DNA from: Pseudomonadales bacterium | GTDB lineage: Bacteria > Pseudomonadota > Gammaproteobacteria > Pseudomonadales > DSM-25080 | Assembly: GCA_040119265.1 (NCBI GenBank) | Contig: JBEDTZ010000011.1 | Location: forward strand, 86,587 to 110,586 | DNA length: 24,000 bases | Direction: 5' to 3' | Shown: positions 1 through 24,000 of the stretch, in pieces | How the letters are laid out: each line of letters opens with the position of its first letter | Numbering within the stretch: the stretch's first letter is position 1 | Position numbers and translations under genes: made by a program | Notes under the pieces: generated by a model | What the model was told of the DNA's origin: nothing | Database searches by the model: none | What the model saw: the letters and a program-made list of their open reading frames with translations, nothing else

Positions 1-639
1 ATAAATGAGGAGGGCGAAATCCGGATTATGCTCGGATCGATCACTGTGCTCCAAACTCAACCACGTTGCCAAATGGCTGCCCGCAGAGAAGCCTATCACG
101 CCAATGGCCTCAGGGTTTAGCTGGTAGGTATCAGCCAACTGGTGGAGTCGCAGCATGCCCTGCCGAGCATCGGCTAATGGGACCTCCCAGGGAGTATTGG
201 AGTGAATGGGGTTAGGAATACGGTATTTCAAAACAGCTGCATTAATGCCCTGACTGGCAAAGTACTGCGCTACATCATGACCTTCATGATAAATCGCTTC
301 CACCGTATAGCCGCCGCCCGGAAAAATGAGTAGCGTCACACCTGTGTTCTCGCCTTCCGCCGGGTAAAAGCTCAGGGTGGGCTGGCTAACCTCATAGGCA
401 CATTGCACGCCAAAACAATCAGCTTCGAATTCGGTATTTTCGGCGTTCAAGGCCATGGGGATGGCCCCGCTCCAGAGCGGTATTTCTAATGCCGGGCTGG
501 TCGCCTTGGGGCTAACCTTCGTTAGCTCCGGTTCTTCGGCTTGAGCGTAGGCAGAACAAGCGCCTGCCAAGACGAATATCACCAAAGAAGCTGTTCGTCT
601 CGCTACTGTGAACAAATCACCGATTGCCTTAACCAACAT
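1..639 (-). CDS. Alpha/beta-hydrolase fold esterase/lipase, probably secreted (N-terminal part only; C-terminus runs off the window start)
   Basis: Manual minus-strand translation from ATG at 639..637 (AGGGGA SD-like ~8 nt upstream) stays open to position 1: MLVKAIGDLFTVARRTASLVIFVLAGACSAYAQAEE... It has a signal-peptide-like N-terminus, a LIFPGGGY oxyanion-hole-like motif and a GFSAGSH (G-x-S-x-G) nucleophile elbow. It is absent from the ORF track, presumably because the window edge truncates it. Confidence 0.7.
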   Translation of the reverse strand, partial: MLVKAIGDLFTVARRTASLVIFVLAGACSAYAQAEEPELTKVSPKATSPALEIPLWSGAIPMALNAENTEFEADCFGVQCAYEVSQPTLSFYPAEGENTGVTLLIFPGGGYTVEAIYHEGHDVAQYFASQGINAAVLKYRIPNPIHSNTPWEVPLADARQGMLRLHQLADTYQLNPEAIGVIGFSAGSHLATWLSLEHSDRSEHNPDFALLIY

Positions 640-1004
640 GATAGTTATCCCCTTTTATAATTGAGTAACGCTATCAGCCCGCAAATCATGCTGCAAATGG
701 GTAGTTTTCAGCTGCCGATGAATGGAATTCAACCATGACGACAACTCAAGTTATGGGAGCCGCTCGTTACCAACAGATATCACCGCATAACCCTGTGGGT
801 AACTCCTAGGCTTCCCCACAACACAGTACTTCAGAGCAATGGTTGGGAAGTAACCAGTGGCAAAAAAACGCCAAATGTAGTGTAGGAAAAGCAGACAGAT
901 GGTTGTTTTATTAATCAATTCACTACCAAGGGGTAGGTGACTTTGAATACGGAAGGTCACACTATTGATTGAATCAACACAAACTGAATAGAGGCCTAAC
1001 CACT

Positions 1005-1023
1005 TGATGCGCGATGCGCATCA
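1005..1023 (+). promoter_or_regulatory. Possible higBA operator: tandem GATGCGC GATGCGC with perfect palindrome GATGCGCATC (1013-1022)
   Basis: The palindrome lies 15 nt upstream of the higB ATG. A second palindrome, TTGATTgAATCAA, is at 965-977. Type II TA operons are normally autorepressed at palindromes like these. No promoter hexamers were confidently assigned. Confidence 0.3.
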
Positions 1024-1037
1024 TGATAGTATGAATA

Positions 1038-1316
1038 ATGATCAAATCCTTTAAACACAAAGGTCTTCAAAAGTACTTCGTACTTGGCAGTACTGCGGGG
1101 ATCCAGAGTAATCACGCTAAACGCCTTAAGATACAACTAGCCGCACTGGATACCGCTCAAATCATAGAAGATATGGATTTACCTGGTTACCAACTGCATG
1201 CTTTAAAAGGTACCCGAGATGGTATTTGGTCAATCTCAGTAAATGGTAATTGGCGGATTACCTTTGAATTTAAAGATGGGAATGTATTTATACTAAATTA
1301 CGAGGACTATCATTAA
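1038..1316 (+). CDS. higB: HigB-family (RelE-fold, plasmid-maintenance killer) type II toxin
   Basis: 92 aa. The N-terminal MIKSFKHKGLQKYF and C-terminal NWRITFEFKDGNVFILNYEDYH are hallmark HigB-like toxin blocks. The toxin gene comes first and overlaps the antitoxin gene by 1 nt (TAATG), the typical reversed hig order. Confidence 0.85.
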   Translation: MIKSFKHKGLQKYFVLGSTAGIQSNHAKRLKIQLAALDTAQIIEDMDLPGYQLHALKGTRDGIWSISVNGNWRITFEFKDGNVFILNYEDYH

Positions 1317-1609
1317 TGAGCATGTTCAACCCCCCTCACCCAGGTGAGTTCATCAAAGCTACCTACCTTGAACCCTTCGGATTTAGCTGTCGTTTCCTCG
1401 CTAAACAACTGGACGTAGCTTCATCTACCTTAAACCGCATCTTGAAGGGTCAAAGTGGCATTACACCTGAAATGGCGCTGAGGCTGTCAAAGGCGGTAGG
1501 TCGCTCACCCGATAGCTGGCTAGCAATGCAAGGCAACTACGACCTCTGGCAAGCTAAACAACACCTTGATCTAGCTAAAGTTCATACGGTTTCATTTGAA
1601 GCCGCCTAG
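1316..1609 (+). CDS. higA: HigA-family antitoxin (XRE-type HTH)
   Basis: 97 aa. HPGEFIK...LAKQLDVASSTLNRILKGQSGITPEMALRLSKAVGRSPDSWLAMQGNYDLW matches the HigA/VapI antidote pattern (HPGE...HTH...WL.MQ..YDL). It is translationally coupled to higB. Confidence 0.85.
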   Translation: MSMFNPPHPGEFIKATYLEPFGFSCRFLAKQLDVASSTLNRILKGQSGITPEMALRLSKAVGRSPDSWLAMQGNYDLWQAKQHLDLAKVHTVSFEAA

Positions 1610-1776
1610 CAGGCCTAGCTCCGAAACTGTTCGCAAAGCTCCACGAAGGGAATTTAATCGCTGGATAGGCAACCAAACTGCTGGTTAAATTAGCTGAGCA
1701 GGCAACCTGTGTAAAATTGGCTACGCTTAATCACAAGTATTTAGACACCTAGATGAATAAACAGGGAAAACTAGTT

Positions 1777-2376
1777 ATGACCGAAGTCACCGCCATTTGG
1801 CCTGTCATCATTGCGTTAGCCGCCGTTGTAAATGGTATGGGGCTAGTCCGTATCATTGGTGGTCTTGGCGAATTCGTGAAACAGAGAAAGACCGTTACCG
1901 TAGAGCCTTTTTGGCCATTTTATCTGTTAACCCTGTGTCAGCTCATGGCACATCTGCTGCTTTGGTGGTCCATTCTCGGGATGCGTTCCATTGCCCAAAT
2001 CAACTTCTTAATTTATCTCTATCTGTTAGTGGGCCCTACACTCCTATTCCTCTGTACTTCGCTCATGGTGCCGGAGATTGAGGACTCGAAGGTAAACCTA
2101 AAAGCCAGCTTCTTAGAATTCCGTGGCGTTTTCTTTGCCATCTCAACGCTATTTTGGGGCTGGGCGCTCTGCTTCATGCCCTTTTTCATTGGACAAATAG
2201 CACCAACCGCACCCATTTTCTTAGGCTTCATCCTATGCTCTATAGCGCTATGGTGGTCCGATAACACCACCATCATCAAACTTGGTGTTGTTGGCTACGC
2301 GGTGCTATATATCGTCTTTATCGCGCTCTACGGCATGGAGTTTGGGAGTGTGGCCAGCAATATTACCTCTCAGTAG
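1777..2376 (+). CDS. Hypothetical polytopic inner-membrane protein
   Basis: The ORF track gives 1753..2376. I prefer the internal ATG at 1777 (MTEVTAIW...), which has AGGGA about 7 nt upstream, whereas 1753 has no SD. The protein has about 6 hydrophobic segments and no motif I recognise. Confidence 0.5.
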   Translation: MTEVTAIWPVIIALAAVVNGMGLVRIIGGLGEFVKQRKTVTVEPFWPFYLLTLCQLMAHLLLWWSILGMRSIAQINFLIYLYLLVGPTLLFLCTSLMVPEIEDSKVNLKASFLEFRGVFFAISTLFWGWALCFMPFFIGQIAPTAPIFLGFILCSIALWWSDNTTIIKLGVVGYAVLYIVFIALYGMEFGSVASNITSQ

Positions 2377-2396
2377 CCACCTGCCGAGGTGCGGGG

Positions 2397-3242
2397 CTAC
2401 TTCGTTGATGCATTAGCGCTGTCATCGCTTGACGGCGTTTTTTGCTTTCTAGGAGTGGTATAAAACGGCCAAATCAGCTGCTCCTTCCAGTCTGCTCTTA
2501 GCATCCCCGAGACTCCGTAACGCACTGGATATTTGCGAGTAATCTTCGCGGTGCCAAATAGAACATCCCAGAAGAACAATAGATTTCCGTAGTTACCTTT
2601 ATAGGTGGTGATGCCATCACTCGGGTCTAGGCCGTGGTGGGCTGAATGGGTGGAGGGAGTTGAAATAGTGCGCTCAATCACCCACGTTAGCGGGTTCAGC
2701 CAGGGGCGATTGTATAGAAAACGATCCCACTTCCATTCCGAATGAGCACCATATATCACCGTCATTTTCACCACCAAATACACGGCGTAGACTTCACCAA
2801 AACCCAGGTAAATCATGACTCCTGATAGCCAGAGTGACGGCATCATTGCGTAGTAGAAGATGTTATTACGGTAGACAATCCGAATACTCATATACTTACC
2901 GTTATGGTGAGCACGATGTAATTTGTACAGCGGAATGAAGGTGTGGGACATTCTGTGCCACCAGTATTGCATCATGTCATCAAACACCAGTAGTAGTAGG
3001 ATCTGGAAGGCAATAGCGGTACCGGCAAGGGCATTACGATATTCAGGTAATACGGAGCCTAACAGATAGCTCACGGTGAAAATGATGGTTGGCTGGGTTA
3101 CGGCGACCACCAGCAAGGTGCTAATAGCCTCAACGCGAGCGTCGTCGCTAACTTCACCGTCACGGCGAAACAACTTACCGCGCCATGCCTCAAGTAGTGC
3201 AAAGCCGGCAAAGATAAAGAGAATAATTACTTCGATTTTCAT
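2397..3242 (-). CDS. Fatty acid hydroxylase / sterol desaturase superfamily membrane protein
   Basis: It carries the three His boxes of the di-iron membrane hydroxylase family: HRMSH, HRAHH and HSAHH. The N-terminus is hydrophobic. The track start at 3257 is TTG; the ATG at 3242 (MKIEVIILF) is preferred. Confidence 0.8.
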   Translation of the reverse strand: MKIEVIILFIFAGFALLEAWRGKLFRRDGEVSDDARVEAISTLLVVAVTQPTIIFTVSYLLGSVLPEYRNALAGTAIAFQILLLLVFDDMMQYWWHRMSHTFIPLYKLHRAHHNGKYMSIRIVYRNNIFYYAMMPSLWLSGVMIYLGFGEVYAVYLVVKMTVIYGAHSEWKWDRFLYNRPWLNPLTWVIERTISTPSTHSAHHGLDPSDGITTYKGNYGNLLFFWDVLFGTAKITRKYPVRYGVSGMLRADWKEQLIWPFYTTPRKQKTPSSDDSANASTK

Positions 3243-3331
3243 AATCGCCAAACTCAATTGATTGTAAGAGCTGTCATCCTATCCCGAGACTATGCTATAA
3301 AATATATCATTGTATAGATTTTAGGTATTTC

Positions 3332-3979
3332 ATGATTTCAGCTAACCTGTCACCTCAGCTTCTTCCCAGTGAACATCTAGACGCTGTTGCCACCCTGTGT
3401 CCGTGCATACGCTACACAAAAGGTGAGGTCATCCACGCGCGGAACGACGAAAAGCCGGGCTTCTCAATTATCACTCGAGGGAACGTGAAGGTGGGTAACT
3501 ATGACACGCAGGGCAACTACCTGTTAACTCAGGTTTTAGGGGAGCTAGAGATTTTCGGCGAAATCACCCTGTTCACCCATTACGCCCGAAGTCATACGGT
3601 TGAGGCGCTTTCGGATTGTGAGATTATTCAAGTTAGCCGTGAAAACTATGAGCGCTACGCCGTTCAATCACCCTCTATTAAAGATGTGATGCTAAGCATG
3701 CTGGCGGAGAAGTTACGCACCTGTGTGGATTTAATGGATGACCTACGCCATCTCACGGTTACTCAGCGCCTTGCCAAATTGCTGCTAAATTTCGCCGCGG
3801 CCAAAGATGCCTCACATGTGAAACTGCGCCAAAGTGATCTGGCCGATCATCTAGGCCTGACGGTACTTACTGTTCACCGAGCGCTAAAGCGACTGGCCAG
3901 TGAAGGGCTCATCGAGCTGAAATATGGTGGTATAGAAGTCGTCAATGCCTCAGAACTAGCGCGCTTTGCGCAGCGCTAG
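3332..3979 (+). CDS. Crp/Fnr-family transcriptional regulator
   Basis: 215 aa. The N-terminal half resembles a cNMP-binding beta-roll (GEVIHARNDEKPGFSIITRGNVKV...FGEITLF). The C-terminal HTH is RQSDLADHLGLTVLTVHRALKRLASEGLI. It is divergent from the hydroxylase gene. Confidence 0.8.
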   Translation: MISANLSPQLLPSEHLDAVATLCPCIRYTKGEVIHARNDEKPGFSIITRGNVKVGNYDTQGNYLLTQVLGELEIFGEITLFTHYARSHTVEALSDCEIIQVSRENYERYAVQSPSIKDVMLSMLAEKLRTCVDLMDDLRHLTVTQRLAKLLLNFAAAKDASHVKLRQSDLADHLGLTVLTVHRALKRLASEGLIELKYGGIEVVNASELARFAQR

Positions 3980-4072
3980 TGCCGAGTCATTCGCAGAGAT
4001 CAACCGTAGCATAAGCGCGTTACACATCAGCTCTTAACCCTTACGGTTTCTAGTTCTTAAAGTTTACAGCCG

Positions 4073-5173
4073 CTAGCTATTAAACTGGTAGAGACTAACT
4101 TGGCTATTCACCTGCCCCTCAAGGCGAACTGAACATTCCCCCCACGTACTTGGAATGGTAAAAGCGCCCTGCCCCTGATAGTCGTAGCGTTTGTATTTGC
4201 CACTACAGCGAAGTTCGAAAGCTGATATCTCACCAGACTCAACCGCAAACTCAAAGACCGGACGGGAAAGTCGATAAGACCATGTTCCTCGTTCACTGAG
4301 GTCACCCTTAGCGATAAGGTACTCCTGTTCAGCGAGTCGCAATTCAAGGGTATCTGCGAGTTCAAGCAACGAACTTAGCCCCTCCTCGTTCCTCAACTCC
4401 CCGGGAATTTTCTCCGCAAGCTCCGCGGCATCAAGATACTGTTGGCTATCCAGCATAATTGCGAACGCTCGCTGAAATAGGATAGTTGTGTTCTCCACGC
4501 TCAATCGGTCTGGCCCCCAATCGTTTGCTCCCCAACTGATTGCCCGCTTATATTCCGAAAGCGCCGAAATACTATCGCCTTGCTGCTCGAAATTAAGGCC
4601 ACTCAGCAGTCGATAGTTCGCTTCCTCATAGAAATTAGTGAGCTCCATTTCTTCAAGCTGGCTAACGAACTCCGAAAAGGCGTCGAAATTTTCCGCTTTA
4701 TAGGCTTCAACCGCGTCGTTACTGATGCTCACAAAACGCGACGACCCGCCCTGAGATGAATCCCCAAACATAAAGGTGAACATATTACTATTGTCACAGG
4801 ATTCAATAGGCTCCCCGTTGAGCATCGCCGGCTCATACTTTCGCTTTAATGCCGCTTTAAGTGCTTCGCGTTCGAAATAGGAGCTACCACTGGAATCCTC
4901 GATCACAGCATGAGCCACGTTGCCCTCGGTATCGATGACATAACTCACTGTCGCCCAGCCTTCCCGGCCTCGGCGCAGCTCCCTACGTGGGTACTGGGGT
5001 GCTACAGGACGAAGGATTTGCGGTTCAATAAATTCGCTGACCGAGCGCGCGACCTCAACGGGTGCCAACGTGTCCTGAGACGCCTCAACAGCGGGTACAG
5101 TTTGACTCGAAGAGGTTCCATCGACATTACCGGGAGCCGCCACAGCGGCTGCCATCACAAGTGTTGCAAGCAT
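4073..5173 (-). CDS. TonB C-terminal-domain protein with a long helical-repeat (TPR-like) C-terminal extension
   Basis: 366 aa with a hydrophobic N-terminus (MLATLVMAAAVAAPG). The TonB_C signature PQYPRRELRRGREGWATVSYVIDTEGNVAHAVIEDSSGSSYFEREALKAALKRKYEP sits near the N-terminus and is followed by about 240 aa. AAGGA SD precedes the ATG. Confidence 0.7.
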   Translation of the reverse strand: MLATLVMAAAVAAPGNVDGTSSSQTVPAVEASQDTLAPVEVARSVSEFIEPQILRPVAPQYPRRELRRGREGWATVSYVIDTEGNVAHAVIEDSSGSSYFEREALKAALKRKYEPAMLNGEPIESCDNSNMFTFMFGDSSQGGSSRFVSISNDAVEAYKAENFDAFSEFVSQLEEMELTNFYEEANYRLLSGLNFEQQGDSISALSEYKRAISWGANDWGPDRLSVENTTILFQRAFAIMLDSQQYLDAAELAEKIPGELRNEEGLSSLLELADTLELRLAEQEYLIAKGDLSERGTWSYRLSRPVFEFAVESGEISAFELRCSGKYKRYDYQGQGAFTIPSTWGECSVRLEGQVNSQVSLYQFNS

Positions 5174-5280
5174 GTTAAAAGTCCTTTTTATCTACTCTCG
5201 CCCTATCTGACGAGTATTTAGTTAGCCCTAAATATTATCAAGTACCCAATCCGAGGAACAGGCGCGAATGTTGTCGAATC

Positions 5281-6744
5281 TCACAGTCCGCTAGACTGAA
5301 TTAGATGCAGCTGTGTCTGCCGACCCGATAGAAACTCAATGTCTTTACCGTCAAAAAACGCATCCTCTTCCAACATAATACGGATGACCTGGCCGTCCCA
5401 CTCGGGTATTTCAGCACTCACATTAAGCTCAATGGAATAGGCGGTATTGGGATAGATTGGATAATCCCCGGCTATCGGCACCCCACCCTGAGAATCCCAC
5501 ATGCCAATCGTAGGGCCTGCAGCGTGACCATGCAGCCCAAGTGGATGAGTGTAAATGCTAGGCACTAAGCCCTCAGCCTTGGCAGTCGCCAACGAGGATG
5601 CCAAGAGTTCATTACCCGTCACCCCCACCGCAAAGCCAGACATCAGAATATCCTGTAAACGATTGCCCTGCGCCAGGGCATTTTGCAGGCCTACTGGTGC
5701 GGACTGTTCGCCTTCCTTCAGCACATAGGCGTGCTGTTGCTGATCGGTATTAAGGCGCAGATACACTACGCCGAAGTCTACGTGCAACAGATCGCCGGGC
5801 TGTACCACATTCTCTGCAACGCCATTACTAAAGGTTTCGATCTGGTCGAATTCGGCACCATCGTTACGCTGAAGCGACACGGATGGATGAAACCAATTGC
5901 CTAGATTAAGTGCCCCCGATTGCTCGCGTAACCACCAGGCAATATCGTCGGTAGTGGTTACCCCGGGCGTAACCACTGCATTCGAAAAGGCCGTGGCAAT
6001 GAGTTCATGACCTAAGCCCACCAGCGATTGAAAGATCTCGACTTCACTGGCACTGCGGGTCTCTAACCACCCCAAGGCTAGTGGCTGTGCCGAGACAAGC
6101 TTGTCGCGCTGAGTGGGCGTTAACGCCTGACTAAACTGTTCGTATTCACTGGCACTCATTCCGTCTGCCAGCGCGAAGTGAGCATCCTTGTTAATCCCAA
6201 TGGCGCGGGGATTCTTACTGGTAATAACGGCGGCTAAAGCGGCCCACTGATCAGGCTGCTCTTCCTTGTTCCACGCTTGCTCGAATATATTACCTACGCC
6301 ATAACGAGACACCGCCAATGCTTCAATCGCGGCGCCATTGCCGGGGTTATACACCACCAACATAGTGTGCCTTCTGGCCGACATCCAATCGGATGGCAAC
6401 AGAGTTTTCAGCACCGGATCCTCATTGTACTCGCGCGACATAATGACCCACAGATCAATCCCTGCTCGCTCCATCACTACCGGCATGACAGTCGCAAAGC
6501 GCTCAGCTAACACCGCATCAATGATCTCCGCACGTTCGCGCAAGGTAGGTAACTGTTCAACGGTGAACGCCATGGGGGCTGTGGCGCGATGGGAGCTCGT
6601 CACTTCAGTCTGAGCCAAAACGGTTGCAGTACTCACACTGGATACCAACAGAGCCGCGGCCAACAACGTTGAAGTAGCGCGTTGTACCGAAGCAATTAAC
6701 GGCCTTGCAGCTGCTACTAACGAAGGAGATAACATTACTTTCAT
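5281..6744 (-). CDS. M24-family metallopeptidase (Xaa-Pro aminopeptidase-like), probably periplasmic
   Basis: The C-terminal pita-bread fold blocks are present: DFGVVY...THPLGLHGHAAGPTIG...SIELN...MLEED (metal-ligand D/H/E pattern). The N-terminus MKVMLSPSLVAAARPL...ATVLAQTE resembles a signal peptide. The start is uncertain: the track gives 6786, and I prefer the ATG at 6744. Confidence 0.75.
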   Translation of the reverse strand: MKVMLSPSLVAAARPLIASVQRATSTLLAAALLVSSVSTATVLAQTEVTSSHRATAPMAFTVEQLPTLRERAEIIDAVLAERFATVMPVVMERAGIDLWVIMSREYNEDPVLKTLLPSDWMSARRHTMLVVYNPGNGAAIEALAVSRYGVGNIFEQAWNKEEQPDQWAALAAVITSKNPRAIGINKDAHFALADGMSASEYEQFSQALTPTQRDKLVSAQPLALGWLETRSASEVEIFQSLVGLGHELIATAFSNAVVTPGVTTTDDIAWWLREQSGALNLGNWFHPSVSLQRNDGAEFDQIETFSNGVAENVVQPGDLLHVDFGVVYLRLNTDQQQHAYVLKEGEQSAPVGLQNALAQGNRLQDILMSGFAVGVTGNELLASSLATAKAEGLVPSIYTHPLGLHGHAAGPTIGMWDSQGGVPIAGDYPIYPNTAYSIELNVSAEIPEWDGQVIRIMLEEDAFFDGKDIEFLSGRQTQLHLIQSSGL

Positions 6745-6868
6745 AGGATAGACACTCGCAAACTTTGATAGTGGTGGTAGCCGCATAAATGGGCATCAAG
6801 CCAAGCTAATACAAAAAGACTACCACAGGTTGGTGACCAAGCAGCAATACTGAATAGGAAGTAAAAGG

Positions 6869-6947
6869 GTCGCAGTAAAGTAGCCTATGGGGGAAATAGG
6901 CGGGGGTTACGCTACTGCGACAACAGGGGTGAGGCACGTCCTGTGCC
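6869..6947 (-). terminator. Nested hairpins downstream of the XRE gene, possibly a terminator or structured 3' element
   Basis: GTCGCAGTA (6869-6877) pairs with TACTGCGAC (6913-6921) and encloses CCTAT/ATAGG. A separate GGCAC (6933-6937) pairs with GTGCC (6943-6947). On the minus strand the large stem is followed by CCTTTTACTT, which is only a weak U-tract. Confidence 0.3.
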
Positions 6948-6973
6948 AGCACCCATGTAAGGAGAGCTAAAGA

Positions 6974-7192
6974 TCAGTCTTCAGTGACTGGCAGCTCCGA
7001 AACTTCCGGAATAAAGACATCCGTAATATCAACGTTAAACACGTGGGCAATATCAAAAGCCAACTGCAGTGACGGGCTATGCTTGCCCCGCTCTAGCGCA
7101 TTAATGGCCTGACGCGATACGCCTAAGCGTTTTGCCAACGTCTCCTGAGACCAGTCTTGCTCGGCCCGCAGCACTTTGATCTTATTCTTCAT
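6974..7192 (-). CDS. Small XRE-family HTH transcriptional regulator (YozG-like)
   Basis: MKNKIKVLRAEQDWSQETLAKRLGVSRQAINALERGKHSPSLQLAFDIAHVFNVDITDVF is a classic Cro/C1 HTH. The ATG at 7192 overlaps the 3' end of the upstream membrane-protein gene. The track's alternative start at 7201 is GTG. Confidence 0.85.
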   Translation of the reverse strand: MKNKIKVLRAEQDWSQETLAKRLGVSRQAINALERGKHSPSLQLAFDIAHVFNVDITDVFIPEVSELPVTED

Positions 7193-7583
7193 GGCTATCA
7201 CGCTTAACCAATAGCTCTACCACCAAGCCATGGCAGCCAAAGACAATAGGTAGGATGAATGCCGGGTTCACAGCAGGTACATCGAACTTATACATCAACA
7301 TACCGTAGGTATAGGAAACGAAGCACAGGGTTCCCAATATCCACATAAAGGCCTCGCCTATCCGCCCGCGCATATATTCATCCTGACGCAGATAATAGCG
7401 GCGATAAATTGCGAACGCCCAGAACAACGGCAATATAGGGATTAGGGTGATAATCACCTTGGGTATTAGCGATAACTCTGTCGTGGCCATAATCACTGAC
7501 TGAATTCCCATCAGGATTAGAAACAACCCCATGGACAGTGCGAACTGTGGCTTACAATTTTTAATTCTATTGATCATATCCAT
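7182..7583 (-). CDS. Small integral membrane protein (4 predicted TM segments), first gene of the operon with the XRE regulator
   Basis: 133 aa and strongly hydrophobic, overlapping the downstream XRE gene. Pairing of a membrane protein with a YozG-like regulator is a recurrent arrangement. Function is unknown. Confidence 0.6.
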   Translation of the reverse strand: MDMINRIKNCKPQFALSMGLFLILMGIQSVIMATTELSLIPKVIITLIPILPLFWAFAIYRRYYLRQDEYMRGRIGEAFMWILGTLCFVSYTYGMLMYKFDVPAVNPAFILPIVFGCHGLVVELLVKRDSHEE

Positions 7584-7658
7584 TGATACATCCTCGTTTT
7601 ACATTGGGGGAGAGCTCGAAAACTCAGTAATGTTCCCGCTTTTCGTGTCTGGCATTAT

Positions 7659-7710
7659 TTACATTATGTCAGCATAACCTTACATGTAAAGTTATCTTTA
7701 CATAATGTAA
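7659..7710. promoter_or_regulatory. Three TTACAT/ATGTAA palindromic operator-like sites upstream of the membrane-protein/XRE operon
   Basis: TTACATTATGT (7659-7669), the perfect palindrome TTACATGTAA (7680-7689) and ACATAATGTAA (7700-7710). Sites 1 and 3 are reverse complements of each other, and centre spacing is ~21 bp. They lie 76-127 nt upstream of the ATG at 7583. Confidence 0.5.
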
Positions 7711-7838
7711 TGAATTTATTACTAAGTGCTGGATGTCGTCGGGGATGACAGTAACTATTCTACAACGAAGTATACAAGGCTATAGTGACTCTAAGCCTCA
7801 GAGCCACAGCCTTCAAACCCCCTGCTAACGTTGAGCTG

Positions 7839-7872
7839 AAACAAAAATAGGCCACAGCAGACGCTGTGACCT
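7839..7872 (-). terminator. Orphan rho-independent terminator (minus strand) within a ~580-bp intergenic region
   Basis: On the minus strand, AGGTCACAGC-gtct-GCTGTGGCCT is followed by ATTTTTGTTT. No ORF lies upstream of it on that strand (7873-8140). Confidence 0.4.
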
Positions 7873-8167
7873 ATTATTGGTTAAGTTAGAGCTCTCAATC
7901 GGCTAAGAGGCTAAATACGCGATCGCTTCAGCGTCATCAGCCATATGCCTAAGGTCTTAAGTCTGTAGATCGAAGCAGCCAACTGAAAAGTTTAAATCAA
8001 TTAAAATCATAAAATCGATAGTTAAATACTATTTAGCGAGATGACAGGCTAAAGCGTGGTATCTTCAAAGCGACGGTGGCTCATCCCTGCGTTAATAACC
8101 TATTTGAGTCGCTATCCCTTTCACGCTATGGTCTTAATCTTTGCGCGTTTTTATAAGGGACTTGGCT

Positions 8168-11023
8168 ATGAAAAACCTCTTTGTAGGCCTGATAACAGCC
8201 GTCATGGTTACGGCTTGCTCACCAGCGGACCAGCAGAGCAGTGATACCAGTAATCAAGCGGGCACGGATTTCTCGCTGGATTACGAGTACTACCAGCTTG
8301 ATAACGGCTTGAACGTCATTTTGCACCGCGATGACTCGGATCCTATTGTGGCCGCTGCGACCATTATTCATGTAGGTTCATCACGTGAAGAAACCGGTAG
8401 AACTGGCTTCGCGCATCTGTTTGAGCATATGGCATTTAATGATTCCGAAAACGTGCCGCGCGGTGCTAACCGCCAAATGATTGAAGAGCTAGGTGGCTCC
8501 CGTAATGGTGGCACCTGGAGTGACGGCATCATTTACTACGAAGTGGTCCCCAAGGACGCCATTGAAAAGCTAATGTGGATTGATTCCGATCGCTTTGGCT
8601 ACATGATCAACACCGTTACCGAATCGGCGCTAGAGCGCGAGAAACAGGTAGTTAAAAACGAGAAGCGCCAGCGTGTAGACAACCAACCCTATGGTCACAC
8701 CGGCGCCATAATTCGCCGTGCACTCTACCCCGCAGGCCACCCCTATTCTTGGACAGTCATTGGTGAACTTGAAGACTTACAGGCGGCGACCTTAGCCGAT
8801 GTTCGCGAGTTCTACGATCGCTACTATGGTCCATCTAATGCCACCTTGGTGATTGCGGGTGATATTGATATTGAGGAAACCAAAGCACTGGTCGAAACCT
8901 GGTTTGGTGAAATTCCTGCCGGTCAGGATATCAGTGACTTGGCCCCAATGCCGGTAAATCTAGATGAGTCTATCCGTCTTTCGCACCTTGATAATTTCGC
9001 CCGGCTGCCGGAGCTGCGTATCACCATCCCAACGGTGGAGGAATACCATCCGGACAGCTATGCACTGGAAGCCTTGGCTCAGTTGTTAGCCGATGGCAAG
9101 CGCGCCCCACTCTATCGCCATGTAGTAGAAGAAGACGCCTTAGCACCGGGTGTTCGAGCCAGTCAAAATAGCAGTGAGCTAGCTGGTGAGTTCTCGATAG
9201 CGGTTCGTGGTAACGCCGGCGTTGCCCTAGATGATGTTAGCGCCTCCATTGATCGCGCTCTGGCGGACTTCGAGCAAAACGGTTTTGATGACCGCGATCT
9301 TGAGCGTATTAAAGCGGGCTTAGAAACCTCATTCTACCAAGGTGTTTCATCGGTATTAAACAAAGCCTTCCAGTTGGCAACCTATGCGGAATACGCCGGT
9401 GACCCGGGTTACTTCCAGACAGACATCCAGCGTATTCAAGCGGTCACGCGTGAAGACGTGCTGCGCGTTTATAACACCTATGTGAAAGACGCCAATGCCA
9501 TTTACACCAGCGTGGTGCCGAAGGCAGCGCCGGAGCTAGTACTTGCTGGTTCAGTAGATGCCGGCATTGTCGAAGAAGCCATTGTGGCCGGCGCGGAGCC
9601 GACCTTCGATGACAGCGAAGCGGACTACGAACGAACCGTTACCGTGCATGACCGCAGCGAACCACCGCTGGGCCCAATGCCGGAGATTAAAACCCCAGTA
9701 GTGAGTGATAACCTTGCCGATAACGGTGTGCGTTTACTCAACATTGAGTCCAACGAGCTACCACTATTCAACTTCGAACTCTACATCCCGGGCGGTGTCT
9801 GGCTAGAGAATGACAGCGACTATGGCGTCAACGCCCTCACCGCAAGTTTGATGAACGAGGGTACCGCCATGCGGACTCCGGCAGAACTGGAAGACGATAT
9901 CGGTCTGCTAGGTTCGTCGTTGAGTATCAATTCGTCCATGGACGGCATCATCCTTCGCGGCAGCGGCTTAGCCCGCAACTTCGAAGACACCTTGGCGATT
10001 GCGGCGGAAATGCTGCAATCACCGCGCTTTGAGCAAGCGGACTTTGACCGCCTAAAGCAGCAAACGCTAACGCGCATTCAAGCGAGTGAAACCTCGCCCA
10101 TGAGCATCGCGTCACGCGCTGCCTTTGCGACCCTATACCCCGCTGACTTCCGTGCGGCCTCACCAACCGTGGGCACCTCGGAAACTGTTAGCAATCTTGA
10201 ACTGGCTGACGTACAGGCTTTCTACCAACAGGCGATTCGCCCGAACAACGCAGCCTTTAGTGTTGCGGGCGCCCTCGATAGCGAGCGTGTGCAACGTGCC
10301 TTTAACAGCCAATTTGGTAGCTGGACTGCCGCGGCAGACACTAGCGATCAAAGCAACGCGCAAAACGAAGCTCCGGTCGCGGCGGCAACCGAACTCCCTA
10401 ACTGGGTATTCGTAGATCTGCCCGATGCTAAGCAATCGGTGCTGTTCATGGCTGCTCAGGGACCATCGTCCTACTCCACGGATGAATACGATTTGGATGT
10501 AGCTATTAACCGCCTAGGCGGTGGTAGTAGTGCACAGTTGTTCCAAACCCTACGTATTCAATTAGGCTATACCTACGGTGCGTATGCCACGGTCTATGGC
10601 GGGCGCTACAACGGCCCGGCTTTGGCCTATAGCAGTGTTCGCGCCAATGTCACCTCAGAGGCTATGGAAGTTTTCCAAGGGTTGATTGAAGGCTATGACG
10701 CTCAGTTTAGCGAAGCCGATTTAGCGACTACGCAGAACATTCTGATTAAATCACAGACTCGTGCCTATGAAAGCTTAGGGCAGAAAACTGGGATGCTATC
10801 GGAGATGGCTCGCTACAACCGCACTAGCGATTATGTGTCGGCACGTCAGAACCGTGTTGCCAACATGAGCACTGACCGTGTGAGTGAACTGCTAAACCAG
10901 TACCTACCACAGGACAAACTGCTGTATGTGATTGTGGGTGATAAAGCCACTCAGTACGATACGCTGGTTGAACAGCTGGGTGAACCACGTGAGCTTGACC
11001 GATGGGGACAGCCGGTGGAGTAA
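8168..11023 (+). CDS. M16-family (pitrilysin/insulinase) zinc peptidase, tandem double-unit, predicted lipoprotein
   Basis: The inverted zinc motif HLFEH occurs in GFAHLFEHMAF, with the downstream E in EREKQVVKNE. The ~950 aa length fits two M16 active/inactive domain pairs. The ATG at 8168 (AAGGGA SD 7 nt upstream) gives MKNLFVGLITAVMVTAC, a lipobox-like signal. The track start at 8141 is TTG. Confidence 0.85.
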   Translation: MKNLFVGLITAVMVTACSPADQQSSDTSNQAGTDFSLDYEYYQLDNGLNVILHRDDSDPIVAAATIIHVGSSREETGRTGFAHLFEHMAFNDSENVPRGANRQMIEELGGSRNGGTWSDGIIYYEVVPKDAIEKLMWIDSDRFGYMINTVTESALEREKQVVKNEKRQRVDNQPYGHTGAIIRRALYPAGHPYSWTVIGELEDLQAATLADVREFYDRYYGPSNATLVIAGDIDIEETKALVETWFGEIPAGQDISDLAPMPVNLDESIRLSHLDNFARLPELRITIPTVEEYHPDSYALEALAQLLADGKRAPLYRHVVEEDALAPGVRASQNSSELAGEFSIAVRGNAGVALDDVSASIDRALADFEQNGFDDRDLERIKAGLETSFYQGVSSVLNKAFQLATYAEYAGDPGYFQTDIQRIQAVTREDVLRVYNTYVKDANAIYTSVVPKAAPELVLAGSVDAGIVEEAIVAGAEPTFDDSEADYERTVTVHDRSEPPLGPMPEIKTPVVSDNLADNGVRLLNIESNELPLFNFELYIPGGVWLENDSDYGVNALTASLMNEGTAMRTPAELEDDIGLLGSSLSINSSMDGIILRGSGLARNFEDTLAIAAEMLQSPRFEQADFDRLKQQTLTRIQASETSPMSIASRAAFATLYPADFRAASPTVGTSETVSNLELADVQAFYQQAIRPNNAAFSVAGALDSERVQRAFNSQFGSWTAAADTSDQSNAQNEAPVAAATELPNWVFVDLPDAKQSVLFMAAQGPSSYSTDEYDLDVAINRLGGGSSAQLFQTLRIQLGYTYGAYATVYGGRYNGPALAYSSVRANVTSEAMEVFQGLIEGYDAQFSEADLATTQNILIKSQTRAYESLGQKTGMLSEMARYNRTSDYVSARQNRVANMSTDRVSELLNQYLPQDKLLYVIVGDKATQYDTLVEQLGEPRELDRWGQPVE

Positions 11024-11075
11024 TTACCACTTTGGGCGCATCAAGTTGCCCACCTAAATACCCTTTAAGGGAAAA

Positions 11076-11105
11076 CAAAATGCCCTCTTAGCGAGGGCAT
11101 TTTTG
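11076..11105 (+). terminator. Bidirectional rho-independent terminator after the M16 peptidase gene; also the first part of the left direct repeat
   Basis: The sequence is AAAA-ATGCCCTC-ttagc-GAGGGCAT-TTTT: an 8-bp GC-rich stem flanked by an A-tract and a T-tract, beginning 53 nt after the stop codon. Confidence 0.8.
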
Positions 11106-11196
11106 CAACTCCTTTTTGAGTCAACCCAGACTGTCTTCGCCACCTTGGGGGGACTATGAAGACTGTCTGTGCCGCCGTTGTTAAATGATGCAGCGC
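11078..11196. repeat. Left copy of the island-flanking direct repeat
   Basis: Manual alignment to 18313-18449 gives about 105 identical positions out of 119. Shared blocks include AAATGCCCTCTTAGCGAGGGCATTTTT, AACTCCTTTTTG, GACTGTCTTCGCCA, CTTGGGGGGACTATGAAGACTGTC and GCCGCCG. Confidence 0.85.
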
Positions 11197-11228
11197 TGCA
11201 ACAAAACATTTTCTGACGACTAAACACT

Positions 11229-11291
11229 TTGAGACGGTTGAGACGGTTGAGACGGTTGAGACGGTTGAGACGGTTGAGACGGTTGAGACGG
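11229..11291. repeat. Perfect tandem repeat (TTGAGACGG) x7, 9-bp unit
   Basis: Read directly from the sequence: seven identical head-to-tail 9-mers. The repeat is intergenic, 33 nt inside the left direct repeat. The 91-aa minus ORF across it (RLNRLNRLN...) is an artefact of the repeat. Confidence 0.95.
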
Positions 11292-11427
11292 ATAGTTCTA
11301 CACCAAAAAAGCAGCTGAAAGCTAGGCATTATCTTTCATAGCATTTTTAGATATAGAATCTATAGCTAAAAAGTCTATTTATTGACCCCAAAAATATTTG
11401 ACTAGCCAGTCACAATACATAAGATAG

Positions 11428-11443
11428 TGTGAACTAGATCACA
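11428..11443. promoter_or_regulatory. Consensus CRP (cAMP receptor protein) binding site upstream of the tna leader
   Basis: TGTGA-ACTAGA-TCACA matches the TGTGA-N6-TCACA consensus perfectly, with AT-rich flanks (ATAG...TTTT). Its centre is ~96 nt upstream of the leader ORF ATG. E. coli tna is CRP-dependent. Confidence 0.7.
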
Positions 11444-11531
11444 TTTTGTTTGCTTTTGATTTAGTTTTTTGATTTTTGATAAGTTAGTTTTTTATAGGTA
11501 ACAAGAGTTTAAATCTTTAATAGGAGGAGAG

Positions 11532-11657
11532 ATGTTAGTAACAAATCAAGACCATTTTACCTCTACTCCTTCCCCTTGTAGCTGGTTCAGATGGTTTACA
11601 GCTGATCCTCTTATTAAAGACTCTGTTAAATCCAGCGTTATCACTCCTTCTCTCTAA
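11532..11657 (+). CDS. Candidate tna operon leader peptide (41 codons, TnaC-like by position and W-F-x-x-D motif)
   Basis: The strong SD TAGGAGGAGAG is immediately upstream of the ATG. Translation: MLVTNQDHFTSTPSPCSWFRWFTADPLIKDSVKSSVITPSL*. It lies between the CRP box and tnaA, 122 nt upstream of the tnaA ATG. W21-F-T-A-D25 parallels E. coli TnaC W12-F-N-I-D16. It is too short to appear in the ORF track. Confidence 0.5.
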   Translation: MLVTNQDHFTSTPSPCSWFRWFTADPLIKDSVKSSVITPSL

Positions 11658-11779
11658 CTCCATTCTTAATTGAATTTGGATTTGGAGGCCAGTTGCCGCA
11701 ATTCCCATACTAAAACTACTCGCGTCTTCTGGCCATTTTGAACCTGTGAATAATGGTCCGCCAATAGTGGCGTGCTTGG

Positions 11780-13189
11780 ATGCTTATTATGAAAAATTTA
11801 CCCCAGCCCTATAAAATCAAGTCAATAGAACCCATTCAGCTACTCTCTTTCGAGCAACGCTTCAATGCGTTAGCTAAAGTTGGCTTTAATCCCTTTTTGC
11901 TACGTAGTGATGATGTCTACATCGATCTTCTTACGGATTCTGGCACCGGAGCCATGAGCCAAGAGCAATGGTCTGCCCTAATGCTGGGAGACGAGTCCTA
12001 TGCAGGCAGTCGGAGCTACTACAAGCTAGAGCAAGCTGTGCATTACATATTCAATTATCAATACACCATACCTACCCATCAGGGCAGAGGCGCTGAACAG
12101 ATCCTGTTTCCTGCTCTTATCAACAAGATGAGAAATGAGAAAGGCGGCGACAAGGCTGTATTCATCTCTAACTACCACTTTGACACTACGGCGGCGCATG
12201 TTGAGCTAAACGATGCCAAAGCGATCAATGTAGTATGCGAACAAGCTCATCAGCTTAGTGATCCCTATGATTGGAAGGGAAATTTCGATATCCCTTTGCT
12301 ACTAAAAACTATTAATACCCAAGGTCCTGAAAATATTGCTGCCATCATCATCACGATTACCTGCAATAGTATGGGTGGGCAGCCTGTTTCCATGGAGAAC
12401 ATGAGGTCCGTTTATGAAATTGCACGCGAGTTTGACATCCCGGTGGTGATGGACGCCGCGCGTTTCGCGGAAAATGCTTTCTTCATTCGTCAACGAGATC
12501 CGTTCTACCAAACGACTAGCATCGATGAAATCGTCTACCATATGTTTGAGTATGCCGATATCTTTACCATGTCCGCTAAAAAGGATGCGATGGTCAATAT
12601 TGGTGGACTTTGTTGTTTCAAAGATAACGAAGCATTGTATCGTGAAGTTCAAACCCTTTGCATCCCTATGGAGGGCTTCGCCACCTATGGCGGACTAGCT
12701 GGGCGCGATATGGAAGCGCTGGCAGTAGGTTTGTATGAATCTATCAATTTGGAGTATCTCACTGCTCGTATTGAGCAGGTAGAGCGATTAAATAATAAGC
12801 TCGCAGAGGCGGGCATCCCCGTTCAGACTCCTAGCGGCGGTCATGCGGTATTTATCGACGCCAAAGCACTCCTTCCTGACATCCCTGCTGATCAGTTCCC
12901 TGGCCATGCCTTGGCCATTGCTTTGTACCTTGAAGCAGGAATTAGATCGGCTGAAATCGGCTCACTCCTTCTAGGGAGAGACCCTCAAACGGGGATCCAA
13001 AAGACCTCTCCAACGGAGCTTTTGCGGCTAGCAATTCCTCGACGTACCTATACTAATGAGCACATTGATTATGTCGCCGAAAGCGTCATTAAAGTTGCGC
13101 AGCGTAAACAGGAAATTCCTGGCTATAGATTTACCTACGAGCCTCAAGTCTTACGTCACTTTCTCGCCGAGTTTGAAGCAGTCGCTTAA
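11780..13189 (+). CDS. tnaA: Tryptophanase (tryptophan indole-lyase), PLP-dependent beta-eliminating lyase
   Basis: Colinear from recall with E. coli TnaA along its whole length: [77 protein letters not shown]-lysine block [21 protein letters not shown] and YEPQVLRHF. These blocks fit TnaA better than tyrosine phenol-lyase (GNMYFTTT, MSGKKDCLV). The start could instead be the ATG at 11789. Confidence 0.92.
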
Positions 13190-13272
13190 TTAATCCGAAG
13201 TAACAACAGTCACGCTAAAAATTTCAATAACAGAGCGTGACTGTTAATCAATTAATACTGCAAGGAGTTTCT

Positions 13273-14547
13273 ATGAAAGATTCAAATCTCAGCAAGCCTG
13301 ACAAGGCCGCTTCGATAATCTATGGAGCAGCTGTAATCTTCAGTACCGCCGTGGGCGTGGGGATGATGAGCCTTCCTATTGTAAGCGTGGGAATGTGGTT
13401 TAGCCTGAGTGTGGTCGTTATTATCCTGACAGCATTCTATGTTATTTCTGCTGGTAGCTTGATACTTGAAGTGAGCATGCGCTACCCCCAAGATACCGGC
13501 ATTCATACTATGGTAGATAGCCTACTTGGAAAGCGACACGCTTTCTGCAATGCATCGGTAATGCTGTTTAATGGTTATATTCTTCTTTATGCCTACCTAA
13601 CAGCGGGCAGTGAAGCCATACAATTTTACGTTGAAAAAGCCACTGAGCAGCCCCTTGGCTCAACCGCCTCAGGACTTCTATTTGCCCTAATTTTTAGCTT
13701 TATCCTCTTTCTGCGTCCACTCTCCATAAGTCGCTTTCTGAGTATCTTCATCACACTGATGATCCTGTCATTTATTTATGTTGCCTATTCGTTAGCGATA
13801 AAGATTGACCTAGAGAATTTAGTTGCTTCACAGCAGGGCCTAATTCGTCAATTTTCACTCGCACCCTATGCCGTCGTCGCCTTGCCATTTTTTGCTGCCG
13901 CATTGGGGTACCAACAAACAATTCCAATGCTAAGAAATCTCTACAACAACGATGCCACCAAGGTATTTAAAGCAATTATTTTAGGAGTCTGTGGCGTAGC
14001 CACACTGTATCTCTGTTGGCTGACCCTGACGATGGGAAATCAAACTCAAACTGAGATGATTACAAAGCTATCCTCAGGCAACAATCGCATCGAGGATTTA
14101 GTTTCAACACTAAGTCACAGTGTTGAACTCAAGGCATTAATGTTCCTCTTTGTTCAATTAGCTGTTGTCACCTCGTTTATCGGCGTAGCAAAGGGGGTTC
14201 TTGATTACCTCACCGATATTTTTGTCAATCATCTACAGCTCTCGTCAAAATATGCCAAAGTTTTGGTAATTCTGCCTCCCCTAACGATGTCGCTGTTATT
14301 CCCTTACGGCTTCCTTCTTGGAATCGGCTTCGCCGGTTTAACAGGCGCGATTTGGGGCGGCCTTTATCCGTCATTACTAGCACTAAAGATCGAACAAAAG
14401 CCACCGCTTAGAGGTATGAGCTTTAAAACCCCAGGCGGCAGATTTACCCCGTGGTTCACGCTGCTATTCAGCCTTGTGATTGTCGCAGCTATCTTACTTA
14501 GCCTCTTCGATTTACTACCGCAATATCCCGCTATAGAGGAGCAATAA
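13273..14547 (+). CDS. tnaB: Aromatic amino acid (tryptophan) permease, TnaB/Mtr/TyrP (HAAAP) family
   Basis: About 11 TM segments. Recalled similarity to E. coli TnaB includes GAAVIFSTAVGVGMMSLP, LLYAYLTAG, LAVVTSFIGVAKGVLDYLTDIF and FPYGFLLGIGFAGL. It lies directly downstream of tnaA. The ATG at 13273 follows an AAGGAG SD; the track start at 13237 is GTG. Confidence 0.85.
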   Translation: MKDSNLSKPDKAASIIYGAAVIFSTAVGVGMMSLPIVSVGMWFSLSVVVIILTAFYVISAGSLILEVSMRYPQDTGIHTMVDSLLGKRHAFCNASVMLFNGYILLYAYLTAGSEAIQFYVEKATEQPLGSTASGLLFALIFSFILFLRPLSISRFLSIFITLMILSFIYVAYSLAIKIDLENLVASQQGLIRQFSLAPYAVVALPFFAAALGYQQTIPMLRNLYNNDATKVFKAIILGVCGVATLYLCWLTLTMGNQTQTEMITKLSSGNNRIEDLVSTLSHSVELKALMFLFVQLAVVTSFIGVAKGVLDYLTDIFVNHLQLSSKYAKVLVILPPLTMSLLFPYGFLLGIGFAGLTGAIWGGLYPSLLALKIEQKPPLRGMSFKTPGGRFTPWFTLLFSLVIVAAILLSLFDLLPQYPAIEEQ

Positions 14548-14549
14548 CG

Positions 14550-15905
14550 ATGTTATTAAGCCAAACGCTTACCCTAGCTATAACAGCTTTACCTATCAAC
14601 CCTGACTGCCGCCTCTACTGCACACAAGAAGAGAACGAGTCATCAAACTATCTCTCAAGCTTAGTGAAAATAGACAGCGAAGCGAGCACCTTCCAAACCC
14701 CATCACGGGAGTTCCAGCTAGCTCTAAAATCTAGCTTGGACCAGGACGTCTGCCGAAGCTTAGCGAGGAACTTAGCAACCTGTAGCAAGTACCAGCTCGC
14801 TGGAGCAGCTCCCAAGAACACCGAGTTTTCAGCAAGTACTGGCTATCAATCAGAAATTACAGAAACTGGTCTTGGCTGGCAATCTGCACAAATTGACTAC
14901 TTTAGCTATACCACGGTCGCTAGCAATACTCGCTCTGGATCGAGTGATTTTTCGTCAGGAGGGATTGCAAGGTTCTACAGCGATTACCTCATTACCGACG
15001 ACGTTAAATCACGAGAGCAGATTCGCTTCAAGGTAGAGCATCGAAACAGCTATACATCAACGAGCCCTCTCAGCTTTGTACTAACTGATATCGGCGCGGT
15101 TGGACTCATTGAGCCTCAGTTCAATGACGGAGGATTTCGTCTTACTCATTTGTACTGGGAAAAAGCTTGGAATCAAAACCGTAGTAACTTGTCCTTCGGT
15201 TTTCTAGACCCTACCAACTACGTTGACACTTACCAGTTAGGTAACCCCTGGGAAGGATTTAATAATTTTATCTTCAGTACTGGTTCAGGAACCATGACCT
15301 TGCCTGACGAGAGTACTTTTGGAGTTTCTTTAAAGCAGCTATTTTACGACAACTATTACGCTATAGCGAGTATCTCAGATGCCAATGCTGACTCCACCGA
15401 TCCATTCAGTGGCCTATTCGACGGCGGACGCGTTTTTTGGTCTATCGAAGTAGGATTGATTGAATCACCGGAAAAATTTTACACCCGCAATCTCCACTTA
15501 AGCTATTGGCGGATGGATGCAGGGACTCGCCACGGAAGTGAAGTTAGCAAAGGGGTCAATGTCTCATGGGTACATCAGTTGCAAGATTGGATGCCATTTT
15601 TCCGAGCAGGCTTAAGTTCAGGCGATGCCAGCCTCCTATCCTCCAATGTAACTATAGGCTCGGGCTATCTCGGATTCTCAGACCCAAGCTCTCTACTTGG
15701 TGTGGCCTTAGGTTGGGGTAAGCCTAATGAGTCCCTGTTCGGAGCACAGCAAGAGCATCAGTTTACAACTGAGGTCTTTTATAGAACCGAACTGTTCAAC
15801 CACTTGACGCTTACGCCCAATATCCAATACCTAAAGTCGCTACCCCTCAATCCTGAACATAACGAGTCATGGGTAGCGGGGCTGCGCCTAAAATTTGCCT
15901 TTTAG
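14550..15905 (+). CDS. Outer-membrane beta-barrel porin, OprB (carbohydrate-selective porin)-like
   Basis: It starts 2 nt after the tnaB stop, with a GAGGAG SD 8 nt upstream. The sequence alternates amphipathic and aromatic-rich stretches. The C-terminal block FTTEVFYRTELFNHLTLTPNIQYLKSLPLNPEHNESWVAGLRLKFAF resembles the OprB-family terminus (E..Y......P..QY...P......G.R....F) and ends in Phe. The N-terminus MLLSQTLTLAITALPINPDC is not a canonical signal peptide. Confidence 0.55.
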   Translation: MLLSQTLTLAITALPINPDCRLYCTQEENESSNYLSSLVKIDSEASTFQTPSREFQLALKSSLDQDVCRSLARNLATCSKYQLAGAAPKNTEFSASTGYQSEITETGLGWQSAQIDYFSYTTVASNTRSGSSDFSSGGIARFYSDYLITDDVKSREQIRFKVEHRNSYTSTSPLSFVLTDIGAVGLIEPQFNDGGFRLTHLYWEKAWNQNRSNLSFGFLDPTNYVDTYQLGNPWEGFNNFIFSTGSGTMTLPDESTFGVSLKQLFYDNYYAIASISDANADSTDPFSGLFDGGRVFWSIEVGLIESPEKFYTRNLHLSYWRMDAGTRHGSEVSKGVNVSWVHQLQDWMPFFRAGLSSGDASLLSSNVTIGSGYLGFSDPSSLLGVALGWGKPNESLFGAQQEHQFTTEVFYRTELFNHLTLTPNIQYLKSLPLNPEHNESWVAGLRLKFAF

Positions 15906-15925
15906 AGAATTTATCTGTTTTCCCA

Positions 15926-15966
15926 CGCTACTACTGAGCCTACGCAAGCGGTTATTCAGAGTAGCG
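15926..15966 (+). other. Intercistronic stem-loop between the porin gene and the ibrA-like gene
   Basis: CGCTACTACTGA (15926-15937) pairs with TCAGAGTAGCG (15956-15966) with a one-base bulge. There is no T-tract, so it is not a clear intrinsic terminator. It may be a processing or stability element, or a weak boundary. Confidence 0.3.
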
Positions 15967-16020
15967 GAGGGAGATACTCCACGCGGGGCAAATCGAATAA
16001 ACACTGAGGGATCTGGTCTA

Positions 16021-17238
16021 ATGAAGAGGCACTTAACTATAGACGTTGAGCAAGCGGCTAGGGAACGAATTCGAATTCTATTTGATGAATTCGAGAGTAT
16101 CTACGTATCTTTCTCCGGAGGGAAGGACTCAGGTGTTCTGCTCAACCTAGTCATTGAAGAAGCACGCAAGCGTGACAGGCTCCCCGTGGACGTACTCATT
16201 ATTGATCTTGAAGCGCAGTTTGAACATACCATAGCCTACATTTTAGAGATGGTTAATCGGCCTGATATAAATGCTTTTTGGGTTTGCCTACCTCTAAGCC
16301 TGCGCAATGCAGTATCACAATTTCAGGTGAAATGGTTCTGTTGGGATCCATCAGCAATAGATGGATGGGTACGATCAAAACCCCGCCATCCTTCAGTTAT
16401 CGACAATCCTTCCAGCTTTCCCTTTTTCTACTTTGGAATGGAATTTGAAACCTTTGTTGCTGAATTCGGCAAATGGTATAGCGCGAAACGTGGCGTTCCA
16501 TCTGTGTGTCTAGTCGGTATTCGTGCAGATGAGTCGATAAATCGATACAACGCTATTAAACATCCCTCAAAGAGCAAATTACACCAACACGGCTGGACGA
16601 CCAAAGAATGCGAAAATTTCTATAAAGCCTATCCCATCTATGACTGGCATGTGACCGACATCTGGATTGCTAACGGTCGCTTCAAATGGTCTTACAACCG
16701 CATCTACGACTTAATGCACCAGGCAGGTCTAACACTTTCTCAACAGCGAGTTTGTCAGCCTTTTGGCGACGATCAACGCAAGGGTTTGTGGCTCTATCAA
16801 ATTCTGGAAGCATCAACCTGGCAGAAGCTGGTATCTAGGGTTGCTGGCGCCAACTTCGGTAGTCGATATAGCAAAAACCAAAGCCATATTTTAGGCCACT
16901 ATCGCTTTGATCTACCGGAGGGGCATACCTACCGTTCCTATAGCAAATACCTACTTGAGAGCATGCCGCCACACTTGGCGCAGCACTATCGAAAACGAAT
17001 ATTTAAGTTTCTAAATTGGTGGCGCAAGAACGGTAGAAAGAATGGCTTTACTCGGATTCCTGACTTTGCGGAGAGGAAATTAGAAGCGAAGAAAAAAGCT
17101 CCTAGTTGGCGACGAATCTGTAAGGTTCTCATCAAAAACGACTACTGGTGTAAAGGTTTGTCGTTTAGCCAAACCAAGCGACTCACCACTCATTACCTTG
17201 AGCTATATGAAAGCTACCTTCGGAGGGAAAAGCTATGA
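16021..17238 (+). CDS. ibrA: IbrA-like PP-loop ATP pyrophosphatase (PAPS reductase family N-domain plus a large C-terminal domain of unknown function)
   Basis: The PP-loop motif is SFSGGKDSGVLLNL near the N-terminus. Overall length (~405 aa) and the Trp/Lys/Arg-rich C-terminal half (NWWRKNGRKNGF...PSWRRICKVLIKNDYWCKGLSF) fit the IbrA/DUF3440-type family as I recall it. The ATG at 16021 is preferred over the track's upstream non-ATG start at 15895, which would overlap the porin gene. Confidence 0.75.
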   Translation: MKRHLTIDVEQAARERIRILFDEFESIYVSFSGGKDSGVLLNLVIEEARKRDRLPVDVLIIDLEAQFEHTIAYILEMVNRPDINAFWVCLPLSLRNAVSQFQVKWFCWDPSAIDGWVRSKPRHPSVIDNPSSFPFFYFGMEFETFVAEFGKWYSAKRGVPSVCLVGIRADESINRYNAIKHPSKSKLHQHGWTTKECENFYKAYPIYDWHVTDIWIANGRFKWSYNRIYDLMHQAGLTLSQQRVCQPFGDDQRKGLWLYQILEASTWQKLVSRVAGANFGSRYSKNQSHILGHYRFDLPEGHTYRSYSKYLLESMPPHLAQHYRKRIFKFLNWWRKNGRKNGFTRIPDFAERKLEAKKKAPSWRRICKVLIKNDYWCKGLSFSQTKRLTTHYLELYESYLRREKL

Positions 17239-17861
17239 CACTCAAAAGTGAAATTGTTGATTTATCTGGAAAGCTGTTGCATTCGTCACCAGAATTATCC
17301 TTAAAGGATCGAGTAGAAATTTTCAATCTGCTCTCCGTCTTGGCGGCTAGTATCGTGGAGTTTAAACACCCAGCGCTTAACGTCCAACTAGTTCGCACAA
17401 ACACCTTAGAAGATAACGATTACAACCCAAACGTTGTCTCCCCACCAGAATATCGTCTACTTACCCACTCAATCAGGGAGGACGGGATCACAATGCCGCT
17501 TGTGGTTGCAAAAAGCCAAGGACAAAAGCCCTATGTAGTAGTTGATGGCTACCACCGAGCACAAATTATTAAGTTTGATAAGGAGGTGAATAAATCCCTT
17601 GCCGACCACATACCGGTAGTTATTTTAGCTAAGCCGTTAGACAAGCGAATATCTTCTTCGGTTAGACACAACATGGCTAGAGGTTCACACCAAGTCAAAC
17701 TCACTGCAAAACTGATCCTTCGCCTAAAGGAGCTGAATTGGACGAACGATGAAATAGGCAAAGAACTTGGAATGGACAGCGATGAAGTCCTGAGAATGCA
17801 ACAGATCACTGGGCTTGCTGAAGCCTTTAAAAATGACGATTTTTCCACAGCGTGGGACTAA
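17235..17861 (+). CDS. ibrB: IbrB-like ParB/Srx-fold (ParB N-terminal nuclease-like) protein with C-terminal HTH
   Basis: The ParB-N pattern is YNPNVVSPPEYRLLTHSIREDGITMPLVV...YVVVDGYHRAQII (DGxHR box). The C-terminal HTH-like segment is WTNDEIGKELGMDSDEVLRMQQI. An ATGA overlap with ibrA and a GGAGGGA SD indicate translational coupling. Confidence 0.8.
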   Translation: MTLKSEIVDLSGKLLHSSPELSLKDRVEIFNLLSVLAASIVEFKHPALNVQLVRTNTLEDNDYNPNVVSPPEYRLLTHSIREDGITMPLVVAKSQGQKPYVVVDGYHRAQIIKFDKEVNKSLADHIPVVILAKPLDKRISSSVRHNMARGSHQVKLTAKLILRLKELNWTNDEIGKELGMDSDEVLRMQQITGLAEAFKNDDFSTAWD

Positions 17862-17879
17862 CTTTAGACGGAGAAAATA

Positions 17880-18236
17880 ATGAATATTTCTAGACATTAC
17901 ACTAGTGAAAGAATGAGTAAAATTGTAGTGTACAACAACTTGATTTATCTGTGTGGTCAAGTAGCGAGTGACGCCACGTCTGGGATCGCCGTACAAACAG
18001 AGAGCATGTTAGGCAAGGTAGATGATCTTCTAGAAGAGGCTAACAGTGATAAATACCATATCCTTAGCGCCACGGTTTATCTCAGCGACATGGATAATTT
18101 TAATGTTATGAACGAAGTCTGGGAGTGGTGGCTGCCGTTAGGGCACGCACCTGCCAGAGCTTGCGTTCAAGCACCCATGGCGCGCCCCGAACTGTTAGTA
18201 GAAGTTTCCGTCATTGCGGCGGTTAAAGAAAGCTAG
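17880..18236 (+). CDS. RidA/YjgF/YER057c-family protein (YoaB-like subgroup)
   Basis: 118 aa. [13 protein letters not shown]...[60 protein letters not shown] is colinear with my recollection of E. coli YoaB (..IHNNTLYYTG...ILDATIFLADKNDFAAMNKAWDAWV.AGHAPVRCTVQA......KVEIKIVAAV). A GGAG SD lies 6 nt upstream, and the gene starts 18 nt after ibrB. Confidence 0.85.
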
Positions 18237-18312
18237 CTACTAAGTTCAAGTAGGCCCGCACGTTCCAACACAGACGGCCCCTGGTACCTGTGCTGAAGTG
18301 AATTGTGTTTGG

Positions 18313-18340
18313 AAATGCCCTCTTAGCGAGGGCATTTTTA
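18313..18340 (+). terminator. Bidirectional terminator hairpin (right-repeat copy), serving the island operon and the convergent DJ-1-like gene
   Basis: ATGCCCTC-ttagc-GAGGGCAT followed by TTTTTA. The stem-loop is identical to the one at 11080-11100. Confidence 0.75.
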
Positions 18341-18449
18341 TAACTCCTTTTTGTTTTTTTGGGGAGGAGCGGCCCCGACTGTCTTCGCCATCTTGGGGGG
18401 ACTATGAAGACTGTCCTGTCTATGCCGCCGCTGTTGAATGGTGAAGCGC
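18313..18449. repeat. Right copy of the island-flanking direct repeat
   Basis: It aligns to 11078-11196. An extra ~13 bp block (TTTTTTTGGGGAGGAGCGG, 19 bp) replaces AGTCAA (6 bp) of the left copy. The copy ends 2 nt before the stop codon (18452) of the convergent DJ-1-like gene. Confidence 0.85.
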
Positions 18450-18451
18450 GA

Positions 18452-19525
18452 TTATTCTGCTTTGGTCGCTTCGGCCAATAGCATTAACTTCACGCTAGCA
18501 ACCAGATCAAAGTCCATTGCCGCAACAATAGCGTGCATCACAATGAGCAGAGATTTGTATTCATAGTCATGGGCCTCAATGTAATCCTTTGCTGCGGAGT
18601 AACCCTGCGCTCTGAAGACACCCATTAAATCAACGGCGCGCTCTTCGCGAGTAATTGGGCGCTCAACTGGCGTCACACCCAGTTGCTCCACCGTCTTCTC
18701 CGCTAGTGTCCAGACTGACCACGGATTTTGTCCCGTAATGACATTACCGTCAGCGACCACCATGTTGAGGTAGTCGGAGGTGGACGCAAAGGTTGCACCC
18801 TGCTCCTTCAGACCATCTTCCAATAGAAAACCAAACACCTGCTCGGCTTCAGGAATCAGCAGTAGCTCTTCGCTATTGGTGAAGGAGGTGACTGACTTAC
18901 CCGCCAAGAGATTAGTCCCGTCCGGCAGTGACACATTCAATAGCGCCGCAGGGCCATGACATACCGCCGCAATCACTCCGCCCTGGCTGTACATGTCGGC
19001 GGCGAAAGATTTGATGGCTGAGTTGTCGACAAAGTCGAACATCGTCCCTTTGCCACCCACGAAGTACACGGCGTCATAATCGGCAGGGTTCAGGTCATCG
19101 ATGACCAAGGTATTCTGTAGCTGAGCTTGAATCTCAGGGTGATTAAGGAAGGCGTAGCTATAGTGCTCCATATCATCTTTGTCCAAGATCATAGGTGCAT
19201 CGCCGCCCTGCGTACTGGCGATATCTACCTCAAAGCCGTTGACGCTGAATACCCAGTAAGCTCTTGCCAGTTCCGTGAGCTCATAGCCGGTGCGCTTACC
19301 GCTGGTGCCCATTTCATCCACACTGGTTACTACCGCCAAGATACGGCCATTGGTTGCGCCGGTAGCGGCAGCTAGGTAGGGAATATCCTGCGCTTGGCTA
19401 TCCTCAAAGTTTTCCAAACCGGTGTCTGGGACGAAGCTTAAAAGCCAGAGAATAGGTGCCGCAATGAGGACGGCTAATACACCCAACGTTATAGCACTGC
19501 GAATAGCGATTTTTTTAATGTTCAT
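18452..19525 (-). CDS. DJ-1/PfpI/Hsp31-like (class I glutamine amidotransferase-like fold) protein, membrane-anchored, with a C-terminal helical extension
   Basis: The nucleophile-elbow block VIAAVCHGPAALLN matches the HchA/DJ-1 CHGPAA pattern. The N-terminal TM anchor is IAIRSAITLGVLAVLIAAPILWLL. The ATG at 19525 follows a GGAGAT SD; the track start at 19540 is TTG. Confidence 0.8.
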   Translation of the reverse strand: MNIKKIAIRSAITLGVLAVLIAAPILWLLSFVPDTGLENFEDSQAQDIPYLAAATGATNGRILAVVTSVDEMGTSGKRTGYELTELARAYWVFSVNGFEVDIASTQGGDAPMILDKDDMEHYSYAFLNHPEIQAQLQNTLVIDDLNPADYDAVYFVGGKGTMFDFVDNSAIKSFAADMYSQGGVIAAVCHGPAALLNVSLPDGTNLLAGKSVTSFTNSEELLLIPEAEQVFGFLLEDGLKEQGATFASTSDYLNMVVADGNVITGQNPWSVWTLAEKTVEQLGVTPVERPITREERAVDLMGVFRAQGYSAAKDYIEAHDYEYKSLLIVMHAIVAAMDFDLVASVKLMLLAEATKAE

Positions 19526-19569
19526 AATTATGATCTCCAATTTGTGTACCGCTAACTTAACGAAGGGGC

Positions 19570-19588
19570 GGTAAAATCGAAGTCAATT
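19570..19588 (-). promoter_or_regulatory. Shared 18-bp box (copy 1) upstream of the DJ-1-like gene; candidate response-regulator site or promoter element
   Basis: The plus strand reads GGTAAAATCGAAGTCAATT and the minus strand AATTGACTTCGATTTTACC. It lies 45-63 nt upstream of the ATG at 19525 and overlaps the HK stop codon. It is near-identical to 21565-21582. Confidence 0.4.
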
Positions 19589-20839
19589 AATGTGAAAAAC
19601 TATTTCGAACTGGGAATCGTTGAGTTTTAGCTCCGTTTTCAGGGCTAATTTCTCTGCAATTCGGCGCACCAAATACAAGCCCTGGCCCACGCCAGAACTG
19701 GTGTCGTTGCGAACGCCTGGCGCCATGACATTGGTCTGCTTAAGCGGCGTAGTTTGATTGCGGAAGGAAAGCTTGTTGGCCGCCACCTCAATAAAAAGGT
19801 GAGGCGAATTGGCATGGCGAATGGCGTTTTGAATAAGATTGAGAAACAGTAATTGACTCAGCACCCTATTGCCATTGATCACCAACGAGTGATCACCGCT
19901 GAGATCAATGGAGAACTCACCCGAGAGCACCTGCGGTTGCTCAATCGCCAACTGCTCAATACAGCCCATGACATTGATGCTTTCCTGAGCCAGCGATTCC
20001 TCTCTAGCCAGCGCTAGGAGCACCTCAACGGTATTGGCAAGTTCGGCATTTATTCGTTCAAGCTGGTCAACCTCCGCGGCGGTTAACGCTCTTCCATTGG
20101 CCATCACAAGCAGATTATTAAAGGCCGTAAGGGGCGTTTTCAGCTCGTGCCCTACATCGGTAGTGAAATCGCGTTCGCGCTGAAGCATTCGTTCAATTTT
20201 ACTAAAGCTAGCCTCGAAGGTAGCCGCCAGCGCGTTGAGTTCGAAGGGGAGCTGAGGCATGGGGCTTGCGGCGTTCGCCCGCTGGCTCACCGCGGCTGAC
20301 AAATCCAATACCGGCTTAGTGACCCGATTGGCAATTTTAAGCGCCACGAATACCGCCACCAGCGTGAGGAGAACGAATACAAACACAAACACCACGAACG
20401 CCCCGGGTGAATTGGAAACTACCAGCATGCGCGAGACTTCCACTACCAGTACCCGTAGCTCGCCATCAGATGTTTGCAGTACGCCATTGCGAATTCCCTG
20501 CGGTGAATCCCGCAGGCTTAAATGCTGAAAGTGGTAGTGATCATTGGTGTCCGTAAACAGCTCGCCATAGCGACTGCTTAAAACTCTTTCTCGCCACTGC
20601 GGTGGCAGGTCACCCGCCTTGGTAAAGAGCTGCTGCTGAGCGCTGAGCTGGGGTTGCTCGCCGCGCTGCAACGAGGTTTCAATACTCTGGGCCTGCTCGT
20701 TGACCAAACGACTAATAATGGCATCTTCAACAATGTAGGCGGTGATGACACCTACCGCCAAGAACAGCAGCGAGGATACTAAGGTAAAGGAAACCAACCA
20801 GCCGGTGGTATAGGCGCGTAGGCCTTTAGCTTTAAACAT
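19583..20839 (-). CDS. Sensor histidine kinase (two TM segments, periplasmic loop, HisKA and HATPase_c domains)
   Basis: H-box is DVGHELKTPLT, N-box LNLIQNAIRHA and G-box GVGQGLYLVRRIA. Two hydrophobic segments flank a ~110-aa loop. It overlaps the upstream response-regulator gene by 8 nt. Confidence 0.85.
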   Translation of the reverse strand: MFKAKGLRAYTTGWLVSFTLVSSLLFLAVGVITAYIVEDAIISRLVNEQAQSIETSLQRGEQPQLSAQQQLFTKAGDLPPQWRERVLSSRYGELFTDTNDHYHFQHLSLRDSPQGIRNGVLQTSDGELRVLVVEVSRMLVVSNSPGAFVVFVFVFVLLTLVAVFVALKIANRVTKPVLDLSAAVSQRANAASPMPQLPFELNALAATFEASFSKIERMLQRERDFTTDVGHELKTPLTAFNNLLVMANGRALTAAEVDQLERINAELANTVEVLLALAREESLAQESINVMGCIEQLAIEQPQVLSGEFSIDLSGDHSLVINGNRVLSQLLFLNLIQNAIRHANSPHLFIEVAANKLSFRNQTTPLKQTNVMAPGVRNDTSSGVGQGLYLVRRIAEKLALKTELKLNDSQFEIVFHIN

Positions 20840-21509
20840 TGGCGACCTCTAATCGGTAGCCCAAGCTTTGAACCGTAGCTAACATGGGCGTTGCAAAGGG
20901 TTTATCTAATACCTGGCGCAGAGCATAGATGTGGGCTTTAAGGGGGTCACTGTTAGGCACTTCATTTGGCCAGATCTCCGCGACCAACTGGGATTTTGAA
21001 ACCGGTTTGGGATAGGCTCTGGCCAACTGGAGAAGGATACTAAAGCCAATCTTGGTGAACTTTAGCGGTTGATCCTGACGCGTCACCTCATGGCTGACAG
21101 CATCAATACACAATTCACCCAAACTAATCTGCTTGGACTGATAGAGTTGTTTACGTCGGAGCAGCGCTTGGCAGCGCAGCGGGAGCTCTCGCAGGTCATA
21201 GGGTTTCACCAGATAATCATCGGCGCCGTGGTTAAAGCCCTGAGCTTTATCCTCAAAACTATTGCGCGCTGTCACCATGATAATGGCGGGCTCAATCCTG
21301 GCATTGGCTTTGATTTGCGCACAGAGATCTACGCCGTCACCATCGGGGAGGTTGAGATCCAAAAGGATGACATCGAAGCTATCGGCCACTGCTAACTCGT
21401 AGCCCTGACTAGCATTACGGGCGAAATCGACATCCCAGCCCAATCCCGTTAGGAACTCGATAACCTGGGTAGCAATTTCAATATTGTCTTCAACCAATAG
21501 GACTTTCAT
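20832..21509 (-). CDS. OmpR/PhoB-family response regulator
   Basis: The receiver domain is MKVLLVEDN...DVILLDLNLPDGDG...VTA...KP. The C-terminal winged helix is LTKIGFSILLQLA...VQSLGYRLE. The ATG at 21509 is preferred; the track start at 21515 is GTG. Confidence 0.9.
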   Translation of the reverse strand: MKVLLVEDNIEIATQVIEFLTGLGWDVDFARNASQGYELAVADSFDVILLDLNLPDGDGVDLCAQIKANARIEPAIIMVTARNSFEDKAQGFNHGADDYLVKPYDLRELPLRCQALLRRKQLYQSKQISLGELCIDAVSHEVTRQDQPLKFTKIGFSILLQLARAYPKPVSKSQLVAEIWPNEVPNSDPLKAHIYALRQVLDKPFATPMLATVQSLGYRLEVANV

Positions 21510-21564
21510 AGCCACTCTTCACACACAACTTCATCAGGGTAGATTAAGTTGTACCATGCGGGGA

Positions 21565-21582
21565 GTAAAATCCAAGTCAATT
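21565..21582 (-). promoter_or_regulatory. Shared 18-bp box (copy 2) upstream of the response-regulator/kinase operon
   Basis: The plus strand reads GTAAAATCCAAGTCAATT and matches copy 1 at 17 of 18 positions. Both copies are preceded by a GGGG run. On the minus strand, TTGAC and TTTAC half-sites are 11 bp apart. The box lies 56-73 nt upstream of the ATG at 21509. Confidence 0.4.
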
Positions 21583-21809
21583 CTTACACCTTCTTGGCAA
21601 GTTCGTGGCTATCGTGGGATAGAGACTCGGGATTGAAGTTGATTAATATTCATAGTGGTAGCGAAGCTGCGCAATCATGAGACTGTCGTCTTGGACTTTA
21701 TAGATCAACTGACATTCGTCATTTTACTAGCAAATACTCATGAATTTTTAAGGCAGAAAATGCTGATCTGATATAAGCTGCACCCAGCAATAGATTCAGG
21801 AGTTTGTTC

Positions 21810-22301
21810 ATGCACGTAATATTTTCACACGGTAAAGAAAGCGGCCCATGGGGCACAAAGATTAAAGCGTTGGCGGAGATCGCTAAAGCAGCTGGACACA
21901 GCGTTGAGTCCATTGACTACACGCACACTCAAGATCCAGACGAACGTGCAGCGGTCCTTGGCAAATACTTACCTACGGTAGACGATAATGTGCTGTTAGT
22001 AGGCTCTAGCATGGGCGGCTATGTGTCCATCCGTAATGCGAACCCGCCTAAGGTAAAGGGGCTATTCCTCCTAGCACCGGCTTTATACATCCCTGGTTAC
22101 GAGCGTCAGGAATACTTCTACCCGCTCAACATTGATATTGTTCATGGCTGGTCCGATGAGGTGATTCCCTATCAGAACTCCATGAAGTACGCGGCGGGTT
22201 ACAACGTAAACCTCCACTTGATTGAAGGCGATCACCGTTTAAACAGCTCGCTAGACACCGTGTCTAGGTTGTTTGAATCCTTCCTAGCGCAGTGGGCCTA
22301 A
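21810..22301 (+). CDS. Small alpha/beta hydrolase (YqiA-like esterase architecture)
   Basis: About 163 aa. The N-terminal strand is HVIFSHGKESGPWG, the nucleophile elbow VGSSMGG, the acid region GWSDEVIP and the catalytic His EGDHRL. The ATG at 21810 follows an AGGAG SD 7 nt upstream. Confidence 0.7.
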   Translation: MHVIFSHGKESGPWGTKIKALAEIAKAAGHSVESIDYTHTQDPDERAAVLGKYLPTVDDNVLLVGSSMGGYVSIRNANPPKVKGLFLLAPALYIPGYERQEYFYPLNIDIVHGWSDEVIPYQNSMKYAAGYNVNLHLIEGDHRLNSSLDTVSRLFESFLAQWA

Positions 22302-22349
22302 TCGCTTGAAGGTTGTGGGTTTTAGTTCTAGAAAATACTTTTAACCCAC

Positions 22350-22748
22350 CTAACTGGCCGCTACAGATTTCAAACCCAAATATTTAACAAACGGTTCGAA
22401 ATCTCGGTCAGTAAAGAGTAATGGAATACCCTCGTTTATACAGTAGGACGCGATGACGATGTCATTCGTCTTGCGTACCGTAATACCTTTAGTCCGAAGA
22501 AAACGGAAATGCTCGGAAGCTCTAAGAGCCTGAAGCGTACCCAGCATTTCATGTTGCTCGAGAACCAATAGGTTAGCTTTCGCCAATTTATAGTCGTAGC
22601 TCTTTCGAAAACCTTGGAGTATCTCCAATAGTATTAAGTCTCCCATCAAAACCACATCGTCGTTCAGAGCCTCATCGAGCATCTCAGTTTCTAGAGAGTG
22701 AATACCATTGAGATAGTCAATCCACACACTGGAATCTGCCAGTATCAT
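22350..22748 (-). CDS. vapC: VapC-family PIN-domain toxin (type II TA)
   Basis: 132 aa. The N-terminal MILADSSVWIDYL carries the first PIN acidic residue, followed by the later conserved E (LLEILQG) and D (TDRDFEPF). An ATGA overlap links it to the upstream antitoxin gene. Confidence 0.85.
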   Translation of the reverse strand: MILADSSVWIDYLNGIHSLETEMLDEALNDDVVLMGDLILLEILQGFRKSYDYKLAKANLLVLEQHEMLGTLQALRASEHFRFLRTKGITVRKTNDIVIASYCINEGIPLLFTDRDFEPFVKYLGLKSVAAS

Positions 22749-22939
22749 GAGGCCCCGCGCATTTCATCGAGGTTACCCTCCCAGGTTAACTTTCCTCGAA
22801 GCTTACGAATGCTCTGTTGCTTTCGCTGCTGAACAATTAGTTTCAGCGCTTCTTCGACAACTTCTCGCTTAGTGCGCAGACCAGTGGCCTGCAGAGCGCT
22901 CAGCATTAAATCATCGTCAATCACTATGTTGGTACGCAT
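22745..22939 (-). CDS. vapB: VapB-family antitoxin (small DNA-binding protein)
   Basis: 64 aa. MRTNIVIDDDLMLSALQATGLRTKREVVEEALKLIV is the common VapB (DUF2191-type) N-terminus. It is translationally coupled to vapC. Confidence 0.8.
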   Translation of the reverse strand: MRTNIVIDDDLMLSALQATGLRTKREVVEEALKLIVQQRKQQSIRKLRGKLTWEGNLDEMRGAS

Positions 22940-22953
22940 ACAACCACCTCATC

Positions 22954-22982
22954 GATACACATAAAATAAATAATCATACACA
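22954..22982. promoter_or_regulatory. Possible vapBC operator: direct repeat ATACACAT x2, 21 bp apart
   Basis: ATACACAT occurs at 22954-22961 and 22975-22982, 15-43 nt upstream of the vapB ATG in AT-rich DNA. A spacing of two helical turns is typical of TA autoregulatory operators. Confidence 0.3.
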
Positions 22983-23175
22983 TTATAGGTATTAATTTAA
23001 TTCTCAGCAACTCCCTATTTGAGGGATAATCTCTTCCTAATTGAATGCCCGACAATATCCCGTTGCTGCCGTGTTAAGTCGCGTCTCGCCAGTCTCTTCT
23101 CCGTGGGCTAAAATGCCTTCACAGGCTGGGCCCAGATGGCACCGGCAACCAAAGCACCTACTGACAGTGAGGACC

Positions 23176-23892
23176 ATGCCCCTAGATACCCAACGGTTGG
23201 ATAAATTCCTCAGCCAGCAGCTTTCCCTCAACCAGCATAATGTGCGGCTATTACTGGCGCGCAATCTGGTGCAGGTTGATGGGCAAGTAGTCAGCCAACG
23301 CGCGCAGCGGATAAACCGCTTCTCCCGTATTGAGGTGGAGGGCACGGTGCTGCAGGCAAATACCCCTTACTACTACATGCTCAACAAACCCGATGGCGTG
23401 GTCTCCGCCACCGTTGATGCACAACACCCTACCGCCTTGGATTTACTCACCGTACCCCACAAAGCTGAACTGCATATTGCCGGGCGTTTAGACCTTCACT
23501 CCACTGGATTGCTGCTCTTCACCAACGACAGCCGATGGTCCGAAGCATTAGCACATCCGGACAATAAGATAGCTAAACACTATCGCGTGGATGTCGCCAA
23601 GCCATTGGATGAAGGGTATGTTCAAGCCTTTGCCGAGGGCATGCACTTCCCCTTTGAGGACATCGTCACGCAACCGGCCAAGCTCCAAATAGTGTCCGAG
23701 TACCAGGCCGACGTGTGGCTAAAGGAAGGTAAGTATCATCAGATAAAGCGGATGTTTGGACGGTTTCGCAACCCGGTAACGGCTCTGCACCGATTGAGTA
23801 TTGGTGAGATTGTGTTGGACGCCGAGCTGGCACCTGGGCAGTCGCGAGCGTTAACGCAGGACGAGATTAATAGTGTGCGCCGAACAGGCTAA
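23176..23892 (+). CDS. rsuA: RsuA-family pseudouridine synthase with N-terminal S4 domain (16S rRNA Psi516 synthase-like)
   Basis: The S4 domain is RLDKFLSQQLSLNQHNVRLLLARNLVQVDG and the catalytic block is YYMLNKPDGVVSAT...IAGRLDLHSTGLLLFTND. YHQIKRMF and LDAELAPGQSRALTQDEINSV parallel my recollection of E. coli RsuA. The ATG at 23176 follows a GTGAGGA SD. The 45-aa N-terminal extension in the track is implausible. Confidence 0.8.
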   Translation: MPLDTQRLDKFLSQQLSLNQHNVRLLLARNLVQVDGQVVSQRAQRINRFSRIEVEGTVLQANTPYYYMLNKPDGVVSATVDAQHPTALDLLTVPHKAELHIAGRLDLHSTGLLLFTNDSRWSEALAHPDNKIAKHYRVDVAKPLDEGYVQAFAEGMHFPFEDIVTQPAKLQIVSEYQADVWLKEGKYHQIKRMFGRFRNPVTALHRLSIGEIVLDAELAPGQSRALTQDEINSVRRTG

Positions 23893-24000
23893 TACTTTAA
23901 TTTTCGGCGCTTTAAAGTTGTACAGGCCGCCTTAGCGGCCACAGCGAACAACGCCAACTTAAGAGCAGGTATTAACTCCGCCCCCTAAGTTTATTTAACC

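Follow-up and report, generated by a model that had tools for sequence, protein, structure and literature searches.

A strain-specific tryptophanase gene cluster bracketed by direct copies of an intergenic terminator spacer in marine Umboniibacter

The 24-kb window, by which we mean the whole stretch of DNA analysed, carries a six-gene island between the convergent core genes of an M16 zinc peptidase and a DJ-1/PfpI-family protein (Table 1). All six genes lie on the forward strand; that they share one strand had been noted in a previous sequence-only reading. The DJ-1 protein is 99% identical to its counterpart in an uncultured Umboniibacter sp. and 72% identical to that of U. marinipuniceus. 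At its left end the island carries a perfect array of seven 9-nt units, (TTGAGACGG) x7, at positions 11229-11291, into which the two degenerate 18-nt units grade and which is absent from the related tna loci.

The island shares with the tnaCAB operon of Enterobacteria and Vibrionaceae the succession of a CRP-like site, a leader peptide containing tryptophan, tnaA and a tryptophan permease gene; catabolite control of tna operons is established. It differs from tnaCAB in its additional genes (the OprB porin, the IbrA/IbrB-like pair and RidA), in a different conserved leader motif (WFRW[FY]TxDPx[IL]K) and in being a strain-specific island in a Cellvibrionales host. In the form W-F-[RH]-W-[FY]-T-x-D-P-x-[IL]-K, this motif is conserved 5' of tnaA in three other tna loci (L008, L009 and L011) and is also found in a prophage of Photobacterium frigidiphilum (L017). 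TnaA scores 714 bits against TIGR02617, under the 826-bit equivalog cut-off, and its closest relatives, Vibrio and Shewanella proteins among them, are 74-80% identical. The IbrA-like protein is 70-73% identical to Photobacterium and Vibrio proteins and is present in 732 plasmid records. Its neighbor, the IbrB-like protein, has a ParB-N domain and is no recombinase. The cluster in L008 likewise terminates in a RidA gene.

Table 1. Features of the island and its flanks, with positions in the window.
Feature	Position	Strand	Description
M16 (pitrilysin-family) zinc peptidase, left flank core gene	8168..11023	+	951 aa; Pfam Peptidase_M16, M16_C
Hypervariable spacer, M16 stop to repeat	11024..11077		54 nt; provides hairpin U-tract on minus strand
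Left copy of duplicated spacer	11078-11196		119 nt; hairpin at 11080-11100, short variable segment, ~72-nt core
Island left end	11197..11291	+	Unique sequence, two degenerate 18-nt units, then perfect 9-nt array
CRP-like site TGTGA-N6-TCACA	11428..11443	+	Upstream of tna leader; read from sequence
TnaC-like leader ORF	11532..11657	+	41 aa, contains SWFRWFTADPLIK
tnaA, tryptophanase	11780..13189	+	NF009709 717 bits; Pfam Beta_elim_lyase
Tryptophan/aromatic amino acid permease (TnaB/Mtr-like)	13273..14547	+	Pfam Trp_Tyr_perm 264 bits, TIGR00837; 424 aa as called
OprB-family outer-membrane porin	14550..15905	+	Pfam OprB; equivalent position in L008 and L017
IbrA-like PAPS-reductase/DUF3440 protein	16021..17238	+	Pfam PAPS_reduct, DUF3440; phrog_2302, 1e-90
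IbrB-like ParB-N domain protein	17235..17861	+	phrog_2159, 7e-54; weak Pfam ParB_N match
RidA-family enamine/imine deaminase	17880..18236	+	Pfam Ribonuc_L-PSP 84 bits
Island right end	18237..18312	+	76 nt unique sequence, abuts right-copy hairpin
Right copy of duplicated spacer	18313-18449		137 nt; hairpin at 18315-18335; still joined to DJ-1 as 3' region and terminator
DJ-1/PfpI-family protein, right flank core gene	18452..19525	-	357 aa; Pfam DJ-1_PfpI

The island is flanked by two copies of the intergenic spacer, in direct orientation and separated by 7116 bp, which form the sole long repeat in the window (self-BLAST, E-value 1.5e-26). Global alignment of the two yielded 105 matches, 14 mismatches and 18 gap columns, an identity of 88% over aligned positions (105/119) or 77% with gaps counted, and reproduced both the extents and the approximately 105 identical positions of the earlier manual alignment. 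The junctions were likewise as first read, the left copy starting 54 nt past the M16 stop and the right copy ending 2 nt short of the DJ-1 stop codon (18452-18454). Each copy opens with the same hairpin, AAATGCCCTC-TTAGC-GAGGGCATTTTT, already recognized as identical in the sequence-only reading; its 11-nt inverted arms and 5-nt center form the longest perfectly identical stretch of the repeat, and a 27-bp hairpin segment is identical across all copies. A terminator-like site was called on the minus strand at the left copy, fold z-scores ranged from -2.0 to -4.4 over both copies and both strands, and the hairpin is conserved in U. marinipuniceus with a compensatory change. The repeat unit is made up of the untranslated 3' region of DJ-1 and a bidirectional terminator shared by M16 and DJ-1.

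Two indels separate the copies. One lies in a T/G homopolymer block and amounts to 13 nt net, the previously described replacement of 6 nt by 19 nt being an equivalent reading; the other is a CTGTC repeated in tandem, which adds 5 nt to the right copy. Private changes amount to 10 substitutions and a 13-nt deletion in the left copy, mostly in the homopolymer segment, and to 5 substitutions, the CTGTC duplication and a 2-nt indel in the right copy. Because each copy has such changes of its own, neither can be named ancestral.

Two independent, close relatives show the locus without the island, which is what an insertion here had led the sequence-only reading to look for. In L002 (GCA_947497555.1) and in L010 (an ENA metagenome contig), M16 adjoins DJ-1 and the two genes converge over a single spacer copy; its unit of ~127-130 bp aligns to both copies in the window, and the right copy is 93-94% identical to it over aligned positions. 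The only parsimony-informative site, column 127, sets the pair of window copies apart from the empty-site copies of L002 and L010. In pairwise comparisons of the three strains, by windowed counts and alignments, the 54-nt spacer next to M16 has ~8-13 differing positions. A tree built from three flank genes groups the strains as ((window, L010), L002), with U. marinipuniceus, which has neither the island nor the spacer core, as the outgroup; four-fold divergence is 7% between window and L010, and 19-20% between L002 and each of these. On this tree parsimony prefers one gain to two losses, which argues for a single recent gain. Another strain-specific indel in the window, a katG deletion, carries no duplication signature.

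The composition of the island is foreign to its surroundings, in line with its previously noted AT-richness. Pooled GC is 45.6% in the island and 50.9% in the flanks, and GC3 is 0.445-0.480 in every island gene as compared with 0.526-0.606 in all flank genes that are 600 nt or longer. We found no integrase, transposase or recombinase domain in any ORF on either strand, as the sequence-only reading had also held. The non-coding stretches between the repeats measure only 583 nt and 76 nt, with no relics of integration, conjugation or phage structural genes; the 76-nt right end had no match in the viral collection. No terminal inverted repeats were found, nor any dif-like sequence, the repeats matching dif at 13-14/28 positions, fewer than shuffled sequence reaches at its best. 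A tRNA-Leu called by ARAGORN at 12583-12666, inside tnaA, was rejected for want of Rfam support, which leaves the earlier statement that the island lacks a tRNA standing.

When ~15 billion proteins are clustered at 90%, the island proteins stand as singletons; their closest relatives, at 55-77% identity, are in Vibrio, Photobacterium and Shewanella. MOBF conjugative plasmids of Vibrio carry an equivalent set of genes, as does the Photobacterium prophage. The latter (L017) is the most similar cluster, with tnaA, permease, porin, IbrA and IbrB in the same order and 55-77% amino acid identity; it differs in an extra Big_2 gene and in having a glyoxalase instead of RidA. As in the window, local sequence, there of the phage, forms a long imperfect direct repeat around this cluster; the repeat starts at an intrinsic-terminator hairpin, and no recombinase is encoded between its two copies. 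The prophage repeat differs in extent and content, being 747 bp long and 81% identical and comprising an HNH gene and the 5' end of a terS-like gene, and a complete target gene survives only on the right, the other side having a truncated one. A search for an empty version of this phage region found none.

For the origin of the duplication we tentatively favor a Campbell-type single crossover. The island would have arrived as circular DNA carrying one copy of the spacer, and one reciprocal crossover inside the spacer, made by the host homologous recombination machinery, would have integrated it; as such a crossover always leaves a copy of the homologous segment on each side, the direct repeat would follow. 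RecA-dependent excision between the repeats would restore a one-copy empty site and release a circle. A plasmid or phage is the likely vehicle, given that conjugative plasmids of Vibrionaceae and a prophage carry relatives of the gene set. The single, alignable spacer copy in both empty sites is consistent with this model, as are the strain tree, the grouping of the window copies at column 127, the foreign GC3, the rarity of the island proteins, the occurrence of the gene set on mobile elements, the bracketed cluster in the prophage, the assembly of both junctions and the lack of a recombinase, inverted repeats or dif. At 119 and 137 bp, the copies are far longer than the target duplications made by transposases or integrases, yet are a workable RecA substrate. 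Integration of suicide plasmids offers a close likeness: there too the homologous segment is duplicated directly on either side of the insert and single in the empty site, the event is reversible through the repeats and no element-encoded recombinase is needed. In contrast, the event here would be a natural one involving a ~130-bp intergenic segment, with no vector backbone left and no known source of the incoming spacer copy.

Several observations weigh against the single-crossover model. No circular form, vehicle backbone or donor was seen. The polymorphism, made up mostly of private changes, is not the clean two-block chimera expected of one crossover between diverged alleles, and the copies are 12% plus indels apart, a distance that somewhat exceeds the ~7% neutral divergence accumulated after window and L010 separated. 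The prophage parallel raises the number of cases to two only, and no comparable bracket occurs at five other tna loci (L008, L009, L011, L018 and L019). The model also explains the spread of the island better than its first origin, because a circle bearing the spacer presupposes an earlier association of island and locus.

It is possible, though unlikely, that the copies are instead attL and attR, made by a recombinase encoded elsewhere (in a helper ICE, a phage or the host) that mobilized a CIME- or satellite-like element in trans. The crossover would then lie in the 27-bp hairpin segment, and an extended look-alike of the target carried by the island would keep the DJ-1 3' end intact. The direct repeats, the site 2 nt past a stop codon and the absence of an internal recombinase fit this reading, as does the perfectly identical hairpin, which resembles a core-type site; moreover, the IbrAB pair is common in phages and plasmids and in one locus (L016) adjoins a P4-type tyrosine integrase. 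Islands and prophages that integrate at gene 3' ends carry a replacement gene end, as e14 and phage 21 do in E. coli icd. There, as here, a ~100-170 bp imperfect 3' duplication of a transcription unit keeps the target functional, but those elements have their own integrase, whereas here there is none and the duplication covers untranslated sequence. IMEX elements (CTX phage, the gonococcal genetic island) use host XerCD at dif and share with the island the direct-repeat flanks and the lack of a self-encoded recombinase, but the poor dif match of our repeats sets them apart. CIMEs are defined by having kept attL and attR and lost their integration and transfer genes (PMC5704250), and like the island are recombinase-less cargo between direct repeats at a gene 3' end, potentially mobilizable in trans. 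However, no relic of a decayed element lies between our repeats, no cognate ICE, IME or integrase is known, and the data scanned held neither a cognate element nor a second att-like copy. Att similarity over 120-137 bp is also atypical, the repeats being 88% identical over aligned positions rather than sharing a short identical core, and the identity of the hairpin, conserved as it is in U. marinipuniceus, could equally be due to terminator function.

A duplication in situ, which we also consider improbable, would have arisen if a break or a stalled fork within the structured spacer had taken up foreign DNA and the ~130-bp spacer had been re-copied on both sides, either by a template switch back upstream at the hairpin base or by fill-in of staggered breaks at the spacer ends. 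This route would need no homology donor. The shared column-127 substitution suggests that the resident allele gave rise to both copies, which, the homopolymer block aside, also stand at similar distances from the empty-site allele; and no more than 3 nt here, or ~4 nt in the prophage, separate the start of the duplication from the 5' base of the terminator hairpin. However, the junctions have no microhomology or filler signature, the katG deletion shows none either, and the prophage repeats, 81% identical with both HNH ORFs intact, better fit two related phage alleles. We know of no citable gammaproteobacterial precedent for a target duplication of >100 bp by a break or template-switch route.

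Allelic exchange is common between close strains, and the whole repeat-island-repeat allele might have been made earlier in an unsampled conspecific and have entered as linear DNA by a flanking double crossover; if so, the duplication would be uninformative on how this genome got its island. Both copies and the 54-nt spacer do differ from L010 beyond the 2.3% background (5, 4 and 8 differences per 72-nt window, as compared with a typical 0-3). The adjacent coding DNA, however, is at background (3/156 nt on the M16 side, 2-3 per 72 nt at the DJ-1 3' end), with no imported tract visible, and no second carrier of the island was found among the ~15 billion proteins. We therefore give this import, which would only shift the origin of the repeat into a different strain, a low probability.

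An island ancestral to the clade of window, L010 and L002 and lost twice by recombination between its direct repeats is very improbable. Such deletion is permitted by the repeats, and each empty site has exactly one copy, but the tree would require two independent losses, the outgroup has no island, the island GC3 is un-ameliorated, and the empty-site copies lack the left copy's left-hand and the right copy's right-hand private states expected of a deletion chimera.

We regard as more doubtful still that the repeat belongs to a dispersed REP/MITE-like family between whose members the island recombined, even though the unit is structured and opens with a palindromic hairpin. A profile search with all filters off, run over ~37 kb from the source strain, 21 kb of L002, and L010, located the repeat at the M16/DJ-1 junction alone, and in U. 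marinipuniceus it located none. Scans of representative genomes, metagenomes and viral contigs revealed no further copies: the 20-nt core had one chance match in 596 Gb of representative genomes (~one expected) and one in viral contigs, and the hairpin 23-mer one metagenome match, which has only the hairpin in common. The repeat is neither a REP/MITE nor dif, and no Rfam family matches it. The sequence-only reading had named a high copy number among the outcomes that would tell against it, and no second locus appeared in these data. Of the mechanisms it proposed, a REP-like locus and homologous recombination among dispersed repeats lack support, a structured 3' UTR/terminator RNA locus fits the nature of the target, and a trans-mobilized island keeps the possibility given above.

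A chimeric join has a negligible probability: although the source is a metagenome-assembled genome and two Logan contigs (run SRR13090250, which may or may not be its own read set) both end in the 9-nt array, contig 10173 spans M16, the left copy, island-specific sequence and the array, contig 4316 spans the array, the whole island, the right copy, DJ-1 and 6 kb beyond, neither has the empty-site arrangement, and the 63-nt array is below typical read length.

The gene gain is well documented and only moderately unusual. One marine Umboniibacter lineage acquired the cluster horizontally after splitting from its closest sampled relative, at exactly the spacer between the convergent M16 and DJ-1 genes, and the whole spacer now stands on each side. 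M16, the incoming operon and DJ-1 each still finish at a copy of the hairpin. Judged by its sequence, what the lineage gained would be a complete, self-regulated cluster for tryptophan uptake and tryptophanase activity, and hence indole production.

Very probably, the island was acquired horizontally in the recent past and is bracketed by a resident spacer that has become duplicated. This spacer, which consists of the region 3' of the DJ-1 gene and a terminator hairpin, is present in two copies in direct orientation to one another (see table), whose alignment contains 105 matches, 14 mismatches and 18 gap columns. The sequence-only reading had described two direct copies of ~120 bp with ~105 identical positions and the same hairpin at their start, and both points are confirmed; the pair is the sole long repeat that self-BLAST detects in the window (E-value 1.5e-26). 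Each copy opens with AAATGCCCTC-TTAGC-GAGGGCATTTTT, which forms a G+C-rich stem of 8 bp with an A-run on one side and a T-run on the other, and which is, judged by its sequence, a bidirectional intrinsic-terminator-like element. The distances reported earlier hold as well: the left copy begins after a further 54 nt from the M16 stop at position 11023, 7116 bp of DNA lie between the copies, and the right copy ends 2 nt short of the DJ-1 stop codon (18452-18454). What that reading observed is thus confirmed, and its interpretation is supported. Terminal inverted repeats were sought at both ends of the island and not found; a 10-bp palindrome, GCAGCGCTGC, straddles the left junction and has no counterpart at the right one. 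The 54-nt stretch from the M16 stop to the hairpin (11024-11077) is hypervariable, with roughly 8-13 differences among three strains, well over the rate at 4-fold sites between the window and L010, an ENA metagenome contig.

The window belongs to Umboniibacter, its DJ-1 protein being 99% identical to that of 'uncultured Umboniibacter sp.' and 72% identical to that of U. marinipuniceus. In both L010 and the genome GCA_947497555.1 (L002), the M16 and DJ-1 genes are directly convergent, with a single spacer copy of 127-130 nt between them that can be aligned to both copies of the window; the empty sites that the sequence-only reading had proposed to look for at this junction are therefore present in two strains. 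A tree of three DJ-1-side genes from the window, L010, L002 and U. marinipuniceus had the topology ((window, L010), L002). The window and L010 differ at 2.3% of nucleotides and 7.2% of 4-fold sites, L002 differs from either of them at ~6% and ~19-20%, respectively, and U. marinipuniceus stands at ~30% and ~61%. Because of this tree, and because U. marinipuniceus has neither the island nor the repeat core, a single gain on the terminal branch of the window is the parsimonious history. Composition agrees with this history, as GC3 is 0.445-0.480 in the island genes and 0.526-0.606 in all flanking genes of at least 600 nt, in line with the compositional difference claimed from the sequence.

Gene order around the junction varies in other ways. 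In the window (4073-6786), as in L002, a TonB-C gene adjoins an M24 peptidase gene, which in U. marinipuniceus lies beside a response regulator. U. marinipuniceus instead has TonB-C between DJ-1 and M16, which makes this junction a place where gene content has changed repeatedly. The 2.2-kb catalase-peroxidase gene katG, which adjoins M16 in L002 and U. marinipuniceus, is missing from the window at ~7974 (between 7583 and 8168); this loss is a clean deletion with repeats at neither junction, and we rejected it as a second instance of the long-repeat signature. A palindrome with 31-nt arms (81% complementary, no spacer) lies at 7654-7715, upstream of a 133-aa gene, and is kept in L002. The flanks also carry toxin-antitoxin pairs (a HigB-like toxin with an HTH protein, and PIN/VapB) at 1038-1609 and 22350-22942, the VapB end being taken from L001 coordinates.

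Every gene of the island is carried on the + strand (see table). TnaA reached 714 bits against TIGR02617, which is under the 826-bit equivalog cut-off of that model. The upstream leader ORF carries the motif W-F-[RH]-W-[FY]-T-x-D-P-x-[IL]-K, which also occurs 5' of tnaA in four related loci (L008, L009, L011 and L017) and is unlike the sequence of E. coli TnaC. Because a CRP-like site and this motif-bearing leader precede tnaA, the island appears to have arrived with a complete tna-type regulatory unit, composed of a candidate leader and putative CRP control. Degenerate 18-nt units sit just before the 9-nt array at the left end of the island, short-read assemblies end in this array, and we did not find it in the tna relatives; as a clue to the donor it was discarded, the two viral matches being unrelated coding microsatellites.

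Features of the island and its bracketing repeats
Feature	Position	Strand	Remarks
Left spacer copy	11078-11196		119 nt; direct orientation relative to right copy
Perfect 9-nt array, (TTGAGACGG)x7	11229-11291		island left end, between left copy and promoter region
CRP-like site	11428-11443		TGTGA-N6-TCACA; upstream of tnaA
TnaC-like leader ORF	11532-11657	+	41 codons, containing SWFRWFTADPLIK; upstream of tnaA
tnaA, tryptophanase	11780-13189	+	NF009709, 717 bits (cut-off 285)
Trp/Tyr-family permease	13273-14547	+	
OprB-family porin	14550-15905	+	
PAPS-reductase/DUF3440 protein (IbrA-like)	16021-17238	+	
ParB-N protein (IbrB-like)	17235-17861	+	4-nt overlap with IbrA-like gene
RidA deaminase	17880-18236	+	
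Right spacer copy	18313-18449		137 nt; direct orientation relative to left copy

No recombinase or transposase domain was detected in the six genes (Pfam, NCBIfam), nor in the leader or any other ORF of at least 70 aa on either strand (Pfam), so that the island indeed lacks a recognizable recombinase, as had been read from the sequence. It likewise lacks a credible tRNA: the sole ARAGORN call, a tRNA-Leu(CAA) at 12583-12666 inside tnaA, is without Rfam support and probably a false positive. Small ORFs of the repeat, namely MKTVCAAVVK (+ strand) and one that crosses the homopolymer block on the minus strand, differ between the copies and were rejected as genes.

The island proteins are singletons when ~15 billion proteins are clustered at 90% identity. 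The nearest relatives of TnaA (74-80%) are on contigs, followed by those of Vibrio mediterranei, V. chaetopteri and Shewanella, and those of the IbrA-like protein (70-73%) are in Photobacterium and Vibrio; matches to giant-virus tnaA genes were irrelevant to the repeat-bracketed cargo. Several related loci are on mobile elements. A 241-kb replicon of V. chaetopteri (L011) carries tnaA, permease, IbrA and IbrB; two MOBF conjugative plasmids of Vibrio (L018 and L019) carry porin, IbrA, IbrB and an aromatic transporter with tnaA nearby, and RidA is nearby in L018 and not in L019; a prophage of P. frigidiphilum (L017, GCA_050338655.1) carries tnaA, permease, porin, Big_2, IbrA and IbrB just upstream of HNH, terS, terL, portal and capsid genes. 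In addition, contig L008 has tnaA, permease, porin, other genes and RidA. The IbrA/IbrB-like pair matched the phage families phrog_2302 and phrog_2159 as well as 732 plasmid records, and it is linked to tnaA, the OprB porin and the Trp transporter in L011, L017, L018, L019 and the window. Its recurrent linkage with these genes and RidA may mean that the pair is functionally connected with tryptophan/indole metabolism and is not a simple hitch-hiker. As a defence gene the IbrA-like protein was rejected, Padloc giving only weak DndC/BrxP-like matches that do not amount to a recognised system, and a search of the literature on IbrA/IbrB and DUF3440 yielded nothing useful. In L016 (10001-13470; GCA_003358065.1), an IbrA/IbrB-like pair adjoins a P4-type tyrosine integrase in metabolic surroundings, which suggests a small integrative island.

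The closest relative with full synteny, the HK97-like prophage L017, offers a parallel to the bracket itself. Its 8.5-kb tna cluster lies between direct repeats (3608-4345 and 12844-13588) of 747 bp and 81% identity, the left one containing an HNH gene and no more than the first ~45 codons of a terS-like ORF, while on the right side the HNH, terS-like and terL genes are all intact. An intrinsic-terminator hairpin, GCCCAGC-TAAAC-GCTGGGC-TTTTTT, lies within ~4 nt of the point where the repeat starts. The architecture is that of the window: a long imperfect duplication of the local target encloses the cargo and has a terminator hairpin at its start, one side keeps the target intact, and a recombinase is missing from the DNA between the repeats. 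A phage collection searched for an empty-site control contained neither an uninterrupted site nor a close relative of L017, and no repeat bracket was found at the five other tna loci (L008, L009, L011, L018 and L019), so that repeat-bracketed tna cargo is known from two cases.

On the minus strand, the repeat unit follows the DJ-1 stop in the order ~72-nt core, hypervariable C-run/A-run and terminator. The core is predicted to fold into a long imperfect hairpin with a C-rich loop and the closing helix GGCGGC/GCCGCC. U. marinipuniceus has a homologous terminator 3' of DJ-1, preceded by a C-run/A-run and missing the core, and its stem, ATGCCCAC...GTGGGCAT, represents a compensatory change. The cores of L002 and L010 show no differences despite a 4-fold divergence of ~19%; among 72-nt windows of the neighbouring DNA, most of it coding, just 5.6% are as well conserved. 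Comparison of these sequences suggests that the core may be under constraint; the 3' half of DJ-1 is likewise locally conserved. No compensatory pair was observed among the four copies, because these are too alike, and Rfam gave no gathering-level match in the window, both copies yielding only noise (E > 0.2) at a permissive threshold. A weak promoter-like site, TTGGCC-16-AATAAT, is present on the minus strand within the DJ-1 3' end (18451-18478); it scores 9/12 positions, with ~0.4 such sites expected by chance, and it would start a transcript almost precisely on the edge of the repeat unit, giving a terminator-ended RNA of ~130 nt.

Within the DNA searched, the unit is not dispersed. An unfiltered profile search of ~37 kb of the source strain, L002 and L010 found it only at the DJ-1/M16 junction. 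A core 20-mer gave only chance matches at ribosome-binding sites and start codons (L005, L007), both in viral contigs and in representative genomes totalling 596 Gb; the source MAG and the L002 genome were themselves unmatched in these collections and hence are absent or masked there. A hairpin 23-mer had no match in viral contigs and one in metagenomes. The latter, an otherwise unrelated AT-rich contig (Ga0182028_1468909; L006, 490-523), carries 34 nt that are 97% identical to the right-copy hairpin and T-run, a likeness limited to the 28-34-nt hairpin and probably due to terminator convergence. Counting the copies in this DNA, as had been suggested for the complete genome, gave no sign of a high-copy repeat; a REP/MITE-like repeat was rejected on these data, and the proposal of integration at a REP-like locus is unsupported.

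The two empty-site copies, with which we compared the left and right copies, vary between themselves just at the edge of the hairpin and within the homopolymer block. In the left copy, 10 substitutions and a deletion of 13 nt are private, most of them in or beside that block; the right copy has 5 substitutions of its own, together with a tandem duplication of CTGTC and an indel of 2 nt. At column 127 the window copies share one state against both empty sites. This pattern, in as few as four sequences, fits a history in which both window copies would derive from one resident allele and have drifted later. Both exceed, somewhat, the neutral expectation of ~3.6% per branch.

How the duplication arose can be answered only tentatively. 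The mechanism we favour, without considering it probable in its own right, is a single crossover by host homologous recombination: a circle carrying a spacer copy would integrate at the resident spacer, leaving the island bracketed by two copies. We favour it because it yields exactly the observed product, requires no enzyme encoded by the element, suits the plasmid and phage pedigree of the cargo and has a parallel in L017. Campbell-type insertion duplicates a segment at both junctions and leaves one copy in the empty site, and both are seen here. Between differing alleles it also generates reciprocal two-block chimerism; here this was not seen among the four copies, which show mostly private changes and the one shared site at column 127.

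Less likely is mobilisation by a trans-acting site-specific recombinase, as in a CIME, which keeps attL and attR after its integration and transfer genes are gone. The island has direct repeats, which on this reading would be att sites, and no recombinase. No relic ORFs or pseudogenes of a decayed ICE/IME lie between the repeats, and the scans turned up neither a related element nor an extra att-like copy. We give about the same weight to duplication in situ, in which the structured spacer would have undergone template switching or been cut by staggered breaks. That the allele was already formed in an unsampled conspecific and was imported from there is quite improbable, and defers the question of origin. 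The same low standing applies to a broader idea, that tna cargo spreads without a recombinase at the bases of terminator hairpins, duplicating the local target (130 bp in Umboniibacter, 747 bp in the Photobacterium prophage), with the ~72-nt core as a regulatory-RNA landing pad; if true, this would be a recurrent, previously undescribed mode of inserting insulated operons.

An assembly artefact is unlikely, as each junction is present in a Logan contig of run SRR13090250, possibly not the MAG's own read set. Recombination between dispersed repeats, another of the explanations offered earlier, is unsupported, the ~37 kb of source-strain DNA, L002, L010 and the scans containing no further spacer copy. 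Integrase-encoding islands, prophages and ICEs likewise have direct repeats and a single-copy empty site, but here there is no tyrosine or serine recombinase or DDE transposase. Transposon target duplications are short (2-14 bp), and a transposon or composite IS is excluded because the duplication measures 119/137 bp; transposase and terminal inverted repeats are also missing. Xer integration at dif (IMEX) was rejected, the copies matching the 28-bp dif at 13-14/28 positions at best and shuffled windows reaching 16-20.

We regard the locus as a genomic island whose general kind is known and whose bracket is unusual, being a long duplication of a terminator and 3' UTR with no recombinase; the locus is a well-resolved case and not a new principle, unless hairpin-associated long duplications recur. 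It documents a clean natural gene gain, with occupied and empty sites, known polarity and an intact insert, in which a metabolic operon with its own regulation was placed between convergent genes, disturbing neither. On the + strand, M16 and the tna operon would each have a hairpin with a good T-run at their end, and the duplicated terminator would keep each transcription unit insulated. DJ-1 would retain its 3' region with the minus-strand U-tract cut from UUUUGUUUU to UUUCC, because the original distal flank remained with the left copy. The direct repeats should also make the island deletable. If integration was driven by homology with a circular molecule, the locus shows how plasmid and phage cargo settles in the chromosomes of distant hosts while still being excisable. 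The occurrence of IbrA/IbrB with tryptophanase, porin, Trp transporter and RidA on mobile elements hints at a functional link so far unrecognised, and the island endows a host-associated marine lineage with the predicted production of indole, a widespread inter-species signal.

Follow-up and report, generated by a model that had tools for sequence, protein, structure and literature searches.

A conserved leader peptide upstream of tnaA in a marine gammaproteobacterium, most likely a distant relative of TnaC that lacks the arrest proline

TnaC, the leader peptide of the tryptophanase operon, is the textbook case of small-molecule sensing by a nascent chain on the ribosome, and three of its residues, W12, D16 and P24, are treated as a defining triad. 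In E. coli, W12, F13, I15, D16 and I19 serve ligand binding and peptide folding, and I15 contacts L-Trp (PMC8429421). Pro24 is only semi-conserved, and in Proteus the ribosome pauses with additional codons after Pro24 (PMC3082878). Furthermore, R23H suppresses P24 loss-of-function mutations (PMC10941005). At the level of transcription, tnaA is activated by CRP in both E. coli and V. cholerae (PMC4332508).

We analysed a 24,000-nt stretch of DNA (the window) from an uncultured marine gammaproteobacterium (Pseudomonadales MAG), in which a short ORF lies upstream of a tnaA-tnaB pair and in the same orientation, as for TnaC, an arrangement that is kept in relatives (Table 1). The window TnaA is 100% identical to 'MAG: tryptophanase [Pseudomonadales bacterium]'. 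The TnaB-like permease is nearer to Trp permeases than to TyrP and its synteny is conserved, with tnaA-tnaB-oprB found together in L082, L083, L088, L089 and L172. With its start 3 nt past the tnaB stop, oprB probably closes the operon.

Table 1. Positions of the features in and around the tnaA leader region (numbering of the window)
Feature	Position	Strand	Remarks
CRP/Vfr-type palindrome TGTGA-N6-TCACA, TGTGAactagaTCACA	11428-11443		perfect match; centre 96.5 nt upstream of leader ATG
Four TTTTGAT repeats (period 7), AT-rich	11454-11480	+	between CRP box and leader; presumed promoter region
Leader Shine-Dalgarno AGGAGGAG	11522-11529	+	directly 5' of ATG at 11532
Leader ORF	11532-11657	+	41 codons plus TAA stop; product MLVTNQDHFTSTPSPCSWFRWFTADPLIKDSVKSSVITPSL
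Conserved core F19-K29 (F-R-W-F-T-A-D-P-L-I-K)	11586-11618	+	alignment, codon periodicity, hhalign
K33 codon, at E. coli Pro24 position	11628-11630	+	predicted P-site codon; toeprint predicted near 11644
Pyrimidine-rich, G-poor tract (C14, G3 in 42 nt)	11631-11672	+	ORF tail and stop; candidate rut/boxA-like
Stem GGCCAG/CUGGCC around second C-rich stretch	11688-11734	+	predicted fold
Hairpin CGCCA-AUAG-UGGCG	11759-11772	+	predicted fold; directly upstream of tnaA Shine-Dalgarno
tnaA Shine-Dalgarno GGAUG	11778-11782	+	read from sequence
tnaA (tryptophanase)	11789-13189	+	PRK13238 (NCBIfam), 716.7 bits, cut-off 285; start by homology
tnaB-like aromatic amino acid (tryptophan) permease, TnaB/Mtr-like	13237-14547	+	TIGR00837, E 6e-77
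OprB-family porin	14550-15905	+	PF04966, E 6e-12

The leader ORF is annotated as 'hypothetical protein' by JGI. An earlier, sequence-only reading had proposed a 41-codon ORF with a strong Shine-Dalgarno at this place, and both the sequence and the ORF list bear out its coordinates. The translation likewise has W21-F-T-A-D25, P26, K33 and P39 just as that reading had given them. The length of the ORF alone is not above chance, as 91 ORFs of at least 20 aa occur in 7 kb; what does exceed chance is the strong Shine-Dalgarno together with the presence of the ORF in all close relatives. Judged from these sequences, the ORF is a genuine conserved leader peptide and no chance ORF.

To define its distribution, we took every relative with a TnaA at least 66% identical and enough upstream sequence. 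All 15 such loci (~13 distinct) carry a small in-frame ORF preceded by a Shine-Dalgarno, and the leader ORF is found in none of the relatives whose TnaA is at most 64% identical, which ties it strictly to one TnaA clade. The small ORFs share the core F-x-W-[FY]-T-x-[DE]-[PT]-x-[IL]-[KN]. Within this core the first and second codon positions are conserved to ~1.0 and the third to only 0.38-0.69, while the N-termini, the tails and the flanking DNA of the family leaders are not conserved. The alignment proposed with the sequence-only reading has thus come out positive: the ORF and its W-F-x-x-D motif are kept at the amino-acid level, with variation at third codon positions, in 15 of 15 loci.

The W, the F/Y at W+1, the F at W-2 and the T at W+2 are invariant in the family. 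The D is nearly so, with E in one member, as are the P at D+1 and the K/N at D+4. For example, L091 has T in place of the conserved P (the P26 position); its leader also starts with GTG. Every family leader has a purine-rich Shine-Dalgarno shortly before the start codon, lies 54-220 nt ahead of a gene and always occupies the position of a 5' leader. Its stop codon may be TAA, TAG or TGA. In two relatives, the same leader type is also found upstream of a porin gene and of an Ig-like protein gene.

A TnaA search of the PLSDB plasmids found no close clade members (best match 63%), and a metagenome scan gave a single additional close locus, L092. A word-indexed protein search with the leader peptide returned the window's own ORF only, and phmmer against 1.84 billion representatives returned that ORF and two unrelated repeat proteins.

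Next, we compared the family with canonical TnaC. The two curated TnaC models, PF08053 and TIGR02616, do not match the window peptide up to E 10; they match 0 of the 14 family members and 13 of the 13 canonical ones, and E. coli TnaC, used as a control, scores 71 and 44 bits. A profile comparison by hhalign is suggestive of homology: it aligns the family with canonical TnaC (79.8% probability, pairwise E 1.5e-5), although over 16 columns of what are very short peptides. Canonical and Vibrio-type TnaC align in the same way at 89%, which is similar. The register of the family alignment is W21=W12, F22=F13, D25=D16 and I28=I19, of which F22=F13 and I28=I19 had not been noticed in the sequence-only reading.

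All four residues of the sensor are present in the window: the Trp (W21), an aromatic at W+1 (F22), the Asp at W+4 (D25) and, at W+7, a hydrophobic residue of medium size (I28). These positions are invariant or nearly so across the 14 aligned family members. The position equivalent to I15 varies (A, V, Q, K, R), and the D to E change of one natural member is a loss-of-function change in E. coli. Family-type residues are seen singly in canonical TnaCs, as WYTLD and WFTLD, and as D-P-R-I in Citrobacter, Yokenella and Phytobacter. Most likely, the core corresponds to the tryptophan-sensing half of TnaC and the leader is a distant TnaC relative. The sequence-only reading had left the choice between a new variant with a different stall site and an unrelated leader. 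Because the conservation test is positive and the profile aligns at W12, D16 and I19, we prefer the new variant; that it stalls in response to tryptophan is what we infer.

In place of the stalling half of TnaC (R/F23-P24-stop), the family has a tail of 7-12 variable residues beyond the conserved K/N. As already stated in the sequence-only reading, the window peptide lacks the canonical Pro 8 residues after the Asp and has K33 at this W+12 position, which is occupied by K, R, N, Q, V, S or G in the family; K33 itself is kept only among the closest members. All 13 aligned canonical TnaCs, a set that was chosen by the W-x3-D-x7-P pattern, have Pro there. As the residue at the Pro24 position varies across the family, no stalling motif can be named. 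The conserved proline of the family is P26. P39 was considered as a substitute stall proline and discarded: it occurs only in the window, and the stop codon of the closest relative falls at the T38 position.

Neither does the stop codon follow the Pro24 position within three codons. There are 8 sense codons beyond K33 in the window and 4-9 codons after the equivalent position in the family. The distance from W to the stop is 16-21 codons in the family compared to 13-16 in canonical TnaCs. Such variation, together with the mixed stop codons, speaks for a stall inside the ORF and against one at termination. The prediction of K33 as the P-site codon combines this variable distance with the fixed distance from W to the peptidyl transferase centre (PTC) in canonical TnaC.

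The spacer between the leader and tnaA is 131 nt long. The 122 nt reported earlier are correct to the first in-frame ATG (11780), but homologues begin at the MKNLP position, which sets the start at 11789. In E. coli, the spacer from leader to tnaA is ~220 nt. The sequence-only reading had described the first two-thirds of the spacer as C-rich, G-poor and rut-like. A bias is indeed present there (11658-11745; 26% C, 17% G, C/G 1.53); it is moderate, though of the size seen in canonical tna leaders. Two patches are strongly biased, 11631-11672 (C14, G3) and the stretch which that reading had singled out (11697-11730; C12, G3). Windows of 78 nt around the spacer rank at the 93rd-96th percentile of the whole window for C over G. 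Near the leader stop, C exceeds G by 0.18 per 60 nt, at the 96th percentile of the window, a composition that alone proves no rut. The corresponding excess is 0.18-0.28 in 11 of 13 canonical tna loci, which places the window at the lower end.

Folded by itself, the spacer is no more stable than shuffled sequence (z = -0.2). A search of the + strand detected no intrinsic terminator, and an Rfam scan of the whole window at gathering thresholds matched zero RNA families. L081 has a hairpin in the same place as the one ahead of the tnaA Shine-Dalgarno in the window, with another sequence (CACGCU/AGCGUG). Shewanella-type members have spacers of just 54-61 nt, leaving little room for Rho to load and terminate transcription ahead of tnaA.

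The perfect CRP consensus noted upstream of the leader is present beyond chance. It is the sole match at no more than 1 mismatch in 24 kb, with 0.52 expected at that tolerance, and shuffling the 280-nt promoter region 500 times never produced a perfect site. It is not, however, a family feature: the box is absent from most relatives, and six loci are no better than chance. Only the two Vibrio loci have CRP sites with 1-2 mismatches, at a different distance (~210 nt). We found no convincing sigma-70 promoter downstream of the CRP box. The only sigma-70 match on the + strand upstream of the leader (11398-11425) would place the start inside the box.

Taken together, we think it rather likely that the leader is a translated, cis-regulatory TnaC relative whose Trp-dependent arrest near K33 induces tnaA-tnaB-oprB by way of Rho. 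When free L-tryptophan is high, the ligand would, as in E. coli, bind between the tunnel wall and the helix of the nascent peptide that carries W21 and D25. As in Proteus TnaC, it would be elongation and not termination that is arrested, with approximately codon 33 in the P site. The stalled ribosome would mask the pyrimidine-rich, G-poor tract where the ORF ends, so that Rho would not load and transcription would proceed into tnaA. Without tryptophan, the ribosome would terminate at 11657, Rho would load and transcription would end within the spacer. In this organism, the CRP box would in addition place the promoter under catabolite control.

The output might instead be translational, a stalled ribosome melting a helix that the 3' part of the leader forms with the tnaA ribosome binding site and so exposing the tnaA Shine-Dalgarno, as in ermC or secM-secA. 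Although we regard this as rather unlikely, several folds point in its direction. In the fold of 11620-11800 (z = -2.9), AUCCAGCGUUAUCAC (11630-11644, codons 33-38) pairs with a region that includes the tnaA Shine-Dalgarno, and in the minimum free energy folds of most members this Shine-Dalgarno pairs at or just past the end of the leader ORF, by pairings that differ by locus (UGGAU/AUCCA, UGGAC/GUCCA, AGGGGA/UCCCC and AGAGAG/CUCUCU). For the Shewanella-type loci the pairing beats the controls, with 4/100, 4/100 and 1/100 shuffles as good. Against this, 58 of 100 dinucleotide shuffles of the window ORF pair with the Shine-Dalgarno equally well, as do 16-94 of 100 at most non-Shewanella loci, so the pairing is largely an effect of composition, a pyrimidine-rich ORF facing a purine-rich Shine-Dalgarno. 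The putative anti-Shine-Dalgarno also lies ~15-60 nt from the W codon and is therefore not consistently under one stall site. Accordingly, we discarded the pairing as evidence specific to the window; unmasking stays a rival through the Shewanella-type loci. Attenuation in the style of trpL, with charged tRNA-Trp sensed at the W18 and W21 codons, is extremely improbable and was rejected. The window peptide does have these two Trp codons three codons apart, but several other members of the family have just one, neither terminator nor antiterminator hairpins turned up, and a catabolic operon induced by tryptophan starvation would be physiologically senseless.

Two further readings concern the peptide itself. 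It could be a small hydrophobic protein or a leader unrelated to Trp, its W-x3-D likeness to TnaC being convergent or coincidental. The N-terminal halves of the family peptides are indeed hydrophobic and aromatic-rich, the similarity to TnaC spans ~8 residues, the curated models are silent on the whole family, and tnaA is not the only gene preceded by such a peptide. We nonetheless consider this improbable: a variable N-terminal part with conservation only in a polar core near the C-terminus is typical of an arrest peptide and not of a membrane protein, the 5' leader position is constant, W, D and I match the TnaC profile in register, and the leader goes with one TnaA clade. Arrest could also take place at the conserved D25-P26 (or I28-K29) and not at K33, in which case the core would be the stalling motif and the sensing of Trp or another signal would take place nearer the PTC. 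The most conserved residues after W are D, P, I and K/N, while W+12 is variable, and proline is a poor substrate for peptidyl transfer and the A-site residue in SecM arrest, which counts in favour of a stall at D25-P26. However, such a stall, or one at I28-K29, would leave W just 4-8 residues from the PTC, whereas the L-Trp pocket at A752:U2609 is 12 residues from the P site; L091 has T for P, and D-P-x-I is also found in canonical TnaCs that retain the distal Pro. We therefore give this reading little credence and retain arrest near K33 as the favoured one.

The proline-less leader subfamily is not described in the curated databases or the searchable literature, and present annotation models miss these leaders altogether. 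It is possible, and we suggest it only tentatively, that the family is an undescribed lineage of Trp-sensing arrest peptides which keeps the TnaC sensing helix and stalls elongation without Pro. The leader would then be a portable module, found in relatives also ahead of an OprB porin operon and of the gene of a large surface protein with Ig-like domains, and would act by unmasking of the ribosome binding site, not by Rho, in the short-spacer Shewanella-type members. TnaC-type control would in that case extend beyond tnaA to the porin and Ig-like protein genes. A family that keeps W, D and I, has replaced the proline-stop module and has invariant residues of its own would allow ligand sensing and arrest to be separated by comparison, and is a possible source of tryptophan-responsive biosensor parts.

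Like the window leader, E. coli TnaC (PF08053 Tna_leader, TIGR02616 tnaC_leader) is encoded by a short, Shine-Dalgarno-preceded ORF upstream of tnaA-tnaB. The two have the W-[FY]-x-x-D-x-x-[IL] sensor motif in common and in register, and both loci have a C-over-G-rich region near the leader stop and an upstream CRP site. E. coli TnaC differs in its length (24 aa compared to 41 aa in the window) and ends at UGA, whereas the window ORF has Lys, not Pro, at W+12 and runs 8 codons further. The new family has conserved residues of its own in F (W-2), T (W+2), P (D+1) and K (D+4), and the window operon has the additional OprB porin gene.

The Vibrio-type tna leader, annotated as TnaC in V. cholerae (VCA0161.1; PMC4332508), resembles the window leader in having Lys and no Pro at D+8, and also has a CRP site upstream. 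Its sequence, W-Y-N-L-D-[YF]-x-L-S-L-L-[SN]-K, is followed by 2-5 residues, a tail length similar to that of the new family. Nevertheless, its core reads LSLLSK where the new family has DPxIK, and the two profiles barely align (hhalign E 0.09). TIGR02616 weakly matches Vibrio-type leaders (9 of 12 members, best E 0.0023) and none of the 14 new family members. Among the loci sampled, the Vibrio-type leader goes with another TnaA clade, 62-64% identical to the window TnaA. The searchable literature yielded no functional study of the Vibrio-type leader.

The Proteus vulgaris TnaC (Cruz-Vera, Yang and Yanofsky 2009, as cited in later work) is reported to be a longer leader with codons beyond the arrest position, in which Trp inhibits elongation, not termination, the behaviour predicted for the window leader. 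Its W-x3-D-x7-P spacing ends in the arrest Pro, followed by only two codons, where the window has Lys and 8 codons. More broadly, SpeFL, which senses ornithine and acts through Rho, and ErmCL and SecM, which act on translation, have other ligands and no sequence relationship to the window leader, but they follow the same general logic, by which a small molecule acts with the nascent peptide to stall the ribosome, and the stalled ribosome alters the fate of the downstream mRNA.

The tryptophanase operon of the window is preceded by a short reading frame with its own Shine-Dalgarno sequence, both lying where a sequence-only reading had placed them. The downstream gene encodes a tryptophanase: its product scores 716.7 bits against NCBIfam PRK13238 (cut-off 285), is far better matched by this model than by the tyrosine phenol-lyase model, scores under the strict equivalog cut-off of TIGR02617 and is 100% identical to 'MAG: tryptophanase [Pseudomonadales bacterium]' on a 185-kb contig. 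As homologous TnaAs begin at MKNLP, the ATG at 11780 is merely the first in frame, and the spacer between leader and tnaA, earlier put at 122 nt, is 131 nt.

Features of the tna leader region and operon in the window
Feature	Position	Basis or remark
Perfect TGTGA-N6-TCACA palindrome	11428-11443	read from sequence
Shine-Dalgarno of leader ORF, AGGAGGAG	11522-11529	read from sequence
Leader ORF, ATG start, 41 codons, product MLVTNQDHFTSTPSPCSWFRWFTADPLIKDSVKSSVITPSL	11532-11657	ORF translation
tnaA	start 11789	homologous TnaA proteins begin at MKNLP position
TnaB/Mtr-like permease gene	downstream of tnaA	
OprB-family porin gene	14550	start 3 nt past tnaB stop

The porin gene at the operon end is kept in five other fetched tnaA loci (L082, L083, L088, L089, L172). 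In window 14550-18236 the porin gene is followed by an IbrA-like gene (PAPS_reduct and DUF3440), a gene matching ParB_N weakly, at a score under the Pfam cut-off, and a gene for RidA (L-PSP); RidA may be functionally linked with the adjacent PLP β-eliminating enzyme. The PAPS_reduct/DUF3440 and ParB_N pair is also found downstream of tnaB in V. chaetopteri (L086). Seven perfect tandem copies of a 9-bp unit, TTGAGACGG, separate the upstream peptidase gene from the tna promoter region (11229-11291).

With 91 ORFs of at least 20 aa overlapping a 7-kb stretch, 41 codons alone are unremarkable, and the case for the leader ORF therefore rests on comparative evidence. Searched with the window TnaA, a collection holding one genome per species gave no homologue closer than 64% identity. 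Closer homologues (66-80%) came from a large protein collection and belong to metagenomes, Vibrio mediterranei, V. chaetopteri and two Shewanella species; their contigs were fetched, and one further locus was added from a metagenome scan. Every 66-80% locus with sufficient upstream DNA has a Shine-Dalgarno-preceded small ORF 54-144 nt upstream of tnaA, for example ..FFDWFTVDPLIKDSVKSSFI, ..WFHWYTADPLLKFPTKRLYVI, ..HFNWFTADPQIKNPSKKLYLV, ..FSWFTREPSINLSTIRSHSF and ..FYWFTKDTSINATLQRAS, together with ..WFRWYTVDPTIKTPSNHYLYSFV in V. mediterranei and ..FCWFTQDPKIKLNFVSSPHTL in Shewanella. Among 174 fetched tnaA loci, all 15 whose TnaA has 66% identity or more carry the new leader type; none at 64% or below does. 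Canonical W-x3-D-x7-P leaders account for 43 loci and a Vibrio-type leader for 27, and no leader type was found in 81, mostly Firmicutes-like.

In a 14-sequence alignment of the new family, three residues never vary (F at W-2, W itself, T at W+2), and D, P and I are each at least 90% conserved, followed by K or N; N-termini and C-terminal tails vary in length and sequence. The sample amounts to around 13 independent sequences, some of them close kin (L083/L092; L087/L089/L172). At the conserved codons (F-2, W0, F/Y+1, T+2, D+4, P+5, I+7, K+8), positions 1 and 2 are ~1.0 conserved, except position 2 of the F/Y codon (0.75), and position 3 reaches just 0.38-0.69 outside the W and F/Y codons. Conservation in the codons beside the core and in the flanking DNA is near background. 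Judged from the alignment, such a pattern is what selection on the peptide sequence leaves behind. The sequence-only reading had proposed to look for an ORF absent or frame-shifted in relatives; it is neither, and the constraint appears at the amino-acid level. One natural member, in Shewanella sp. YLB-07 (L174, ~2886), has Glu replacing the sensor Asp (WFTREPSIN); D16E is a loss-of-function change in E. coli TnaC (PMC10941005).

The family also occurs ahead of other genes. In V. mediterranei (L085), the minus strand (2206-2069) carries a second leader of this type, ..CRFHWYTVDPAINSISGKPY, which has a Shine-Dalgarno of its own, is oriented divergently to the tna leader and lies 161 nt upstream of a gene (1907-1, minus strand) for a large Big_2/Ig-like protein of at least 1106 aa. 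It would be unusual for a TnaC-type leader to precede a gene that is not part of the tna operon. The metagenomic locus L091 (TnaA 66% identical) has two family leaders, at 837-887 and 3775-3864. The one upstream of tnaA has a GTG start and reads WFTKDTSIN, with T replacing P; the other, past tnaB, reads WFTKDPSIK and is followed, 220 nt further on, by a 117-aa ORF and then an OprB porin gene. With leaders at both places, the element behaves as a portable module.

The perfect CRP palindrome noted earlier in AT-rich DNA is indeed present (GC 0.41 over 11001-11500) and is beyond chance: it is the sole match with at most one mismatch in the 24-kb window (0.52 expected at that tolerance), and a perfect site arose in 0 of 500 shuffles of the 280-nt promoter region. 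Both Vibrio loci have CRP-like sites with 1-2 mismatches ~210 nt upstream of the leader, and six other loci tested gave nothing better than chance. The CRP box is not a defining feature of the new family. CRP activates tnaA in E. coli and V. cholerae (PMC4332508), and CRP control of tna in the window's organism is plausible. No -10 element or transcription start could be placed near the leader. An exact 14-nt motif, AAGCAATAACTCTA, which may be a regulator site or promoter element, precedes the leader ATG by 103-121 nt in one metagenomic and two Vibrio family loci (L084 326, L085 2652, L086 2631); elsewhere in the fetched loci (1.08 Mb) it does not occur, and the window lacks it.

As to the predicted stall site, 16-21 codons separate W from the stop (TAA, TAG or TGA) across the family, and in E. 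coli TnaC the W sits 12 residues from the P site (PMC8429421). If the sensor must lie at a fixed tunnel depth, this variable distance argues that arrest does not occur at termination. The prediction that needs fewest assumptions is that, as in Proteus, elongation is arrested, here while codon W+12 (K33, 11628-11630) occupies the P site. At W+12 the six closest sequences (window included) have K and the others R, N, Q, V, S or G, so no stalling motif can be named. A stall at the conserved D-P or I-K would instead put W too near the PTC for the known Trp pocket. P39, earlier considered a stall candidate, is unique to the window, and the nearest relative (TnaA 80% identical) has a stop at the T38 position.

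Rho control is the paradigm for canonical tna leaders (PMC12360218). Pyrimidines abound and G is scarce at the ORF end and in the early spacer (11631-11672, C14 G3; 11697-11730, C12 G3). The C-minus-G excess per 60 nt peaks at 0.18, which ranks at the 96th percentile of the window; most canonical tna leaders show 0.18-0.28. No intrinsic terminator was found around the leader and spacer. A stalled ribosome may alternatively unmask the tnaA ribosome-binding site, perhaps in a short-spacer subgroup: the fold of 11620-11800 (z = -2.9) pairs codons 33-38 with the ribosome-binding-site region, and folding gives comparable pairings of other sequences in the remaining members. However, 58 of 100 ORF shuffles pair equally well in the window, largely a composition effect, and by such shuffles the pairing is individually significant in Shewanella-type loci only (spacers 54-61 nt). 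Rho-dependent attenuation is thus kept as the best guess for the window leader, with unmasking as its rival.

Several members carry a short GC-rich hairpin just 5' of the tnaA Shine-Dalgarno, in the window at 11759-11772 (CGCCA/UGGCG) and with different sequence at L081 ~250-270 and L086 ~2955-2975 (CACGCU/AGCGUG, GCCCUA/UAGGGC). In most members a CUCU-rich sequence overlaps or adjoins the leader stop (window 11644-11660, UUCUCUCUAAC; L088, CCUCUUUAA; also L089, L087 and L174); it appears to resemble boxA, whose consensus is GCUCUUUAA.

The window peptide has been called once before, as a JGI 'hypothetical protein', and phmmer found no further relative among 1.84 billion representative proteins. 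No description of this leader type was found in the literature searched; the main comparative TnaC survey, outside that search, might list a member. PF08053 and TIGR02616 match neither the window peptide nor any of 14 family members; they match all 13 canonical peptides and give weak matches to 9 of 12 Vibrio-type ones (best TIGR02616 E 0.0023). By profile comparison (hhalign, 16 columns), the new family matches 13 canonical TnaCs, its W, D and I aligned to their counterparts (79.8% probability, E 1.5e-5), a level similar to that between canonical and Vibrio-type profiles (89%); its match to the Vibrio type is weak (E 0.09). The Vibrio-type leader, mostly from Vibrio (L001-L028 and others), reads W-Y-N-[LI]-D-[YF]-x-L-S-L-L-[SN]-K followed by 2-5 residues, the Lys at the E. 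coli Pro24 position being invariant in 12 aligned leaders; no functional study of it was found in the literature searched. Many Vibrio megaplasmids (V. tubiashii, V. coralliilyticus, V. europaeus) carry a tnaA 56-60% identical to that of the window.

Aligned with E. coli TnaC, W21, F22, T23, A24, D25, P26, L27, I28, K29 and K33 correspond to W12, F13, N14, I15, D16, N17, K18, I19, V20 and P24. Structures of TnaC at 2.4 Å identify W12, D16, I19 and P24 as critical, with an aromatic required at position 13 (F13) and a medium-sized hydrophobic at I19, the hinge between two short helices (PMC8429421). The window peptide retains three of the four, plus the aromatic at W+1. WYTLD and WFTLD occur in canonical TnaCs of beta-proteobacterial and other loci, and D-P-R-I in those of Citrobacter, Yokenella and Phytobacter; canonical variation thus covers the sensor half. 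It does not cover the stalling half: unlike canonical TnaC, the window peptide lacks Pro at W+12 and continues for eight sense codons beyond. Pro24 is 'just semi-conserved' and the Proteus pause leaves two codons beyond the proline (PMC3082878), and R23H suppresses P24 loss-of-function mutations (PMC10941005), so proline is no absolute requirement. On these sequence comparisons, we class the leader as a probable member of the TnaC superfamily in which the sensor is conserved and the stalling module appears to have been replaced.

Follow-up and report, generated by a model that had tools for sequence, protein, structure and literature searches.

The genes at positions 16021-17861 of the window, by which we mean the whole 24,000-nucleotide stretch of Pseudomonadales DNA that was analysed, are a bona fide IbrA/IbrB pair (YbdN/YbdM; PHROG 2302/2159) and form a self-contained, translationally coupled two-gene cassette. 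The pair adds one member to a known family lacking a solved function. New here are the tna-ibrAB-ridA island with direct repeats in which it lies, the recurrent linkage of such pairs to tna genes and the structural placement of IbrB and IbrA. The window does not solve the function of IbrAB; it provides constraints only. As the best explanation, drawn from domain logic and genomic context, we tentatively propose that an NTP-gated, DNA-binding IbrB directs an ATP-dependent, modifying IbrA to DNA, and that both genes share a transcript with an operon induced by tryptophan. We give this reading somewhat less than an even chance of being correct. The relevant features of the window are:

11078-11200, forward strand: left direct repeat, with the hairpin AAATGCCCTCTTAGCGAGGGCATTTTT (terminator of the M16 peptidase gene upstream) at its start
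11532-11657, forward strand: TnaC-like leader peptide ORF (41 aa), containing SWFRWFTADPLIKDS
11780-13189, forward strand: TnaA tryptophanase (Beta_elim_lyase, E=5.3e-82)
13237-14547, forward strand: tryptophan/tyrosine permease, TnaB-like (Trp_Tyr_perm, E=2.4e-78)
14550-15905, forward strand: OprB-family outer-membrane porin
16021-17238, forward strand: ibrA-like gene (405 aa), PP-loop ATP pyrophosphatase domain (PAPS_reduct) and basic DUF3440 domain
17235-17861, forward strand: ibrB-like gene (208 aa), ParB-fold nucleotide-binding domain and HTH, coupled to ibrA via ATGA
17880-18236, forward strand: Rid-family (RidA-like) gene (Pfam Ribonuc_L-PSP, E=9.6e-24, 84.1 bits, cutoff 27.3)
18313-18450, forward strand: right direct repeat, abutting the stop codon of the convergent DJ-1/PfpI gene

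The IbrA-like protein

Along the IbrA chain, Pfam PAPS_reduct (E=1.2e-13, 51.8 bits, cutoff 22.5) is followed by DUF3440 (E=1.1e-33, 117 bits, cutoff 25), and PHROG 2302 matches with E=1.1e-90. A first-pass annotation made from the sequence had described a PP-loop, SFSGGKDS, and a basic, Trp-rich C-terminus. Both were found as described: the PP-loop, with a canonical SGGKDS, comprises residues 30-37 (nt 16108-16131), and the C-terminal 170 aa have a pI of 10.2 with 34 K+R and 6 Trp. In a family alignment, S32/G34/K35/D36/S37, D62/E64 and R168/E171/S172/R175 are invariant. C377 is the sole invariant cysteine (32 sequences), and C89, C107 and C245 are missing in distant members.

In the structure model, residues ~10-235 match the fold of PAPS/APS reductases, FMN adenylyltransferase and CysD over ~230 columns. 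The same search returned no match among solved structures for the DUF3440 domain, and a sequence search for solved structures returned none. The C-terminal half of the model is of moderate confidence only, and the C377 loop, with a pLDDT <50, is predicted to be flexible, so that the invariant cysteine is probably mobile. As modelled, IbrA appears to be an adenylating, ATP-type PP-loop enzyme with a strongly basic C-terminal domain. It has this single invariant cysteine and lacks an Fe-S site, which speaks against sulfur insertion of the Dnd type.

Better-known members of the superfamily were also considered. The first-pass annotation had allowed for an ordinary CysH-type reductase, but IbrA has no ECGLH motif and reaches 19.6 bits with NCBIfam NF002537 against a cutoff of 154. 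An identity as CysD was rejected on scores of 28.7 bits against 195 and 22.3 against 396.6 and on the lack of a CysN in the window. For TtcA, scores are far under the cutoffs and the defining motifs are absent.

The IbrB-like protein

The second ORF (17235-17861) had been annotated as carrying VVDGYHR and an HTH, and its motifs, its match to PHROG 2159 (E=6.8e-54) and its structure model agree with this. VVDGYHR occupies residues 102-108. Among the profiles that had been suggested for the pair, PAPS_reduct and DUF3440 score over their cutoffs, and ParB_N remains under its own (21.7 bits, cutoff 26.3). More than 4,500 homologs of IbrB were found, many of them labelled 'IbrB-like domain-containing protein'. 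The nucleotide-pocket motifs NDYNPN, DGYHR and RHNMARGSHQ are conserved to near-invariant across the family (DGxHR, RHNxARGxHQ): N61, Y63-N66, D104, G105, R108, R144-N146, A148-G150 and Q153 show no variation, and conservation reaches 90% or more at D62, H107 and H152.

The best PDB matches of the IbrB model are Noc, ParB-CDP/CTPgammaS, KorB (TM 0.53) and Spo0J, with E~1e-7 over 140-160 columns and covering both domains. For Srx, SerK and SbnI the match is limited to the N-domain and reaches just E~1e-3. By this model IbrB groups structurally with the DNA-binding NTP-switch ParBs (Noc/ParB/KorB) and not with the kinase branch of the fold, which is a constraint on what the pair can do. The chain stops after the HTH and lacks the C-terminal dimerisation domain of Noc/ParB/KorB. 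A chromosomal partition ParB, also allowed for in the first-pass annotation, was rejected on this ground, together with the lack of a ParA in the window and a TIGR00180 score of 18.4 against 58.45. Phage proteins in which a ParB domain is fused to a DNA methyltransferase also match the ParB domain of IbrB at their N-terminus (phrog_498; PADLOC MTase_II).

Pairing and spread of the family

The two genes overlap by ATGA at 17235-17238 with GGAGGG 7 nt upstream, as expected from the annotated overlap with a strong SD. Every one of the 17 other bacterial loci has IbrB next to IbrA, as do 62 of the 80 viral loci examined, and the genes overlap or abut in all 11 junctions checked. This adjacency is far beyond chance. 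No IbrA-IbrB fusion was seen among nine long family members; a long protein with ABC_tran and DUF3440 looks like a gene-call merger of neighbouring genes.

The earlier assignment to the IbrA/IbrB architecture is corroborated by Pfam, by PHROG 2302/2159, by the source names of homologs ('DUF3440 domain-containing protein', 'IbrB-like domain-containing protein', 'Co-activator of prophage gene expression IbrA', 'Immunoglobulin-binding regulator') and by mapping to E. coli. The window IbrA is 43-46% identical to enterobacterial proteins (43% to Lelliottia L007), and IbrB is 39% identical to the Lelliottia protein. The Lelliottia DNA shows 64-67% identity to E. coli ybdN/ybdM and to extra 'IbrB-like' copies. 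Mapped via this kind of enterobacterial homolog, the family (ybdN/ybdM) was found in 5,421 of 5,426 complete E. coli genomes, and overall it comprises 569 clusters at 50% identity. Islands and prophages carry copies of ibrAB, and an extra O157:H7 copy adjoins a PerC-family regulator gene. Present in hundreds of phage genomes, IbrA/IbrB is among the most widespread protein pairs without any biochemistry: in agreement with the earlier statement that no enzymatic activity has been assigned, none was found in the searchable literature.

The sole phenotype known for the family is reportedly the activation of prophage eib genes, a finding ascribed to Sandt, Hopper and Hill in 2002. It is echoed in PMC8813620 and in the source names given above. 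This phenotype favours a purely regulatory pair, in which IbrB would be a VirB/KorB/BisD-like NTP-dependent DNA clamp working without covalent DNA modification. Such a clamp would counter silencing or activate AT-rich acquired genes, including the island's own tna operon, with IbrA as an ATP-consuming accessory subunit (a loader, or the maker of a nucleotide cofactor). KorB and Noc are among the best structural matches of IbrB, the O157:H7 copy lies beside a PerC-family regulator, and ParB-like CTP-dependent activators exist, namely VirB (PMC10770331) and BisD (PMC12409273). On the other hand, all catalytic PP-loop residues and the invariant cysteine of IbrA are kept across phyla and phages, which argues for chemistry beyond loading. 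We consider this reading possible but doubtful. In E. coli K-12, ybdNM adjoins ybdO/citR and citrate-lyase genes and is repressed by the LysR regulator YbdO (PMC9068703). Together with the near-core status of ybdNM, this gives a hint that the role of the pair in E. coli is physiological and not tied to phages.

The tryptophanase island

The pair lies in a low-GC island of 7.2 kb that consists of a tnaC-like leader, tnaA, a Trp permease gene, an OprB porin gene, ibrA, ibrB and ridA. Two convergent host genes flank the insertion, and direct repeats of ~125 bp mark its two ends. Blocks of 41 nt and 43 nt in the left repeat are 95% identical to 18313-18415, and a 39-nt repeat core occurs in exactly 2 copies in the window against 0 expected. 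The GC content is ~7 points under that of the host, and the GC3 of the six island genes is 0.45-0.48 compared to 0.53-0.60 in the flanks. The low GC and the repeats at its bounds bear out the earlier view of a horizontally acquired island; the low GC is also in favour of a purely regulatory pair.

The hairpin at 18313-18338 is the only terminator-like structure downstream of tnaA...ridA. Between the porin gene and ibrA no terminator was seen: the spacer has a fold z-score of -0.84 and no Rfam match, and shows no structured RNA or terminator. It seems probable that ibrAB is co-transcribed with the tryptophanase operon. Alignment of 11 regions upstream of ibrA gave no convincing operator or parS-like site shared among them; it showed a loose TTATCnAnAG...GGAGG stretch beside the ribosome-binding site and nothing more. 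This counts against pure regulation. A 9-bp tandem array, TTGAGACGG x7, was rejected as an IbrB iteron; it is present in the window genome only.

The ridA gene starts 18 nt past the ibrB stop, as annotated, and its product has a PARA motif with the arginine that is catalytic in RidA. Its inclusion in the module did not hold up: RidA adjoins ibrAB on the window's own contig only and in none of the 17 other bacterial loci, going by the annotation for L189, which places it outside the conserved module and rules it out as a third IbrAB component. The gene belongs to the island and probably to its transcription unit, and is more plausibly an accessory of the PLP lyase TnaA than of IbrAB.

Recurrent linkage of ibrAB to tna genes

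The first-pass annotation had called the tryptophanase neighbourhood unusual. Instead, it is recurrent: ibrAB is linked to tnaA/Trp permease genes in five genomes (the window, L099, L097, L017 and L186), the four others, among them several marine bacteria, showing at least three arrangements beyond that of the window. L099 has the window gene order plus a Big_2 gene, and L097 lacks the porin gene. In L186, ibrAB sits between a tnaA-like gene and the permease gene, and in L017 it is located upstream of tnaA, ahead of the tna promoter and leader, so that co-regulation is not universal. Within Pseudoalteromonas, L017 and L185 differ by gain or loss of the tna block immediately next to an ibrAB that was already resident. 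The window TnaA is 73-77% identical to those of L017, L099, L097 and L018, and a leader core W-[FY]-T-x-D-P-x-I-K is found upstream of tnaA in all five loci of this clade. L017 and L099 likewise have an OprB porin gene after tnaB, and L018 shows the start of a short N-terminal porin match where its contig ends (33% over 75 aa, E=5.6e-4).

In an IbrA-anchored sample picked irrespective of tna, 3 of 17 bacterial loci show clear linkage and 1 more is weak. Most of the family has no tna neighbour, including phages, E. coli ybdNM and the loci L001, L009, L013, L098, L100, L185 and L189. TnaA of the window type was not found on phages; the only matches were to giant-virus MAGs, with at most 55% identity. 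A generic role in DNA modification leaves the recurrent tna linkage unexplained.

The repeated linkage of this subclade to a TnaC-regulated tryptophanase operon predicts that ibrAB expression is tryptophan-inducible, and such induction would be an easy natural condition under which to seek a DNA mark or a regulatory effect. In the marine gammaproteobacterial clade, IbrAB might be functionally coupled to tryptophanase, either as a tryptophan- or indole-gated DNA-marking/anti-silencing switch within the TnaC-controlled operon or as an enzyme pair consuming TnaA products. We regard such coupling as unlikely, but if true, the tna linkage would open the first physiological route to a pair that is near-universal in E. 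coli and present in hundreds of phages.

The linkage, recurring in five genomes, also speaks for a metabolic partner of tryptophanase, with small-molecule chemistry tied to Trp, indole, serine or cysteine. Examples would be a SerK-like kinase with an adenylating enzyme, or sulfur transfer from the cysteine desulfhydrase side activity of TnaA, by analogy to DndA+DndC+DndB. The ParB/Srx fold does include the small-molecule kinases SerK and SbnI, and IbrB gives weak SerK matches (NCBIfam E=1.8e-4; also weak in PDB). However, IbrB has an HTH and its match to DNA-binding ParBs is ~10,000-fold better than to SerK or Srx, the DUF3440 domain is strongly basic, and IbrA is without the Fe-S cysteine set for sulfur insertion. 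With most family members lacking a tna neighbour and the L017 pair lying ahead of the tna promoter and leader, we judge metabolic partnership to be quite unlikely.

Phage context

The pair was found in 224 phage records, and more than 538 viral-contig matches were obtained. In phages, ibrAB is flanked by primase and YqaJ/RecT, or by helicase and Sak4/SSB/primase. An SNF2-type helicase immediately precedes the pair in 18 of 80 viral loci, and a DnaB-like helicase and NinG/Rap also occur nearby. Both lytic and temperate phages have the pair in such replication modules. IbrAB is mainly a phage/prophage gene pair that has been captured repeatedly by bacterial chromosomes. For the purely regulatory reading it is unfavourable that these are replication/recombination modules and not regulatory switch positions.

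Regarding the neighbourhoods of homologues, the phage/prophage context anticipated in the first-pass annotation was found, but a defence reading was not supported. A role in anti-phage defence or in a conflict module of toxin-antitoxin type (Dnd-like, BREX type 4-like, or a DUF3440 toxin with its ParB antitoxin) would fit the presence of the pair on islands and prophages, the weak PADLOC matches of IbrA to DndC (E=5e-6) and BrxP (E=4e-5), and a guilt-by-association call by TASmania of a Listeria ParB/DUF3440 pair as toxin-antitoxin (PMC7020466). These matches fall far under the cutoffs: the DndC model TIGR03183 gives 22.2 bits against 290.4, and the BrxP match reaches 20 bits over 36 residues only. 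DndC carries three Fe-S cysteines and a Cys dyad (PMC10853773), which are missing from IbrA. DndD/E and DndA/IscS were found neither in the window nor in the 17 bacterial loci or the viral-locus neighbour clusters, and no PglZ, BrxC/L or nuclease partner is among the window genes. BrxP was rejected as an identity for IbrA also for want of DUF4007 and of any PglZ, BrxC or BrxL link, and DndC on its score and cysteines. The pair has its place in replication modules of lytic as well as temperate phages, and ybdNM is present in almost all E. coli, so the 'conflict system' of the first-pass annotation is not indicated. We consider a defence role improbable.

Proposed mechanism

In our preferred reading, DNA binding by IbrB would be gated by NTP, and IbrB would recruit or activate IbrA on DNA, like the ParB-like partners of some phage DNA-modifying enzymes. 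A precedent is a phage thymine dioxygenase that requires a ParB-like activator for action on dsDNA (PMC13229309). Mutation of the ParB NTP-pocket residues did not abolish dioxygenase activation in that system (PMC13229309), so NTP gating is not guaranteed. With ATP, IbrA may adenylylate a nucleic-acid group (a phosphate or base carbonyl), and Cys377 might then complete the reaction. The resulting mark would protect or re-programme DNA. It could act during replication in phages; in chromosomal islands it could relieve silencing or activate transcription, which would fit the prophage eib activation. In the window, ibrAB would form the distal part of the tna operon and be expressed with it upon induction by tryptophan, and RidA would quench aminoacrylate released by TnaA, thus serving TnaA and not IbrAB. 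Weighing against this reading are the lack of IbrA-IbrB fusions among the long family members and of a shared operator or parS-like site ahead of ibrA, the moderate confidence of the C-terminal half of the IbrA model, the recurrent tna linkage, and the near-core, YbdO-repressed ybdNM of E. coli. If the pair does make a new DNA modification, this would bear on phage-host conflict, epigenetics and sequencing technology.

Comparison with known systems

The closest relatives are the IbrA/IbrB of E. coli ECOR-9 and their K-12 paralogs YbdN/YbdM, which have the same two-domain IbrA, a partner with ParB fold and HTH, and the A-then-B overlap. The window pair differs in lying in a tryptophanase island, whereas K-12 ybdNM is beside ybdO/citR and citrate-lyase genes.

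The parallel to Dnd and BREX drawn in the first-pass annotation stands at the superfamily level but does not extend to a closer relation. Like DndC/DndB, the pair combines a PP-loop enzyme of the PAPS-reductase clan, with a canonical SGGKDS in IbrA, and a DGxHR protein of the ParB superfamily. Unlike DndC/DndB and SspD/BrxP, it occurs without DndA/D/E, Ssp or BREX partners, and its scores are 10- to 50-fold under the cutoffs. IbrB gives no DndB match and resembles Noc/ParB/KorB instead. With CysH, CysD and FMN adenylyltransferase, IbrA shares the fold of residues ~10-235, but in contrast to CysH and CysD it has no ECGLH tail or CysN partner and carries the extra 170-aa basic domain.

As in 5mYOX176 with ParB176 (PMC13229309) and in the ParB-methyltransferase fusions, a phage-borne ParB fold is associated with a DNA-acting enzyme, although in IbrAB this enzyme is a PP-loop ATPase instead of a dioxygenase or methyltransferase. 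ParB176 has a C-terminal dimerisation domain and no obvious DNA-binding domain, whereas IbrB has an HTH. With VirB, KorB and BisD, IbrB has in common a nucleotide-binding domain with an HTH, a mobile-element context and the gene-activation phenotype reported for its family. It differs from them in ending without a C-terminal dimerisation domain and in having an obligate enzymatic partner.

Identity of the gene pair

The first-pass annotation had described three consecutive reading frames with a PP-loop, a DGxHR-type box and a RidA-like third product. Their coordinates, the SFSGGKDS and VVDGYHR motifs, the ATGA overlap and the Rid-family assignment of the third gene were all confirmed:

16021-17238, + strand: ibrA, 405 aa; Pfam DUF3440 (E=1.1e-33) and PAPS_reduct (E=1.2e-13), both above gathering scores
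17235-17861, + strand: ibrB, 208 aa; contains VVDGYHR; PHROG 2159 (E=6.8e-54)
17880-18236, + strand: ridA, 118 aa; Rid family (E=9.6e-24)

SFSGGKDS corresponds to residues 30-37 of IbrA. The start of ibrB lies inside the ibrA stop (ATGA), with GGAGGG located 7 nt upstream of ibrB. Of the profile searches that had been proposed, PAPS_reduct and DUF3440 scored above their cutoffs, whereas Pfam ParB_N remained below threshold on IbrB (21.7 bits vs 26.3). Relatives of IbrA are named 'DUF3440 domain-containing protein', 'phosphoadenosine phosphosulfate reductase', 'Co-activator of prophage gene expression IbrA' or 'Immunoglobulin-binding regulator', and many of the >4,500 database relatives of IbrB are called 'IbrB-like domain-containing protein'. 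The enterobacterial locus L007 (Lelliottia) shares 43% identity with the window in IbrA and 39% in IbrB, and its DNA maps to E. coli ybdN/ybdM in 5,421 of 5,426 complete genomes. Together with the DUF3440, PAPS_reduct and PHROG 2159 matches, these names and this mapping establish the family identity and agree with the IbrA/IbrB architecture recognized earlier. In an exhaustive profile search (E<=1e-30), the IbrA family comprised 569 clusters at 50% identity. The pair is a member of a family that is already known yet unsolved, and in itself would be no surprise to a specialist. In line with the earlier statement, the searchable literature yielded neither a structure nor an enzymatic activity or a substrate for IbrA/IbrB (YbdN/YbdM), and a sequence search of the PDB found no close relative of either protein. 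The K-12 ybdNM genes are repressed by YbdO/CitR (PMC9068703).

Some E. coli genomes contain up to five matching places, including O157:H7 island copies. In one O157:H7 genome (NZ_CP038328.1; locus L188, 8863-9132), an extra IbrA/IbrB copy is immediately followed by a PerC-family transcriptional regulator and IS remnants, and the same island also codes for the Cah autotransporter.

The pair is part of an imported island with tryptophanase genes

Between ~11.1 and ~18.3 kb, the GC content falls from 0.52-0.56 to ~0.45. The GC3 of tnaA, the permease, porin, ibrA, ibrB and ridA genes is 0.45-0.48, compared to 0.53-0.60 for flanking genes. On either side of this stretch stands a copy of a direct repeat of ~125 bp; the copies share two sub-blocks of 95% identity and a 39-nt core that occurs exactly twice (0 expected):

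11078-~11200: left repeat copy, after the M16 peptidase gene; terminator-like hairpin at its start
11532-11657, + strand: TnaC-like leader ORF, 41 aa; core W-[FY]-T-x-D-P-x-I-K
14550-15905: OprB-family porin, directly after the Trp permease
18313-~18450: right repeat copy, same starting hairpin; directly adjoins the stop codon of DJ-1/PfpI, a convergent gene

The low GC and GC3 together with the bounding repeats therefore show that the leader, tnaA, permease, OprB porin, ibrA, ibrB and ridA form one imported island, as the claim of horizontal acquisition had anticipated. No integrase or transposase is encoded inside the repeat-bounded block, and the repeats suggest either recombination of the Campbell type or an insertion event in which the targeted intergenic region was duplicated. 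Just inside the left island edge, upstream of the tna promoter region, lies a perfect 9-bp tandem array, TTGAGACGG x7 (11229-11291), which among the compared loci occurs elsewhere only in a contig of the same genome (L008). A VapBC-type toxin-antitoxin is located ~4 kb from the island on the minus strand (22350-22939; PIN-domain protein 22350-22748, VapB just upstream), a call that is the annotation carried by an identical Logan contig.

The leader core is found upstream of tnaA in 5/5 loci of this TnaA clade (leader ORFs elsewhere at L017 4657-4776, L099 4580-4684, L097 6798-6920 and L018 3436-3573). E. coli TnaC carries KWFNID; the clade leaders resemble it, but their tail is longer and conserved differently. 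This likeness predicts that expression is induced by tryptophan. Since neither a terminator-like site nor significant structure occurs between the porin gene and ibrA, ibrAB is likely co-transcribed with the tna genes. The porin gene belongs to the conserved set of this kind of operon, standing right behind the Trp permease also at L017 7631-8740 and L099 7604-8740, and its product may let tryptophan or indole through the outer membrane. A loose TTATCnAnAGnnG...GGAGG stretch upstream of ibrA recurs in the window (15955-15975) and in the homologous loci L099, L009, L185, L017 and L100. It abuts the start codon in most loci, lies ~50 nt upstream in the window, and could be a promoter/operator remnant or merely the ribosome-binding region.

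Linkage to tryptophanase is recurrent

The tna neighbourhood had been regarded as unusual, but the linkage of ibrAB to tna genes recurs in other loci. With the window TnaA as anchor, 80 metagenomic loci were recovered. The closest TnaA relative (77% identity) is in the Pseudoalteromonas-type locus L017, which also carries ibrA (62%) and ibrB (51%); unlike the window order, ibrAB is here upstream of leader-tnaA-permease-porin. The contig of L018 (TnaA 73%) is too short to judge the presence of ibrAB, and ibrAB was found in 0/78 of the remaining loci, all with TnaA <=65% identical. With IbrA as anchor, further tna-linked loci came to light, two of them in the cultivable species Vibrio chaetopteri and Photobacterium frigidiphilum. 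In Vibrio chaetopteri the order is tnaA (74%)-permease-ibrA (70%)-ibrB, and in Photobacterium frigidiphilum (L099) it is tnaA (77%)-permease-porin-Big_2-ibrA (72%)-ibrB, within a prophage. The tna-porin-Big_2-ibrAB block there measures 9.24 kb. It has on each side a segment of ~730 bp that includes an HNH gene (3619-4345 and 12856-13588; the two copies have diverged to ~80-85% identity), and the terminase lies a short way downstream. Vibrio tapetis shows tnaA-like (55-61%, two pieces), MCP, ..., ToxR-like gene, x, ibrA (61%), ibrB, Trp/Tyr permease.

Pseudoalteromonas sp. DL-6 (L185) shares the ABC_tran-ibrA-ibrB backbone of L017, with nearly identical IbrA, and has no tna genes; the leader-tnaA-permease-porin block that immediately follows ibrB in L017 is missing. 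The two loci therefore differ by a gain or loss of the entire tna block immediately adjacent to ibrAB. In an IbrA-anchored sample picked regardless of tna, 3/17 loci were clearly tna-linked, and L002 weakly so; by a rough reckoning for a genome of 4 Mb, random placement would put a gene no more than 10 kb from tnaA in ~0.5% of cases. In a neighbour-joining tree, which is not robust, the tna-linked IbrAs fall into two or more subclades, with unlinked IbrAs interspersed among them. A metabolic role tied to tryptophanase would fit the recurrent linkage, less readily the family members that have no tna neighbour, and we regard it as improbable. RidA accompanies the pair in the window only, and its earlier grouping with IbrA and IbrB was not sustained. 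No paper naming ibrA together with tnaA was found in the searchable literature.

ibrAB is a portable cassette of phages and mobile elements

IbrB adjoins IbrA in 17/17 other bacterial loci, in either gene order, and the junction is overlapping or abutting in all 11 checked. ibrAB is a portable cassette: it lies beside an integrase (L009), ends a prophage tail module with a polyvalent protein following it (Photobacterium damselae), or stands alone on some chromosomes. It is abundant in viruses, with 224 phage records and >538 confirmed viral-contig matches. Our data show that the pairing is obligate and that the distribution is mostly phage and mobile-element. Phage copies sit in the replication/recombination module, for example primase...ParB/Srx x2-IbrA-YqaJ-RecT in Microcystis phage Mwe-JY13 and helicase-IbrA-IbrB...HNH-Sak4-helicase-SSB-primase in Streptococcus phage PYS40. 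In 18 of 80 viral loci an SNF2-type helicase is encoded immediately upstream, which makes it the most frequent neighbour; DnaB-like helicase, NinG/Rap and HTH_3 proteins also recur. Additionally, phage fusions of ParB with a DNA methyltransferase align, over their N-terminal domain, with the ParB domain of IbrB (phrog_498; PADLOC MTase_II).

Edwardsiella ictaluri carries two diverged ibrA-ibrB pairs (L005, 4219-6034 and 11516-13338), ~7 kb apart or less. Directly upstream of viral IbrA, proteins of ~130 aa are encoded that fall into two clusters, each present at 14 loci (e.g. viral loci L157 3521-3928 and L173 2111-2503). Neither cluster matches a Pfam family, and one has a weak match to phrog_26647 (function unknown). 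In some phages, these proteins may form a third part of the system.

Exclusion of known enzymes and systems

CysH, CysD, DndC, TtcA and BrxP are excluded as the identity of IbrA: NCBIfam equivalogs for the first four score 15-30 bits vs cutoffs of 154-1086, and the PADLOC matches to DndC and BrxP were fragmentary only. IbrA sequence and alignment show no ECGLH tail, so an ordinary CysH can be set aside. Near ibrAB, the window encodes no ParA, which speaks against a partition ParB, and no DndD/E, cysteine desulfurase, PglZ or BrxC/L. The suggested parallels to Dnd and BREX are therefore superficial. A role in defence or as a toxin-antitoxin, for which the mobile distribution could be cited and to which this neighbourhood lends little, seems very improbable.

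Structure models

The AF2 model of IbrB (pLDDT 81) shows a pair of helices at the N-terminus (residues 3-41), a nucleotide-binding domain of ParB type and an HTH. The top solved matches of the model are Noc, ParB with CDP or CTPgammaS, KorB and Spo0J (E~1e-7), with 140-160 aligned columns covering both domains. Kinase-like fold members (sulfiredoxin, SerK, SbnI) match the N-domain only (E~1e-3). Across 37 sequences drawn from several phyla, the counterparts of ParB boxes I-III (NDYNPN, DGxHR, RHNxARGxHQ) hardly vary: conservation is >=90% at D62, H107 and H152, and the remaining named positions are invariant. Boxes and matches thus uphold the placement of IbrB in the ParB fold with an HTH.

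In the IbrA model (pLDDT 80), the confident N-terminal domain aligns along ~230 columns with PAPS/APS reductases, FMN adenylyltransferase and CysD. The DUF3440 half is strongly basic (pI 10.2) and had no counterpart among solved structures in the comparison. Across 32 aligned sequences, phage and enterobacterial members included, S32, G34, K35, D36 and S37 of the PP-loop are invariant, as are D62/E64, R168/E171/S172/R175 and Y207-D208-W209. The sole invariant cysteine is C377, in an NDxxC motif near the C-terminus, and its loop is predicted to be disordered (pLDDT <50). CysH has a mobile catalytic Cys tail, which this loop recalls; we take the resemblance as a lead.

Proposed mode of action and known systems

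IbrB would be an NTP-gated DNA-binding subunit that takes IbrA to DNA. IbrA would carry out an ATP-dependent adenylation, with its basic domain binding nucleic acid and a mobile cysteine acting in catalysis. The result would be a DNA mark, or at minimum a DNA-bound activity, acting on gene expression or protection, and in the window ibrAB would be expressed along with the tryptophan-induced operon. We infer this whole reading tentatively and give it a nearly even chance. A purely regulatory anti-silencing clamp, to which the ParB-type fold of IbrB would be suited and the invariant PP-loop of IbrA less so, we consider rather unlikely. A long-standing question becomes easier to test through the subclade coupled to tna, the place of IbrB among solved structures and the limits set on IbrA by a single invariant Cys without an Fe-S site.

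DndC has an Fe-S cysteine set (PMC10853773); C89, C107 and C245 of IbrA are missing from distant members of the alignment, and IbrA therefore lacks such a set and differs from DndC in having one invariant Cys only. For IbrB, a 2025 survey of the ParB-CTPase fold, in which IbrB is not mentioned, reports that orphan ParBs of mobile elements bind CTP, ATP or GTP (PMC12704722). In a 2026 study, a phage thymine dioxygenase required a ParB-like activator for its action on dsDNA (PMC13229309), a direct precedent for a DNA-modifying enzyme that works with a ParB partner.
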